From positions 1-45,653 of IMG/VR virus record IMGVR_UViG_3300044498_000033: a stretch of DNA of 45,653 nucleotides; one strand, 5' to 3'. Made by a program: the position numbers and the translations under genes. Below the pieces are notes generated by a model, which was given only the letters and a program-made list of their open reading frames with translations, was not told the origin of the DNA and ran no database searches. Source of the DNA: a virus. Numbering within the stretch: position 1 is the stretch's first letter; each line of letters opens with the position of its first letter. Below, one piece after another: positions 1 to 45,653 of the stretch.

Positions 1-127
1 GCGCCGCGCGGCGCCACGACGCATGTTTGCGTTCGGGCGATTTCAACCGAAAACGCGAGGCGTGATAGCAGTTCTTACACAGCCCTTTCGCGACGTGCGG
101 CCTGTCCGGATGACACGTCGCTCGCTG
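1..127. repeat. Terminal direct repeat, copy 1 (base-for-base identical to 45527..45653)
   Basis: Read directly: gcgccgcgcggcgccacgacgcatgtttgc...tgacacgtcgctcgctg is present at both window ends, 127 nt. Confidence 0.97.
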
Positions 128-238
128 CGTTCTGCTCCTCTGTCGGCTCTTGACGTAGCAGACCTGACACAGCCCCCTACACCACGCCTTGCGGCCAGGA
201 TGGCAACTGGCTTGCTTGCCTTTGTTCTTGTGCTTCAT
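1..238 (-). CDS. N-terminal part of the endonuclease VII-like gene that crosses the circular junction (ATG at 238; continues through the repeat into 45270..45526; about 164 aa in total)
   Basis: Manual translation from ATG 238: MKHKNKGKQASCHPGRKAWCRGLCQVCYVKSRQRSRTQRATCHPDRPHVAKGLCKNCYHASRFRLKSPERK. It is in frame with ORF 45270..45572 and has no stops. It contains two CHPxR..GLCxxCY repeats. It overlaps the 3' end of 177..1232 by 62 nt. Confidence 0.6.
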   Translation of the reverse strand, partial: MKHKNKGKQASCHPGRKAWCRGLCQVCYVKSRQRSRTQRATCHPDRPHVAKGLCKNCYHASRFRLKSPERKHASWRRAA

Positions 239-1232
239 CTTCGCGCCACCAATGCAATCTGATGCTGGAAAGGCTGGTCACGTCGTCTCGTTGCGACATC
301 GTGACCCACCCGATTCGTTGCGGCCTGCCTGCGATGCGGGCTGAGAGTTGATACTTGTGGGTTAGGCACATGGCCCCGCTCTCCACCAGCACTTTGTCTG
401 CGCCATACGGAAACATCGCCATCGCGTGCGTGTGCGCCTGCACGAGCACCCGCCACGGGTCGAGGTTCAACGTCTGCTCAAAGTCTGAGAACCAATCCTC
501 AATCCCGCGCAGGGCTGACCCAGGCACGCGCGAGTACTTCTCCGCGTGGCTCACGATCAAATCGCCCTTCTGCATGAACCAGTTGACCGTGGTGTCGCCA
601 ATCTTGTGCTTCACCAGTTCCACGTTCCGGAACTGTGAACAGAGCGCCTCCATGCTCGACAGGTTCCCCGTCTTGCTCAGAAACCGGATGATGTCGATCG
701 CTTCATGCGGGAGACGGTCGGCCAGCAGTTTCTCGAACCGCGCCGAGTCGTGGTTGCCTTCGATGCAGTAGACGTGGGCGAACCGATGCGAGAGCTGCTC
801 CAGAATCATCTGAGCCGCCGCCAGCTCCATCGTGATCGGCACCTTCTCGTACTTCAGGAACCGGCTGATGCTGTAGTGGTCCTGCAAGTCTCCGGCGACG
901 ATGCAGGTATCGGCTTCGACCTGGCAGAGTTCGGCCAAGGCTTGCGGATGCTGGAAGGGCGCGTGGAAGTCGGAGCAGATGACGATCCGCTCGTCCGAGA
1001 ACTTCTGATGTGTCGCGGGTTCCGGCGGCGGCGTCGATTGCCCGATGTACCGGCGGTACCGCTCGAGCGCGTCATCGTAGGACTGCGGGAGCGTGTGGAC
1101 CGGGCCGGACGTCGGCACATTCGCCGGGTCCACCTTGACCGATTTGTCGTAGCAGGCGCGGCACATCTTGGCGCCGCGATACATGATCCCGCCGCAGCCG
1201 CCGGGACAGGGCTTACCGGACCGATGGCCCAT
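177..1232 (-). CDS. Calcineurin-like metallophosphoesterase (Ser/Thr-phosphatase type) with N-terminal Cys-rich ribbon
   Basis: Motifs ICSDFHAP, VAGDLQD, IEGNHD, VSHAEK and QAHTHA in canonical order; N-terminus CPGGCGG..CRACY. Confidence 0.85.
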   Translation of the reverse strand: MGHRSGKPCPGGCGGIMYRGAKMCRACYDKSVKVDPANVPTSGPVHTLPQSYDDALERYRRYIGQSTPPPEPATHQKFSDERIVICSDFHAPFQHPQALAELCQVEADTCIVAGDLQDHYSISRFLKYEKVPITMELAAAQMILEQLSHRFAHVYCIEGNHDSARFEKLLADRLPHEAIDIIRFLSKTGNLSSMEALCSQFRNVELVKHKIGDTTVNWFMQKGDLIVSHAEKYSRVPGSALRGIEDWFSDFEQTLNLDPWRVLVQAHTHAMAMFPYGADKVLVESGAMCLTHKYQLSARIAGRPQRIGWVTMSQRDDVTSLSSIRLHWWREDEAQEQRQASQLPSWPQGVV

Positions 1233-1664
1233 CTAGACCGGCACCGCGTTTTCGATCCGAATCGTCACGGGCTCCGACGCCGCCAAGGCCGCCGCAATCT
1301 TCCGTTGCAGCGCCTCACAGGCCAAGGCCGACTGCTTGATGATGCCAACCGCCCGCTCGGCGCCGCACAGAATGCAGCCTTCGGTGTCCTTGTCGGTGTT
1401 CCCCGGATGGATGCGCACGCCAGAGAACCCCGGCACGTTCACGAGCTCCGGGAGCGCCCGCCCGAACCGCACCGACTGCGTAATCCGTACCGCGTACTCG
1501 CCCGATGGAATCGCCGTCATGCCCTTCACCTTCCACGCCACGACCGGCTGGCCCGGTTGTTCCCGTACCGCGTCCTCCAAGGTCCAGCACTCATACACTT
1601 CGTTCACGCGCAAGACGCCGAGCGTGGCGGGATTCGACGGCTCACGAATCAGGCGGATGAGCAT
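1233..1664 (-). CDS. DUF5675-family protein (possible cell-wall-acting or lysis-associated protein)
   Basis: LGVLRVNEVYECWTLED..TAIPSGEY..VPGFSGVRIHPGNTDKDTEGCILCG matches the DUF5675 pattern as I recall it; abuts the small membrane-protein genes. Confidence 0.6.
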   Translation of the reverse strand: MLIRLIREPSNPATLGVLRVNEVYECWTLEDAVREQPGQPVVAWKVKGMTAIPSGEYAVRITQSVRFGRALPELVNVPGFSGVRIHPGNTDKDTEGCILCGAERAVGIIKQSALACEALQRKIAAALAASEPVTIRIENAVPV

Positions 1665-1849
1665 CAGTCCTCGGTGTCGCTGCGGCGCTGGTACGGAGTG
1701 CGGTAGCCGATGCCGCGTTCCCAGCGTCGGCCGCGATCGTCCAGCAGGAGCGGCTTCGGTTGCTCACGAACCGTGAAGGCCCACGGCGGTTTCGGCTCGG
1801 CCATGTCGTCGTCGTCCAGCCGCGGGCGCGGGCGAGGACGCGACTTCAT
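1664..1849 (-). CDS. Small Pro/Arg-rich hypothetical protein (61 aa)
   Basis: 3' part of ORF 1664..2164; ATG 1847-1849 overlaps the TGA of 1846..2142 (ATGA); its own stop overlaps the ATG of 1233..1664. Confidence 0.4.
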   Translation of the reverse strand: MKSRPRPRPRLDDDDMAEPKPPWAFTVREQPKPLLLDDRGRRWERGIGYRTPYQRRSDTED

Positions 1850-2142
1850 CGCACGGCCGTATACGCCGCCTTCAGCGCGTCCCATGCCTTCCGGACGGCC
1901 ACAATGGCGTCGATGAGCTGACTGATGGCGAGGGCAATCTGCGGCGTGGCCGCGTTCACCTTCGCCAGCACGTCCGCCTTCTTCTCCGGTCCCTTGAGCG
2001 GTTCGCTGTCGATCTGCTGGACTTCCCGGAACACCTGAATCGCTTTGCCGACCGCGGTGCCACCAGGCACAACGCCTGACGCGACCACGAGCGCCGCCGT
2101 GCCGACCTTCTTCCACGGGATCTTCTTGAACGGGTTCTTCAC
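1846..2142 (-). CDS. Small membrane protein (N-terminal TM, helical C-terminus); lysis-module candidate
   Basis: KKVGTAALVVASGVVPGGTAVG hydrophobic segment; abuts the upstream gene. Confidence 0.6.
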   Translation of the reverse strand: MKNPFKKIPWKKVGTAALVVASGVVPGGTAVGKAIQVFREVQQIDSEPLKGPEKKADVLAKVNAATPQIALAISQLIDAIVAVRKAWDALKAAYTAVR

Positions 2143-2388
2143 TCAGGCCCCCAAAATCTGCCACACCTTCGCGATGAACGACGGGATGAGCGCGAGCGCA
2201 ATCCCCTTGCCGATTTCCTTCGCCGAGCGCGTCGTGTCGAATGTGGCCTCGGGGTCGCCTAGCTTGTATTTCTTGAACGACTCCAGATCCTTCAGCACGT
2301 AGCTGCTCACCGTGCCGAAGGCGAGAATGATCTGGCTCTTCAGGAAGGGATGGGCTGCGAGCCAGTCGATGATCTGCTGCTCGGTCAC
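2143..2388 (-). CDS. Putative holin (81 aa, two hydrophobic segments)
   Basis: SQIILAFGTVSSYVL and GIALALIPSFIAKVWQILG; size and topology typical of class II holins; position just after the virion genes. Confidence 0.5.
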   Translation of the reverse strand: MTEQQIIDWLAAHPFLKSQIILAFGTVSSYVLKDLESFKKYKLGDPEATFDTTRSAKEIGKGIALALIPSFIAKVWQILGA

Positions 2389-2606
2389 AGCCGGTTCCTC
2401 ACGTCGTCAATGGAGCCTTGGAGTTTGTCAAGGCGGTTCAGATTCTCTTGGTGCCGCTCGTCGCTGCGCTTTTCGCGTTCGCGCTCGCGTTCTTCGATCG
2501 CCCCGACGCGGCGGTCCACCTTCCACACCCAACCAAACGCGGCGACCGCGAGCGCGGTGCCGGTGGCCACGACCTTCTCGGTGAGGTTGTCCATTAGGCT
2601 GTCCAT
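2385..2606 (-). CDS. Small membrane protein with charged coiled-coil tail (i-spanin-like or holin-associated)
   Basis: VVATGTALAVAAFGWVW TM followed by EEREREREKRSDERHQENL; 4-nt overlap with the next gene. Confidence 0.5.
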   Translation of the reverse strand: MDSLMDNLTEKVVATGTALAVAAFGWVWKVDRRVGAIEEREREREKRSDERHQENLNRLDKLQGSIDDVRNRL

Positions 2607-2789
2607 CCTGCGTAGAAAGTTCCCCGGCCTTGCCCATCCATCGGTAGACTGCTACGCGTGGACCTTCTATCAGGATTCGCCGTCGGGGCCGGCGTAGCCG
2701 TGGCGATGGGCGTACTGGCCGTCATCGGCAACCTCGCCCGGTCGCTGCGCCCGCTGGGCTGGCTCGTTGTGCTCGTCGTCATCGTCTGC

Positions 2790-4502
2790 CTACTTACGAA
2801 CCTGTGAGGCGGCGCCGGCCGTGATCTGCGACAGCGGCGTGAGGCCGCGCATCGCCAGGTCCGCCGTGTTCACCATGTAATTGGCCGCCTGCCCGGACTT
2901 CAGCAGCCGGTTCGCCAGCGAGAGCCCAATCGACCCGGTCGAGATCCCGATCATGTCGCCCAGGTTGATCACGTTCTGCCGTTCATCGATGGGAATCCGG
3001 CGGATGACCGCGCTCTTAATGGGAATGATCTCGCCCATCGTCTGATTGAGTTGCCGGATGCGCGTCGGGCCGGCGGGGATCGCCCCCTCAATGGCCGCGC
3101 GTAGCTTGCTATAGAAGGCGTTGGCGACCATCTCCATCGCGTTCGCTTCGGCGTCCCGCGATCCGTAGGCCCACGCGCCGAGTTCGCCCATGCCCTGCTT
3201 GATCTGATTGGCGGTCACGAGATCCGCCCGGCCGTTCTTTAGGAGTTGCGCGAGTGCCGGATCATCCAGAATGCGCTGGATGGCCGCTTCGATGTGGGCG
3301 TTCCGCCCGATGGTGCGTGATGCGTTCTTGCCGAGTTCCACGGACGCATCCGCCAGCGCCCCCAGCACGTCCACGTCCGCGCCGGGATACCGCTGCAGCT
3401 CGGCGCGGAGGCTCTGGCCGAGTTCGTCAATCTTCTTCGACGCCTTATCGAACGTCTGCTCGAGCGACCCGCCGAGCTTGTGCTTGAACACGTTCTGGAT
3501 CACGAACCCGTTTTTCGCGTCCGCGGCCGTCGGCTTAATGAGCGCGTTGGCCGCCCACTGCCCCAGCCGCGAGACACCCTTCGCCACCACGGGCGCGGCG
3601 GCAGCGAATCCGCTGGCGACCGCGCCAGTCGTCGCCGCGCCTTCTGTCGAGCCCTGCTGGGCCGTGTGAACGCCCGCGGCAGACGCGCCTTCGAGGCTGG
3701 CGCCGATGATGGCATCCAGCAAACCCTTGCCCGTCTTGACCGCCGACTTGAGTTTCGTGACGGCGCTACCGGGCGCCATGAACTCGCCGATTTGTTCGGC
3801 GGCAAATCCCACCTTCTCGCCCGTGGACTGCGGCTTTAACATTTCACGGGCGGCCGGGAACGACTGCTGCGAGAAGCCCGACGGCTGGCCGTAGATCCAA
3901 TCCGTGATCGCCGAGACTCCCGGCACCTTATGTACGAGCTGGCCGAGGCCCACCGCCGTGGACGCCACGCCCTTGACCACGCCCTTGCCGACTTCGCCCA
4001 TCGGGTGCGTCGGCGTTACCGGCTGGCCAGCCGCCGTCTGCTGCTGCGTCTCGCCTTCATACACCGCCAGCCCGGTATTCGGGTCGTAGCCGATCACTTT
4101 CTTCTGGCCTTGGCTCATGCGCTTGGCCGTAGCGGCGTCCCATCCCAACCTGACGAGATCCGCTTCTGATGCTTGAACGGTGCCGGGCGCACGCTCGCCT
4201 GTGCGCGTATTGAACCCGCCGACAATCTCGTTGGGATGCCCAGCGGCTTTGTTCAGCGATGGCCAATGCTCCCCCTGACTCGTTCGAGGCGGCACTACGC
4301 CTTGGCTGAATGCGGCTCGATAGTCGTAGAGTTGTCCGGGTGCATCCGGATCGGGGTTCATGCGCTCGCGCGTGGCCCATTCGGCGTACCACTTCCGGAA
4401 CGCCGCCTCGTCAAACGCCTGCTCCGGCCCGCCTGCGCGCACAGGACGGCCACCCGTGATCAGGTCTGAAAGCGTGCGGGAGCTGACCTTGTCCTGCGCC
4501 AT
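2790..4502 (-). CDS. Internal virion / ejection-type structural protein (570 aa from ATG 4502)
   Basis: TAATG overlap with the upstream stop at 4502; N-terminal YDYRAAF..GEHWPS.NK..GHPNE motif as seen in podoviral virion proteins; Ala/Gly-rich helical remainder. Confidence 0.55.
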   Translation of the reverse strand: MAQDKVSSRTLSDLITGGRPVRAGGPEQAFDEAAFRKWYAEWATRERMNPDPDAPGQLYDYRAAFSQGVVPPRTSQGEHWPSLNKAAGHPNEIVGGFNTRTGERAPGTVQASEADLVRLGWDAATAKRMSQGQKKVIGYDPNTGLAVYEGETQQQTAAGQPVTPTHPMGEVGKGVVKGVASTAVGLGQLVHKVPGVSAITDWIYGQPSGFSQQSFPAAREMLKPQSTGEKVGFAAEQIGEFMAPGSAVTKLKSAVKTGKGLLDAIIGASLEGASAAGVHTAQQGSTEGAATTGAVASGFAAAAPVVAKGVSRLGQWAANALIKPTAADAKNGFVIQNVFKHKLGGSLEQTFDKASKKIDELGQSLRAELQRYPGADVDVLGALADASVELGKNASRTIGRNAHIEAAIQRILDDPALAQLLKNGRADLVTANQIKQGMGELGAWAYGSRDAEANAMEMVANAFYSKLRAAIEGAIPAGPTRIRQLNQTMGEIIPIKSAVIRRIPIDERQNVINLGDMIGISTGSIGLSLANRLLKSGQAANYMVNTADLAMRGLTPLSQITAGAASQVRK

Positions 4503-5944
4503 TACTTCTTCACCCAGGCTGAGCCGTTCCACTTCCACGTCCCAGTCTGATCGGGCGGCGCGGTCTGGATGAGACTCGGCGCCGCCTCCGGGAACCCGCC
4601 CGCGTAGTCGGTCAGGTAGTCCGCGCCGTCGTTCCTGCCCGTGATCTTATTGATCATGCGCGCGTACTCACCGGCAATTTGGTCGTACTGCTTCCGGCTG
4701 GAGGCGTAGCGTTTCAGGATCGTGGCCTTCAGCCCCTCTCGGGCTTCCTGCGTCAAGAACCCGGAGGCGTCGAACACGCGCCGCACGGAGAACCCCACGC
4801 GGGACATGACCGCCTGCGCGTAGTTCTGGACCGTGGCGTACTCAGATTCGCGCACCACGCTATTCGGGTCCATCACCTTCGCGAAGGCGTAGATGAGCGC
4901 CTGATCGTCGGCCGGACTGTTCGTGTTGTTCGGGAGGCTGTTGACGAAGTGAACCTGTTTCGCCAGCTCTTGTGTTTCCTTGACAACGGTCTCTGTGCCG
5001 AAAGCGCGAGACTTCGCCTGCACGGCCGAATCCACGCGCGGCGGGAGTCCGCTTGGCGTCGGCTGCTGCGAAGCCGTCGGTCGATCGTCCGCCTGCCCCC
5101 ACGCCTTGCGGGCGGCGATCTCGTCGGCTGATGTCAAATCCTCAACCGTCTTGCCGATTCCCTTCGCATACCGCGCGAGGAAGTCGCCGTAGTCAGTGCG
5201 GGCCTCCGGCTTGACCGGCTTCGGCACCGGATAGACCGGCGCCCCGCTCGGATCGCTCACGGCTGTGCCAGCCAAGACTTCCAAGTCCTTCAGCGCCGTC
5301 TGCTGCCCGTTGAATGAGACCGTGGCGCCACTCGCCACGAGGCCGTCGTACTGTTCGCCGTGGCGCTCGCGGAGCGCCTTCGTGAGCGCCGCCGCCTCGG
5401 TCTTTTGCTTGGCCGTGTTCGGCGTGACCGGCATCGCCACCCACGCCTCCGGGCTGATGTCGTAGGCTTGCGCCCCGACCTTCTGCGCCATCTGGAGATA
5501 GGCCGCACGCTCCGCTTCGTTCGTGATGCTGGCCGCCTGTTGCATCGTCTCGGTGACGAACTTCGCGGCGTTCTGGGCCGTCGTCTGATCGAACTTCAGC
5601 ACATCCAGCCGGCGCGAGAACGCCGCTGTTTCGTCCTGACGCGCATCATCAGCCGCCGCCTGCATCCGCTGCTGCGCGAGTGCGCGTTCCCGCTGGGTCG
5701 ATTCGGCGTAGCCCATGAGCGCCGCGCCGGCCGCCGCTCGGCCGCCCGTCCGCCCCGCGACCGCGCCCATCACGAACGGCATCACCGCCTTAACGATCTC
5801 CGCCCAATTCGGGCCGTTCGTCGGCTGCGGCATGGCGAAGTCGCCGCCCATCGGCTGCTGGGCCGGAGCGCCAAATGTCGGGGACGGCGCAGCCGCGCCG
5901 AACATGCCGCCGAGATTCGGCGCCTGCGGCGGAACGTAGGCCAT
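4502..5944 (-). CDS. Internal virion-like structural protein (480 aa)
   Basis: Long ORF in the tail/ejection block; Gly/Ala/Pro-rich N-terminus with hydrophobic segment VMPFVMGAVAG; 1-nt stop-start overlaps on both sides. Confidence 0.5.
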   Translation of the reverse strand: MAYVPPQAPNLGGMFGAAAPSPTFGAPAQQPMGGDFAMPQPTNGPNWAEIVKAVMPFVMGAVAGRTGGRAAAGAALMGYAESTQRERALAQQRMQAAADDARQDETAAFSRRLDVLKFDQTTAQNAAKFVTETMQQAASITNEAERAAYLQMAQKVGAQAYDISPEAWVAMPVTPNTAKQKTEAAALTKALRERHGEQYDGLVASGATVSFNGQQTALKDLEVLAGTAVSDPSGAPVYPVPKPVKPEARTDYGDFLARYAKGIGKTVEDLTSADEIAARKAWGQADDRPTASQQPTPSGLPPRVDSAVQAKSRAFGTETVVKETQELAKQVHFVNSLPNNTNSPADDQALIYAFAKVMDPNSVVRESEYATVQNYAQAVMSRVGFSVRRVFDASGFLTQEAREGLKATILKRYASSRKQYDQIAGEYARMINKITGRNDGADYLTDYAGGFPEAAPSLIQTAPPDQTGTWKWNGSAWVKK

Positions 5945-6891
5945 TACGCCTGCCCTCCGCCAAAGAGCCGCGACCAGTCCATGTTCCCCATCGCCGAGCC
6001 GATGCCGCCCCAGAGCGAAGCGTTCCGCTGATCGTTGGCGTAGCCCGACTGCTGCGACTGCCCGATGAGCTGCATGAGTCCGCTCATGAGCGACTGCGGA
6101 TTCGACATCCCGCCGCCCATGTTCAGGAGATTCATCGCCTGCCCGAGCCGCCGATCCTGGAGTTCAATCGGCAGGGTCAACATCTGCAGCATCTGCCCCG
6201 CGCGCTGGTTTTCGAGGTTCGCCATCGCCTGATGAATCTGCGCCGACTGGCCCATCCGCGCGTCGTTGATCTGCTGGGTCTGCGCCGCGATCTGCTGCAT
6301 CATCTGCGTGATGTTGGCCGCCATGCCCCGCTGGCGTTCCGTCTTGGCCGCGCCTTCGATCACGAGATCGCGCTCCGCCCCGGCTCGCGCCTGGTCCGCT
6401 GACGTGTTCACCTTCGACAAGGCGTCGGCAATCGTGCCGGACTTCTGCCCGTGGCCGAGTGAGGCCAGCGTCTGCTTCGCGCGGGTGAGTCCCGTATCGC
6501 GGTTCGATTCGATGCCCGTGAACGCCGCCGCCCGTCGCGCCGCATCTTCGGTCGCCGTGAACGCCGGCTTCTGCGCGTCCTCCAAGAGCTTCCGCAGCGT
6601 CGAGTTGATTTCTTCGCCAAACGGATTCTGCCAGCCGCCCTGAAAGTATCCCGCGATGTGCTCGAGGCCCGTCGGCCCCGCGTTCTGGCGGCTGTTGATG
6701 AAGTCCATCAGATTCGACAGGTACGGGTCGTTGCCGCCGCCGAAGGACTGGCCGCTGCCAAACGACGGCATGCCAATCGGCTGCGTGTACGCCATATCGC
6801 CGCCGCCCGATTGCGCGCCCGTGACGGACGGCATCGACCCGCCCCCAGAGACGGGGTACGGGTCGCCCTGATCCTCGTTCCACCAGGCCAT
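5944..6891 (-). CDS. Gly/Gln/Met-rich virion-associated protein (315 aa)
   Basis: Low-complexity G/Q/M-rich ends with a helical Q-rich core; coupled to its neighbours. Confidence 0.5.
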   Translation of the reverse strand: MAWWNEDQGDPYPVSGGGSMPSVTGAQSGGGDMAYTQPIGMPSFGSGQSFGGGNDPYLSNLMDFINSRQNAGPTGLEHIAGYFQGGWQNPFGEEINSTLRKLLEDAQKPAFTATEDAARRAAAFTGIESNRDTGLTRAKQTLASLGHGQKSGTIADALSKVNTSADQARAGAERDLVIEGAAKTERQRGMAANITQMMQQIAAQTQQINDARMGQSAQIHQAMANLENQRAGQMLQMLTLPIELQDRRLGQAMNLLNMGGGMSNPQSLMSGLMQLIGQSQQSGYANDQRNASLWGGIGSAMGNMDWSRLFGGGQA

Positions 6892-7229
6892 TACCGGCCT
6901 CCCTGCTTCTGCTGTGGTGCCAATCCCTGAAACCAGCGCCGCGGTTCCGGCTGAGCTGGCGCTTGCGGCCGGGCCAGCATGTTCAGATCCAGCCCCGCCC
7001 AGCTCGGCAACCCGCCGCCCACCATGCGGAGGACCGCGTCATAGAGCGGCTGCATCTGCGTGTTCCGCTGTTGGGTCTGCTGAACCGACTGCTGAAAGAG
7101 CGGCATCAGTTGCGCGTAGAGATCGCGCGACTGCTTCTCGGACCACTTCTCCTGATCGCTCTTGCCGCCGCCGAAAATGGCGCCGAGACCCGAACCGATG
7201 AGTGGAGCCAATGCCATGAGCGGACCCAT
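6891..7229 (-). CDS. Small virion-module protein with glycine-zipper N-terminus
   Basis: MGPLMALAPLIGSGLGAIFGGG; coupled to the downstream gene. Confidence 0.5.
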   Translation of the reverse strand: MGPLMALAPLIGSGLGAIFGGGKSDQEKWSEKQSRDLYAQLMPLFQQSVQQTQQRNTQMQPLYDAVLRMVGGGLPSWAGLDLNMLARPQAPAQPEPRRWFQGLAPQQKQGGR

Positions 7230-7231
7230 GC

Positions 7232-7591
7232 TTACACCTCAATCCCGACGCGAATCGTCGCGCCTTCGACCGAACTTGACAGATAGATAAACTCCGCATC
7301 GGCCGCCCGCGTCACCGTGAGCGGCACGATCGACACGCCGACGGTGTCGAGCGGCAACGACTGCAGATGCAGCGCATACGGCACTCGTCCGAGCCCATGA
7401 CGAATCACGAACTCGGTGTCGGCCGTCTCGTGCGTCTCGCCTTCGAGAAAGACAATCCCGTGATTGACCGACTGCCCCGACGCCCGGCCAAAGCGGAGCC
7501 CGCCATCGAGCACGGCCCGAAAGGCCCGCGCCAGTGACCCCTGCGGGTCCATCGCGCGCACGAGCGAAGCCACGTAGGCGGAGTCGGCCAT
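7232..7591 (-). CDS. Hypothetical tail-module protein (119 aa)
   Basis: ORF track; 1-nt overlap with the tail fibre gene stop. Confidence 0.55.
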   Translation of the reverse strand: MADSAYVASLVRAMDPQGSLARAFRAVLDGGLRFGRASGQSVNHGIVFLEGETHETADTEFVIRHGLGRVPYALHLQSLPLDTVGVSIVPLTVTRAADAEFIYLSSSVEGATIRVGIEV

Positions 7592-8685
7592 CAGCTCTGG
7601 AAAATCTGCCAGCGCGAGAGCGTGGCGTTATAGACGATTTCGAGGACGTGCCCCGGAATGATCGTCGTGTTCACCGTCGAGGCCGCAAAGCGATTCGCCG
7701 CCGTGGACCCGGCGTTGTCCGCCAACAAGATCACGTTGTCGGCGGAGCTCAGGTTGCTGATGAGCAACCGTGTGCCCGCCGGTTGCGCCGTGATGCCCGT
7801 GATGTTCGAGCCGCCCGCAAACGGCGTGCAGTCAATCTGCGCCGCCGTCGAAAGCCCCGTCGGGGCGAGGTTGTTATTGTCGCCCGTGGTCAGTGACGAC
7901 GTCGCCACGGCTGTGGTCCGGAACCCGCCATCGAGCCGCGTGTTCCCGGCATCGACCCAGACCGCATAGTTGGCGCCCGTCACCGTGGCCGTCATCGGGC
8001 CTTCGACGTAGAGCGCGGCCGTGTCCGTCACAGCGCCGCCCGCTCCCGTCACGGTCGGAATGGTGATCCGCGCCCCGGCCAGGAGCGCGTGCGTGCCGCT
8101 CCCCGCCTCCACGAGTGTGCCCGCCGTGCTGATGAGCGCCCCGACCGAGTTGGCCGGGACGTTGATCGTGGGCTGCACCGCGATCCCGAGCCCCGCGCCG
8201 ACGCCGGTAAACGTGCCGCCGATGTTGAGTAGCGCCCCGGTGGAGATCGCCGCGCCAAGGCCGAGCTGCGCGAACTGCGGCGTGCCCGATGTCGAGTAGT
8301 TCTGCGAGATCGTTACGTTGCCGGTAATCGCGAGCGTGCGGCTCGCGTCACCGAGCGTGACCTTGAGCGTTCGATTCGCGGCCAGCGCCTCGTCCAGCGT
8401 GATCGTGACGTAGTTATTGCCTTCGACGGACGATGGATACTCTTTGAGGCGGACTTCGATCGCCTGCGTGATGTACGCAAAGATCGTCAGCCAGCGGAGT
8501 GAATCTGATGTGCCGAGATCGTGCGTGTCCGTCGCGGTCGGCTTCAGGTCGTGCGCCAGCCCGTTCAGCAGCGCATTCTCGACCGCCGTCACTTCGCTTT
8601 GAATGTCGTTGACGTGCGCCGCTTCGATGACGTCACTCGTCACCTTGGTGGTGAACGTCTTGACTGCGCCGGGATAGTCCGCCAT
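7591..8685 (-). CDS. Tail fibre protein
   Basis: N-terminal IEAAHVNDIQSEVTAVENAL motif common to phage tail fibres; Gly/Thr/Ala-rich beta-type repeats downstream. Confidence 0.65.
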   Translation of the reverse strand: MADYPGAVKTFTTKVTSDVIEAAHVNDIQSEVTAVENALLNGLAHDLKPTATDTHDLGTSDSLRWLTIFAYITQAIEVRLKEYPSSVEGNNYVTITLDEALAANRTLKVTLGDASRTLAITGNVTISQNYSTSGTPQFAQLGLGAAISTGALLNIGGTFTGVGAGLGIAVQPTINVPANSVGALISTAGTLVEAGSGTHALLAGARITIPTVTGAGGAVTDTAALYVEGPMTATVTGANYAVWVDAGNTRLDGGFRTTAVATSSLTTGDNNNLAPTGLSTAAQIDCTPFAGGSNITGITAQPAGTRLLISNLSSADNVILLADNAGSTAANRFAASTVNTTIIPGHVLEIVYNATLSRWQIFQS

Positions 8686-10587
8686 CTAGACCCCTCGCTC
8701 CTCGGGCTCCGGCCGCCCGGTGATCCGGTAGCCAAACCACGTAAAGTCCGCTTGCCCCTCGTACTGCCCCTTGATTTGAATCGCCGTGCCCTCAGCCGTC
8801 ACGGGCAGATCGAAACAGACCGTCTGCCGCGAGGCCCCGCCGTAGGTGGCCGTGCCGTAGAGCGCCGTGCCGTACAGCGAGAGGCCCGACCCAATCGGGA
8901 CCGGAATGTTGCAGACCGTGATCCCATCGACTTTCACGTCGACGCCGAACGTGCCGTCACTCGGCCGGAACGTCATGCAGTAGCGGAGAAAGCGCCCGAC
9001 CACCGGCCCGAACGGCACAATCTCCGGGCCTTCGTAGTCCGTGATTTGATCGTCGCCGTCGGCCGACGTGCCGATGGATTCTTCCGTGATGATGTCCACG
9101 GTGGGCGACCAGCCGAAGCTGCGGCCGATGTTGCCGGCAATCGACTCCGGGCCGTCCCAGAAGATGTATCCGCCGATGGGCCGGTCGGTCGTGGCCCATG
9201 CGGGCGCGTCACCAGCATCGGCCCGTTCCAGGCTCAGCACGTATTCCCCGGCCGATCCATACGGCGGGAGAAACGGCACCGCGACTCGGAGTTCCTTGTC
9301 GCGGGCGTGATAGCCGAGCGGCAAGCGTGCAAGCTGCGCGCCCGAGGCCGTGCCGACCATCTCGCGCCATTCGTTCTCGAAGCCGAGCGAGATCAGCCGG
9401 TCGGAGTCACCAGACAGCACGCCCACGCCAGTCGGCCCAGCGTGCGCCACGCCGCCGGTTTCGAGTGCCGCCACCGCGCGAGGCCCAAAGGCCCCGTTCA
9501 TCACGCGGAGCGGCCGGACGACGAAATCCACCGGGGTTTGCGCGACCACGACGAACGCCGACGTGAGGCCGAAGATAATCGCCGTGTCGCCATCCACCAC
9601 GCCCGCGCGGATCTTGTCGCCTCTCGTGAACGGCAGTTCAATCGAGTACGTGACCGGCCAGTACTGCTGCTCAAAGACTTCCGTAAACCGCAAGACGCGC
9701 GGATCGTCCGGGTCCCAGCCCCACCATCGGTTCTTGAACACGAACGCGAACTCCAGCGCGGGCGCCACCGTGCGGAGCGTCGGCGCGGCTTCGGCCGACG
9801 ACCAGTTGTTCGTCGTGACGCTGACGGCCGCCGTGCCGCTGCCGGGATTGGCCACCTGTCCCGCAAAGCGGCGGATCGGCTCACCGGCCGTCACGTCGCG
9901 CACGTAGACGTAAATCTGATCGACCTGCGGATCAGCCGAGAAGGCGACTTCCGCCGTAAAGTTGAGATTCGGCGCGGCAATGGCAATCGTCGCTGTATCT
10001 GATTCATTCGACGTGATCCCCAGCCCGTCCTCATCGGCATAGGCCGACGAGACTTCGTAGGTGTGGGCGTCGATGAGCGAACCCGACGCCCCGCCAGCCG
10101 CGAGCGTCGGCGCGGCCACGGGCGGCGTGATGCCAAGCTGCGTCCACGAACCATTGGCGCCCGTCGTGGACTTGAGCGGCACGGTGACGCCATCAAGCAC
10201 CGCGACCAGTTCCGCATCGTGCGGAAAGTAGACCTCGGCCTGCGAGTCAATTGACGGCGACGGGACCACCGTGTGCGCCGATGCCGTACCTCCGATGTCG
10301 GCGATGGTGGACACGCGCGTGGTGCCGATCTTGGCCGCCAGCGTAAACGGCGTCACGCCGTCGAGATAGATGCGCGCCCCGCCCCGCACGGCCCCTGTGC
10401 CGCCCGACTGGTTGAACGCCGTACACCACGCCTCCCAGCCCGCCCGCGGCATCCACGCGCCCCGACTGGACGGATCGACATTCCGCAGCCGCCGCGCCTG
10501 ATTCGGGCGGATCATCGACGCCGCATCCCGGCGGTTCAATCCGCCCGTGAGATCCTGCACGTCCATCGCCACCTTCGGCACCGGCAC
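8686..10587 (-). CDS. Tail tubular protein B / nozzle-like protein (633 aa)
   Basis: Size and position (after the adaptor-like gene, before the fibre) as in T7-like gene order; N-terminus DLTGGLNRRDAASMIRPNQARRLRNVD. Confidence 0.45.
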   Translation of the reverse strand: MPVPKVAMDVQDLTGGLNRRDAASMIRPNQARRLRNVDPSSRGAWMPRAGWEAWCTAFNQSGGTGAVRGGARIYLDGVTPFTLAAKIGTTRVSTIADIGGTASAHTVVPSPSIDSQAEVYFPHDAELVAVLDGVTVPLKSTTGANGSWTQLGITPPVAAPTLAAGGASGSLIDAHTYEVSSAYADEDGLGITSNESDTATIAIAAPNLNFTAEVAFSADPQVDQIYVYVRDVTAGEPIRRFAGQVANPGSGTAAVSVTTNNWSSAEAAPTLRTVAPALEFAFVFKNRWWGWDPDDPRVLRFTEVFEQQYWPVTYSIELPFTRGDKIRAGVVDGDTAIIFGLTSAFVVVAQTPVDFVVRPLRVMNGAFGPRAVAALETGGVAHAGPTGVGVLSGDSDRLISLGFENEWREMVGTASGAQLARLPLGYHARDKELRVAVPFLPPYGSAGEYVLSLERADAGDAPAWATTDRPIGGYIFWDGPESIAGNIGRSFGWSPTVDIITEESIGTSADGDDQITDYEGPEIVPFGPVVGRFLRYCMTFRPSDGTFGVDVKVDGITVCNIPVPIGSGLSLYGTALYGTATYGGASRQTVCFDLPVTAEGTAIQIKGQYEGQADFTWFGYRITGRPEPEERGV

Positions 10588-10811
10588 TAGGGCTGCCCTC
10601 CCGCCGGCAGGCTCCGGAGAATCTGATCGAGCATCGACTGACGCTCGACTTCCGTCACGGCATCCGTCTCCGGCATCCGCGACTTGAGGAGCGCATTGAA
10701 AATCATGAGTTCCGGCCCGAGCGCAGGCGGCGCCTGCGGCGGCTTCGGCGCCTTCGGGCCGACACTCCGCACGACTTGCACGACTCGCTCAAGCGCCGCG
10801 CCCCGGTCCAT
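10587..10811 (-). CDS. Small hypothetical protein (74 aa)
   Basis: C-terminal part of ORF 10587..11171, from ATG 10809-10811; the remainder of that ORF overlaps better genes. Confidence 0.45.
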   Translation of the reverse strand: MDRGAALERVVQVVRSVGPKAPKPPQAPPALGPELMIFNALLKSRMPETDAVTEVERQSMLDQILRSLPAGGQP

Positions 10812-10816
10812 CGCCT

Positions 10817-10957
10817 TCACGACGCCACCGCCACGGTCGGAGCCGGCGCAATAATCGCCACTTTCGCCGCCCCGCACGTCGGGCACTTCACCGCCGGCTT
10901 GGTCTCTTTCACCGGGAACACATGCCCGCAGCGATAGCGAATCTGGATGAGGCTCAT
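10817..10957 (-). CDS. 46-aa zinc-ribbon mini-protein (not in the ORF track)
   Basis: Manual translation MSLIQIRYRCGHVFPVKETKPAVKCPTCGAAKVAIIAPAPTVAVAS; its ATG overlaps the TGA of 10954..11727 (ATGA); it fills an otherwise empty gap. Confidence 0.5.
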   Translation of the reverse strand: MSLIQIRYRCGHVFPVKETKPAVKCPTCGAAKVAIIAPAPTVAVAS

Positions 10958-11727
10958 ACCGTGTCCTCATAGCCAGAGCCGGCCCCACGACTGACACCGA
11001 CGCGGTTGTAGGGGTGTTCCTTGAACGTGACCTGCCGGCCGCCCACGGGCCGGTTCTTGTCGCGGTAGTCGAGCACCCGCTGTTGGGCCAGCCCCATGAA
11101 GTACTGCGACCGCTCGATGTCCTTCCGGAGCAGTTCGAGCTTCGACGCCGCGTAATGGACGAGCGCGTCATGCCACGGAATCAGAATGGCCAAGGCATCG
11201 CCATCGACCGTGAACGGTTCGTCGGCGTCGGCCACCATCGGTTCCGGCTTGACGGCATAGGGCAAGAGAGCGGTCCAGGTGTCCCCGCCCGAGATATCCG
11301 GGGCCGGAGTCATGCCCCAGAACCGCTCTCCGCCTTCTGTGCGCTCGTACCACTCACACGGTCGGCCATCGGCCGCCGTGCGCCAGCCGGGGCTGTTCGC
11401 GTCCAGCCAGGCGAGAGTGCGGCGCGTGAAGTCTTTCCCCGCGTAGAACGTCGTCGTCGAACCCGAGACGATCTTGACGCGCACGCCCTGCGGCACGAGC
11501 CACAGGAAATCCTCGTCGGCGATCTCCGTCTCCAGGTCGTATTCGTCCGTGCTGTCCACGAGCGTGATCGAGGCCGTGCGCACGAGGCAACTCGTCTGCT
11601 CGGCAAACCACCGCTGCCCGCGATTGATCGCGCTCTTGCGTCGGGCGGTCGTGAAAATCAGGGAGGTATCCGACGAGGACAACGCCTCGGTCAGTTCCTC
11701 CCCGTACAGCTCCAGAAACGTGGCCAC
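10954..11727 (-). CDS. Tail tubular protein A / head-tail adaptor-like protein (257 aa)
   Basis: Position immediately before the 633-aa nozzle-like gene; no specific catalytic motif. Confidence 0.4.
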   Translation of the reverse strand: MATFLELYGEELTEALSSSDTSLIFTTARRKSAINRGQRWFAEQTSCLVRTASITLVDSTDEYDLETEIADEDFLWLVPQGVRVKIVSGSTTTFYAGKDFTRRTLAWLDANSPGWRTAADGRPCEWYERTEGGERFWGMTPAPDISGGDTWTALLPYAVKPEPMVADADEPFTVDGDALAILIPWHDALVHYAASKLELLRKDIERSQYFMGLAQQRVLDYRDKNRPVGGRQVTFKEHPYNRVGVSRGAGSGYEDTV

Positions 11728-11973
11728 TTACTTGCCTTTCTCCCGATCCTTGAACGCCTTAATCTCGTCCTGTACTTGCTTGGCGCGATTGGCGAGATCG
11801 ATCCGTTCCCGATTCGGTTCGTAGTAGTAGACGTAGAGGCTGCGTCCGTACCACACGCCATGCACCAGCCGAGAGGCGTAGAGGCCCCACGCGAGAAGTC
11901 CCACCACGGCCCCGCCCACGATCCACTTCTGCTTCGGCGAAAACGCCGCCCACCACGTCTTGAGTCCTGTCAT
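11728..11973 (-). CDS. Possible independently initiated 81-aa membrane protein nested in frame at the 3' end of 11728..13713
   Basis: ATG 11973 preceded by GAAGGGGGAGCA (strong SD); MTGLKTWW..WIVGGAVVGLLAWGLYA TM then a charged tail. Confidence 0.45.
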   Translation of the reverse strand: MTGLKTWWAAFSPKQKWIVGGAVVGLLAWGLYASRLVHGVWYGRSLYVYYYEPNRERIDLANRAKQVQDEIKAFKDREKGK

Positions 11974-13713
11974 TGCTCCCCCTTCGGAATGAATCTGGCG
12001 GACTTGGCCGCGAGCGCGCGGAAGGGTGCGTTCAAGAAACGACACCGGCGCCGCGCGAGCGCGCGGAAGGGTGCGTTCAAGAAACGACACCGGCGCCGCG
12101 CGAGCGCGCGGAAGGGTGCGTTCAAGAAACGACACCGGCGCCGGAGCGCCAGGCATCGGCAGATTTGTGCGCGGGATGCGAATCAGGAACGCGTCCATAT
12201 AGCCGGTCCAGTGATTGCTGACGAGGTAGTACCAGCGCCCATCGCTGCTGATGTTCGGCTTCGGCCCCTTGTAGTAAAAGTTTTCCGCCTCGTTGCCGCC
12301 AGTGCCGTCTGCTGTCACGTCGGTCATTTGCGGCGCCACGACCAGCACGGTCGGATCGCCCGGCCGGAAGCAGACCAGCTCACGCTCGCGCGGGATCGGG
12401 GTGCCGGGTGCCGACTCGCTCTGAATGTTCGTGTGGCACATCTGCTGATTGGCAATGGCCGTTGTCCCAGCCGGAACCGCTGTGTTCCATGACGGCTGAC
12501 CAAAGCCGTTCGCGATGCTCATGGTGTAGCTGAAGATTTGATCACCACCACCAGCGACGTCCGAGAGATCCCAGAGCTTCAGGACTTCAAACCCCGCCGC
12601 ATCGTTGTCCGAGAACACCGCGAACCCGTGCCCGTAGGCGAGATGCCCCGGCGCACCTGACGGATGAGAGCCGCCCTGGAAGTCGCAGATGAAGTGCTCG
12701 GTTCCCGGCGTGTCGAGCCGGAAGATGTAGTAGTCGATGCCGGAAGAAGCCGGGCAGCCGGATAACGCTTCGGCTCCGTTGCCGCCATAAGTGCCACTCA
12801 AATCCATGTGCGGGTCGCCGCCGAACGGCTTGGCGATCCAGGTGTCGGCCGCCGTCATCCAGATATTCGCGACATCAGCCCCAGAGAGGTCTTTGACGGT
12901 CGCGGAAAACTTGGTCCCGGTGGCATCCGTGTGCGGCGACCAGATCTTGACGTCGTTGAGGTAGTCCGCCGCAGCCCCGCCGGCCACGCCTGCGATCGCT
13001 GTGCGGGCCGCGAGGGAATTGACGCTGCCCACGATCACGCAGTCGATGCCGTCTGTTGACGAGATCGGCAACGACGCGGTGCCCGCCCCGGTGTTGCAGC
13101 GAAGGAACTCCCACAAGTGGCCTTCTCCGCCCTTCACGTAGATCGTGTGCGGTTCGCTCGGGTTCAGGCTGGTCTGCCAGCTATCACTCGCGCTGTTCAC
13201 GTCCTCAAGCGGGTCGCCGTTCTCGAACATTTTGACCCACGGGCTGACTGTTCGCGTGGAGACGGTGACGTAGCCTTTGTGAACACCGAGATTGCCGAAG
13301 CTGTTCCAATACTCGACGACATCGTGCCCGTCACCGGACGGCGCCCCCTGGTTGAAGATGTTCATCCAGTTGTCGGAATACCCCGTCTGTCGGATGCAGC
13401 CCGTCGCCGCAAGCCCTGAGTTGTGGCAGTCCTGCCCGACCGCATCGGCGCCGAGCGTCAACCGAAAGGCGTCGGTGTTGTACGGCGCCGGAAACCTGAA
13501 CGCGGCCCGCGTGACCGGCAGATACGTGGACGGGTTGGTCTCGTCTTGGTCGCGCACGTCGGTGTCGGTGTATTCCTCGGTAAAGCCGCCCTGCGTGTCG
13601 CTGAACGCGAACTCACCGCCGCCGACCCCAGGCTTGCAGCACTTCTGATCTGACGGCATCCACGCGAGCGACACCGCGACGGCTATCGTGATCAGCACTG
13701 CCTTATCGCGCAC
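11728..13713 (-). CDS. Signal-peptide-bearing beta-propeller-like protein (661-aa ORF as written, including a 3x15-aa repeat and a TM tail)
   Basis: N-terminus MRDKAVLITIAVAVSLAW; repeated G/D/W-rich beta-type segments (SDGRWYYLVSNHW); open frame runs through the tandem repeat. Confidence 0.6.
   Translation of the reverse strand: MRDKAVLITIAVAVSLAWMPSDQKCCKPGVGGGEFAFSDTQGGFTEEYTDTDVRDQDETNPSTYLPVTRAAFRFPAPYNTDAFRLTLGADAVGQDCHNSGLAATGCIRQTGYSDNWMNIFNQGAPSGDGHDVVEYWNSFGNLGVHKGYVTVSTRTVSPWVKMFENGDPLEDVNSASDSWQTSLNPSEPHTIYVKGGEGHLWEFLRCNTGAGTASLPISSTDGIDCVIVGSVNSLAARTAIAGVAGGAAADYLNDVKIWSPHTDATGTKFSATVKDLSGADVANIWMTAADTWIAKPFGGDPHMDLSGTYGGNGAEALSGCPASSGIDYYIFRLDTPGTEHFICDFQGGSHPSGAPGHLAYGHGFAVFSDNDAAGFEVLKLWDLSDVAGGGDQIFSYTMSIANGFGQPSWNTAVPAGTTAIANQQMCHTNIQSESAPGTPIPRERELVCFRPGDPTVLVVAPQMTDVTADGTGGNEAENFYYKGPKPNISSDGRWYYLVSNHWTGYMDAFLIRIPRTNLPMPGAPAPVSFLERTLPRARAAPVSFLERTLPRARAAPVSFLERTLPRARGQVRQIHSEGGAMTGLKTWWAAFSPKQKWIVGGAVVGLLAWGLYASRLVHGVWYGRSLYVYYYEPNRERIDLANRAKQVQDEIKAFKDREKGK
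12009..12143. repeat. Perfect tandem repeat, 3 x 45 bp
   Basis: The unit cgagcgcgcggaagggtgcgttcaagaaacgacaccggcgccgcg is repeated at 12011, 12056 and 12101 without mismatch; it encodes APVSFLERTLPRARA x3 on the minus strand. Confidence 0.95.
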
Positions 13714-14524
13714 GCCGCACCAGTTGCACGAGCCGCGGCCCGAACGGATGCTGCGTCATCGAGAGGAGGAGCGGCAGGCCACCGCCGCCACGCGGACGCA
13801 CGGTGGCCGGGAGCGGAGACGGCGCCGCGCCGCCAGCGGCCTCATTCAACGCCACGACCGCGCTCAGCGTCACCGCGCTCGCCATCGTCCAATTAAGCGT
13901 GTGGCTTCCGGCCCCTGTCGCCCGCTTGTCCTGCACGTTCACCAAAAACCCGGCGGCTGATGTGGCTTCCCATCGCTCCGTCGGGGAGCCGGCGCCGCCG
14001 ATGGTCGGATCTTGGTTCGTGACCAGTGCCCCGTAAATCAGCGCGGCTCCGCTGGTGTCCACCGCGGGCGTGGTCGTGGTCGTGACGCCTGATTCTGTTT
14101 CCGTGTCCGAGTCGGCGACACAGGACGAATCGGCAAGGCCGCTGTACTCGTCCACGCGGATGATGTCGCCCACAGCCCCGCCGGTGCCGTGCGTCACCGT
14201 CACGGCCGTTGACCCGCCCACGGAGTTGCACACAAACGCCACGCACAGCCGGGCCGTCGTCGCGAGGTTCAGATTGACCGTGGATTCAAACGTGTCCGAC
14301 TGATTACTGGTCGGCGTGCCGCACCCGACGCCAACAGCCGAGTCGCCCGTGACGACCCACACCGTGCCGAACGAGTTCCCAGCCGTGACTGTGATGGCGC
14401 TCGACACCCACGGATCGGGGTCGTTCGTGACGGACGTGGATGTTTCGAGGTAGGCGTAGTCGGCCAGCAGCACGACCGTCGCCGCGAAGATCGCGACGAG
14501 CGCGAGGCTGGCCCTTCGGCGCAT
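13703..14524 (-). CDS. Signal-peptide-bearing beta-sandwich (lectin/LamG-like?) protein, 273 aa
   Basis: Start reassigned to ATG 14522-14524 (TAATG overlap with the upstream stop); MRRRASLALVAIFAATVVLLA; Thr/Gly/Val-rich beta-type sequence. Confidence 0.6.
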   Translation of the reverse strand: MRRRASLALVAIFAATVVLLADYAYLETSTSVTNDPDPWVSSAITVTAGNSFGTVWVVTGDSAVGVGCGTPTSNQSDTFESTVNLNLATTARLCVAFVCNSVGGSTAVTVTHGTGGAVGDIIRVDEYSGLADSSCVADSDTETESGVTTTTTPAVDTSGAALIYGALVTNQDPTIGGAGSPTERWEATSAAGFLVNVQDKRATGAGSHTLNWTMASAVTLSAVVALNEAAGGAAPSPLPATVRPRGGGGLPLLLSMTQHPFGPRLVQLVRRAR

Positions 14525-16395
14525 TACTGCGCTCTCCGATAGATGAACGTGATCGCCCCGAGCTGCACGTCCGCGTCGAGGGTGTCGCCCGAGGTCGTGC
14601 GATTCCGGTTCACCCGGAAATACATCTGTTCGCCGGCCGCGCATCCGGTCGTATCGAGCGTCGTGACGGCGGTGTCGTTGAGCTGCAGCGTGGTCCCCAG
14701 GTTCGCGTCGGCCGCGAACACCGTCTCGGCCCAGACCACATCGGTGAGGGCTTGACCCGCCGCGACACAGCCAATGTTGACGCGCCACACGACGTTATTG
14801 GTCGTCGTGCTGATCGCGCGCCAGTGGATCTGCGCGGCGAAGGTGCCGGTAAAGCCGGTCGGGACGCGGCCCCAATACTGATGCCACTCGGTTTCAATGT
14901 CGCTGTCGCCCTCGAACGTCGCAAACCCCGTCGCGATATCGACACCGACCGCCGTGGATTCACAGACCGCAACAGGAGGTACCGTCGTCGCCGTGTTCCC
15001 GCCGAGGGTCGCCGTCGTGTTCTGGCAGACCGCCACCGGGAACGACACCTCATGTGTAGTCGTAATGACGTTGCCGGTCCCTTCCACGTCCAGCGTCTTG
15101 TTGGTGAGGGTCGCCGTGCCGTTCGGGGTCGTGATGCCGTCCGAGGCGTTCGTGTTCGTCGCCAGCGCCGTGAACACGCCCGTGCCTTCGCCTGTCACCG
15201 CAGTTCCCAGGTTGCCGATGGACGGCGTGACGAGCCAGGTCGCCACTCCAGCATCCGGCGTCACGAAGGTTTCGAGGATGTCCCGGATCGCGTCCATGCA
15301 CGGCACGGCCTCCGAACCGTTCCAGCCCGTCGCGTCGTAGGCCGTGCAGGGGACTTCCAGGTTGATCGCGCCGAAGTCGATGATGCCCACGCTCGTGGAG
15401 GACGACACCCCCACTTCGTTCGATGTGTCGTCGAAGTTGAAGATCAGGTTTTCGTCTGATCCTGTGCTGTTGCCGGTGATGATGAGGGCGCCGTCGCCGT
15501 CGTCGTCGATGAACACGCCCGCTGAGCCAAGCTGAATCCTGACGCCGGCCGCGAGCTGCGACACCTGAAAGTCGGTCGTCGGCGTGCCGTCTTTATCCCC
15601 GACAAACTGCGCATAGATGACGTTCACGTCCGCGCCGTCGTTATGCGACAGCTTCAACAGGATCGTGTTATTGGCCGCGTCCGCGTCCGTATCGCTGATT
15701 TCAATGACCGCCGCCGCCGCATCGAGCGTGGAGAGCCAGATGTGCGTGGTGTTCGTCAGCGCCACCGAGCCATTGCCGGACGGGTCGGCCAGATCGTCAA
15801 ACTCCGTCGTCCCGCCGGTGTCGTTGTCGTTCTCGCAGAGCCACGTATCGGTGTCGTCGTCAAACTTGACTGTCTGGTTGTCCGTGCAGGTATCCGAGTC
15901 CAGAATCGCAATGAACTTGACGATGGCCGCGCCGTCGAACCCAATAAAAGCACCCGTCGTGCCCCAGCGGTTCGTATCGAGCGCAATCTCACCGGCCGCG
16001 TTGACCGTGGGCGCTGCGGCCTGCGGAATCGCGATCGACCCCGTAAACACCGGATCGACCGAGAACACGAGCGCCCCGGCCGTGCCGGTCTCGTCGTCCA
16101 TGATGGCCGCGAGTTCCGCCGACGCGTCGAAGTCGTCGGTAGACGCCGAGCCGCAACCCAGCCCCGTACACGTGCCGTCCTCGGCCACCGTGAACACGGC
16201 CACGCCATCCGAGCCCTGCAGCTCGAAGATCGGGCCAGTCGAGGTCTGCTTGATCGTGACGGCGGCCCGTGTGCCCGTCGTGGACGTGGCGAGCGACTGC
16301 CCGCCGCTCTGCAGCACCCACGTCCCGTTCTGCGCGACAACAACCGTGGCTGAGGCGATAAAGAGGCCGAGCAGGAACGCCTTGACTCGTGCCAT
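14524..16395 (-). CDS. Signal-peptide-bearing large Thr/Asp/Gly-rich protein, 623 aa (fibre- or adhesin-like)
   Basis: Start reassigned to ATG 16393-16395, 2 nt after the upstream stop; MARVKAFLLGLFIASATVVVAQ; acidic DxD-rich and T/G-rich beta-type repeats. Confidence 0.6.
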   Translation of the reverse strand: MARVKAFLLGLFIASATVVVAQNGTWVLQSGGQSLATSTTGTRAAVTIKQTSTGPIFELQGSDGVAVFTVAEDGTCTGLGCGSASTDDFDASAELAAIMDDETGTAGALVFSVDPVFTGSIAIPQAAAPTVNAAGEIALDTNRWGTTGAFIGFDGAAIVKFIAILDSDTCTDNQTVKFDDDTDTWLCENDNDTGGTTEFDDLADPSGNGSVALTNTTHIWLSTLDAAAAVIEISDTDADAANNTILLKLSHNDGADVNVIYAQFVGDKDGTPTTDFQVSQLAAGVRIQLGSAGVFIDDDGDGALIITGNSTGSDENLIFNFDDTSNEVGVSSSTSVGIIDFGAINLEVPCTAYDATGWNGSEAVPCMDAIRDILETFVTPDAGVATWLVTPSIGNLGTAVTGEGTGVFTALATNTNASDGITTPNGTATLTNKTLDVEGTGNVITTTHEVSFPVAVCQNTTATLGGNTATTVPPVAVCESTAVGVDIATGFATFEGDSDIETEWHQYWGRVPTGFTGTFAAQIHWRAISTTTNNVVWRVNIGCVAAGQALTDVVWAETVFAADANLGTTLQLNDTAVTTLDTTGCAAGEQMYFRVNRNRTTSGDTLDADVQLGAITFIYRRAQ

Positions 16396-16397
16396 CG

Positions 16398-16724
16398 CTA
16401 CACCGCCACAATCACGACCGTGACCGTCGGCGAGGCGCCGCCGGAGATCGTCGTGGTGATACGCGCCCGGACCGCCAAGACCCCGCCAGCCGCTTGCGCG
16501 AGTGTCGCGCAGCCGCCATTGACGAAGCTCAGCGTGCCAATCGGCGCCCACGTGCCGGCGTAGCTGGTCGAGGGCGCTTCCTCAATCGTGACGACGCCGG
16601 CCGAGACATCCGCCGCAAACGTGGCGTAGGCCCGAAGCGACCGCATCACGCCGCCCAGATCCACCGCCGTCCCGGTGCCCGTGGCGACCGCGTTCAGCTG
16701 CAGGCTTTTTGTTTCGAGTGTCAT
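16398..16724 (-). CDS. Small beta-rich hypothetical protein (108 aa)
   Basis: Start reassigned to ATG 16722-16724, an ATGA overlap with the glycosyltransferase stop. Confidence 0.55.
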   Translation of the reverse strand: MTLETKSLQLNAVATGTGTAVDLGGVMRSLRAYATFAADVSAGVVTIEEAPSTSYAGTWAPIGTLSFVNGGCATLAQAAGGVLAVRARITTTISGGASPTVTVVIVAV

Positions 16725-17407
16725 ACCGTCGCCGGCTCCTTGACCGGTTGGCGCATCTGTTCGGCGTCGGCAAGCGACACCATCCGGTAGGCATCGACCC
16801 GCCCGGCTTCCGGCGTGATCGCGCACGTCATGATGTGGGGCAGCGGCAGATCGAGATCGACCAGCACCTCAAACCCAGCCGCCCGCGCATTCACGCAAAA
16901 CGACAAGTCCTCGGCCACGTCGCGTGGGTCGAACTGCCCCGCCCGGCACCAGGGCCGATCCATCGCGGTCCAGACGTCGCGGCGGATGAGCATGCAGCCC
17001 ATCCCGACGCCGTCCACCTTCACGAGCCCGTCGTTGACGTCAAACAATCCCTGCGCGGACGGCGCCGAGATCGGCCGCCACTTCCGCTGTTCGATGTGGA
17101 GAAACGCCGTCGAGTAGTGCGGAGGGCGTCTGGTGTAGTAGTGGGCCGAGACGATGGGCCGGTTTCGCGCCAGGAGCCGCGTCAGCACATCCTTCGGCAA
17201 AATATGATCGTCATCGACCGTCAAGAGCGCATCGGCGCCCGACTGGTCGGCCAGATCGAACAGGTTGTTCCGCTGCGTGACGATGTACGTCCCTTCGCAC
17301 GCCAGCCTGACAATGGTCACGTCAGCAGGACGCTCTAACGCATAGAGTTGCTGCCAGAACTTCGCGTAGCCTTGCGCCCGATGCGGAATCCCAATCGCGA
17401 TAATCAC
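16721..17407 (-). CDS. GT-A fold, family-2-like glycosyltransferase
   Basis: LLTVDDDHILP (DxD), VDGVGMGCMLIRRDVW, AEDLSFC; no TM segment. Confidence 0.65.
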   Translation of the reverse strand: MIIAIGIPHRAQGYAKFWQQLYALERPADVTIVRLACEGTYIVTQRNNLFDLADQSGADALLTVDDDHILPKDVLTRLLARNRPIVSAHYYTRRPPHYSTAFLHIEQRKWRPISAPSAQGLFDVNDGLVKVDGVGMGCMLIRRDVWTAMDRPWCRAGQFDPRDVAEDLSFCVNARAAGFEVLVDLDLPLPHIMTCAITPEAGRVDAYRMVSLADAEQMRQPVKEPATV

Positions 17408-17973
17408 GAGGCCCCCCTGAATCGTGCGACCCCAACCCCTCGGGGCGTCTCAAATAGCGTCCACGGCGTGATCACGCCGTCATCGACCAGCTTCTGCATG
17501 TCGTGGATGAGTTGCGCATGGCCCGGATACCCGCACGGCGTCGTGTCATGGAGCACCACCACCGCCTTGTTACTCGCCCACGTGGCGAAGTACCGGATCT
17601 CCGGCCCGCGCAACACGAACTCGGAATCGGCGAACACGAGATCCACCGGCCCATCTGGCACATACGTGAGCGAGGACGCCGCCCAGACCGTCATCGGGAG
17701 GCCATTGGCCCGCGCCTGCACGCTGTCTGCTCGCGCCGGCACCGGCTCACACGTCACAAGCCGCCCGCGGCCTTCCGCCTTCAGCGCCTCAGCGATGGCC
17801 ACGGCCGTATCGCCCAGGTAACTGCCGGTCTCAATCACCAGATCCGGTTTCACCATCGCGACGAGCGCGGCGATCCAACTCGTGACCGCTGTTTCCGTCG
17901 CGTAGTCGTCGCGAGCGGCCCATCGCTCGGGTTCCGGACAGGCCGGCCGGCGATGGACCGTCTCGCGACGCAT
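17404..17973 (-). CDS. Class I SAM-dependent methyltransferase (O-methyltransferase / Methyltransf_24-like)
   Basis: DLVIETGSYLGDTAVAIAEAL (motif I), RLVTCE, VDLVFADS. Confidence 0.65.
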   Translation of the reverse strand: MRRETVHRRPACPEPERWAARDDYATETAVTSWIAALVAMVKPDLVIETGSYLGDTAVAIAEALKAEGRGRLVTCEPVPARADSVQARANGLPMTVWAASSLTYVPDGPVDLVFADSEFVLRGPEIRYFATWASNKAVVVLHDTTPCGYPGHAQLIHDMQKLVDDGVITPWTLFETPRGVGVARFRGAS

Positions 17974-17982
17974 CTGTGTGGT

Positions 17983-18399
17983 CTAGCTCTCGGCTCCGAC
18001 GTACCGGACGTAGCCGTAGATGTGAACCGTGATGTCGTCGGGCGCCGTGGTGGACCCGGTCGTCGCGTCAATCGTCAGGTTCGACCCTGCCGCCACGCGC
18101 TTACCGGAAAACTCACCCGCATCCGCCGCCACCGCCGTGCTCACGCTGTCATCGGCCACGAGCGTGATCGCCGCCGCCAGAATCGAGGTGCCGTCGTCCT
18201 CGATGTCGAGCGTCGCCGCCACCGCGCCCGCCACGTCGCAGTAGGTGCGCACGTGCGTGATGTACCAGTCCTCGTCGGCCGGCACGTCCAGCTCGAAGAT
18301 TTCGAGATCCGTCTGGCTCGTGGCGACCGTGTCCTTGTGGACGCTGACCAAGAGGCCCTGCGCCCCGTAGACCGGACCGCTATGGGAGGTCTTTGCCAT
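17983..18399 (-). CDS. Capsid-proximal hypothetical protein (138 aa)
   Basis: ORF directly downstream of the major capsid gene; acidic, beta-rich. Confidence 0.6.
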   Translation of the reverse strand: MAKTSHSGPVYGAQGLLVSVHKDTVATSQTDLEIFELDVPADEDWYITHVRTYCDVAGAVAATLDIEDDGTSILAAAITLVADDSVSTAVAADAGEFSGKRVAAGSNLTIDATTGSTTAPDDITVHIYGYVRYVGAES

Positions 18400-18408
18400 G
18401 TCTCCCCC

Positions 18409-19326
18409 TTAGGCTCCGGGCGAACCGACCACACCCTGGTACTGGATCGCGCCCCACGACTGCCGGAAGCCGGCCGAGTACAGCCGGTTCTTCGAGCGGT
18501 CCACCGTGACCGGCGCATCCATCGCAACCGCCTTGCGGACAATCGTCAGGAGGCCGTGCATCTGGTTCTTCGCCACGATGCGCCACGAGTCGGTGTCGGC
18601 GATGTACGGGTTCACCACCACGTCGATCTGGTAGTTCGCCTTGATCGCGTTGATGTCGTTGTCGGCCGAGCCGTTGATGTTCGTGCTCTTGACGATGCGG
18701 GTCGCCAGGAACTCCAGCGCGGGCGGGACTTCGAGGAACCAGCCCGAGGGCGGCTCCATAAAGAAGCCTTCGGCCGACTTGCCGTCCGTTCGGGCTAAGG
18801 TCAGCGCCGTTTCCAGCGCCGTGCGGGACAGGTCCGCCGAGACCAGATTCGACGCCGTGCCGCCGGTCAGGACCACATGCGAGGCCGAGTAGATCGGCTG
18901 GCCGTCGGGGGTCGTTTCCACGCCGCCCGAGAAGCCCTGGCCAATCAGCCGCGCCGCGTACGTCTCCTGCGCCACCCGCAAGGCCATCCGCAGACCCCGC
19001 GCGTAGTTCTTGATCACGCTGAACTCGTCGTCATCGGCCGCCTCTTCCGTTACCTCGAAGCCCAGACGCCACTTGAGGTGGGTCAGATCCTTCGGGGAGC
19101 CCGGCGTGAGGTTCTGGGTTGTGAGGTCGTCACCTTCCGAGAGCGGGCTGGGTGACGTAAACGCCGCGTAGTCCTGGTATCGCTCGAACTTGCGCGTGGA
19201 CGTCTCGGTCCGGAAATACTTCTTCCAGATCGGCGGGATGTCCTTGAGGGTCTCTTCTGCGACCGAGAATACGACCTTATCTACGTTGTCGTATAAACCC
19301 GGAAAAGTGCCGCGTGCTTGGGCCAT
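18409..19326 (-). CDS. Major capsid protein (HK97-fold type)
   Basis: 305 aa, downstream of the scaffold; pattern RKFERYQ..LGFEVTEEAADDDEF..NPYI typical of phage major head proteins. Confidence 0.7.
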   Translation of the reverse strand: MAQARGTFPGLYDNVDKVVFSVAEETLKDIPPIWKKYFRTETSTRKFERYQDYAAFTSPSPLSEGDDLTTQNLTPGSPKDLTHLKWRLGFEVTEEAADDDEFSVIKNYARGLRMALRVAQETYAARLIGQGFSGGVETTPDGQPIYSASHVVLTGGTASNLVSADLSRTALETALTLARTDGKSAEGFFMEPPSGWFLEVPPALEFLATRIVKSTNINGSADNDINAIKANYQIDVVVNPYIADTDSWRIVAKNQMHGLLTIVRKAVAMDAPVTVDRSKNRLYSAGFRQSWGAIQYQGVVGSPGA

Positions 19327-19335
19327 GGAATCGTC

Positions 19336-19812
19336 CTAGTTCTTGTAAATGCCCGTGGTGCTGGGCATAAACGTGAACGCAACGCGGCCGTTCACATCGC
19401 CGACGGGATCGACCAGTTCGGTCACCGTCACGCAGGCATTGGTCGTATCCGACGTGTCCACACGCCAGATCAGGTTGGTGGTGTCGTAGACGACGGCGTA
19501 GTTGGTGCCAATCAAGCCGGCCGCGAGCGTGCCCGAGTCCTGAATGTGGCCGACAAACTCGGCGCCGTTCTCGGCCATGCACACGAGCCGAGGCGTGCCG
19601 GTGACGGCCGAGGCCGCCTCCGCCGCAATGCCGAGAATGAGCGCGACCGGATCAGCGCCCGCTTCCTCGACTTCCTCTTTCGCCGTCGCGTCCTGCACGA
19701 CGATCGCGCCCAGGCGGTACGTCTGAGACGCCTCTTCCTCGAAGTTCCGGAACCGGTGATTCCCCCGGTACGGACGGATGTAACTGTTGGTGCTAACTGA
19801 AATGGTGGCCAC
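19336..19812 (-). CDS. Head decoration-like / capsid-associated protein (158 aa from GTG 19812)
   Basis: GTG preceded by AAAGGGGAGG, 5 nt upstream; the ORF-track start at 19890 lacks an SD; sits immediately before the capsid gene. Confidence 0.45.
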   Translation of the reverse strand: MATISVSTNSYIRPYRGNHRFRNFEEEASQTYRLGAIVVQDATAKEEVEEAGADPVALILGIAAEAASAVTGTPRLVCMAENGAEFVGHIQDSGTLAAGLIGTNYAVVYDTTNLIWRVDTSDTTNACVTVTELVDPVGDVNGRVAFTFMPSTTGIYKN

Positions 19813-20060
19813 AGGGCCTCCCCTTTCCAAAGACAGGGTTGTCGTTTGGATCGGCTCGTTGCCGCCGCTGGTGGGTCCGAAACGCCCCACCGGGGCCGAG
19901 CGGTTGGATAACGCCCCAACCGGGAGGCGAGTGCATCAGGTCCGAGGAGCCGACAGGGCGCGAGACCTGATGAGATCGCGCGCTGTCCGATCGCCGAAAG
20001 CTCACCTCGTCGGCGGCGAGGGTGTTACAGATTCAGAATACGGCCACTGTCAAGAAAAAA
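19813..20060 (-). promoter_or_regulatory. 248-nt structured intergenic leader with a consensus -35 box
   Basis: Minus strand: TTGACA (plus 20048-20053) just after the upstream stop; then four hairpins (CCTCG/CGAGG, ATCAGGTC/GACCTGAT, CGGTTGG/CCAACCG, GGTGGG/CCCACC). Confidence 0.4.
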
Positions 20061-20588
20061 TCAGTCGCGCGCCTGCTGGCCTGGCTCGTACCGGTCCTTC
20101 CCGATCTCGTGCTCCAGCACTTCCATCCCCGAGCCCATCACCTGATCGGCCGCGTCGTTCATGCCCTGCTGCGAGGCCAGATTCGCCGCCGCCTGCCGCA
20201 TGTGCTTCGAGGACTTCATGCGCTTATCCGACACGTCCTCGCGGGACTTGAGGATCTGCTTGTACACCGCGCTCGGCATCTTGAGCAGAATCGCCCCATC
20301 GGCCCGTACGACCTTGCCGTCCTTGGCGAACATCGAGCCCTGCGGCAACCCGCCCGCAATGTCGGCCGGCGCCACATCTTCCCAGCCCTTTTCTTCCGTC
20401 ACGTCGAAGTACCGGCCGTCGATTTCGGGATTCACCCAGCGGGTGACCATCGGTTCTTCCTGCTTGACCAGCCGCACGTCGCCCACGCGCACGTTGTTCC
20501 GCTGCCCGCCCTGAATACGCCGCTGCCGCACCGCAATCGGGCCGGTGCCCTCCACCGTTGGAGCCGTTGTGCCTTTCGGTCTCGCCAT
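20061..20588 (-). CDS. Hypothetical head-module protein (175 aa)
   Basis: ORF between the scaffold and the capsid block; no recognised motif. Confidence 0.6.
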   Translation of the reverse strand: MARPKGTTAPTVEGTGPIAVRQRRIQGGQRNNVRVGDVRLVKQEEPMVTRWVNPEIDGRYFDVTEEKGWEDVAPADIAGGLPQGSMFAKDGKVVRADGAILLKMPSAVYKQILKSREDVSDKRMKSSKHMRQAAANLASQQGMNDAADQVMGSGMEVLEHEIGKDRYEPGQQARD

Positions 20589-20592
20589 GTGC

Positions 20593-21492
20593 TCAGTCCT
20601 CCAACTTCAGGCCGCCGCGGGCCTTGCCGCTGTTGATTTGATCGAGAGACGCCGCAGCGCGCTGCCAGGTCTCGGTGGAGATCCCCACGTTCCGCGCAAT
20701 CGCTGTCTCGCGGTCGGTGAGCGGCGTCTTGCCGGGCCGCGCGCCAGGTGTCTCAGTGAATACCGGCGTCGGCGGCGTCGGCGTGATGGTGTGCTGCGGC
20801 GTCGGCTGACGCCCCTGCAGCTTCGCCGCCCGCTGCTGCAGGTCCATGAACCCGATCGCGGCAATGAGCGCCGTGGGAGCCGTCTCGGGGTTCGTGAACG
20901 TGTCCGGGCTCTTGGTGAGGATGTCATCCAGCACCGGGCCGATCTCGTCGCCGTAGCCCAGCGCTTTGGCCGCCTGAAAGGCTTCGTCGCGCTTGGCCTT
21001 GGCGGCAATCGTCGTCGCCTGCTGCTGCACCGGCTTGACCGCTTTCTCAACCACGGTATCGGCAATCTTCTGCGCCGTCGCAATCATGCGGCCGTGATAA
21101 CGCCGCGCGGCGTCGAGATTCGGCTGGCCCTGCGCGTCGTACAGGGCGAGTTCCAGCGCAATCTCGCGCGCATCGGTGTCGGAAATCTTCGGCCCCTTCT
21201 CGGGGGCAGGTTCGTTGGACAAGAGCTGCGCCAAGAGGTCAGGCCGTGACCGGAGCGCCTCACCCACGGGCGCAAACGCATCCGTGGCTTGCCTGAGCGA
21301 TGAAATCTCCCGCTCCAGGTTCTGCCGGCGCCCGCGTTCCTCTTGCAAAGCCGACAGCGGCACAGTTTTATTCTCCGGCTCCGTCTGAGGTGTCCCAGGA
21401 TCAGGCGGGTCAGACGAAGCCGGAGCCGGCTCGGGCGGGGCGGCGGGCACAATCGTTTCGGGGGATTCTGACGGGGCAACTTCAGGCGGCAT
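20593..21492 (-). CDS. Scaffolding protein
   Basis: ATG 21492 preceded by GAGGA; Pro/Glu-rich N-terminus, helical Ala/Gln/Lys-rich body, about 300 aa, between portal and capsid. Confidence 0.55.
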   Translation of the reverse strand: MPPEVAPSESPETIVPAAPPEPAPASSDPPDPGTPQTEPENKTVPLSALQEERGRRQNLEREISSLRQATDAFAPVGEALRSRPDLLAQLLSNEPAPEKGPKISDTDAREIALELALYDAQGQPNLDAARRYHGRMIATAQKIADTVVEKAVKPVQQQATTIAAKAKRDEAFQAAKALGYGDEIGPVLDDILTKSPDTFTNPETAPTALIAAIGFMDLQQRAAKLQGRQPTPQHTITPTPPTPVFTETPGARPGKTPLTDRETAIARNVGISTETWQRAAASLDQINSGKARGGLKLED

Positions 21493-21796
21493 GGTCCTCA
21501 CTCACGACGCCGATGATGGCGTCAAACGGCAGGGACCAGAGCAGTTCCCCCTGCCAGTCAAACTCGTGGTACACCGCGCCCGGCTGAAAGGCGACATGCT
21601 GGCCAATCGCCAACTCGCCCTCCACTTGCGACCGGCATTCGCGGCAGAGCGTCTTGCCAAGCGCCACAATCACGCCCGAGGTCGGCTTCTCGGTCTCGCG
21701 GAAGTCGGTGTCCGGGATGATGATGGCCGAGGGTTCCGGCTCGGGGATGGCATCGGGGCGGATGAACACGCGGGGGCCGATGGGGCGGAGCGTCAT
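21482..21796 (-). CDS. GroES/Cpn10-like co-chaperonin
   Basis: MTLRPIGPRVFIRP..SAIIIPDT..EKPTSGVIVALGKT..IGQHVAF..DAIIGVV aligns by eye with GroES MNIRPLHDRVIVK..GGIVLTGS..GEVLAVGNG..VGDIVIF..SDILAIV. Confidence 0.7.
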   Translation of the reverse strand: MTLRPIGPRVFIRPDAIPEPEPSAIIIPDTDFRETEKPTSGVIVALGKTLCRECRSQVEGELAIGQHVAFQPGAVYHEFDWQGELLWSLPFDAIIGVVSEDHAA

Positions 21797-22053
21797 ACCG
21801 GCTCGGCTCCTGTCGCCTGCTGGATCGCTGCGGGTTCATGCTGAGCAGGCTTCGGCTTCGGTCGCCCAAACAGCACCCAGCCCAGCCGCGCCCGAAACGA
21901 CATCGACATAAAGCCTTCGACATGCGCCGCGAACTGCTCCACGCCGCGATTGATCGTGGCCTGCCGCTCCATCTGCGAGGCGATGTACTGCGCGGTGCTC
22001 TGGATCGCCTGCTCGTGCCCGCTGAGCGCGCGGATGATCGTGGCGTCCTTCAT
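21793..22053 (-). CDS. Hypothetical protein (86 aa)
   Basis: ORF track; 4-nt overlaps with both neighbours. Confidence 0.55.
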   Translation of the reverse strand: MKDATIIRALSGHEQAIQSTAQYIASQMERQATINRGVEQFAAHVEGFMSMSFRARLGWVLFGRPKPKPAQHEPAAIQQATGAEPV

Positions 22054-22355
22054 GCCCGCCTCGGCGACATCGCCACGGGCTCACGAGACGCCGCCAACTC
22101 ACTCAACTTCTTCAGCCGCACCTCGGGAATCTTCAAGACTTCCAAGGACGCCGCCCGAGCCACCATCACGTCGCGGATGGCCTGACGCTGGACTTCGGCC
22201 GAATCCTGCCCGCCGAGTGTTCGCGCGATGTGGTCCAGCGTGGCCTCCGGCGCCCGGCCGGCCTGCACAAACGCCGACACAATGCGCCAGCCCTCAGACT
22301 GCGCCAAGGCTTCTAGCGCCTCGCGCTCGGCGATCTCCGGCTCGGTGAGGCTCAT
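22050..22355 (-). CDS. Hypothetical protein (101 aa)
   Basis: Start reassigned to ATG 22353-22355, an ATGA overlap with the stop of 22352..22693. Confidence 0.55.
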   Translation of the reverse strand: MSLTEPEIAEREALEALAQSEGWRIVSAFVQAGRAPEATLDHIARTLGGQDSAEVQRQAIRDVMVARAASLEVLKIPEVRLKKLSELAASREPVAMSPRRA

Positions 22356-22693
22356 GCGGATTTCCTTGCGTCCAACTGCGCCAACATGCCGTCGAACGCG
22401 GCCTTCTTGCCGGCCGTGTAGCCTAGATCGGTGCCGACCTTCAGCCCGACGCGCTGGCCGGCATCGTAGCCAGCCTTCCACGCCGAGCCGCGGGCGTGGA
22501 GCAGCTTGCGGTCGAACGATGTCGCCGCGAACCCATGCACCAACGCCGCATAGCCATTCCGAAACGCCCCGACAATCAAATTGAGCGGAATCGGCATCGC
22601 CACGCAACCGTTGCGAGTCGCCCACGGCCGATACGCCACGCCGTACCCACGCGGGATCTCGCCGCCTTCTTCGATGTCGATCCTGAACTTCAT
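22352..22693 (-). CDS. Hypothetical protein (113 aa)
   Basis: ORF track; follows the portal gene. Confidence 0.55.
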   Translation of the reverse strand: MKFRIDIEEGGEIPRGYGVAYRPWATRNGCVAMPIPLNLIVGAFRNGYAALVHGFAATSFDRKLLHARGSAWKAGYDAGQRVGLKVGTDLGYTAGKKAAFDGMLAQLDARKSA

Positions 22694-22721
22694 CTGAACC
22701 CCTTCAGATTGAAACGTGCGG

Positions 22722-24749
22722 TTACATCACACCCGGCGGCTGATCGACCGGCGGGGCCGGGACAGGCGGGAGGGCTCCCGGCATCGGCCCGCCTGCACCT
22801 CCAGCCCCGCCGACCATCTGCAAGAGGCCACTGAGCATCGGGCTCATCGCGCCCGCGCCCATCTCGGGCTGCGCCCCCGTCGGCCCCAAGAGCTTCGCAA
22901 ACTCGGCCTGCAAATCGCGCATGTCGTAGAGCCGGAGTGCGGATTCCATCAGCTTGATCCCAATCCGCGGGTTCATCTGCATCATCTGCGCCAGCTGCGG
23001 CGACATCTGCAAGATGGCCGGCAGCGCCTGCGAGATAAAGACCGAGAACTCCTGCCGCTGGATCTGCTTGTCGGCGGTTTCCGTGCTCCCGGCCGGCTTG
23101 AACCGGAACGAACCACGGAGATCGGCCGCCTTGAACGCAAACGGCCCATCTTCGGGGAGCTGAATCCCGCGCCGCTCCAAATCCAGCGCCTGTGTCCCTT
23201 TGGCGGGATACCGGCCGAGTAGTTCGTTCTGCTCGAGCGCGCGAATCCAGAAGGCGTTATTGAGCAGATACAAATCTTCCAGGCTTTCGCGGAGGTGCAT
23301 GATCGCATCCTCCACGCGCACATAGGCCGCCTGCGCCACGATCGACGCGCCTGTGGCCGTCTGACCGCTCGTGGGCTTGACGCCTGAGACCGCCTGATCG
23401 CCGATGCCCGTCACGCGCTCGGCCGCCCCCAGCGTCTCCGTGACAATCCACTGCGCCGAGGCCGGCACGTCCGGGACAATCAGCGGCTTCAGGTCGTCAT
23501 GGTCCGTGACGGTGAGCAAGGCGCCAGGCGCCCACGGTTCTTCGTCAGGTTCGTACACGCTGTTCTTCCGCCGCGTCATCGGGGCCTTGGTGGCCAAGGC
23601 TGACCGATCCGCGATCATGTTCCGCTGCGCCGTGTGGGCGTCGGCAATCGTCCACAGCTTGTGCAACAGGAACGAATAGCCCCACACGCTATCGGGCCGC
23701 GGGAACGGCACGAAGTTGATAAACCGCGAACTCGGAATCGGATCGTAGGCGACCCGGAGCAGCACTTGATGGCGCAGGCTCAGGCAGACATACAGCCACT
23801 CATCGACCCCGTCGCCGTCGATGTCGTAGAGCACCTGGCCTTCCCAGAGTTCCTTTTCGGCTGTCTGATCTTCACGGGACTGCACCACGACGCTTTGCCG
23901 GGCGTGCTCGGCCCGTTGGTCGCGCTCGCTGTCCTTGCCAATCTTGGCGACCGCGTCCTTGTCGTAGAGTTTGTCATCCACGCGGGCTTCGAGGTCCGAC
24001 AGCCGCACCCAGCACCGCTTGAACCGGCCGAATACCTCGTCCTCGGACTTGGCGTGCGCCGGCAGGAACTGGAAATCCTTGCTGTTGATCAGCCGATAGG
24101 CCGGGCCATTCGCATACGGGCCGATGGCTGATTCCCGGATGACCTCGACCCGCGGCTGGCGTTCGTCGCCCTGCCACGGCACGAGCCGCCCAGCTTCGTC
24201 TTTCTCGGGCGTCATCTCGCCTTCGGCGTCCAGCTCCGCCCCACCAAAGGCATCGCCCTTCGCCTTCGCCATGAACTGATCGCGCAGCTTGTGCGTCCGG
24301 TAGGCGTCACAGACTTCCAGAATGCCGTTCTGTTCAATCAAGGCCACGTGGATGGCCTTGGCAATGATCGACTGCAGCCGCGTATCTTCGAGCTTCCACT
24401 GGTGGAACGCTTCCACCTTCGCGCAGCGCTCGTCTGTCTCGCCCCAGCCTTCGACGTAACAGACCGGATCAGGCCCGAACAGGATCTTCATGAACCGGGC
24501 CTTCAGCGCGTCCACCTTCTCGGTCGGCAGATACGAGGCCAGGTCCGCCGCCCCCGGCCACGCGCCAGGCCGTGACCGCTGTGCCTGCTCATAGAGCCCG
24601 TGCGCGATGTCGTACAGCCCGCCGTCTTTCACGAACTCGTGACGGGCTTCTTCGGCTTGTTCGAGATGTTCCACGAGGAACTGCGTAAGCGCCTGCTTCC
24701 TCTCGGGCGAGAGGCGCGGCACCATCGCGTCTTGGGGGGCTCGGGGCAA
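22722..24749 (-). CDS. Portal protein
   Basis: 675 aa, immediately downstream of the large terminase; Gly/Met/Pro-rich flexible C-terminus. Confidence 0.7.
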   Translation of the reverse strand: MPRAPQDAMVPRLSPERKQALTQFLVEHLEQAEEARHEFVKDGGLYDIAHGLYEQAQRSRPGAWPGAADLASYLPTEKVDALKARFMKILFGPDPVCYVEGWGETDERCAKVEAFHQWKLEDTRLQSIIAKAIHVALIEQNGILEVCDAYRTHKLRDQFMAKAKGDAFGGAELDAEGEMTPEKDEAGRLVPWQGDERQPRVEVIRESAIGPYANGPAYRLINSKDFQFLPAHAKSEDEVFGRFKRCWVRLSDLEARVDDKLYDKDAVAKIGKDSERDQRAEHARQSVVVQSREDQTAEKELWEGQVLYDIDGDGVDEWLYVCLSLRHQVLLRVAYDPIPSSRFINFVPFPRPDSVWGYSFLLHKLWTIADAHTAQRNMIADRSALATKAPMTRRKNSVYEPDEEPWAPGALLTVTDHDDLKPLIVPDVPASAQWIVTETLGAAERVTGIGDQAVSGVKPTSGQTATGASIVAQAAYVRVEDAIMHLRESLEDLYLLNNAFWIRALEQNELLGRYPAKGTQALDLERRGIQLPEDGPFAFKAADLRGSFRFKPAGSTETADKQIQRQEFSVFISQALPAILQMSPQLAQMMQMNPRIGIKLMESALRLYDMRDLQAEFAKLLGPTGAQPEMGAGAMSPMLSGLLQMVGGAGGAGGPMPGALPPVPAPPVDQPPGVM

Positions 24750-24778
24750 GGCTTGTTCTAGTTTACCCCCGTTGTCAA

Positions 24779-24837
24779 TACGTCAAAGACCGTAACGCAT
24801 TATGTGAAACACGGTATGGGTGACGGTGTTTGACGTA
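24779..24837. promoter_or_regulatory. 15-nt inverted repeat (14/15 match) in the terminase-portal spacer
   Basis: tacgtcaaagaccgt (24779-24793) pairs with acggtgtttgacgta (24823-24837) in a locally AT-richer spacer; TTGACG/TTGACA boxes on the minus strand. Confidence 0.5.
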
Positions 24838-24838
24838 A

Positions 24839-26326
24839 TCAGTAGCCGCCGCGGCCGGCCACCTGGCGCACCGGCCGATCGTCGTCGTCCCGCTGCGCCC
24901 GCCGAATCGCCGCCCGCTCGGCCTTCTTCTGGCTCTGCTGCGTGGGCTGGGCCGGGGCGAACGCGATCGTCGCGTACTCCTCGGTATTCTGGTAATGGTC
25001 GTAGTAGCCGTCTTTCTTCGGGCGCCGGATGCCGGCCGCCATGCCAATCACGGCCCGCGTGTCCCAGACGTAACCCGCCTCATACCCATCGACCGCAAAC
25101 GTCGTCCACTGCGGCCCCTTGGCCGTCAGCACCACCGCCCGCGGGTGAATGAGGAACGCGGGCTTGCCGTCGAAGGCGAACCGCCGCATCTGCTGGCTCT
25201 GGTTCTGAATCGCCTGATAGCGAATCTCGGGCCGGTTGGCTGACAACATGCGCTCGTCCACGATGGGATGCACGCCATGTTCAGCCAAGATGTCCCTGAC
25301 CTTGGACACCGACACGCCCTGGTTCGTGATGTCCAGCCCAGCGGGGTCGCCGGTCGTGTAGATGGTCAGCGGGTTCGGGCACCACTCGGCCCGGTAGCGC
25401 AAGGCCGCCGGCACGAAGTCCTCCAGAAACATGTTCTCGCCCATGACCGCGCCCAAGACCTGCAGCCGGCCAATCGTGAGGTACTGCCGCCAGCTCACGC
25501 ACGGATGCCCGTGCCCAAAGTCCCACGACTCAATCAGCGGCGTGTGCCGGTCGATCGCCACGTCCTCGCTCACGTGCAGATGCCGGTGGAAGTAGCCCGC
25601 GTACACCGCCTCGCCTTGAATCGCCAGGCCGCGCCGGCCCTCGAGCAGCGTGCGCCGCTGCGCGGACCCCACCGGGTACGCCGCCTCAAGCTGTTCGATA
25701 TAGCCCGGCGGCAGGTTCTCCCGGTTCTCGTAGCAGTTCGTGCGGATGTAGTGATACATCGGGTCGGGATTGGTTTCGGGAAAGAGCTTGGCGATCCAGT
25801 GGTCTTGATTGACCGGCTGCGGCGTGTACCAGAGCGAATGCGGATAGCCCTGCTGCGAGAGTCGGCCGACCAACTCCCCATGCCAGCCTGACGGCAATTC
25901 CTCGGCCTGCTCGATGTGGATGTGGCCCAGGTTCAAGCCGCGCACCTTCGCGTAGGGCCTGGCTGTGTCCGCGCTCCGTAACCCGCGCAGGTACACCCGT
26001 GCCCGGTGGCCGCTGACTCCCACCGGCCCGTTCACGACCTCGTCATAGCCCTCAGACGAGTTCCACGCGAGCTGCAACCCGTGCGCCTCGGCGAAACTCC
26101 GCCACCGCGGCGCCAACTCGCCGAACGTGTCCTCATCGGTGTAGCGGCTCATCAAGCAGTCAATGCCTGGATGCTGATTGATCAGCACGTACGCCTTGAT
26201 GTGCGCGGCGGTGGACTTACTGCCGCGGAGCCCGCCTTCGATATCGACGTACGGCGCTGACGACTGGATCGCCTCAGTCTGAGGCCGCGTCAGCTTCAGG
26301 TTGACGACGGGCCTACCCGTGGCCAT
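24839..26326 (-). CDS. terL: Terminase large subunit
   Basis: Walker A-like GGLRGSKST, Walker B-like LGHIHIEQAEE, C-terminal nuclease region SWDFGHGHP; follows the small terminase. Confidence 0.85.
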   Translation of the reverse strand: MATGRPVVNLKLTRPQTEAIQSSAPYVDIEGGLRGSKSTAAHIKAYVLINQHPGIDCLMSRYTDEDTFGELAPRWRSFAEAHGLQLAWNSSEGYDEVVNGPVGVSGHRARVYLRGLRSADTARPYAKVRGLNLGHIHIEQAEELPSGWHGELVGRLSQQGYPHSLWYTPQPVNQDHWIAKLFPETNPDPMYHYIRTNCYENRENLPPGYIEQLEAAYPVGSAQRRTLLEGRRGLAIQGEAVYAGYFHRHLHVSEDVAIDRHTPLIESWDFGHGHPCVSWRQYLTIGRLQVLGAVMGENMFLEDFVPAALRYRAEWCPNPLTIYTTGDPAGLDITNQGVSVSKVRDILAEHGVHPIVDERMLSANRPEIRYQAIQNQSQQMRRFAFDGKPAFLIHPRAVVLTAKGPQWTTFAVDGYEAGYVWDTRAVIGMAAGIRRPKKDGYYDHYQNTEEYATIAFAPAQPTQQSQKKAERAAIRRAQRDDDDRPVRQVAGRGGY

Positions 26327-26723
26327 TCGTGGGCTGGCCGTGCATGATGAGATTCACAATGGGCGCCTGGAGCGGCTTGCCGTCCGGGCCAGACAGCCGC
26401 GTGAGGTGCCGACCGCCGACTTTGTTCAACTCGGCAATGGCCTTGATGCGGACGTGCCAATCGGCCTCAGCCGCGCGGGCCGCGAGCGTCAGAATCTCGT
26501 CACGTTCCGCGGCGGTCGCAATGGCCGCGTTCTCGCGCTGGCGCTGACGGGCTTCAATGGCCTCCACGATTTCAACTTTCTTCAACAACCGATACCCGAG
26601 TTCGCCAGCAGACCGCTCGCTGTAACCGGCCGCTCGGGCCGCTTCGCTGGCGTTCCCTGCGGCCTCGCCCGTGTACGCCTCCACAAACCGCTGTTCTTTC
26701 TCGCTGAGCTGCTTTGCGGGCAT
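26313..26723 (-). CDS. terS: Terminase small subunit (Terminase_2-like)
   Basis: LSEKEQRFVEAY..GNASEAARAAGYSERSA..GYRLLKK N-terminal HTH pattern. Confidence 0.75.
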   Translation of the reverse strand: MPAKQLSEKEQRFVEAYTGEAAGNASEAARAAGYSERSAGELGYRLLKKVEIVEAIEARQRQRENAAIATAAERDEILTLAARAAEADWHVRIKAIAELNKVGGRHLTRLSGPDGKPLQAPIVNLIMHGQPTNGHG

Positions 26724-26765
26724 GCGCCTAACTTCAGTTTACGCCCAGCGTCAAACCGCCCTGGC

Positions 26766-27035
26766 TCACTCGGCGGCTCCGGGTGGGGCGGGGAGGGGAC
26801 GCCGTTCGTAGTCGCCGCACCAATCTTCCCGCGCTGTTGCGGGCCACTTGCCCCTCGATGCCATCACCGCAGCCTCGCCGATGGGCGCGTGCCGTCTGCA
26901 CATCCCAGCGTTAGGATACGTGCAGACGTGGCAGGCGAAGAACCGGCAGTTGCCGCATCGGTCGGACTTGTCGTCCTCAAACTCTAGGCATGAGCAGTTA
27001 GGAGAGATTAGGCCTGTGGCTCCCATTCGCCTCAC
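26766..27035 (-). CDS. Cys-rich small protein (CGNC..GMC..WCGDYE)
   Basis: GTG 27035 overlaps the upstream TGA; Cys pattern shared with 43793..44044. Confidence 0.55.
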   Translation of the reverse strand: MRRMGATGLISPNCSCLEFEDDKSDRCGNCRFFACHVCTYPNAGMCRRHAPIGEAAVMASRGKWPATAREDWCGDYERRPLPAPPGAAE

Positions 27036-27358
27036 CGTGGGTCAAAGTCATACGGGCTGACCTTCGCTCCGCAGGACACGCAATACAGGCCATCAGTGCG
27101 GTTCTCTTGATTGATATGGAGGCAGAACGGCTTTGGCTTGGCCTCCTGTGCCGCCGTCAGCCGCGCGTGCTCGACCTGCAAGGCTGCGATGCGTTTGTCT
27201 CTGGCGTCAATGTCGCGCCCGAGGATCTCCTGCATCTCGGCGACCGCCGCCTCGTGCCAGCGGGTGAGGGCTTCTACGAGTTTCTCAAAGTCGTCACGCG
27301 ACGGAAGCTGCGGTAGCGCCTCCGTCAGGACGGCCCGCAGAGAGGGGGTGTCAGTCAT
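27032..27358 (-). CDS. Hypothetical protein (108 aa) with C-terminal CxxC
   Basis: Start reassigned to ATG 27356-27358 (ATGA overlap). Confidence 0.55.
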   Translation of the reverse strand: MTDTPSLRAVLTEALPQLPSRDDFEKLVEALTRWHEAAVAEMQEILGRDIDARDKRIAALQVEHARLTAAQEAKPKPFCLHINQENRTDGLYCVSCGAKVSPYDFDPR

Positions 27359-27831
27359 CGCTTCACTCCCAGGGTATCCTTGCATCGCTGATACGCGAGG
27401 TCGCGTTCGTCACCGATACGACCGTCCTTGATTTGCCCGTCCCAGCATGGATCGCGCCACTCGTAAACAACCGGGCCGTATTCAAGAATCGTGAACTCTA
27501 TCGCCGCGTTCGCATCATCCATGGCGAGGGTGACAAAGTTCTCAGGCTGACTGCCGCCGTGGGTCAAGCACAGCCCTCCAGCCATAGCCCATGTCAACCG
27601 ATCGTCGCAACGTCGCTGCTGCTCGACCTTGAACTCAGGACATTCGGGATCGATCTCGCCTTCGATGATTGATAACGCCGCCGATAACCGGCCGATGTCA
27701 AAGTCCTCGTTCGGCTGCGGATGGACGACGTTCTCCCTCGTCCGCCGCTCAATCATCTCGTAAAGCGGTTGAGCCACAGCCATCAGGGCAAGGTCGTGCG
27801 CGTGATGGTCAAAGTCGTATTGTTCGCTCAC
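27355..27831 (-). CDS. Hypothetical protein (158 aa)
   Basis: Start reassigned to GTG 27829-27831 (GTGA overlap with the upstream stop). Confidence 0.5.
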   Translation of the reverse strand: MSEQYDFDHHAHDLALMAVAQPLYEMIERRTRENVVHPQPNEDFDIGRLSAALSIIEGEIDPECPEFKVEQQRRCDDRLTWAMAGGLCLTHGGSQPENFVTLAMDDANAAIEFTILEYGPVVYEWRDPCWDGQIKDGRIGDERDLAYQRCKDTLGVKR

Positions 27832-28343
27832 GCCCCACCTCGGGATCGGGCCGCCGCCTCCGCACGCGCAATCGACCGGCGACAATCTTCCTCGTAGGTG
27901 CCGCCCAGGTTTCGATCACAGAGGCGCCGAGCATCGATCACCAGCGCCTTCAAGGCTGAATCCGCCTCCCGGAGACGGCGCAGGGCTTCGCGGAGCGCTT
28001 CGCGTGGACAGTCTGGGCCGTGAGACACAGCGGTATCGTCGTTCACCGTGTAGCAACTTACTTCGGAGATATCTTCGCAGTGTATGGACTCAACCGCCTT
28101 AACCAACCGCTCAACAGCGTTGGGCGAATCCGCCGCTGGCCCCGAGGGGGTGGGCGCAGGCTGGGCCTGCTGCACGCCGTCTACAAAGTCCGCCACGAGG
28201 TTCTGCGCGTCACCGAGCTTGATAACGGCGCTGGTTAGCCGCGTGTCGGCGGGCATCGCTTCCACGGCCTGCATCGCGTCGTAAATAGCACGTTCGGCTG
28301 GAGTCCAGTGTTCCATCTGACAACGGCGCGGAATCTCATCCAT
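27828..28343 (-). CDS. Hypothetical protein (171 aa)
   Basis: ORF track; helical, acidic. Confidence 0.55.
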   Translation of the reverse strand: MDEIPRRCQMEHWTPAERAIYDAMQAVEAMPADTRLTSAVIKLGDAQNLVADFVDGVQQAQPAPTPSGPAADSPNAVERLVKAVESIHCEDISEVSCYTVNDDTAVSHGPDCPREALREALRRLREADSALKALVIDARRLCDRNLGGTYEEDCRRSIARAEAAARSRGGA

Positions 28344-28380
28344 GTCCCGTCTCTCCCTCTCGGCGGATCAGCCCGGCGTA

Positions 28381-28617
28381 TTAGCGCTGCACCGGCATCG
28401 GCCGCTGGCGTGGCGTCATCGCGCGCTCGTCAATCTGGCCGTCTACATAGCGTGTGAACTCTGAGCGTTTGTTGGCCAACTCGCACTCGGCCTTGTTCTT
28501 TGCCGAATCGGCGTCCTTGCTGACTTGACGCAGTCGCGCCACTTCGCTCTCCAGGCGCTCGATGTCTTGAGCCAACCCGGCCACCTTCGCCGCCTCGAAT
28601 CGTTTCTCGTCGCTCAC
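28381..28617 (-). CDS. Coiled-coil hypothetical protein (78 aa, GTG start)
   Basis: GTG 28615-28617 overlaps the upstream TGA; VSDEKRFEAAKVAGLAQDIERLESEVARLRQ. Confidence 0.5.
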   Translation of the reverse strand: MSDEKRFEAAKVAGLAQDIERLESEVARLRQVSKDADSAKNKAECELANKRSEFTRYVDGQIDERAMTPRQRPMPVQR

Positions 28618-28766
28618 GTCCTCCGTCTCCTTCCCCGCGTGGGCGGCTTGCGTCCATTGCCCTTGCACTTCGGGCACACGATGATGCCCGTATCGCGATA
28701 GACCATCCCTTGTCTCGGGTAGATGCCAATCACGTAGCCCATGCCGCCGCACGGCCGACACGTCAT
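28614..28766 (-). CDS. 50-aa DnaJ-type zinc-finger mini-protein
   Basis: MTCRPCGGMGYV..VCPKCKGNGRK contains two CxxCxGxG motifs; ATGA overlap upstream and GTGA overlap downstream. Confidence 0.55.
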   Translation of the reverse strand: MTCRPCGGMGYVIGIYPRQGMVYRDTGIIVCPKCKGNGRKPPTRGRRRRT

Positions 28767-28921
28767 CGCTTGCCCCTCGCCTGCGTCGGCCGCCGGGAGA
28801 GGCGATCCAACTTCGTCAGCACTTGGCGCTTGCCAAGGCACTGCGGACAGCCCTTCACCTGACACTGGCCGATGCTGTCGATAATCCACGCTCTCAGTAG
28901 GCGGAACTTCGATGGCGTCAC
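28763..28921 (-). CDS. 52-aa zinc-ribbon-like mini-protein (not in the ORF track)
   Basis: Manual translation from GTG 28921: (M)TPSKFRLLRAWIIDSIGQCQVKGCPQCLGKRQVLTKLDRLSRRPTQARGKR; GTGA and ATGA overlaps at both ends. Confidence 0.4.
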   Translation of the reverse strand: MTPSKFRLLRAWIIDSIGQCQVKGCPQCLGKRQVLTKLDRLSRRPTQARGKR

Positions 28922-29088
28922 AGATCCTCCAAGGCGTCAGGCCGTAGTGACGTTTTGGCGACCCACACAACCTGCCATCCGGAACCATTGAAGTAGCGAA
29001 TCCGCGCACGCTTGGGGCTCTCGGCCTCGATCTGGGCTCGGTATTCAACGCCTAAGCCCGGCGGGGCGTAGATCGCAAATTGAGTCAT
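28918..29088 (-). CDS. Small hypothetical protein (56 aa)
   Basis: ATG 29086-29088 within ORF 28918..29169: MTQFAIYAPPGLGVEY. Confidence 0.45.
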   Translation of the reverse strand: MTQFAIYAPPGLGVEYRAQIEAESPKRARIRYFNGSGWQVVWVAKTSLRPDALEDL

Positions 29089-29116
29089 GCCAGCGCCTTC
29101 CACTTCTTCGCGGCGG

Positions 29117-29599
29117 TCATCGGGCCTCCAAGAGTGTGAGAATGTGTTTGCATACCTCAACCACGTCATCGGCTTGCTCGACAGTCAACGACTCCGCGTA
29201 AGCCCGCACCTGCTCCAGCGCCTCGGCGTCGGAGGCGACCTCTCGGCACTCGCGCTCTGTGGTCGGCCAATAACACTCAGTCGAGGGATGCTGCTTCACG
29301 ATGTCGGCGCGTCGTCGCCACACTTCAGACTTGGGCAGCGTTTCGTTCGTATCCGGCGTCATGGTCGTCGCTCCTCGCGGTCCATGGTGGCGCTTCAGTT
29401 CGCGGATGCGTCCGCCATCGCACTCCACCGTGCCGCTACGCACCAACGCATCAACGACTCGCTGCGCTGCCTGACCTGCAAACTGTGGCGGGACATTCTG
29501 CGGGTCCCACTCGTTATACACATCAGTCCAATCGGCCCAGCCGTCCGCCTTCGCGTGCTGACGAATCGCCGCGAGCATTCGTGTCTGTGATTCGCTCAT
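29117..29599 (-). CDS. Hypothetical protein (160 aa)
   Basis: Start reassigned to ATG 29597-29599 (ATGA overlap with the Lar gene stop), preceded by GGAGGA. Confidence 0.55.
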   Translation of the reverse strand: MSESQTRMLAAIRQHAKADGWADWTDVYNEWDPQNVPPQFAGQAAQRVVDALVRSGTVECDGGRIRELKRHHGPRGATTMTPDTNETLPKSEVWRRRADIVKQHPSTECYWPTTERECREVASDAEALEQVRAYAESLTVEQADDVVEVCKHILTLLEAR

Positions 29600-29817
29600 C
29601 GCGTCCTCCGGGGCCGGGAGCGGCGGTTCCACGCCTCAGTCACGATTCGCTCTACCGGGTCCTTGATGGGGAACCACAACCGCGTGGAGACTTCGCACGA
29701 CGCGCAGTAGATGAAATGGCCGCCGTCATTCTCGCCCCCTTCAACCACGGCGTATTTCGCCTTGCCGCCACAGAACGGACAAGCCTTCAGCGTCACCGGC
29801 CTCGGGCGCTTCCTCAT
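29596..29817 (-). CDS. Lar-family restriction alleviation protein (73 aa)
   Basis: LKACPFCGGKAKY..HFIYCASCEVST..EAWNRR pattern; start ATG 29815-29817 (ATGA overlap). Confidence 0.7.
   Translation of the reverse strand: MRKRPRPVTLKACPFCGGKAKYAVVEGGENDGGHFIYCASCEVSTRLWFPIKDPVERIVTEAWNRRSRPRRTR
29597..29632. repeat. Gene-junction repeat, copy A
   Basis: catcgcgtcctccggggccgggagcggcggttccac; 33 nt identical to copy C and 28 nt identical to copy B. Confidence 0.95.
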
Positions 29818-30095
29818 GATGGCCTCCGGGGCCGGGAGCGGCGGTTCCACTTGGCGATGGCCAGTTGCTCTGTCGCGCTCCACGCAAAACAGCCACATTC
29901 AACTCGCCACCACCACATTCCAGCGATGCGCTTCTTGGCGATGGTGACGATGCCAGCGCAATGTGGGCACCGCGTCACCGGGCTCATGTCGTCGGGTTGG
30001 CGCTGCTTCGCTTGACGTGGGTGGCCACGATAGATTATTGGCGGCATCGCTGGAATGTGTCCGTGGTTACGCATCTGATTCTCCTGTTCATCCAC
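29814..30095 (-). CDS. Second Lar-like paralog (start uncertain: 30095, 30047 or 29987)
   Basis: PVTRCPHCAG..WWWRVECGC..LAIAKWNRRSRPRR; same C-terminal tail as 29596..29817. Confidence 0.5.
   Translation of the reverse strand: MDEQENQMRNHGHIPAMPPIIYRGHPRQAKQRQPDDMSPVTRCPHCAGIVTIAKKRIAGMWWWRVECGCFAWSATEQLAIAKWNRRSRPRRPS
29823..29850. repeat. Gene-junction repeat, copy B
   Basis: cctccggggccgggagcggcggttccac, identical to 29605..29632. Confidence 0.95.
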
Positions 30096-30247
30096 TGGCG
30101 CAGCATGTCAGCCAAACTCACGCACTCCACGCGCGTTTCCATGCGGCAGCAGACCCGACCATCCGACAACTGCGGATTAACTACCTGCACCGTCCAACAC
30201 GGCAAGAGCGGCATCAGAACCAACAGCGCCACGGATAGCCGCCTCAT
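30035..30247 (-). CDS. Possible small secreted/lipoprotein-like protein (70 aa)
   Basis: MRRLSVALLVLMPLLPC signal-like N-terminus; ATGA overlap with the upstream stop; conflicts with the longest start of 29814..30095. Confidence 0.35.
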   Translation of the reverse strand: MRRLSVALLVLMPLLPCWTVQVVNPQLSDGRVCCRMETRVECVSLADMLRQWMNRRIRCVTTDTFQRCRQ

Positions 30248-30429
30248 CGCGTCCTCCGGGGCCGGGAGCGGCGGTTCTCAATCATGGTCATCCACGAAAG
30301 AACCAACTCAGGCTGCACGTAAGGGAACGCTCCCGACTCTTTCATGATGGTCAGGTCACGACGTAGCAATTCCCATTGCTTCTTGTAGTTCAACCGCGTC
30401 ACCGGCCTCGGGCGGGGCGGCTTAGACAT
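30244..30429 (-). CDS. 61-aa protein sharing both termini, but not the core, with the Lar gene
   Basis: MSKPPRPRPVTR...ENRRSRPRRTR; 18-nt identity at the 5' end and 33-nt identity at the 3' end to 29596..29817. Confidence 0.55.
   Translation of the reverse strand: MSKPPRPRPVTRLNYKKQWELLRRDLTIMKESGAFPYVQPELVLSWMTMIENRRSRPRRTR
30245..30277. repeat. Gene-junction repeat, copy C
   Basis: catcgcgtcctccggggccgggagcggcggttc, identical to 29597..29629. Confidence 0.95.
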
Positions 30430-30619
30430 GGGGAGGCTCCGGCCTGTCCATGCTCAAGATTGCGAAGTGAGCCGCCTTGATCGCGTCCCTTATAGCGAAA
30501 CCTTCGTGAAGTTCCCCGTCACCGTCATAAACCGGAAAGAGCGCCCGGCGAATCGAATTGATGGCAAGCTGCCCATGCTTCCTGGCTAGTCGCCGCAGAC
30601 GCTTCTGCGCTTCAGTCAC
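30422..30619 (-). CDS. Hypothetical protein (65 aa)
   Basis: ORF track; overlaps both neighbours by a few nt. Confidence 0.5.
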   Translation of the reverse strand: MTEAQKRLRRLARKHGQLAINSIRRALFPVYDGDGELHEGFAIRDAIKAAHFAILSMDRPEPPHV

Positions 30620-30978
30620 GACTGTCCCTCCTGCGGCACGAGGAGGGCGCGGACCCTATCAGCCCGAACGAATGGCTTGAAATAGACGATGTCCTCACGG
30701 CCGATGTCGAACTCTGTCACCGGAAGCGCCAACACCTGCGCGATGCGGGCGTCACGGGCGACGAGTTGCGCGACGAACCAGTCCATCCGATCGCCAATGC
30801 GGCACCCTTCAGCCCCGTGCGGCCCCGGCGGATGATGCGGCACGCCCTGCTTGTCGAGATAGTCGTGTGTCCACGCCTTAAACGCTTTCAACTTGTCGCG
30901 CTCCGCTTCCAGATCCGCCACCCGCGCACGGAGGGCGGTGAGATCGTCAGTGGTCGGGGTAGAATCTTGGTCAGCCAT
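30616..30978 (-). CDS. Hypothetical protein (120 aa)
   Basis: ORF track; CAGGAGG upstream of the ATG. Confidence 0.55.
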   Translation of the reverse strand: MADQDSTPTTDDLTALRARVADLEAERDKLKAFKAWTHDYLDKQGVPHHPPGPHGAEGCRIGDRMDWFVAQLVARDARIAQVLALPVTEFDIGREDIVYFKPFVRADRVRALLVPQEGQS

Positions 30979-31095
30979 CGGTTACGCGCCTCCTGTGCGC
31001 GGGCTGCTGGTGAGGGGTTGGCGGTCGCTCAAACGGCCGCTAACTCCGCTTGATCCTATCACAACCGCCCCTCCTTCGCGCGCCGCCTCCGCCAC

Positions 31096-31434
31096 TCAGA
31101 CCACGAGCCGGTTCTGGATAGAATCAATCGCGTCGGCGATCAGGTTCAGCCGCATAATGGTCCCGCTCAGCGAGTCCACGACATAGCCGTGAGACACATT
31201 CGCGTCTGGCTCTCCGCCGGCTGCCGTGGGTGCGGATGCCATCAGCACCGGCCCGAGCTGGATCGCGAGATCCTGTACGCGCTTGTCCAGCGCGGTCACA
31301 ACGTCCGCAAGCGTCTGTAACCGATCGTGAAGCGGCGTCGGCGGCTTCGGTGGAGCCGGCATGCCAGCCATGCCGCTGAGCGACGTGCTCTTGATCCCGC
31401 CATTGCCTGTGTATGCCTGAGGTGCCTGATTCAT
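31096..31434 (-). CDS. Hypothetical protein (112 aa)
   Basis: ORF track. Confidence 0.5.
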   Translation of the reverse strand: MNQAPQAYTGNGGIKSTSLSGMAGMPAPPKPPTPLHDRLQTLADVVTALDKRVQDLAIQLGPVLMASAPTAAGGEPDANVSHGYVVDSLSGTIMRLNLIADAIDSIQNRLVV

Positions 31435-31458
31435 GTGATTCTCCTGCCTGTTATGACG

Positions 31459-31608
31459 TTACCGTTTCCTTGCGAGGTTAATCCGCCACCGATCGCTAAC
31501 TCTGTCGGCCTGCCACGGCTCCGGCCGATGCCGCGCCAGCCGGTACATCCACCAGAGGCCCAGCCCGAGCGCCACCAGCGACAAGGGATAGCGCAGGAGA
31601 TCCGTCAC
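31459..31608 (-). CDS. 49-aa membrane mini-protein
   Basis: GTG 31606-31608 overlaps the upstream TGA; YPLSLVALGLGLWWMY TM. Confidence 0.4.
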   Translation of the reverse strand: MTDLLRYPLSLVALGLGLWWMYRLARHRPEPWQADRVSDRWRINLARKR

Positions 31609-31892
31609 GGAACACCGCTGGCGATCAACTTGTTCAGCCACGCGAGCGCGGCGGCATACTCTCCGTGCGGGTCTGGATCGATTTCTTGTTCGCCAGGCTT
31701 CCGAACACGCTCATTCCAGTACCGCACCGTGTTAAGGTCGATCTCGATTTCGCGCTTCATTTTCAGCGCGCGCTCAATCAGGCGGTTGCGCATCTGCGCA
31801 TCATCAGGATCGGTAGGCGGACGAAGCGACGAATCGCCAGCCATGCGTTCCTTGAACTCGTCAGCACTTGGGATATGACGGCGTTTCTTCAT
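31605..31892 (-). CDS. Hypothetical protein (95 aa)
   Basis: ATG preceded by TAGGAGGCAC (SD overlapping the upstream stop). Confidence 0.6.
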   Translation of the reverse strand: MKKRRHIPSADEFKERMAGDSSLRPPTDPDDAQMRNRLIERALKMKREIEIDLNTVRYWNERVRKPGEQEIDPDPHGEYAAALAWLNKLIASGVP

Positions 31893-31899
31893 GTGCCTC

Positions 31900-33018
31900 C
31901 TACTTCGGGTTCAATCGTCCCGTGCCGAGATACGGGATACGCACCGGGGCATCCGTCACCAACAGCACGGCGGCTTTCGCGGCTGTCTCGGCAGACTTCG
32001 CCGCGGTCTCCGCGTTCTGTGCCGCCGTCGATGCCTTCTTCACCTCGGTCAGCAATTCCTGATACTGCGCTTCGGTCATGTCGCCTCCATCGGGGGGATC
32101 TACCGGGGGATCAATCGGGGGTTCAACTGTCTCGGGCGGGACGAGGCCCATCGGCTGAGACGTGCTGAACTCGGCAATCGTGATGAGGCCCGAGCCGGGA
32201 AACTCGGCGCCGCCAACTACGACCATGCCGTCCGGCCGGACTCTCGCCTGGAGCTGCTGATGGCGCACGCCGTCCAAATACCAGCCGCGCAGTGTGCCGT
32301 TGACCAGCTCGGTCCACGGGCGCACCATCACGCCGCGCGGATTCTGCTGGGCGCCCATGACCGCCGAGACGACGTAGGGCACGCCGGCCGATTCAAACAC
32401 CGGGCCGGGAAGTTCACGCGCCGGGAGCGTCACCGTCACGCTCGGCGACTGCACCCATGACCCCAACGAATACTGCCCAGCCACCCAAACGCCATCTGAG
32501 AGCGTGTAGGGGCGTTCCCAGAGGCCAGCGGCGTCAATCACGCGCACGATGACGTTATCGCCCGTCCGCCGCACCACGAACGGCCCGCCGCCGTCCCAAC
32601 CGCGCTTGTAGCCGTAGTGGTAGATGTCGCTCCAGACCACGCCCAGAAACGGCTCCGGCGTGATGTCCGCGTAGCCGAACCAGATCCGACTGCCGTTCGT
32701 TGACAGTCGCTGTCCGTCAATCATGGCGAGGCCGGCGTGGCCGATGGCCTGCTCCGGGAGCCCGATAGTGCCGTGGACGCCCCCACCTGACCACCAGCGG
32801 GCTTCCGTCATCGGAGGGTTATCCTGCGTCGGCATGAACACGACGGACTGCTCGTAGCCGTTCCAGCCGCCCGGATACCACGCCCCTGAGCCGTTCAGAT
32901 CCCACGGGTATTCGTCGCCAGATTCCAAGTCGATCAGGCGGCAGGTTTCGTAGCCGCAGATCAGCCTGGTCCCGTCGCGGTTCAACTGGAACGAGTAGCC
33001 GCGCTCAATCGTCGTCAA
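31900..33018 (-). CDS. Large early-region protein, beta-rich with Ala/Lys coiled C-terminus (372 aa from TTG 33018)
   Basis: TTG preceded by GGGAGGGG directly after the upstream TAG; the ORF-track start at 33075 would overlap the methyltransferase by 47 nt. Confidence 0.55.
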   Translation of the reverse strand: MTTIERGYSFQLNRDGTRLICGYETCRLIDLESGDEYPWDLNGSGAWYPGGWNGYEQSVVFMPTQDNPPMTEARWWSGGGVHGTIGLPEQAIGHAGLAMIDGQRLSTNGSRIWFGYADITPEPFLGVVWSDIYHYGYKRGWDGGGPFVVRRTGDNVIVRVIDAAGLWERPYTLSDGVWVAGQYSLGSWVQSPSVTVTLPARELPGPVFESAGVPYVVSAVMGAQQNPRGVMVRPWTELVNGTLRGWYLDGVRHQQLQARVRPDGMVVVGGAEFPGSGLITIAEFSTSQPMGLVPPETVEPPIDPPVDPPDGGDMTEAQYQELLTEVKKASTAAQNAETAAKSAETAAKAAVLLVTDAPVRIPYLGTGRLNPK

Positions 33019-33028
33019 AGTCCCCTCC

Positions 33029-33904
33029 CTACGTCCCGGTCTCGAGGCGGACCGGATCGTCCGCCGGTAACTCAAACGTCATGCGCGCTTGTTGCAGCCG
33101 CGACACGATAAGCTCGCAGAACCGCTCCTCGCGCTCAACGCCGACGACGGGCACGCCCGCGTTCTTGCAGGCCAGCAGTGTCGTCCCGCTGCCCGCGAAC
33201 GGATCGAGCACCGGACCTTTCCCCGCCCACCACTTCACGAGGCCCGCGACGTGCTGGTACGAACGCGCCGCCGGATGCTCGTGCTGTTTGATGTCTCGCG
33301 GTGCCGTGCAAGTGATCCGTCCCGGCACGACTTGCCCCGGCGAATCCTTCCGGGCCGGGAATGCGCCAAAGGCGTACGCTGCGTCGTTCAACATCGACCG
33401 CCCGCGATAACTCGGCATCGCGTACTCAAGCTGCTGGCTCATCAGGTACGGCCACTCCTTCGGCACGTTCACCAGCCAGCGCGGATCAGACGTGGACGAC
33501 AAATGAACGATCAGCCTGCTTGCGCGGCCGAGCACGAGCTGCGACAACGAGCGAATCAGCGCCTCGTGCTCGTCCCAGCCCGGCACCGTCTCCGGCGCAT
33601 TCGGCCACACGGGATCAGTAATCACCGCCTCCCACGACCCGCCGATGATCGACACCACGTCGCGACTGTCCCCGTGGTACAGCGTCACGTGCGAATCTTG
33701 GTAGTACGGCTCCACGTCAGCCTTTCTCGCATCGGTCTTGTGCAGGCGGCCATCCGCCCGCCGGACCACGCCAGCCAACCGCTGCTTGATCGCCAACCGG
33801 CACGCATCGCAGCACGCCACATCAGCAGGTAGTCCGTTGATGGGCTTCGCCTGCACCGTCGCCGAGGACGCGCCGCAGAGACAGCATTCACTCATGGGGC
33901 ACAA
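33029..33904 (-). CDS. DNA methyltransferase (beta-class N6A/N4C type) with N-terminal Cys cluster
   Basis: Motif I VLDPFAGSGTT near the C-terminus, HPAARS, and a motif IV-like ITDPVWP near the N-terminal third. Confidence 0.8.
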   Translation of the reverse strand: MCPMSECCLCGASSATVQAKPINGLPADVACCDACRLAIKQRLAGVVRRADGRLHKTDARKADVEPYYQDSHVTLYHGDSRDVVSIIGGSWEAVITDPVWPNAPETVPGWDEHEALIRSLSQLVLGRASRLIVHLSSTSDPRWLVNVPKEWPYLMSQQLEYAMPSYRGRSMLNDAAYAFGAFPARKDSPGQVVPGRITCTAPRDIKQHEHPAARSYQHVAGLVKWWAGKGPVLDPFAGSGTTLLACKNAGVPVVGVEREERFCELIVSRLQQARMTFELPADDPVRLETGT

Positions 33905-34220
33905 ACCGATACTGCGAGGCCACCGCTTTCGACCCCGCGATCCGCACTTGCCGATTTTGAATCGTCATGTTGAACGGCGGCTTGCGGATGTCGCTGACGC
34001 GCGTCCTCCACGCATACCCACCGGCCACCATCGCGAGATCGAAGCCGTCCACCCAAACATTGGGCCGGGCCTTGAAGTACGCCGCCAACTGCTCCGCGAA
34101 ACTCTGCGGCTCAACCCTCAAGGCCGCCGCGTTCAGGCGCTGGCGCTCGGCCGCGACAGGAGACACCGGCTTCGGATCAACCGGCGAGAACAAACCTGGG
34201 AGACAAGGCGCGGTGCTCAT
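33888..34220 (-). CDS. Putative winged-helix DNA-binding protein (110 aa)
   Basis: VDGFDLAMVAGGYAWRTRVSDIRKPPFNMTIQNR pattern. Confidence 0.45.
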   Translation of the reverse strand: MSTAPCLPGLFSPVDPKPVSPVAAERQRLNAAALRVEPQSFAEQLAAYFKARPNVWVDGFDLAMVAGGYAWRTRVSDIRKPPFNMTIQNRQVRIAGSKAVASQYRFVPHE

Positions 34221-34504
34221 CGAAGATCACTGATGCGGCTGCTATCGCCTGTCTGGACTACGCTTTGCACGCGGTTGCCAGACGCGCTGATGTTCGACAT
34301 CTCTCGCGTGCCGTCACGACGCAGGTCTTTCACGCACTCGCCCACACATGTCTCGATTTCATCGGCGGTCAGATGCTCCTTCACGTAACCCCACGCGAAC
34401 TGATGCCGCATCGGGTTATGCCCGTGCATCGGCTCTTGGACGTAGCCAAGATCCTTCACAAGCACAACTAACAGATGCCGCGCCACGTCCTTAGCAGTGC
34501 TCAT
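34217..34504 (-). CDS. Hypothetical protein (95 aa)
   Basis: ORF track; 4-nt overlaps. Confidence 0.55.
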   Translation of the reverse strand: MSTAKDVARHLLVVLVKDLGYVQEPMHGHNPMRHQFAWGYVKEHLTADEIETCVGECVKDLRRDGTREMSNISASGNRVQSVVQTGDSSRISDLR

Positions 34505-34779
34505 GCGAGTCCCATCAAATCCGCGAGTGCTTCCACTTCGCTGCGCCGCTGGTGCCGCGCGTTGATCTCGGCCGTCATCGCCAGCGACATCGATTCCATT
34601 GCGCTGGTGATGAACGTTTTGGATGTGTCGGTTTGGAGTTCCTGCCCAGCCGCACGCATCCCCAGCTTCAGCCGGAAGTAGGCCCGCTCGGCGTCTCGGC
34701 GAGACTTCGCCGTCGCGCGCTCGGCGCGGAGATACACCGCCATTGACCGACGGAGCTCAACCTGTGTCGCGCGTTTCAA
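34501..34779 (-). CDS. Hypothetical protein (92 aa, TTG start)
   Basis: TTG 34777-34779 preceded by GAAGGAGG and overlapping the upstream TGA (TTGA). Confidence 0.5.
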   Translation of the reverse strand: MKRATQVELRRSMAVYLRAERATAKSRRDAERAYFRLKLGMRAAGQELQTDTSKTFITSAMESMSLAMTAEINARHQRRSEVEALADLMGLA

Positions 34780-35033
34780 GCCGCCTCCTTCGTGCTCTCG
34801 CACTCTCTGCACACCCACACAGGCTCTAGCCACATCGGCCGACCCGGCAGCACCAACGGCCTTTTCACTTCCCGTGCCTGACTCACCGGACGGAACCGAT
34901 CACAGGCCACGCACCGCACGTGCCGCTCGCTCAGCTGATGCCGCCGCGAGTCCTTGTGCAAGTAATAAGCGGCATACACCAGGGCGACTGAGAAGCCGCA
35001 CGCCATCGCGCCGAGTAACTGAAGCCCAGTCAT
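34776..35033 (-). CDS. Membrane-anchored Cys4 protein (85 aa)
   Basis: Start reassigned to ATG 35031-35033 (ATGA); LLGAMACGFSVALVYAAYYL TM; CVAC...CREC. Confidence 0.55.
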   Translation of the reverse strand: MTGLQLLGAMACGFSVALVYAAYYLHKDSRRHQLSERHVRCVACDRFRPVSQAREVKRPLVLPGRPMWLEPVWVCRECESTKEAA

Positions 35034-35311
35034 GCCGCCCTCCGCCACGCCTTCACTAACGCCACGGCCCGCTCCGCGGATGTCACGTAGATCACCGGCC
35101 AGCCTTCCGCGTCGAGCTTCTGCTGCGTCTTGGTCCGCGTGATCCGACCCGCCTTCGACTTCGGCGTCTTGCAATCGACCAGGCTCAGCACGCCGTTCTC
35201 CAGCACCAACAGGTCAATCGCGCCGTTGAGTTCCAGCACGAGACAACCGAGATCGCGGAAGGCGTCACGCACCTCCGCGTGCGTCGTGTCGCGTCGAGCG
35301 GCGCGCCTCAT
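35030..35311 (-). CDS. VRR-NUC-like PD-(D/E)xK nuclease
   Basis: HAEVRDAFRDLG..IDLLVLENGVLSLVDCK..RITRTKTQQKL..GWPVIYV pattern. Confidence 0.55.
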   Translation of the reverse strand: MRRAARRDTTHAEVRDAFRDLGCLVLELNGAIDLLVLENGVLSLVDCKTPKSKAGRITRTKTQQKLDAEGWPVIYVTSAERAVALVKAWRRAA

Positions 35312-35676
35312 CGCATCCGCCTCCGCTCCACCGCCGCCCTCACCTTCGCCTTGAACTCCGCCAACTTCTCCGCCGATACGAACTCACCCGCAGGCGGCGC
35401 CAACAGCCGCCGACTCTCCGCCTCGTTCTGCTCATGCCGCTGGATGGTCCGACACCGCCCCAGAATCGTGCCCAAGGACGGCATCGCCGGTTCGCCCTCC
35501 TGCCGCTCACTTCGCCCGATCTCGTCGCACACGCGCTCGAACAGCCTGAGCGGCACCAGTGACAACGCCTCGTCCGCGATGTACGTCTTGAGCGTCTCCC
35601 GCCCCACCGCCGCCTGACGGCGTACCGCCAACTTTGCCAGGGCGTTCATCCGCAGAATCGACTCGTCAACGGCCAT
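35308..35676 (-). CDS. Hypothetical protein (122 aa)
   Basis: ORF track. Confidence 0.55.
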   Translation of the reverse strand: MAVDESILRMNALAKLAVRRQAAVGRETLKTYIADEALSLVPLRLFERVCDEIGRSERQEGEPAMPSLGTILGRCRTIQRHEQNEAESRRLLAPPAGEFVSAEKLAEFKAKVRAAVERRRMR

Positions 35677-36079
35677 ACCGCCTCATCGCGTCCAACTCGT
35701 CCAGCGCCGCCTGCGCTTCAATCACCGTCTGCGCGCCCTTGTCCACCGGCCGTTCCCGGAGCGGCACCACGTTCCGCATCTGCGGCCGATCCACCGACCG
35801 CGTAAGCCACGCCGCCAGAAACTTCGGCATCCCCTTAGCCGTCTTTCGCCGGGCCAAATCCGCCAGAATCCAGATCCGCGCCTTGCGGCATTCCCCCAGC
35901 ACATCCAAGTTCGGAAAGCCCTCTTGCCAGTCGTCGAGCTGCGCCTGGGTCAACGCCCATTCCTGCGGCCCTGCGGTCATCCCGCCGACTGTCGGGAACA
36001 GCAGCACGGCTGGACCCGTGACGACGAGCGCCTGCGGCATCTTCTGTCCACACGTCGGGCATCTGTCGTGAGCCATCAA
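35666..36079 (-). CDS. Hypothetical protein with N-terminal CxxC (possible replication/recombination-associated)
   Basis: CPTCGQ; WALTQAQLDDWQEGFPNLDVLGECRKARIWILA..RRKTAKGMPKFLAAWLTR pattern seen in phage early proteins; AGGGAG upstream. Confidence 0.5.
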   Translation of the reverse strand: MMAHDRCPTCGQKMPQALVVTGPAVLLFPTVGGMTAGPQEWALTQAQLDDWQEGFPNLDVLGECRKARIWILADLARRKTAKGMPKFLAAWLTRSVDRPQMRNVVPLRERPVDKGAQTVIEAQAALDELDAMRRYGR

Positions 36080-36222
36080 CCTTGACTCCCTCGCTGCCTG
36101 GATTTCTCTCGATCTGCTTCAGTGTTCGATCAGATACACGGATTCCCCCGCCCCGGCTCCGGCTCTGGGCTGATACCCAAGAAGCAAGATCACGAGACCA
36201 CTCCCTGACTACGAGACCGTAG

Positions 36223-37023
36223 CTATCCAGCCGATCGGATCGCTGCGTTCACCTCGTCGGCGCGGCCTTCTTGCGTTCGTCGTACCAGCCGCGGCCGTGT
36301 CGCAACAGGCATCAGCCCGTCACCGTCACCGGACCCAGGTATAGGGGAATCCTTGAAGCTCTCCCTAGGCGTCTGCGCGCCAGCGGTGCGCCAGTCCGTG
36401 TAATCCCATCCGGCTTTGCCGTGGTTACAGACCTCGCACAAGACCTGAAGATTCGCCTCTACGAGCGCGAGTTCAGGAAAACGCCGTCGCGGCTTAATGT
36501 GATCAACGTGAATCGTGATGCCGTCCTTCGGACTGGCCCCGCAGCACTCGCACCGATTGCCGCGCTTCACCAGCACGACCATCCGGAGCTGCCGCCATTG
36601 GAAACTTCTCAGGAAAGCGTCCGTCGTTGGATCGGGTGCCTCGGACTTATTGGAATTGAATCGGTGCGGCCGGCCCTGGCGCTTCTGCTTCTTGCCGCGC
36701 TGGCGATCGACGGTACGCCGCCACTCGCGGCGGTTCTTCGGGTCGCTCTCGAAGAACGCGCGGAACACGAGGTACGCCGCGTCTCGGTCCCTCGGCTCAG
36801 GCATCCCAACCGCCTCGGCAACAATCGCCCCGAGCTGCAGCAACGGCAGATGGCCTCCGCCGAACTCGTGGCAGGCGTAGCGGTAGTAATGGCCTCGCTT
36901 GCGTGGTTTACCGTCTCTCACCGCTGTCTCCGCTCCATTCAGTTGCCCCGATTGGCCGACCGCTCGGGGCCACACGGTTTCCGTCCTGCACAACCCCGCG
37001 CACCCCTGCACGGGGAAGATCAA
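36223..37023 (-). CDS. HNH endonuclease (McrA-like)
   Basis: CECCGASPKDGITIHVDHIKPRRRFPELALVEANLQVLCEVCNHGK; start uncertain. Confidence 0.85.
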   Translation of the reverse strand: MIFPVQGCAGLCRTETVWPRAVGQSGQLNGAETAVRDGKPRKRGHYYRYACHEFGGGHLPLLQLGAIVAEAVGMPEPRDRDAAYLVFRAFFESDPKNRREWRRTVDRQRGKKQKRQGRPHRFNSNKSEAPDPTTDAFLRSFQWRQLRMVVLVKRGNRCECCGASPKDGITIHVDHIKPRRRFPELALVEANLQVLCEVCNHGKAGWDYTDWRTAGAQTPRESFKDSPIPGSGDGDGLMPVATRPRLVRRTQEGRADEVNAAIRSAG

Positions 37024-37024
37024 A

Positions 37025-37351
37025 CTAGCCGTCCCAGGTCTTGCCCGTCTCGGTGTTCTCGAATGTCACGCGGGAATCCGCGTTGCCCGTGATGACCAGC
37101 ACGCGCTTGACGTGCCGCAGGTTGTGGCATTCTCGGCAGATCAGAATCACGTTCGAGCTGTGTTCCGCATTCCGAATCTGCCGGCCGCGGATGTGGTGAT
37201 GCTCCACGCCTGGCCGGCCGCACGCGCGGCAGCGGTAGCGATCGCGCACGTTCACCAGCCGGTAGGCGTGCGCCCGGTCGCGGGTCTTGTTCCGCTGCTT
37301 CTGCGCCTTGTCGTCGTGAATGGTCCGCATGGCGCTGCGTAAGAGGCTCAC
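37025..37351 (-). CDS. HNH endonuclease (small)
   Basis: CRACGRPGVEHHHIRGR..HSSNVILICRECHNLRH. Confidence 0.75.
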   Translation of the reverse strand: MSLLRSAMRTIHDDKAQKQRNKTRDRAHAYRLVNVRDRYRCRACGRPGVEHHHIRGRQIRNAEHSSNVILICRECHNLRHVKRVLVITGNADSRVTFENTETGKTWDG

Positions 37352-37821
37352 GCCGGCACCGCCTCACGCGCCTGCCGCTTGCGCTCTTTCTCTTTGAGTT
37401 CTTTGTATTCGTTCGGCGCGATGAGCACGACCCCGCACTCGGCCCCGATGTCTAGCGTCCGCTCGATGAGTTCGCGGTACTGCGCACGGTTCAGCTTCGA
37501 CGTGTGCGGTTCACGGAGCACCATCGTGACTTCCCCGGTGATCGGATTGGTGTGCTCCTGCTCGCCGAAGATCGCGCGGAGCAGATCCCGCTTCAGGTCG
37601 TCAATCCGGTGGCCTTCATCGCGCGCCCAGGGCGCGATCATGGAATGGAATCCGCATTCTTGGGATCGCGTTTTCGCGTGGCCTTGCGGCGCCACGATCA
37701 CGTCGATGCACTGTCCGGCCAGTTTCCGCCTACAGTAGGCTCGCTGCTGTTCAGGGAAGTCCAACCTGATACGGCCTTCGCCATCGACGCGCCCGACGAA
37801 CACCGCTTGATCTCGGCTCAT
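37348..37821 (-). CDS. NinB/Orf-like recombination mediator (tentative)
   Basis: Start at ATG 37819-37821 (ATGA); RSQECGFHSMIAPWA..LKRDLL..EPHTSKLNRAQYRELIERTLDIGAECGVVL resembles the NinB layout. Confidence 0.4.
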   Translation of the reverse strand: MSRDQAVFVGRVDGEGRIRLDFPEQQRAYCRRKLAGQCIDVIVAPQGHAKTRSQECGFHSMIAPWARDEGHRIDDLKRDLLRAIFGEQEHTNPITGEVTMVLREPHTSKLNRAQYRELIERTLDIGAECGVVLIAPNEYKELKEKERKRQAREAVPA

Positions 37822-38354
37822 TGCGCGGCCTTTCTGGCTTGCCACCATGCGAAATAGACAGCCTTACAAGCGCGGCAGAGCGTCTGGTTTCCCCTGTTGA
37901 AGGCAGAAAAGGGCTTCACTGTGTTGCACTTTCGGCAGACCGACTCGGTATTTGGGTTTCCGCCGGCACGCAGAACGCGCGCGCGTGTGTGCAGTAGGTG
38001 GTGGTACTTCTGGTCCTGACAAATCACTAGGTTGATGTTCGCGTTGTTGCGGCGATTCTCGTCAAGGTGATGCACTTGAGCGCCAGCAGGCAGAGGCTTC
38101 CCGAGAGCCCGCCCCGCGATCAGGATGTGCTCGAGCACTGAACCGTGCTTACTGCCTTGCACACGCTGGCGCCGGTAAACCGTGGCCTCGCGAGTGATGC
38201 GACGGTTATGGCCAGGGACAAACCTGAACGGCTGGCCCTTGACGTAGCCCATCCGTTTCCAATTGCGCGGGCTGATCGCTGTCTTGTGACCGCAACCGCA
38301 CTGACACAAGCCCGCGTCAATGGTCGCCGGAAAGACCGCTTGATCCTGGCTCAT
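37818..38354 (-). CDS. HNH endonuclease (HNH_3-like)
   Basis: CQCGCGHKT..FVPGHNRR..QVHHLDENRRNNANINLVICQDQKYHHLLH; start at ATG 38352-38354. Confidence 0.8.
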   Translation of the reverse strand: MSQDQAVFPATIDAGLCQCGCGHKTAISPRNWKRMGYVKGQPFRFVPGHNRRITREATVYRRQRVQGSKHGSVLEHILIAGRALGKPLPAGAQVHHLDENRRNNANINLVICQDQKYHHLLHTRARVLRAGGNPNTESVCRKCNTVKPFSAFNRGNQTLCRACKAVYFAWWQARKAAQ

Positions 38355-38803
38355 CAGAATCCGGCGTCGTCGCCGCCCACGTCGCCCCATCCATCGGCTG
38401 AGCCGTTCGCCTGTGGCTTGAATGTCCCAGACCTGAGCCTCGCCGCCCAGCCTCGCGCTCTCGCCGCGTCCTGGCGCTTGTAGGGCGCCACAGGCTTACC
38501 GGCGGTGGTTGTCTCGCCCGACTTCTCCGCCTTGTCCGCGAAGTAGTCGAACGTCTCGGCCAGCATGTCGAGGAAGTCCACCGGGCACTGCGAGAACTTC
38601 AGGCCCTTGCACTCCTGGCCGTGCCAGTCGCGCGGGTGGAACTTCACAACCGGATCGCCATACTTGCCATCCAGATCACGGTCCGGTGCGGGGGCGGACG
38701 ATGAGGCCGCCGCTCCCCCGCCACGCTTTTGGCGCGCGATCAACACCAGCTCCTTGAGCGAATTGTCAATCGACCGGAGCACTTGGAGCACTTCGACGGA
38801 CAT
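38354..38803 (-). CDS. Hypothetical protein with acidic C-terminal ...GGDDAGF tip
   Basis: DRDLDGKYGDPVVKFHPRDWHGQECKGLKFSQCPVDFLDMLAE; sits next to the recombinase gene. Confidence 0.6.
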   Translation of the reverse strand: MSVEVLQVLRSIDNSLKELVLIARQKRGGGAAASSSAPAPDRDLDGKYGDPVVKFHPRDWHGQECKGLKFSQCPVDFLDMLAETFDYFADKAEKSGETTTAGKPVAPYKRQDAARARGWAARLRSGTFKPQANGSADGWGDVGGDDAGF

Positions 38804-40257
38804 TACGCGGCCACCTCTCTGGACTCTTCGATCTCTTCCTTGGTGTAGATGCCGTGAACGACGTCCGGGTAGACCAGTCGGGCCAGCTTCGAGCCGGCGC
38901 GGGCGACCAGCATGTCGGCCGGGTTCTTCTCCCAGCCGCTTTTCGCCTTCACGAGCCCGGCGGCTGTCGCCTCGAGCAGTGTGTAGGTCAGTGCCATCTC
39001 GGGCTCCCCGACGCGCTTGGTCACGAACGTGGCCTTCTCGGCGGTGCGTTCGCTGCAGCGGAAGTACTCCGCCTTGCCTGACCGGAGAATCAGCGCCCGG
39101 ATAAGATCCGCCGAGAGCGTCGGCTTGCCTTCCACGATGTGAATCGCGCGGAGTGAGGCCATCGCCTGGAGGCCGAGTTCACGGCCGGCGATGAGCGTTG
39201 ACAGCACCGCCTGCGGGGTGCCGTAAGCGGAGAACAGCCTTGACTCGAACATGATCTTGGCGAGTTGAATCGAGTCCTTCATCGACCTTGGCTCAAGCTG
39301 CTTCTCCCACTCGGCCGGTGCGCCGTTGACGACTTCCGGCTCATGCACGGTCATCGCGGTCGGAGGAACCGGCTGGGGAGTCGGTTCGGCCGCGGCGTGG
39401 ACGGTTTCGGGCTGTTCGACTACGGTGTCCATATCAGTCTCCTCGTCGCCAAAGTCGAAGGACTCAATCGCCTTCGGCTGGCGCGTCTCGAAAATCTGCT
39501 GAAAAGGAAGCTCCACATCCGTGCGGAGCGTGATGAGTTCGCGCGTCTGCGGGTAGACCGGCTCGAACTCCTTGAGCGACGTGACGAGGCCGGGCGTCAT
39601 CTTGAGCGAGACGGTGCCGACTTCGCGCATGTCCCGATACATCTGGTCGATCGACCCGAACCGCTCGAGCAACTCGGCGGCCTTCTTCTGGCCGATACCC
39701 TTGGCGCCCTTCACGTTGTCCGAGGAATCCCCGACGAGCGTCAGGTAATCGCGCATCTGTGACGGGCGGACGGAGAACTTCGCCTGCACCGCCGCCACGT
39801 CCAACGTGGAGCCGTCCCGAACCGAGATCGCTCTGACTCGCTCCCCGACGAGCTGGAGCAGATCCTTGTCGGCCGACACGATGGCGACCGTCGCCTCGGG
39901 GTCGGTGAGCGCCTGGACCGTGGCCGACGCGATGAGGTCGTCCGCCTCGAAGCCCTTGACGGTCCACACGGGGAACCCGTCGCCTTCGAGGATTTCTCGG
40001 GCCAACGTGATCTGGTGCTGCAGCGTGGCGTCGGACTCTGGCCGGTTCGCCTTGTAGGTAGGGCTCAGTTCGTGGCGGAAGGACTTACCCTTGTCGCAGC
40101 AGATGGCGACATGCGGCTGGCCGGAGGCAATCGACCGGATGCGCGCGACGATCTTCTGTGAGGCCGCGTTCGGATCGGCTTCCGCCCCGCACATGTGCCA
40201 GATGGGATGCGCGATCGATGACAGGTCCACGAGGATGATGTCGCGCACGACTACCAC
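38803..40257 (-). CDS. Fusion protein: FEN-type 5'-3' exonuclease (N-terminal) plus RecT-like single-strand annealing domain (C-terminal)
   Basis: N-terminal: VDLSSIAH, YKANR, FEADDLIA, SADKDLLQL, LVGDSSDNVKGAKGIGQKKA. C-terminal: GRELGLQAMASLRAIHIVEGKP..LILRSGK..SGWEKNPADMLVARAGSKLARLVYPDVVHGIYTKEE. Confidence 0.7.
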   Translation of the reverse strand: MVVVRDIILVDLSSIAHPIWHMCGAEADPNAASQKIVARIRSIASGQPHVAICCDKGKSFRHELSPTYKANRPESDATLQHQITLAREILEGDGFPVWTVKGFEADDLIASATVQALTDPEATVAIVSADKDLLQLVGERVRAISVRDGSTLDVAAVQAKFSVRPSQMRDYLTLVGDSSDNVKGAKGIGQKKAAELLERFGSIDQMYRDMREVGTVSLKMTPGLVTSLKEFEPVYPQTRELITLRTDVELPFQQIFETRQPKAIESFDFGDEETDMDTVVEQPETVHAAAEPTPQPVPPTAMTVHEPEVVNGAPAEWEKQLEPRSMKDSIQLAKIMFESRLFSAYGTPQAVLSTLIAGRELGLQAMASLRAIHIVEGKPTLSADLIRALILRSGKAEYFRCSERTAEKATFVTKRVGEPEMALTYTLLEATAAGLVKAKSGWEKNPADMLVARAGSKLARLVYPDVVHGIYTKEEIEESREVAA

Positions 40258-40775
40258 CCCCGGCCGTGCGCGAGGCCGTCGTAGTACTGCGCCTCAGTGG
40301 CCCGAATCTCGCTGATCCGCAAGCACTGCTCGACTTCGCCCTCGGTCAGCTCGTCCACTTCCGTCATCGCGTCGGCCGCGAGTCGCGCCATGAACTCGGA
40401 CTCCGCTGCGGCCAGTCCCTTCATCACGGCATCGGCTTCCTTCCAGTGCCGCTCGGCGTCCAGCGCCGTGCAGTTCCGAATCGCCGGGGCGATGTAGGCG
40501 TAGAAGAGATCCAGGCGGGAGAGCCGCAGAGACGCGCTGATGGGAATCAGCAGCGACCCGTCCTCCTGCATCCGCGGCGCCACGTCGCTCACCTCACGCC
40601 CCACGCGCCGGCAGATGAGCCCGTAGGCCGTGAAGAAGTCCTTCACCGAGCCGCGCTCGGCGTACCAGAAGAAATCCCCCACGAGCCGCATCGCCTGCGC
40701 GACTGGCTGATGGGCCGTCACCGCGAAGCCGTTCGGCCAGTGCGTTCTGATTTCCATGCTAGAATTGGTCTGCAT
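40251..40775 (-). CDS. Hypothetical protein (174 aa)
   Basis: ATG preceded by TTAAGGAGACGAACG (strong SD). Confidence 0.65.
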   Translation of the reverse strand: MQTNSSMEIRTHWPNGFAVTAHQPVAQAMRLVGDFFWYAERGSVKDFFTAYGLICRRVGREVSDVAPRMQEDGSLLIPISASLRLSRLDLFYAYIAPAIRNCTALDAERHWKEADAVMKGLAAAESEFMARLAADAMTEVDELTEGEVEQCLRISEIRATEAQYYDGLAHGRGW

Positions 40776-40790
40776 CGTTCGTCTCCTTAA

Positions 40791-40820
40791 GGGCCGCCGT
40801 CACGCGGCCCTGTTCTTTTT
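40791..40820. terminator. GC hairpin (7-bp stem) with a T-run on the plus strand only
   Basis: gggccgc-cgtcac-gcggccc followed by tgttcttttt on the plus strand; on the minus strand it sits between a mini-ORF stop and the next SD. Confidence 0.35.
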
Positions 40821-40990
40821 CAACTCACCCGCTTCTGCCGCCAGTCGCGCACATACGCGGCGTTGGCGTCTCGGCATTCCCGACAGCGACATCGCCGCCG
40901 ATACGTCGCCCGCTGCCCGTGCGGGCCATCCTCTGGCGGTCGCGCTTTCCTCCGCCACTTCGGTTGTTTCTCCCAACCGGCTGCAAACAA
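40820..40990 (-). CDS. 56-aa Cys-rich mini-protein (not in the ORF track)
   Basis: TTG directly after the Xis-like TGA; (M)FAAGWEKQPKWRRKARPPEDGPHGQRATYRRRCRCRECRDANAAYVRDWRQKRVS; the HG..TY..CRC..C..A..Y motif is common in high-GC phage proteins. Confidence 0.4.
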   Translation of the reverse strand: MFAAGWEKQPKWRRKARPPEDGPHGQRATYRRRCRCRECRDANAAYVRDWRQKRVS

Positions 40991-41194
40991 TCAGGCGCTC
41001 CGCTGTCGGCGGCCGAGCGGCGAACCTTCCTCCGCCCACGCTTCAATCCGGCTCGAGACGTAGCGGCGAATCCCAATCGGCCGGGCCGCTTCGCAGCACT
41101 TGAAGTGCCCGCGCGACTGGTAGCGGTGGAACGTGGACTTCTTCAGTCCGAGCCGCTGCATCACTTCGGCCGGTGTGAGCAGTCGGTCGCTCAT
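40991..41194 (-). CDS. AlpA/excisionase-type HTH protein
   Basis: LLTPAEVMQRLGLKKSTFHRYQSRGHF...RRYVSSRIEAW. Confidence 0.6.
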   Translation of the reverse strand: MSDRLLTPAEVMQRLGLKKSTFHRYQSRGHFKCCEAARPIGIRRYVSSRIEAWAEEGSPLGRRQRSA

Positions 41195-41445
41195 GCCACC
41201 GCCTCAGCCTTCTGGCACCAGACCAGCCGCCGCCGCTGGCAGACCGTCACGAGGTCGCTACCGAAGCCGTCTTTGCGAAGCTGGTTCCTGGCAGCGTTGG
41301 AGACTTGAATCGCCCGCGTGGTCGTGTCGAGCGCCACGACGCCGCCGGAGATCAGCGTCTCCAAGACGGCTTTCGTCTCGGGGTGCTGCTTACGCCCGCC
41401 CGCGTGGATGCGCGTGCCCCGGTTTACCTTGAAGCGGGGCATCAT
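41191..41445 (-). CDS. Hypothetical protein (84 aa)
   Basis: Start reassigned to ATG 41443-41445 (ATGA overlap). Confidence 0.5.
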   Translation of the reverse strand: MMPRFKVNRGTRIHAGGRKQHPETKAVLETLISGGVVALDTTTRAIQVSNAARNQLRKDGFGSDLVTVCQRRRLVWCQKAEAVA

Positions 41446-41876
41446 TCGCTCACCACCGTCAGCGTCACGAGTTCGTGAATCGCGGCAAACAGCCGATCCA
41501 GCACGATCTGCCGCTGCTGCTCTTTGGAGATGCCGAACTTCTTGGCGACGATGCGCGCCAAGGCCGCGCGGTAGTCGAAGGGCTGCGCGTCCAGCCACGA
41601 CACCGAGAAGTGCTTCTGTCCGCTCATCGCCGCTGAGAACTGGCCGAGGTTGACATCGGCGTTCAGCGCCATTTCCTTCTGGCTCATCCCGCAGAGAATC
41701 CGCGCCTCGTCAATCAGCGCCAGAAACGGGTCCGTGGGCACGGTGGGATTCACCCCGGTTTGCTCGGGCGGTAAACCGGGGTGAACTTTCGCCGGGCGCG
41801 GATGGACGTCCTGTAAACGCTGGTAGGGCGTTCTGACGTGCGATGACCGAAGGGCGGGCGACATGCTGGGGGCCAT
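41442..41876 (-). CDS. HTH DNA-binding regulator
   Basis: ILCGMSQKEMALNADVNLGQFSAAMSGQKHFSVSWL helix-turn-helix pattern; the N-terminal about 50 aa is uncertain. Confidence 0.55.
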   Translation of the reverse strand: MAPSMSPALRSSHVRTPYQRLQDVHPRPAKVHPGLPPEQTGVNPTVPTDPFLALIDEARILCGMSQKEMALNADVNLGQFSAAMSGQKHFSVSWLDAQPFDYRAALARIVAKKFGISKEQQRQIVLDRLFAAIHELVTLTVVSE

Positions 41877-41883
41877 GGATGCC

Positions 41884-42378
41884 TCAACGCTCAGTGATGT
41901 GGTCGTGCTCCGGACGCTCCAGATTGCTCGGCTGACTCGGCGGTTGCGCCGCGCCAGCGTGGCGCTTCGTGACAGCTTGGATGCCTTGTGTGACGCGTCG
42001 GTAGTAGGCGGTTTGGCTCAGCCTGTGGCATTCACGGCACTGCGAGTGCGGCCGATTCCAAAACAGGCTCCGGGGATGCCCATGACGGCAGGCGGTTCGT
42101 CGCTCGACCGCCCGGCGCCTGTTCTCGCGCTCGGTGACGGCCTCCAGATGAATCGGATTAACGCAGAGGATGTTGGCACAGAGGTGATCGATTTGCAGAC
42201 CGATCGGGATAGGCCCGACGAACCAGGAGTACGCCAATCGGTAGGCGGCTCCGCCCCCGAAGTGGGCATAGCCTTTCCCGTTGACGCATCCGCGCCAGTT
42301 CCAGCACGTGGGCGTGAACTCCACGTAGCCGAAGAACCTCGCTAAGCGATCCCGGTTGAGCCTAAAGTGGGGAACCAT
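41884..42378 (-). CDS. HNH endonuclease (homing-type)
   Basis: CWNWRGCVNGKGYAHF..AYRLAYSWFVGPIP.GLQIDHLCANILCVNPIHLEAVTERENRRR. Confidence 0.85.
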   Translation of the reverse strand: MVPHFRLNRDRLARFFGYVEFTPTCWNWRGCVNGKGYAHFGGGAAYRLAYSWFVGPIPIGLQIDHLCANILCVNPIHLEAVTERENRRRAVERRTACRHGHPRSLFWNRPHSQCRECHRLSQTAYYRRVTQGIQAVTKRHAGAAQPPSQPSNLERPEHDHITER

Positions 42379-42381
42379 ATT

Positions 42382-42645
42382 TCACGCGCCCTGAACGGGC
42401 GACTCCACGGTGGCCGGCGACTGGCGCTTCGTGCGCTGAACGCGCTCCGGCTTGCGCACCCAGATCCCGGTGAGCAAATGGATCTCATCTCGGACGTCGG
42501 CCACCATCGGTCGCTTCCCGGACAACATCAGCGACAAGTAACTCCGGCTCACGGCGACCTGCTCGGCCAGCCATGCGAAATCACGGCGCCGCCGTTTCAG
42601 CCAGTGCGCCAATTGCTGCCGGTCAGGCGAGTGTTCGACGGTCAT
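42382..42645 (-). CDS. XRE/Cro-like HTH regulator, first gene of the minus-strand array
   Basis: FAWLAEQVAVSRSYLSLMLSGKR; no SD upstream (see promoter feature). Confidence 0.6.
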   Translation of the reverse strand: MTVEHSPDRQQLAHWLKRRRRDFAWLAEQVAVSRSYLSLMLSGKRPMVADVRDEIHLLTGIWVRKPERVQRTKRQSPATVESPVQGA

Positions 42646-42654
42646 GAGAACTAG

Positions 42655-42683
42655 ACACTACGCCCACATCGGCCTGCTGTCAA
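42655..42683 (-). promoter_or_regulatory. Candidate sigma70-type promoter for the Cro-like gene
   Basis: Minus strand: TTGACA, 17 nt, TAGTGT, then 9 nt (ctagttctc) to ATG 42645. Confidence 0.4.
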
Positions 42684-42710
42684 CTACTAATTTGCGCCTA
42701 CCCGGTTATC

Positions 42711-43256
42711 ATGGCCATGTTAGCGGCCATCCCTGACCGCGGCCGTGCTGACAAAGGCGCGAAACTGCCGACGTTCTCCCGCACCAAGATCCGGCTGCGC
42801 TGCTTCGCCTACAGCCAGCTCACCGCCGGCCAGATGATGCGGCTGGCGCCCGAGGACATCGACTTGGAGGCTAAGGCCATTCGGCTGCCGCGGCGGTTCA
42901 AGGGGCGGGGCTCCGAGGCCCGCTGGGTGCCGCTCGTGGCGCCGGCCGTGGAGGCGTTTCGTGATTTCATCGCCCACGGACTCTTCGGCCGGTTCTCGAC
43001 ATCCTCGGCCTGGAAGTCGTTCAACCGGGCGGCCGCTCAGGTGGGCCTAGGACCGCTCAGAGTCTACGACCTCCGTCATTCCTTCGCCTCGGCCCTGGTC
43101 GCCGCCTCCAAGGACGACGGGGCCGCCCAGATGGCCCTGCAGCACGGCTCCCCGGAAACGACGAGGCGCTACACGGAAGCCGCCGTGGACCCGAGAATCA
43201 AAGAGGCGATGTCGAAGCTCGATGAAACATTGGGGGAACATATCGGGGCAACCTGA
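42711..43256 (+). CDS. int: Tyrosine recombinase/integrase, catalytic domain only (181 aa)
   Basis: LTAGQMMRLAPEDIDL, KGRGSEARWVPL, YDLRHSFASAL, LQHGSPETTRRY (R..K..R-H..H..Y layout); no room for an N-terminal core/arm-binding domain. Confidence 0.75.
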   Translation: MAMLAAIPDRGRADKGAKLPTFSRTKIRLRCFAYSQLTAGQMMRLAPEDIDLEAKAIRLPRRFKGRGSEARWVPLVAPAVEAFRDFIAHGLFGRFSTSSAWKSFNRAAAQVGLGPLRVYDLRHSFASALVAASKDDGAAQMALQHGSPETTRRYTEAAVDPRIKEAMSKLDETLGEHIGAT

Positions 43257-43379
43257 TGTAGACTCATCGGGAATTACAGGGACTTTTCGGGACTGGCCTA
43301 CAGGAGTTCGCCGGGCGGTGGACAGGCGAAAGGATAGGAATTCTCAGGGAAGTCAGGGGCGAAAGCGGAGACGCCTCAA

Positions 43380-43422
43380 TCGGCTTAGAAGGCCGATGCT
43401 CTATCCCCTGAGCTACGGGCGC
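43380..43422 (-). other. 5' half of a tRNA-Arg(UCU) (acceptor 5' strand, D arm, anticodon arm); candidate attP core
   Basis: Minus strand: GCGCCCG TA GCTC AGGGGATA GAGC A TCGGC CTTCTAA GCCGA; no T arm or 3' acceptor strand follows. Confidence 0.7.
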
Positions 43423-43505
43423 TCAATCACTTACGGGCTGGGGCAACACTGCGGGTCAACCAGCCTCCGTACACATTAATACTACCGCAACCGAAGGGGT
43501 TCCCC

Positions 43506-43706
43506 ATGAGACGCACGCTGCTGGTTCTCGCCATCGTCGTCACCGCCCTGTCGTCCTACGCCGCCGCGCAGGGGCTCGTCGCCCGCTGCGGCACCGTCAA
43601 GAACAACTCCGACTTCTCCATCGTGGTCTACGTGAAGGCGAACGGCGCCCTCGGCCCCGTGGCGATTGGCCCGCACGACAGCGCCAGAGTGTGCGCCGGC
43701 CGATGA
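43506..43706 (+). CDS. Small secreted protein (66 aa, signal peptide)
   Basis: MRRTLLVLAIVVTALSSYAAAQG; GAAGGGG 6 nt upstream of the ATG. Confidence 0.55.
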   Translation: MRRTLLVLAIVVTALSSYAAAQGLVARCGTVKNNSDFSIVVYVKANGALGPVAIGPHDSARVCAGR

Positions 43707-43882
43707 TGTTCCTGGCCTCGGCGCTCTATCTCATCATCGGTGGGGTGTTCGCGTACCGCGATGCCAAGCTGTACCGCTTCCCCGAGGAAGGCTCACTGAC
43801 GCGCGTGATCATGGCCGCCATCTACATTACCCTCTGGCCGCTCTGGTTCCTTGTGCGCGGGATCGTGCGAGCCTGGCGTTAG
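43703..43882 (+). CDS. 59-aa two-TM membrane protein
   Basis: ATG 43703 overlaps the upstream TGA (ATGA); FLASALYLIIGGVFAY and VIMAAIYITLWPLWFLV. Confidence 0.5.
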   Translation: MMFLASALYLIIGGVFAYRDAKLYRFPEEGSLTRVIMAAIYITLWPLWFLVRGIVRAWR

Positions 43883-44044
43883 TCTCGACCTGAAGCGGTC
43901 GCACGTATCGCGGTCGAGCACGCGGCGGTCGGTGCCGTCTACCCAGCACGTCCCGGCGACCCAGCCGCGGCGTTTCCAGTAGATGCAATGCTGGCACGTC
44001 ACATTCACGGATTCCGTGATTCCGGGAATGCGTGAAGTTGGCAT
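43793..44044 (-). CDS. Cys-rich small protein (83 aa), paralog-like to 26766..27035
   Basis: ATG 44042-44044 lies 1 nt after the upstream TAA; CQHCIYW..GTCW..DTCDRF; the 3' end overlaps the plus-strand ORF 43703..43882 convergently by 90 nt. Confidence 0.45.
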   Translation of the reverse strand: MPTSRIPGITESVNVTCQHCIYWKRRGWVAGTCWVDGTDRRVLDRDTCDRFRSRLTPGSHDPAHKEPERPEGNVDGGHDHARQ

Positions 44045-44045
44045 G

Positions 44046-44480
44046 TTACGACTTCTTGAGCAGGAACAGCACGCGGCTCCATGTGCTCCGCGCAATCGCC
44101 CACGCCTGCGGCCAGCGTTCATTGGGATCGTACACGTCGCCCTTGCCGTCGAGATAGGCCGCGTGCGTCACCGTGTTCGGGAGCACCACGAAGAGCACGC
44201 CGGCATCGGTCATCGGGTCGAACGTCTTGACCCGCACCAACGTGACGCCGAGTGCGGCGGCGGTGCGAATGACATCCGGCTCGTACATGCCGACCGACCC
44301 GAGTTCAATGCCGAGCGCCAGCCGCGCCTTGTCCACCACTTCGTAGGGCTTCCCCGTCGTCATCGCCAAGACCGCGACCGCGCAGTCGGAGGCCCCGCGC
44401 TGGCGGACGTGAATCGTCTGGACCGAGACGCACTGCGCCAAAGTCAGCAGCACCACGAGCCCGATCCGGATCGCTCTCAC
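44046..44480 (-). CDS. Secreted papain-like cysteine peptidase (C39-like)
   Basis: Signal-like MRAIRIGLVVLLTLAQCVSV; QRGASDCAVAVLAMTTGKPY (Q..C motif) and VTHAAYLDGKGDVYDP (H..D). Confidence 0.5.
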   Translation of the reverse strand: MRAIRIGLVVLLTLAQCVSVQTIHVRQRGASDCAVAVLAMTTGKPYEVVDKARLALGIELGSVGMYEPDVIRTAAALGVTLVRVKTFDPMTDAGVLFVVLPNTVTHAAYLDGKGDVYDPNERWPQAWAIARSTWSRVLFLLKKS

Positions 44481-44992
44481 GTCAGCATGTCCGACTGAAA
44501 CGCCACCGCGTAGCCGATGAGCTTCTGCACGGAGTCGGCCTCAAAGGTGGCGTCCACCACAATGGCGTCGATGTCCTGCTCGACCGGGTGATTCAGATCG
44601 CGGTCGGACGCCCGGTACGCCTTGCCCGTGGGCAACCGTCGAATCACGCGCACGATGGTGCCGCCCATGTCCTTCACCATCGCCGCCTCGTCGGGCTTCC
44701 GGATGCCCGTGATGATCGCCAGGGGTGGGCAGTGGTCGCGGATGGCTTCGTACATCGCCATCAAGAGCAGCTTCCGATCAATCTTCCCGTGGAGGCTTTG
44801 GAGGTGGATCGCGTTGCGCTGGGACATGCGGCCGGCCAGTCGTTCGTGGGCGGCGAGCAGATCCGAAAAGGCCCAGCGCTCCGCCCCAGGCACTTGCCGC
44901 AGCAGCGCCATCGCGAAGGTGTCCTTGCCGTTTCTCGCGGCGCCAGTCACGGCGACCACGCGCACGTCGGGGATGGGCGGGTAAAGCGTCAC
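44477..44992 (-). CDS. P-loop dNMP-kinase-like protein (171 aa from GTG 44992)
   Basis: GTGA overlap with the upstream stop; VVAVTGAARNGKDTFA P-loop of the GKDT type seen in phage dNMP kinases. Confidence 0.5.
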   Translation of the reverse strand: MTLYPPIPDVRVVAVTGAARNGKDTFAMALLRQVPGAERWAFSDLLAAHERLAGRMSQRNAIHLQSLHGKIDRKLLLMAMYEAIRDHCPPLAIITGIRKPDEAAMVKDMGGTIVRVIRRLPTGKAYRASDRDLNHPVEQDIDAIVVDATFEADSVQKLIGYAVAFQSDMLT

Positions 44993-45249
44993 TGCTTCCG
45001 CCCGAACTTCAGCATCGCCGCGATCCAGCAGGCGTTGCCAGCCACCAGCGCGTAGGCACCAGCAAGGCTGAACCATTGCCCGAGATGCGGGTAGTACGCG
45101 AGATTCCAGATGCCCCACGACGTGAAGAACACCACGGCCGGGAGATAGATCCCGGCGTAACCGCGATCCCTGACCACGCGCATCGCATTAGCCCACGTGA
45201 AGATGGCGCCTATGCCCTCGAAGATGCCGTTGATGAGGTCGGGAGTCAT
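44989..45249 (-). CDS. 86-aa three-TM membrane protein
   Basis: ATG 45247-45249; GIGAIFTWANAM, IYLPAVVFFTSWGIWNLAYY, FSLAGAYALVAGNACWIAAM. Confidence 0.55.
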   Translation of the reverse strand: MTPDLINGIFEGIGAIFTWANAMRVVRDRGYAGIYLPAVVFFTSWGIWNLAYYPHLGQWFSLAGAYALVAGNACWIAAMLKFGRKQ

Positions 45250-45269
45250 AACGTCATTCGCCGTACCCG

Positions 45270-45653
45270 TTACGCTGCTTCCTGTTTCGGTGATGCTGCC
45301 TTCAGGTACGCCTCGAACATCGCGCCGCATTTCTCGAAGATGCCCAACCCCACGTTGCACCTGAAGCACAGGAGGCCGCGCACGCGTTGAGTCGAGTGGC
45401 AGTGATCGACTGCGGGTCGGTTGTACTTGCCTCCAAAGTGGCTTGAGCCGCAGCACGCACACTTGCCGCCCTGCGCCTCGAACATCTGCTGATGCTGCTC
45501 AGGGGTGATGCCGAAGTTGTATTTCAGCGCCGCGCGGCGCCACGACGCATGTTTGCGTTCGGGCGATTTCAACCGAAAACGCGAGGCGTGATAGCAGTTC
45601 TTACACAGCCCTTTCGCGACGTGCGGCCTGTCCGGATGACACGTCGCTCGCTG
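45270..45653 (-). CDS. Endonuclease VII-like (His-Me finger) nuclease, C-terminal part; the gene continues across the window end to ATG 238
   Basis: GGKCACCG...RPAVDHCHSTQRVRGLLCFRCNVGLG; the frame stays open to the window edge. Confidence 0.85.
   Translation of the reverse strand, partial: QRATCHPDRPHVAKGLCKNCYHASRFRLKSPERKHASWRRAALKYNFGITPEQHQQMFEAQGGKCACCGSSHFGGKYNRPAVDHCHSTQRVRGLLCFRCNVGLGIFEKCGAMFEAYLKAASPKQEAA
45527..45653. repeat. Terminal direct repeat, copy 2 (identical to 1..127)
   Basis: Read directly, base for base. Confidence 0.97.

Follow-up and report, generated by a model that had tools for sequence, protein, structure and literature searches.

A recurrent late-operon cassette of probably exported fibre-, sandwich- and propeller-type proteins in an uncultivated tailed phage

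The window considered here is the whole stretch of DNA analysed (45,653 nucleotides, IMG/VR record IMGVR_UViG_3300044498_000033), derived from an uncultivated tailed phage. Three neighbouring late genes on its minus strand, named p1, p2 and p3, are flanked by the major capsid gene on one side and by an adaptor gene and a nozzle-like gene on the other. Their location between capsid and tail-tubular-like genes, as proposed by a sequence-only reading of the same DNA, is therefore correct. The genes of this region are the following:

18409-19326: major capsid gene (Phage_capsid_4)
17404-17973, minus strand: Methyltransf_24 methyltransferase (Pfam and PHROG matches)
16721-17407, minus strand: GT2 glycosyltransferase (Pfam and PHROG matches)
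16398-16724, minus strand: small protein without signal peptide, directly upstream of p1
14524-16395, minus strand: p1, 623-aa fibre-like protein with signal peptide
13703-14524, minus strand: p2, 273-aa beta-sandwich protein with signal peptide
11728-13713, minus strand: ORF of p3, 661 aa
10954-11727, minus strand: SU10-type head-tail adaptor (Pfam SU10_adaptor, E 5e-14), immediately downstream of p3
8686-10587: nozzle-like gene
7591-8685, minus strand: 364-aa protein without signal peptide, candidate conventional tail fibre

From the small upstream ORF through to the adaptor, five genes follow one another at spacings of 2, -1, -11 and 0 nt, and the translational coupling that had been claimed for this operon is indeed found. 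The ATG of p1 (16395) lies 2 nt past the upstream stop. The ATG of p2 (14524) overlaps the TAA of p1 (TAATG) and is preceded by the Shine-Dalgarno sequence GGAGAG, while the GTG of p3 (13713) lies within an 11-nt overlap with the end of p2. The GTG of the adaptor gene directly abuts the p3 TAA. The public JGI gene calls agree on the lengths of 623, 273 and 661 aa. In-frame alternative starts exist in p1 (GTG at codon 27) and in p3 (GTG 13698 and ATG 13659). Stop/start coupling and a good Shine-Dalgarno sequence pin down the starts of p1 and p2; the p3 start is less certain than either.

The small upstream protein comprises 108 aa when read from the ATG of its ORF, or 142 aa from a GTG at 16826. 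It has a weak PHROG match to 'major tail protein', and its homologue in a related locus (L004) is situated between cassette and adaptor. The GT2 and Methyltransf_24 genes sit between the capsid genes and p1-p3, and their tie to the latter is positional only. Besides p1-p3, a conventional podovirus structural set is present: portal, capsid, adaptor, nozzle-like protein and the 364-aa fibre candidate, whose C-terminal third is weakly similar to an annotated 'tail fiber protein' of uncultured phages. The scanned window ORFs yielded no integrase.

The N-termini of p1-p3 agree with those quoted in the sequence-only reading. All three proteins start with a basic segment, followed by a hydrophobic core of 13-16 residues and a cleavage-type site with small residues at -3 and -1 (VVA/Q in p1, LLA/D in p2 and SLA/W in p3). 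Based on manual rules and comparative evidence, the signal peptides were assigned as follows:

16333-16395, minus strand: p1, residues 1-21, MARVKAFLLGLFIASATVVVA, followed by Q (continuing QNGT)
14462-14524, minus strand: p2, residues 1-21, MRRRASLALVAIFAATVVLLA, followed by DY
13663-13713, minus strand: p3, residues 1-17, MRDKAVLITIAVAVSLA, followed by WMP

Such N-termini are rare elsewhere in the window. In a scan of its 57 ORFs, only four proteins reach a 12-residue Kyte-Doolittle maximum of at least 2.4 within the first 35 residues, and three of these are p1-p3. Likewise, a rule-based test for signal-peptide likeness flags p1-p3 and 3 of the 54 other window proteins. The cores are too short for a stable transmembrane (TM) helix. 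The same type of N-terminus is found in almost all full-length homologues, even though these segments are non-homologous in sequence, and this conservation of type argues against start-codon artefacts. Nearly all full-length members among the 26 p1 homologues are signal-peptide-like, most with an (A/G/S)/Q junction after the hydrophobic core. In the p3 family all full-length homologues are signal-like, including bacterial chromosomal ones at 25-30 % identity, and in P0029 the hydrophobic N-terminus is conserved at the sequence level ('...GAASLALMPLKQTRCC'). Among the 24 p2 homologues (alignment A3), 14 of the 21 full-length members carry a signal and the other 7 begin exactly at the domain core. 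This core starts with AFVQS, or MAIAFVQS in distant homologues without the segment, so that the signal is a clean add-on. Of the three cleavage sites that of p1 is the most canonical, and in the p2 and p3 families homologues with Ala-X-Ala-type sites are found.

The cysteines show a corresponding pattern. Their numbers (10 in p1, 4 in p2 and 10 in p3) are all even, and they are arranged as close pairs along the sequence. Between 0 and 2 cysteines are found in each of the major capsid protein, the scaffold-region proteins, the 364-aa fibre candidate (one cysteine) and the 315-, 480- and 580-aa proteins. The cysteine-free proteins of the structural set, which have no family match, would be internal proteins. 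Counting homologues with both, one or none of two cysteines, p3 pairs are gained and lost together (C206-C225 and C320-C343, each 6/0/7; C426-C448, 12/0/1), as is C543-C585 of p1 (14/0/1). Of the p2 homologues, 10 of the 14 that carry a signal peptide have the pair C99-C135, and none of the 7 that lack one. In 34 IMG/VR loci the median cysteine content is 1.53 % for signal-like proteins versus 0.66 % (p = 7e-8), and an even number is seen in 70 % versus 36 %. Given signals kept across diverged homologues alongside co-varying cysteine pairs, p1, p2 and p3 are probably exported, as far as can be judged from sequence, and the earlier proposal of genuine export signals has held up well.

In p1, the signal peptide is followed by a modular stalk and then by a conserved C-terminal domain of about 190 aa (14527-15096, minus strand; alignments A4 and A5). 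The protein has no sequence match in Pfam, PHROG, NCBIfam or PDB. Its modules, however, also occur in cyanophage virion structural proteins supported by mass spectrometry. The protein is fibre-like; an adhesin-like body had first been suspected. The region after the signal is unconserved even in comparison to P0002 and P0003, whose phage has an adaptor of the same type. The C-terminal domain, present in 37 IMG/VR viral contigs, has four conserved cysteines (C457, C478, C543 and C585). These are kept in two proteins (L099 and L116) that appear to have no signal peptide.

For p2, the AF2 model (pLDDT 81) gives a beta-sandwich whose C-terminal tail, of the PLPAxIxPxRGGG type, is disordered. The sandwich that had been expected is thus found, but not the LamG likeness: a structure search with this model returned no significant PDB match, and instead many phage 'minor tail proteins' in BFVD (TM-score normalised to the target about 0.4-0.77). 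The predicted fold is of the phage type annotated as minor tail or receptor-binding protein.

The third protein was correctly recognised as a propeller. Its AF2 model (pLDDT 66, pTM 0.71), which is only moderately confident, is of the seven-bladed type, and the best Foldseek match is the PL22 oligogalacturonate lyase (3c5m/3pe7, E 2e-7). This match is at the fold level only (8-10 % identity), and p3 has no family-level sequence match. Its bacterial homologues are secreted multi-domain proteins in exopolysaccharide (EPS) loci of Nitrospira and Acidobacteriota, next to GT2, GT1, AlgX-like, AsnB-like and heparinase II/III genes. The core shared with them starts about 20 residues past the signal peptide, leaving p3 without an extra N-terminal domain. 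In both the p2 and the p3 model the N-terminal helix lies outside the folded domain at low confidence. The notion that the 661-aa ORF encodes one natural protein had to be abandoned, as close homologues measure 543-549 aa. The ORF can be subdivided as follows:

12144-13713, minus strand: p3 proper, about 523 aa up to the repeat, propeller with signal peptide
12009-12143: perfect 3.0 x 45-bp tandem repeat (Tandem Repeats Finder, 100 % matches) at the p3 3' end
11728-11973, minus strand: 81-aa single-TM ORF, in frame with p3 in this assembly

The repeat keeps frame 0 of p3 open, so that it runs into the TM ORF, which has its own strong Shine-Dalgarno sequence (GGGGGAG) and ATG (11973). Read in the +1 frame, p3 regains a C-terminus like that of its homologues and ends in a TGA overlapping this ATG. 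Judging from these reading frames, the 661-aa ORF appears to be a frameshift fusion of a propeller protein of about 545 aa with a downstream small TM gene, and the 81-aa ORF is probably a separate gene.

The arrangement is not the podovirus oddity it was taken for. A block in which a signal-bearing fibre is joined by other signal-bearing proteins, here called the cassette, recurs in dozens of other uncultivated phages with different backbones. At cassette positions (0 to +3), 69 of 123 ORFs are signal-like versus 23 of 302 elsewhere (Fisher p = 5e-26). The cassette occupies different late-region sites, head-proximal or tail-distal, in podovirus-type as well as siphovirus-type genomes, and this shifting recurrence is the behaviour of an accessory module. 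In many phages it takes the place where tail fibres are classically encoded, immediately upstream of the lysis genes (endolysin and holin). Many partner proteins elsewhere pass directly from the signal peptide to a beta-helix cap motif. In the five loci read in detail (the window, L001, L003, L004 and L007) a small TM protein follows the cassette (69-87 aa in the last four), and a small protein without signal peptide often precedes it.

It is tentatively proposed, with slightly less than even confidence, that p1-p3 form a Sec-exported, disulfide-bonded module with a non-virion role on envelope polysaccharide late in infection. As a mobile accessory cassette of the late operon, they would be made together with the virion proteins, pass the Sec translocon via cleavable SPase-I-type signal peptides and fold oxidatively outside the cytoplasm. 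There, p1 and p2 may bind the envelope or matrix polysaccharide of the infected cell, while the propeller of p3, presumably derived from the bacterial family of secreted EPS-locus proteins, may cut or modify it. Receptor or matrix material would thereby be cleared or destroyed, and the progeny would escape instead of being trapped. A non-virion role is favoured by the conventional structural set that exists besides p1-p3, and a polysaccharide-acting p3 by the PL22 fold and the EPS-locus homologues. Moreover, the short lead-in of p3, the unconserved post-signal region of p1 and the partners with a beta-helix cap directly after the signal leave no room for a virion anchor. Several observations point the other way. 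The p1 modules and the p2 fold are of the virion receptor-binding type, L099 and L116 keep the four cysteines apparently without a signal, and fibres ranging from 600 to more than 2000 aa seem oversized if clearing were their only task. The coupling to structural genes and the tail-fibre position elsewhere fit virion components equally well. Furthermore, a signal peptide alone carries no protein across the outer membrane, so that in a diderm host the surface polysaccharide could only be reached via a further step.

The same receptor-binding resemblance and operon location would be expected if p1-p3 were true virion appendages (head or tail fibres, adhesin and enzyme), exported, oxidised in the periplasm and mounted at holin opening or after lysis. 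The conserved disulfide pairs would then provide a rationale for periplasmic folding, the small proteins before and after the cassette could be staging or docking factors, and the common C-terminal tails of p2-type proteins could be docking peptides. Nevertheless, this is unlikely. We know of no exported protein of a tailed phage that is later mounted on virions, and no precedent for tailed phages was found in the literature searched. Very little time passes from the opening of the membrane to dispersal, neither p1 nor p3 revealed a conserved virion-attachment domain, the phage already has its signal-less 364-aa fibre candidate, and alternating head-proximal and tail-distal sites are unusual for a part docking at one specific place. 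More doubtful still is that the N-termini stay uncleaved as signal anchors, or act as releasable anchors of the SAR type, and hold the proteins at the inner membrane on its periplasmic side, serving superinfection exclusion, receptor masking or release on membrane depolarisation at lysis. Ala, Gly, Ser and Thr make up about 40-46 % of the cores, as in SAR domains, the p2 and p3 sites are the less canonical ones, and p3 is joined to a C-terminal TM segment in this assembly. Cor, Llp and HK97 gp15 are known examples of exported exclusion proteins whose genes lie near tail genes. The cores are, however, shorter than typical anchors, the (A/G/S)/Q junctions and Ala-X-Ala-type sites point to SPase I cleavage, and p1-p3 have no paralogy to the phage's own fibre, so that they would not mask the same receptor.

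It is very improbable that the N-termini are no export signals at all, but result from mis-assigned starts or are helices with a structural, cytoplasmic function in ordinary fibre proteins (for trimerisation, or embedded in the virion). The in-frame alternative starts and the two family members without the segment would agree with this. Against it stand the n-h-c pattern, which dozens of homologues show despite unrelated sequences and independently made gene calls, the plainly secreted bacterial homologues of p3, the tracking of signal and cysteine pair in the p2 family, the helices left outside the folded domains, and the coupled starts of p1 and p2. Hardly more credible is a lysogenic-conversion moron set, in which secreted adhesins and enzymes expressed from the prophage would alter the host surface or biofilm behaviour. 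Late regions are well known to carry secreted morons (lom and bor), and the related cassette-bearing phage L001 has an integrase. In Porphyromonas gingivalis prophages, genes of unknown function with SPase-I signal peptides were noted earlier, and those with Q-rule signal peptides were interpreted as lysogenic conversion (PMC10367356). The gene spacing in the window, however, leaves no room for own promoters or terminators, so that expression should follow the late operon, and the scanned window ORFs are without an integrase.

The nearest solved structure to the p3 propeller is a PL22 polysaccharide lyase, and p1 has its modules in common with cyanophage virion structural proteins. The signals on these fibre-, lectin- and sugar-cleaving-enzyme-like proteins, and the recurrence of the block, suggest that these phages may route proteins of the receptor-binding type into the host envelope, either in place of mounting them on the particle or ahead of doing so.

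The window is a complete JGI contig of 45,653 bp. It has a G+C content of about 65 %, and its minus strand holds nearly all genes. Judged by family searches, it is a tailed phage with SU10-type parts. The features needed here are listed below; those other than p1, p2 and p3 were assigned by family search.

Features of the late region
24839-26326, large terminase
22722-24749, SU10-type portal
18409-19326, major capsid protein
17404-17973, minus strand, CmcI-like methyltransferase
16721-17407, minus strand, GT2 glycosyltransferase
14524-16395, minus strand, p1, fibre-like protein of 623 aa
13703-14524, minus strand, p2, beta-sandwich protein of 273 aa
11728-13713, minus strand, p3, ORF of 661 aa (propeller part proper, 12144-13713)
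10954-11727, SU10-type adaptor
1849-2142, holin-like protein of the lysis cassette
1236-1664, DUF5675 protein of the lysis cassette

The sequence-only reading had described p1, p2 and p3 (together, the cassette) as translationally coupled late genes lying between capsid and tail genes. This layout was borne out: the capsid block is found on one side and the adaptor on the other, and the starts and stops overlap or nearly do so. The p1 ATG lies 2 nt past the preceding stop, the p2 ATG (Shine-Dalgarno, GGAGAG) overlaps the p1 TAA, the p3 GTG overlaps the end of p2 by 11 nt, and the adaptor GTG abuts the p3 TAA. Five consecutive genes, from a small upstream ORF to the adaptor, thus have starts and stops that overlap or lie 0-2 nt apart. 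The late operon ends in a lysis-type cassette (1233-2606, minus strand) encoding three small TM proteins of 73, 81 and 98 aa and the DUF5675 protein, which is probably the muralytic enzyme; the 98-aa protein is weakly Phage_holin_6_1-like. For the 364-, 315-, 480- and 580-aa proteins of the window, Pfam and PHROG gave nothing usable. Outside the late region, a 484-aa protein (38803-40257, minus strand) combines the N- and C-terminal domains of a 5'-3' exonuclease with a weak RecT-like C-terminal segment, and two HNH endonuclease genes lie near it (36223-37023 and 37818-38390).

The N-termini quoted for p1, p2 and p3 were found again on all three sequences. Signal calls were rule-based and made by inspection, with comparative support from homologues. 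The n-regions MARVK (p1), MRRRAS (p2) and MRDK (p3) have net charges of +2, +3 and +1, as expected for Sec signals, and lead into uncharged hydrophobic stretches of 16, 15 and 13 residues (c-region included) that fit an h-region and are too short for a TM helix. The 12-residue Kyte-Doolittle maxima of the three are 2.4-3.0; a maximum of at least 2.4 within the first 35 residues occurs in 4 of the 57 window proteins, three of which are p1, p2 and p3. The rule-based test flags these three and 3 of the 54 other window proteins, one of them a holin-like TM protein. By inspection, small residues occupy positions -3 and -1 (VVA/Q in p1, LLA/D in p2, SLA/W in p3), in agreement with a c-region; the predicted cleavage sites are A21/Q22, A21/D22 and A17/W18. 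No Cys follows any of the h-regions, and lipoprotein signals were considered unlikely for want of a lipobox. Tat targeting is unlikely, since the RRR of p2 departs from the S/T-R-R-x-F-L-K pattern and the p2 homologues have no RR. A fourth signal-peptide-like protein (144 aa, MRAIRIGLVVLLTLAQCVSVQ..., 44046-44480, minus strand) is encoded at the early/regulatory end of the genome; it had no Pfam or PHROG match.

The homologues suggest that these N-termini are a conserved, functional property of the three families. Among the 26 p1 homologues, nearly every full-length member opens with an unrelated yet typical signal sequence, and most of these end in Ala, Gly or Ser followed by Gln. In the p3 family, all full-length homologues have a signal-like N-terminus, including the phage proteins (56-61 % identity) and also the bacterial chromosomal ones (25-30 % identity; Acidobacteriota, Nitrospira, Gammaproteobacteria). 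The p2 family was found by an exhaustive HMMER scan (24 homologues), where a word-indexed search had returned p2 alone. In its alignment, 14 members have the hydrophobic N-terminal extension and 7 distant members open exactly at the core "MAIAFVQS"; the signal is thus an add-on to a folded domain. An alternative ATG at p3 codon 19, just past the predicted cleavage site, is common to p3 and its homologue P0029 but not conserved in the others, and raises the possibility of dual-start use.

Folding outside the cytoplasm would also be indicated, independently, by the cysteines. There are 10, 4 and 10 of them in p1, p2 and p3, arranged in closely spaced sequential pairs. The proteins set against these have 0-2: the capsid protein, proteins of the scaffold region, the fibre candidate of 364 aa, and the 315-, 480- and 580-aa proteins encoded downstream. 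In the alignments, the two members of a pair co-vary and are gained or lost together.

Co-variation of cysteine pairs (number of aligned sequences with both, one or neither cysteine)
p3 C206-C225: both 6, one 0, neither 7
p3 C320-C343: both 6, one 0, neither 7
p3 C426-C448: both 12, one 0, neither 1
p1 C457-C478: both 12, one 1, neither 2
p1 C543-C585: both 14, one 0, neither 1

The pair C99-C135 of the p2 family is present in 10 of the 14 members with a signal peptide and in 0 of the 7 without one. The same trend was observed for proteins of at least 200 aa at the IMG/VR loci described below, where the median Cys content was 1.53 % for signal-like proteins vs 0.66 % for the rest (p = 7e-8) and an even, non-zero Cys count was found in 70 % vs 36 %. 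Beside its cysteine-paired fibre proteins, a distantly related cassette-bearing phage (L006) encodes, notably, an Erv1/Alr-family sulfhydryl oxidase (6003-6557). In large eukaryotic DNA viruses, the Erv1/Alr sulfhydryl oxidase makes disulfide bonds in the cytoplasm.

The propeller fold that had been proposed for p3 was recovered by AF2 with moderate confidence (pLDDT 66, pTM 0.71). The best Foldseek match of the model is the PL22 oligogalacturonate lyase (PDB 3c5m and 3pe7; E 1.7e-7, about 2e-7; TM-score 0.59 on the target), and TolB, Photorhabdus (PLL) lectins and DPP-IV propellers follow with nearly as good matches. The likeness to PL22 is at the fold level only, with a sequence identity of 8-10 %; p3 had no Pfam, PHROG, NCBIfam or PDB-profile match and was not placed in the PL22 sequence family by any of these. 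PL22 enzymes feature a Mn-binding His/His/His/Gln site and a catalytic Arg. In the p3 family, a metal site could be made up of His, Gln, Asp and Glu residues that do not vary, and H261, H357, Q423 and R450 are among its invariant residues. For this secreted propeller family as a whole, no Pfam model was found with the searches made.

The core that p3 shares with its bacterial homologues begins straight after the signal peptide, leaving no phage-specific anchoring domain. These homologues contain several domains, with Big_7, fn3 or LamG_3 modules of the sort usual in secreted proteins. The nearest are from Acidobacteriota (about 28 % identity), which makes Vicinamibacterales and Polarisedimenticolia candidate hosts. 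In Nitrospira moscoviensis (L079, 9842-11287) the homologue lies between a LuxR-type response regulator and genes for a GT2, an AlgX-like SGNH protein and DUF5989. In an Acidobacteriota MAG (L013, 9872-12373) it lies between a LuxR-type regulator and genes for a GT2, a GT1, an AsnB-type amidotransferase and a heparinase II/III-like lyase. In both, the p3 homologue is directly downstream of the regulator, and the surroundings of these two loci are suggestive of exopolysaccharide-type gene clusters.

The 661-aa ORF of p3 exists as described, although its length reflects a frameshift fusion or an assembly artefact and not one natural protein. At the 3' end of p3 there is a perfect 3.0 x 45-bp tandem repeat (12009-12143), past which the ORF runs in frame into an 81-aa single-TM ORF (11728-11973, minus strand) with a strong SD/ATG of its own. 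The +1 frame of p3 encodes a homologue-like C-terminus, and its TGA overlaps the ATG of the 81-aa ORF. From these two observations, the junction looks like a 1-nt frameshift fusion, whether real or an artefact of assembly. If real, it would make p3 a type I membrane protein. RNA structure in the tandem repeat was considered as a recoding signal and rejected (z = -1.7, not notable). The 81-aa TM ORF had no Pfam or PHROG match; a role as holin or spanin was rejected, as it matched no such family and the lysis cassette of the window is elsewhere. In L001, a 46-kb phage, the equivalent small gene heads the lysis region.

p1 resembles phage fibres by its modules, and p2 receptor-binding proteins by its fold. 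p1 had no match in Pfam, PHROGs or NCBIfam and no significant PDB sequence match. Fibre modules of its relatives recur in "virion structural proteins" of cyanophages, for example in S-PM2 p177, which has no signal peptide. What is conserved across the p1 family is the C-terminal domain (about 190 residues, four conserved cysteines), and the stretch past the signal peptide varies, even in comparison with P0002 and P0003, the homologues from a phage with the same adaptor type. No conserved N-terminal virion-attachment domain was found in p1 or p3. A trimeric autotransporter adhesin was considered for p1 and rejected: there is no Pfam match, the four-cysteine domain ends in ...RRAQ, and a YadA-type C-terminal beta-barrel anchor with a terminal aromatic residue was not found. 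In profile-profile comparison, this domain was unrelated to p2, the signal peptides alone being aligned.

For p2, likewise without a match in Pfam, PHROGs or NCBIfam, a confident model (pLDDT 81) shows an all-beta sandwich that is followed by a disordered tail at the C-terminus. p2 had been called LamG-like, a label that is unsupported as a specific assignment because Foldseek against the PDB returned generic beta-sandwich noise without a significant neighbour (best E 0.03). Among predicted viral structures the fold has many neighbours, including "minor tail proteins" of mycobacteriophages and Gordonia phages. The disordered tail is common to several small beta-sandwich proteins of such cassettes and contains the motif P-L-P-A-x-I-x-P-x-R-G-G-G followed by a basic end (window 13703-13830, the p2 C-terminus; L003 2152-3491; L004 2184-2876; L001 8659-10004). 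A function in docking or sorting is possible for this peptide, whose architecture matched neither GlyGly-CTERM nor PEP-CTERM.

The cassette recurs in other uncultivated phages. Since the full-length p1 alignment has no conserved block, the p1 C-terminal domain was used to scan IMG/VR, which yielded 37 viral contigs and 34 usable loci.

Cassette organization on related contigs (sizes in aa; SP, signal-peptide-like)
L003: 688 (SP), 197 (SP), 249 (SP), 547 (SP), 69-aa TM
L004: 694 (SP), 230 (SP), 596 (SP), 42, 86-aa TM, 105, SU10 adaptor
L005: p1-like, 286 (SP), 522 (SP)
L001/L002 (46-kb phage with integrase): 147 (SP), 565 (SP), 191, 257 (SP), 543 (SP), 87-aa TM, then lysis region
L006: 146, 600 (SP), 674 (SP)
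L007 (Phage_portal_2, HK97-type capsid, tape measure protein): capsid, 129, methyltransferases/GT1, 136, 1059 (SP), 824 (SP), 74-aa TM

Locus statistics over the 34 loci were derived from uniform crude ORF calls, with the same procedure for cassette and background ORFs. The p1-like ORF was signal-like in 23 of the 34 loci, several of the remaining ones being truncated or having mis-called starts. The three ORFs after it were signal-like in 45-59 % of cases vs 3-9 % for distant ORFs. Overall, 69 of 123 cassette ORFs were signal-like vs 23 of 302 others (odds ratio 15.5, p = 5e-26). In many downstream partners, the signal peptide is directly followed by a beta-helix cap motif. Some cassette loci have a low G+C content. 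In the window, L007 and L120, the capsid genes lie on one side of the cassette and the head-tail genes on the other; in L001, L104, L107, L111 and L117 it comes past the tail genes or directly before endolysin and holin genes. By its distribution over these sites, it is a recurrent and mobile element of the late region. At two loci (L099, 1492-3681; L116, 3622-7377), a fibre apparently without a signal peptide carries the p1 C-terminal domain and keeps each of its four cysteines, while the downstream partners still have a signal peptide, which makes them a useful contrast for virion versus exported readings. Neither the window region nor p1, p2 or p3 had a match among GenBank phages by megablast and tblastn, and no cultured relative is present in that collection.

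The GT2 glycosyltransferase and CmcI-like methyltransferase genes (16721-17973, minus strand) sit between the capsid genes and the cassette. A glycosyltransferase/methyltransferase set non-homologous to that of the window also precedes the cassette in L007 (5051-9601), and in L096 (6715-9219) two ORFs with N-termini that look GT2-like lie ahead of it. Glycosylation of virion or exported proteins, or glycan modification, is possible. The association is positional at best, since tblastn gave no homologous partner across the cassette loci.

The most economical reading, and one we hold to be probable, is that p1, p2 and p3 would be exported by Sec, processed by signal peptidase I (SPase I) and folded with disulfide bonds. 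As to what they do outside the cytoplasm, we tentatively favour a role as accessory proteins acting on the envelope late in infection, giving it somewhat short of an even chance. p1 and p2 would then bind envelope or matrix polysaccharide, which p3 would cut or modify. This reading is preferred because p3 has no phage-specific anchor and appears to descend from proteins encoded in exopolysaccharide loci, because p1 has no conserved N-terminal attachment region, because the cassette behaves as a portable accessory block, and because the structural genes of the window look like a full SU10-like set; one of them encodes a fibre candidate that has no signal peptide and to which no paralogue ties p1, p2 or p3. 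The idea of a decoy, in which a copy of the phage's own fibre would be exported, was rejected for the same lack of paralogues among the window proteins, and a lysis role in view of the separate lysis cassette.

The main rival, which we consider rather unlikely as a whole, is that the three proteins are virion appendages. A widespread group of tailed phages would then send fibre, adhesin and depolymerase, as the parts that bind the receptor, through the Sec system of the host for disulfide folding in the periplasm, and these parts would join the cytoplasmically built capsids or tails only once the inner membrane is opened by the holin. For such appendages speak the position in the operon, folds of the receptor-binding type, and the fact that the cassette often occupies the fibre slot; the lack of a precedent and the very short time for mixing argue against them. 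Three further explanations are less likely. Against uncleaved or SAR-type anchors serving exclusion stand the hydrophobic stretches of p1, p2 and p3, shorter than typical anchors, and the junction of Ala, Gly or Ser with Gln in the p1 family, which points to SPase I cleavage. A start-codon or structural-helix artefact would have to be set beside the AF2 models of p2 and p3, which put the N-terminal helices outside the folded domains, with low confidence. Against conversion genes expressed from a prophage, the p1-p3 region, where genes overlap or lie 0-2 nt apart, leaves no space for promoters and terminators of their own as in morons.

Textbook morphogenesis of tailed phages is wholly cytoplasmic, and to our knowledge the phage proteins described as exported to date either act in lysis or are small and serve conversion or exclusion. 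In the present case, large receptor-binding- and depolymerase-type folds with conserved export signals and disulfide signatures form a portable set in dozens of uncultivated phages of different lineages. If they are free exported enzymes and adhesins, these phages would, ahead of their release, remodel or destroy polysaccharide of the envelope or matrix from the inside. Receptor-destroying enzymes would then have a bacterial analogue, with a bearing on how phages leave EPS-rich soil biofilms and on where to look for depolymerases. Should they instead belong to the virion, a new two-compartment assembly pathway without precedent in Caudoviricetes would be implied. Under either reading, pipelines that name such genes "tail fibre" by position may mislabel them, and the cassette is a defined, testable gene set.

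Phage proteins known to use Sec include Sec-dependent and SAR endolysins, spanins, Lom, Bor, Cor and Llp. In the literature, no direct precedent for tail fibres bearing signal peptides was found; one that an eCIS paper seemed to offer proved to be an item of its reference list, about cargo signals. Nor did the literature search return any account of a late operon with a conserved cassette in which large proteins resembling fibres, adhesins or depolymerases all have signal peptides. The N-termini themselves resemble Sec/SPase I signals, including the Q-rule class of Bacteroidetes (Bochtler et al. 2018, PMC5837995), in their basic n-region, 13-16-residue h-region and small -3/-1 residues. Gln at +1 is shared with that class by p1 and most of its family, unlike p2 and p3, and the 65 % G+C of the window is unlike typical Bacteroidetes. 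The signals also differ in their setting, as they occur here, with predicted cleavage, on large late-operon proteins with fibre- or receptor-binding-type folds. Genes of unknown function with predicted Q-rule SPase I signal peptides occur in Porphyromonas gingivalis prophages, which were read as having adapted in this way to secretion by their host (Matrishin et al. 2023, PMC10367356). Those are individual genes in one host species, whereas here a multi-gene cassette is found across many backbones, a comparison of organization and not of homology. Here, moreover, the proteins are large and receptor-binding-like, with fold assignments and disulfide evidence.

Exported or exclusion proteins encoded in or near tail-gene regions include Lom and Bor of lambda, Cor of phi80/N15, Llp of T5 and gp15 of HK97. 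Like p1, p2 and p3, they have signal peptides or TM segments and lie among late or tail genes, and they act in the host envelope. They are, however, single and small, most of them lipoproteins or proteins of the outer membrane, and in the lysogen their transcription is often independent, in contrast to the three to five large, coupled, non-lipoprotein, fibre- or enzyme-like proteins of the cassette. The endolysins P1 Lyz (SAR) and fOg44 Lys44 are likewise late proteins that use the host Sec system, accumulating outside the cytoplasm before lysis. These are peptidoglycan hydrolases from within the lysis cassette, whereas p1, p2 and p3 have no muralytic domain and the window's lysis cassette is separate. 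The PL22 oligogalacturonate lyases share the beta-propeller with p3 as its best structural match, but they are cytoplasmic in enterobacteria and the p3 family is predicted to be secreted. Fibres, tailspikes and branched depolymerase systems (T7 gp17, CBA120 TSPs, G7C gp63.1/gp66) are similar in having consecutive genes for a modular fibre, a small partner and a polysaccharide-cleaving-type fold, a likeness that extends to the p1 modules in cyanophage virion proteins and the p2 fold in minor tail proteins. Known fibres and spikes, however, have no signal peptide, as in S-PM2 p177, and combine a conserved N-terminal attachment domain with variable C-termini, whereas the p1 family has a conserved C-terminus and a signal peptide at its N-terminus.

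Follow-up and report, generated by a model that had tools for sequence, protein, structure and literature searches.

The window analyzed here, the whole 45.7-kb stretch (45,653 nucleotides) of an uncultivated phage, carries genes for a methyltransferase (MT) and a glycosyltransferase (GT) just after its capsid gene, which raises the question of what such a pair of enzymes acts on. To our knowledge, experimental proof of phage-encoded virion glycosylation is limited to a few mycobacteriophages, in which such glycosylation shields the particles from antibodies. The GT of the window belongs to a different, very large family (about 5,900 cluster representatives) that is repeatedly found beside capsid genes of many types, often together with an O-methyltransferase. 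Should this family decorate virions, podoviruses and nonactinobacterial hosts would join the known range of the phenomenon, and metagenomes could be searched for glycosylated phages by a sequence marker; such decoration matters for phage stability and adsorption, for immune recognition during phage therapy, and for the engineering of virions. For the window alone, the yield is mainly a functional annotation plus a set of candidate acceptors. As argued below, we assign a probability of roughly 0.55 to the reading in which the MT and the GT together glycosylate a virion protein, or another late protein, with an O-methylated sugar in the cytoplasm.

Gene order downstream of the capsid gene

A sequence-only reading of this stretch had described a methyltransferase and a glycosyltransferase directly following the capsid and capsid-proximal genes and linked by ATGA overlaps. 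An ORF and sequence check confirmed both genes on the minus strand between positions 16721 and 17973, and the capsid-proximal position was borne out by a major capsid gene (Phage_capsid_4) two genes upstream. The features of this late operon, in gene order, are as follows:

18409..19326, minus strand: major capsid protein, 305 aa (Pfam Phage_capsid_4, 3.8e-15; phrog_371 "major head protein," 2e-9)
17983..18399, minus strand: p138, without matches in Pfam or PHROG; homologs follow the capsid gene in relatives
17404..17973, minus strand: MT, 189 aa, class I SAM-dependent, O-methyltransferase-like (Pfam Methyltransf_24)
16721..17407, minus strand: GT, 228 aa, soluble GT-A enzyme with a GTG start (phrog_12406; AF2/Foldseek)
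16398..16724, minus strand: p108, small and Ser/Thr-rich as judged from its sequence, with a weak phrog_9522 match
14524..16395, minus strand: p623, Thr/Ser/Asp/Gly-rich island cargo with a signal-peptide-like N-terminus
13703..14524, minus strand: p273, island cargo with an N-terminal hydrophobic segment
11728..13713, minus strand: p661, final island gene before the adaptor, with an N-terminal hydrophobic segment
10954..11727, minus strand: head-to-tail adaptor, downstream boundary of the island (Pfam SU10_adaptor, 4.8e-14)

These genes are tightly packed, with intergenic distances from the capsid gene to p623 of +9, +9, -4, -4, and +2 nt. Between the capsid gene and p623, no promoter-like sites and no intergenic terminator-like sites were found, which is fewer than in shuffled sequence; the sole terminator-like match in this stretch falls within the GT coding sequence. 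The claimed ATGA overlaps were only partly recovered: the stop codon of the GT and the start codon of p108 do share ATGA, and p108 is translationally coupled to the GT, but the MT stop and the GT start overlap as GTGA, and the capsid gene and p138, like p138 and the MT, are separated by 9 nt.

The earlier comparison to a T7-like capsid-to-tail layout had to be abandoned, as the portal and the adaptor are of the SU10 type rather than the T7 type. The proposed 6.2-kb insert, on the other hand, agrees well with the length of the p138-to-adaptor stretch (6.25 kb; 17982 to 11728). As for the three exported proteins placed in this insert, p623, p273, and p661 do have hydrophobic N-termini, with the most hydrophobic 15-residue window at residues 5 to 21, while their export as such is a prediction. 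The first of them, p623, begins with MARVKAFLLGLFIASATVVVAQNG (most hydrophobic window, residues 6 to 20), consists of Ser and Thr for 20%, and yielded no family match in Pfam or PHROG and no homolog among GenBank phages. For p273, the likely start is MRRRASLALVAIFAATVVLLA, overlapping the p623 stop as TAATG; it has no significant family match, a single PHROG match being marginal (E = 0.0087). The third gene, p661, contains a perfect tandem repeat of 3 x 45 bp (12009-12143).

Folds and active-site motifs of the two enzymes

The MT sequence, which includes VIETGSYLGDTA and DLVFADS, matches PF13578 (Methyltransf_24) with 36.1 bits, above the curated cutoff of 26.3 (E = 1.3e-8). A PDB search with a profile of 17 MT homologs returned O-methyltransferase family 3 and COMT structures (3e-6 to 1e-3), and the best Foldseek matches of the AF2 model (pLDDT, 94.2) were Rv0187, TomG, COMTs, and TrmR (E values of 1e-11 to 1e-9; TM of about 0.75), with SafC, a small-molecule catechol-type O-methyltransferase, also nearby in structure. 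The methyltransferase class proposed from the sequence therefore stands and can be specified as a class I enzyme with a predicted catechol/CCoA-OMT-like O-methyltransferase fold. TrmR, one of these fold neighbors, methylates a tRNA base (5-hydroxyuridine).

The active-site motifs of the MT are intact. In SAM-binding motif I (V46-I47-E48-T49-G50), E48-T49-G50 is invariant, and E76 is nearly so; further invariant residues are D116, H142-D143, and T176-P177-R178-G179-V180. In a HMMER alignment, the D116, H142, and D143 positions, invariant in the MT family, coincide with the "DAD" and the following "D" of Rv0187, which we take to be metal ligands. Judging from this alignment, a metal site in which the noncanonical D116/H142/D143 takes the place of an Asp/Asp/Asn triad is plausible. 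With the cation-dependent class I O-methyltransferases (COMT/CCoAOMT family 3; Rv0187 and TomG; Methyltransf_24/YrrM), the MT has in common the fold, at a TM of about 0.75, SAM motif I, and an acidic position past beta-4 at the putative metal site. It differs from them in being about 30 residues shorter and in its invariant Asp116/His142/Asp143 where they have the canonical triad; moreover, the substrates of the known members are catechols or tRNA ho5U rather than sugars attached to proteins. The MT has neither a DNA-methylase motif nor a match to a DNA-methylase family. On the basis of its COMT-like fold, its small size, and the presence of a separate N6/N4 methylase in the window, we ruled out the MT as a DNA methylase. 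No MT homologs were found among GenBank phages.

The GT, whose sequence includes DDDH, VDGVGMGCMLIRRDV, and EDLSFC, matches phrog_12406 ("glycosyltransferase") at 1.2e-14 and scores just under the PF13641 (Glyco_tranf_2_3) cutoff (25.4 bits versus 27; E = 1.6e-5). At an E value of ≤1e-3, its family comprises 5,892 cluster representatives; among 49 family members, Pfam matches were obtained to PF13641 (22/49), Anp1 (GT62; 20/49), and PF00535 (14/49). The AF2 model (pLDDT, 94.1) is a confident GT-A fold, for which Foldseek ranked ColGalT1, STIV A197, B4GALNT1, mimivirus R699, Mnn9, LH3, and ppGalNAc-Ts at the top, with SpsA also retrieved. The solved relatives nearest to the GT cover GT2 (GlfT2), GT62 (Mnn9), GT25 (ColGalT1), and viral A197. 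In an alignment of 12 sequences, no variation is seen at D65-D66-D67, D167, and H191 and hardly any at E166; in a broader alignment of 49 sequences, only D67, D167, and H191 remain invariant. Family profile, model, and structural neighbors alike thus uphold the earlier glycosyltransferase call as a GT-A enzyme with a DxD motif, and the GT is probably metal dependent. Both protein-glycosylating enzymes (ColGalT1, LH3, and ppGalNAc-Ts) and viral GTs (STIV A197 and mimivirus R699) are among its nearest solved structures. A hydrophobicity scan showed no hydrophobic segment in the MT, and none was found in the GT (most hydrophobic 15-residue window, 1.47); hence, both enzymes are probably cytoplasmic.

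Recurrence near capsid genes and known glycosylation systems

Among relatives, the window arrangement recurs in locus L092, with the order capsid, p138, MT, GT and with the MT and the GT translationally coupled as in the window. In L090/L091 and L009, the order is capsid, p138, GT, with no MT in L091 or L009; L088 and L089 share the same capsid and p138 genes but have neither enzyme. Homologs of the adaptor close the island in L009, L091, and L088. Since L088 and L089 lack both genes and L091 and L009 lack the MT, the MT/GT cassette is dispensable cargo of a hypervariable p138-to-adaptor island; the argument from position alone is weakened accordingly, and the location of the cassette could reflect a permissive insertion site.

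Beyond these relatives, a capsid gene of the window type lies 141 to 1,794 bp upstream of a GT homolog, on the same strand, in 25 of the 75 IMG/VR loci, although loci with this same capsid type are interrelated and do not count as independent observations. At the remaining IMG/VR loci, the nearest large upstream ORFs match nine different "major head protein" PHROGs, capsid calls that rest on aggregated PHROG counts, which cannot be mapped to single loci; in a tblastn check with the upstream ORFs of three loci, one found records that carry no annotation and the other two remained without a match. Individual cases are more specific. Downstream of the P22-type coat gene of L093 lie relatives of both window enzymes, matched at 2.8e-52 (GT family) and 8e-74 (MT family). 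L006 has an MT-family gene after an HK97-type capsid gene, and podophage MW202711 has the order capsid, 100-aa protein, GT, and tail tubular protein A. Elsewhere, a different type of O-methyltransferase accompanies the GT family, such as the FkbM type in L054, and nucleotide-sugar epimerases also adjoin family members; together, these neighbors point to sugar chemistry.

Two articles (PMC12363180 and PMC12619734) that cite Freeman et al. 2023 describe mycobacteriophages as glycosylating their capsid and tail-tube subunits with GTs of their own, and name Che8 (gp108-110), Corndog (gp35-38), and Myrna as phages with a glycan coat. The sequence-only reading had invoked actinophages of this kind as an analogy, which holds for gene position. 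The head operon of Corndog (gp35-38) consists of portal, MT, three GTs, and capsid, and the enzymes of cluster J phages (gp12-17) likewise lie inside the head-gene block, just as the MT and GT of the window lie beside head genes and the GT family recurs near capsid genes; moreover, the phage GTs of Che8, Corndog, and Myrna are soluble and, in Corndog, accompanied by an MT, as in the window. The analogy does not extend to homology. Comparison of the window GT with Che8 gp110 and Corndog gp38 gave hhalign probabilities of 32% and 10%, with only marginal hmmsearch and BLAST results, and the window MT showed no homology to Corndog gp35 or Dove gp14. Further differences are the number of GTs (one in the window versus three to six in the mycobacteriophage systems) and the phage type (SU10-type podovirus portal and adaptor versus actinobacterial siphovirus or myovirus); moreover, in the two articles cited above, glycans on capsid and tail tube are reported for the mycobacteriophage systems, whereas the window phage is known from its genes and models.

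Cluster J mycobacteriophage Dove comes closer. Its gp12 belongs to the same family as the window GT (tblastn match at 6e-11, with 32% identity across 80% of the query; profile match at 7e-27) and, like the latter, is encoded downstream of the major capsid gene, in Dove immediately so, in a block with an MT. Beyond gp12, four further GTs are encoded in this block, along with kinase-like and UDP-glucose dehydrogenase-like proteins; the MT of the block shows no homology to that of the window. We know of no experimental demonstration of glycosylation by the cluster J gp12-type GT family. Taken on gene position, the capsid-adjacent MT and GT of the window are probably a further example of the arrangement already known from virion-glycosylating mycobacteriophages.

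Among solved structures, STIV A197 (PDB 2C0N) is the best match to the GT family profile (2.3e-9) and a top-five fold match to the GT. Both are small, single-domain viral GT-A proteins with DxD and ED..F motifs; however, their identity is about 16%, the virus that encodes A197 infects archaea and has virions of another architecture, and the A197 substrate is unproven. The capsid protein of STIV has been reported to be glycosylated.

Candidate acceptors and competing readings

The reading that we favor is a two-gene, cytoplasmic glycan-decoration cassette that would be expressed late in infection. In the first step, the GT would transfer a sugar from a host nucleotide-sugar to a hydroxyl of a phage late protein, with a virion-surface protein as the most likely acceptor, be it the capsid protein, p138, or another product of the same operon; in the second, the O-methyltransferase would methylate a hydroxyl on the transferred sugar. 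Virions, or a virion-associated protein, would then carry a small methylated glycan, comparable to the coat of Che8, Corndog, and Myrna. In this scheme, the sugar donor and acceptor, the sequence of the two reactions, and any biological advantage are our inferences.

The capsid protein is one candidate acceptor. Another is p138, possibly an accessory or decoration protein of the head: it contains 20% Ser+Thr and a conserved TTGxTTAP patch, and its homologs (35 to 88% identity) directly follow the capsid gene in L092, L090/L091, L009, L088, and L089, that is, in relatives both with and without a GT. Its searches against Pfam, PHROG, and GenBank phages returned no match. When the capsid and p138 proteins of GT-containing and GT-lacking relatives were aligned, no GT-linked C-terminal extension or Ser/Thr patch was seen. 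A longer ORF for p108 weakly matches phrog_9522 ("major tail protein"; 8.6e-4), and a weak p108 match also follows the GT in L009. Finally, p623 is a candidate acceptor as well, its N-terminal module recurring in an L009 protein located after the GT of that locus.

This last pairing, in which a GT shares an island with a protein with a p623-like, signal-like N-terminus, fits a competing explanation, unlikely in our view, in which the cassette would be accessory cargo without a role at the capsid, located where insertions are tolerated and late expression is strong. It would act on co-island proteins whose N-termini are signal-like and which would receive their sugar in the cytoplasm prior to export in the manner of bacterial adhesins, or alternatively on a host envelope glycan, for example, in receptor masking or a surface change late in infection. 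The widely varying content of the island (6.25 kb long in the window and about 1.7 kb in L091, and in L088 made up of eight small ORFs that are unrelated and include no GT) is in line with such cargo, as are the N-terminal hydrophobic segments of p623, p273, and p661, the Ser+Thr content of the former two (20 to 22%, versus 14% for p661), and the PHROGs category of the GT family ("moron, auxiliary metabolic gene and host takeover"). However, none of the island proteins of L091, which does have the GT, begins with a signal-like N-terminus, and the GT family is also found behind capsid genes of many unrelated lineages that do not have this island in common; furthermore, the GT has no membrane segment, and no flippase, Gtr-like partner, or integrase was found in the window. 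For a seroconversion (Gtr) module, which the sequence-only reading had already disfavored, these same observations were decisive: with no integrase, no membrane partners, and no Gtr-like family in the Pfam scans of the window, and with a soluble GT in a late operon, we rejected this candidate.

We consider it improbable that the pair modifies a small molecule or the nucleotide-sugar pool as auxiliary metabolism, or that the MT methylates a protein residue independently of the GT. It is true that the closest solved structures of the MT are catechol-type O-methyltransferases (Rv0187, TomG, COMT, and SafC), that the MT homolog in L003 lies outside any structural module with no GT beside it, and that L091 and L009 have a GT without an MT. 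Nonetheless, the two genes are translationally coupled in both the window and L092, they occur together again after a P22-type coat gene, and in other phages, members of the GT family have O-methyltransferases of differing families beside them; moreover, other biosynthetic genes are absent from the window, as judged by Pfam scans. Less credible still is glycosylation of phage DNA by the GT at a hydroxymethylated base, with the MT in the same nucleic acid modification pathway. DNA-modifying phage GT-A enzymes have an active-site pattern R...DDD...ED(Y/F) (Pyle et al., bioRxiv 10.1101/2023.12.21.572611), into which R46, D65-D67, and E166-D167..F170 of the window GT fit, and the fold family of the MT includes an enzyme, TrmR, that methylates 5-hydroxyuridine in tRNA. 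The window GT has this pattern and the GT-A fold in common with those enzymes, but the pattern is generic to GT2-like GT-A enzymes. In addition, Pfam scans of essentially all minus-strand ORFs detected no ThyS-like hydroxymethylase, no TET/JBP dioxygenase, and no C5 cytosine methylase, so that the window has no source of a hydroxylated base; the only DNA methylase present is of the N6/N4 type (33029-33904). Phage DNA-hypermodification pathways are usually clustered (bioRxiv 10.1101/2023.12.21.572611); in the window, ThyS, 5mYOX, and C5-MT are encoded neither near the GT nor at a distance from it. In Microbacterium phage Hamlet, the GT adjoins ThyS and MazG in the replication module, whereas the window GT lies among late structural genes, and homology between the latter and Hamlet gp48 is not detectable (hhalign probability, 12%). 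TarP is absent from the top 50 structural neighbors of the GT in Foldseek, and the NCBI phages found with the GT-A model of Pyle et al. (Microbacterium, T2-like, and uncultured phages, with no Mycobacterium phage; bioRxiv 10.1101/2023.12.21.572611) do not overlap, by genus and host, with the phage groups retrieved by tblastn with the window GT. Given the missing ThyS, TET, and C5-MT genes, the different genomic module, the lack of homology to Hamlet gp48, and the different structural neighbors, we rejected DNA hypermodification as the main reading. Placement of the two enzymes in nucleotide- or DNA-modifying families, which the sequence-only reading had named as the outcome that would speak against it, was for the most part not observed: there was no match to a DNA-type family, TrmR with its tRNA substrate being the partial exception.

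Extending the favored reading, glycosylation of a virion or other late protein, beyond the window, we tentatively propose, as possible rather than probable, that the A197-like GT family, often accompanied by unrelated O-methyltransferases, forms a mobile "capsid-glycosylation cassette" that inserted immediately downstream of major capsid genes in many unrelated lineages of tailed phages (SU10-like, P22-like, T7-like, and HK97-like) of water and soil. Glycosylated virions would then be common among environmental phages, far outside the actinophages, and sugars with a methyl cap would recur among them. Relatives of the GT also occur in cellular genomes, with at least two MAG loci among the matches listed.

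Late-region layout and the two enzymes

The window is an entire JGI metagenome contig of 45,653 bp (~65% G+C), and in its 11- to 26-kb structural block, the part examined in detail, every gene lies on the minus strand.

Late-region genes in transcription order (p-names give protein length in amino acids)
26326-24839, minus: large terminase
24749-22722, minus: SU10-type portal (Pfam SU10_portal, 4.3e-22)
most likely 21482-21796, between the portal and scaffold-sized genes: GroES-like Cpn10 (Pfam Cpn10, 1.9e-8)
between Cpn10 and the major capsid gene: scaffold-sized protein, then 175-aa and 184-aa proteins
19326-18409, minus: major capsid protein (Phage_capsid_4, 3.8e-15; phrog_371)
18399-17983, minus: p138
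17973-17404, minus: methyltransferase (MT)
17407-16721, minus: glycosyltransferase (GT)
16724-16398, minus: p108
16395-14524, minus: p623
14524-13703, minus: p273
13713-11728, minus: p661
11727-10954, minus: SU10-type adaptor (4.8e-14)

With these portal and adaptor matches, the phage is SU10-like, and the T7-like layout assumed in the sequence-only reading has to be abandoned. From the capsid gene to p623, the genes are spaced by +9, +9, -4 (GTGA), -4 (ATGA) and +2 nt, such that an ATGA overlap, as previously proposed, joins GT and p108, while that of MT/GT is GTGA. A scan of this stretch found no promoter-like site, and its sole terminator-like match falls within the GT coding sequence (the terminator scan returned fewer sites in real than in shuffled sequence). 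On the basis of the tight spacing and the lack of promoter-like and intergenic terminator-like sites in these scans, we infer that the block would form one late transcription unit.

All motifs quoted in the sequence-only reading are found in the two proteins, and profile matches and folds bear out both enzyme classes. The MT passes the Pfam Methyltransf_24 threshold (36.1 bits versus 26.3), and its model (pLDDT 94.2) resembles the cation-dependent O-methyltransferases Rv0187, TomG, COMT and SafC, as well as TrmR (TM ~0.75). However, where cation-dependent O-methyltransferases carry an Asp/Asp/Asn metal triad, the MT family has invariant Asp116/His142/Asp143. The GT scores slightly under threshold on Pfam Glyco_tranf_2_3 (25.4 bits; threshold, 27) and matches phrog_12406, "glycosyltransferase" (E, 1.2e-14). 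Its confident AlphaFold model (pLDDT 94.1) lies nearest to ColGalT1 (collagen galactosyltransferase), STIV A197, B4GALNT1, mimivirus R699, Mnn9, LH3 and polypeptide GalNAc-transferases; several of these closest relatives are protein-glycosylating enzymes and two are viral. Searched against solved structures, the family profile hit STIV A197 (2.3e-9), followed by Mnn9, ColGalT1 and GlfT2. Given these structures and profile matches, the GT is a small, soluble, DxD-type GT-A enzyme; a 15-residue hydrophobicity window revealed no hydrophobic segment in either GT or MT. A 12-sequence family alignment shows no variation at D65-D66-D67, D167 or H191 and almost none at E166; in a wider one of 49 sequences, only D67, D167 and H191 stay invariant.

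The Cpn10 ORF was one of 48 scanned as a batch, a 104-aa ORF in the head-assembly block being the best guess by size and sequence; Cpn10 genes also lie near portal or capsid genes in the related viral loci L088 (3787-4098) and L089 (2457-2762). The early region contains three HNH endonuclease genes (36223-37023, 37818-38390 and 41884-42378) as well as an N6/N4 DNA methylase gene (33029-33904) and a tRNA-Ser(CGA) (45298-45366). The batch scan also placed a Lar restriction-alleviation protein and endonuclease VII in the window, without pinpointing their ORFs. No DNA polymerase domain was recognized in the window; a 484-aa protein has 5'-3' exonuclease domains only.

From p138 to the adaptor

In all compared relatives, p138 directly follows the capsid gene, while MT and GT are optional. 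The order capsid, p138, MT, GT recurs in L092 (proteins 75 to 88% identical). L090 and L091 (capsid 57% identical) have capsid, p138, GT, 114-aa and 222-aa proteins and adaptor, with no MT in between, and L009 (capsid 43%) has capsid, p138, GT, a protein with a p623-like, signal-like N terminus, and adaptor. L088 and L089 possess capsid and p138 homologs and neither GT nor MT; in L088, eight unrelated small ORFs stand in their place. This variation marks the p138-to-adaptor interval as a hypervariable island with GT and MT among its cargo.

The uncharacterized ~140-aa p138, which follows this capsid type with or without a GT, probably belongs to an undescribed family of head accessory or decoration proteins. 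Its homologs lie at 10001-10426 (L088), 1829-2242 (L089), 1246-1662 (L091) and 4131-4562 (L009), with invariant residues P40, E43-D44-W45 (in PxxEDW), G115 and T117 (in a conserved TTGxTTAP patch).

Three large proteins, p623, p273 and p661, are encoded one after another in the stretch from the GT block to the adaptor, each with its most hydrophobic 15-residue window at residues 5 to 21. These N termini, unusual among head-to-tail block genes, look like signal peptides or membrane anchors, and it is from them that the proteins were putatively called exported. That of p623, MARVKAFLLGLFIASATVVVAQNGTWVLQ, is kept in the L009 protein after its GT (~5690-6589; MRGPKLFLLGLALVLATVTLAAQQGTWVFQ). None of the three had a significant family or phage match; their Ser+Thr content is 20 to 22% (p623 and p273) and 14% (p661). 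Within p661, a perfect tandem repeat of 3 x 45 bp (12009-12143, minus strand; 100% identity, TRF score 270) translates in frame as three copies of APVSFLERTLPRARA, followed by a C-terminal tail with a hydrophobic helix (GGAVVGLLAWGLY) and a charged coiled segment. Terminator-like hairpin-plus-T-run matches occur at 12130-12152, in and just past the repeat. The repeat may stem from recent duplication or from misassembly, or it may be a regulatory element that the ORF reads through.

The glycosyltransferase family beside other capsid genes

The GT family comprises 5,892 cluster representatives (E<=1e-3). In 25 of 75 IMG/VR loci with a GT homolog, a same-strand capsid gene of the window type precedes it by 141 to 1794 bp. 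For 24 further loci, the closest large ORFs upstream of the GT were compared with PHROGs, and nine different "major head protein" families were matched (their member counts total 15, some ORFs possibly being counted twice); four more of the ORFs encode nucleotide-sugar epimerases and two encode other GTs. In L093, a P22-type coat gene is followed by a 200-aa gene, a member of this GT family (2.8e-52), an 82-aa gene and a member of the window's MT family (8e-74); in L006, an HK97-type capsid gene precedes a Stealth-like gene, another member of that MT family and a head-tail connector. In podophage MW202711, a 100-aa gene separates the capsid gene from the GT, which is followed by tail tubular protein A, and cluster J mycobacteriophages (e.g., Dove) carry the same GT family right behind the capsid gene, plus an MT and four further GTs. 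This recurrence of a very large family beside capsid genes of many types is a more interesting lead than the single window.

Elsewhere in IMG/VR, the GT is accompanied by an FkbM-type O-methyltransferase and a DUF6492 protein, in the recurrent unannotated order ~756 aa, 86 aa, ~422 aa, GT, FkbM-type methyltransferase, DUF6492 protein, ~236 aa, ~403 aa (L043, L045, L054-L056, L062, L068, L082, L085-L087). The 756-aa and 422-aa proteins had no Pfam or PHROG match, nor the latter a GenBank-phage match. An epimerase gene stands just upstream of the GT in L039, L040, L053 and L064, and two GT-family copies lie close together on one strand in L008 (6231-8023) and L010 (4664-7633). In L004 (7052-10537), the MT family is part of a larger sugar island behind head genes, with a GT1-type enzyme, a weak GT2 match and an RMNT_CmcI-type methyltransferase, a content that suggests more elaborate methylated glycans.

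Candidate targets of the cassette

The presence of MT and GT in the late operon is real, and their classes are correct. We consider it somewhat better than an even bet (roughly 55%) that they attach an O-methylated sugar to a virion protein or other late protein; capsid, p138, p108 and p623 are candidate acceptors. Seroconversion is disfavored, since integrase and membrane partner are absent and the GT is soluble.

Glycosylation of phage DNA was seriously weighed because the R...DDD...ED(Y/F)-type pattern of the GT is shared by phage GT-A enzymes hypermodifying 5hmC (bioRxiv 10.1101/2023.12.21.572611). According to the same work, however, the genes of such pathways usually form clusters that include ThyS-like or C5-MT/TET enzymes, as exemplified by Microbacterium phage Hamlet, and Pfam scans of essentially all minus-strand ORFs of the window found neither; its only DNA methylase is the early N6/N4 type. 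Moreover, the GT has no detectable homology to Hamlet gp48, TarP is missing from its top fold matches, and the phage groups of that study's GT-A model do not overlap with those of this GT in genus or host. Among the rivals, the strongest makes the cassette island cargo with a non-capsid target, candidates being p623/p273/p661, modified in the cytoplasm before export, and a host envelope glycan. The variable island content and the relatives without GT are in keeping with this, but the GT family is linked to capsid genes across lineages, and L091 has a GT without a signal-bearing island protein.

For the favored reading, mycobacteriophages offer a model: PMC12363180 and PMC12619734, both citing Freeman et al. 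2023, report that the phages' own GTs glycosylate capsid and tail-tube subunits of Che8, Corndog and Myrna, with glycans at the C termini in the latter source. The likeness to actinophages proposed earlier holds for gene position and enzyme class, whereas the window proteins have no detectable homology to the validated proteins; the arrangement is the same in kind, and the cassette may work like those systems, without our claiming membership of a validated family. In Corndog, an MT and three GTs lie between the portal and capsid genes, and the three GTs of Che8 are located at the genome end.
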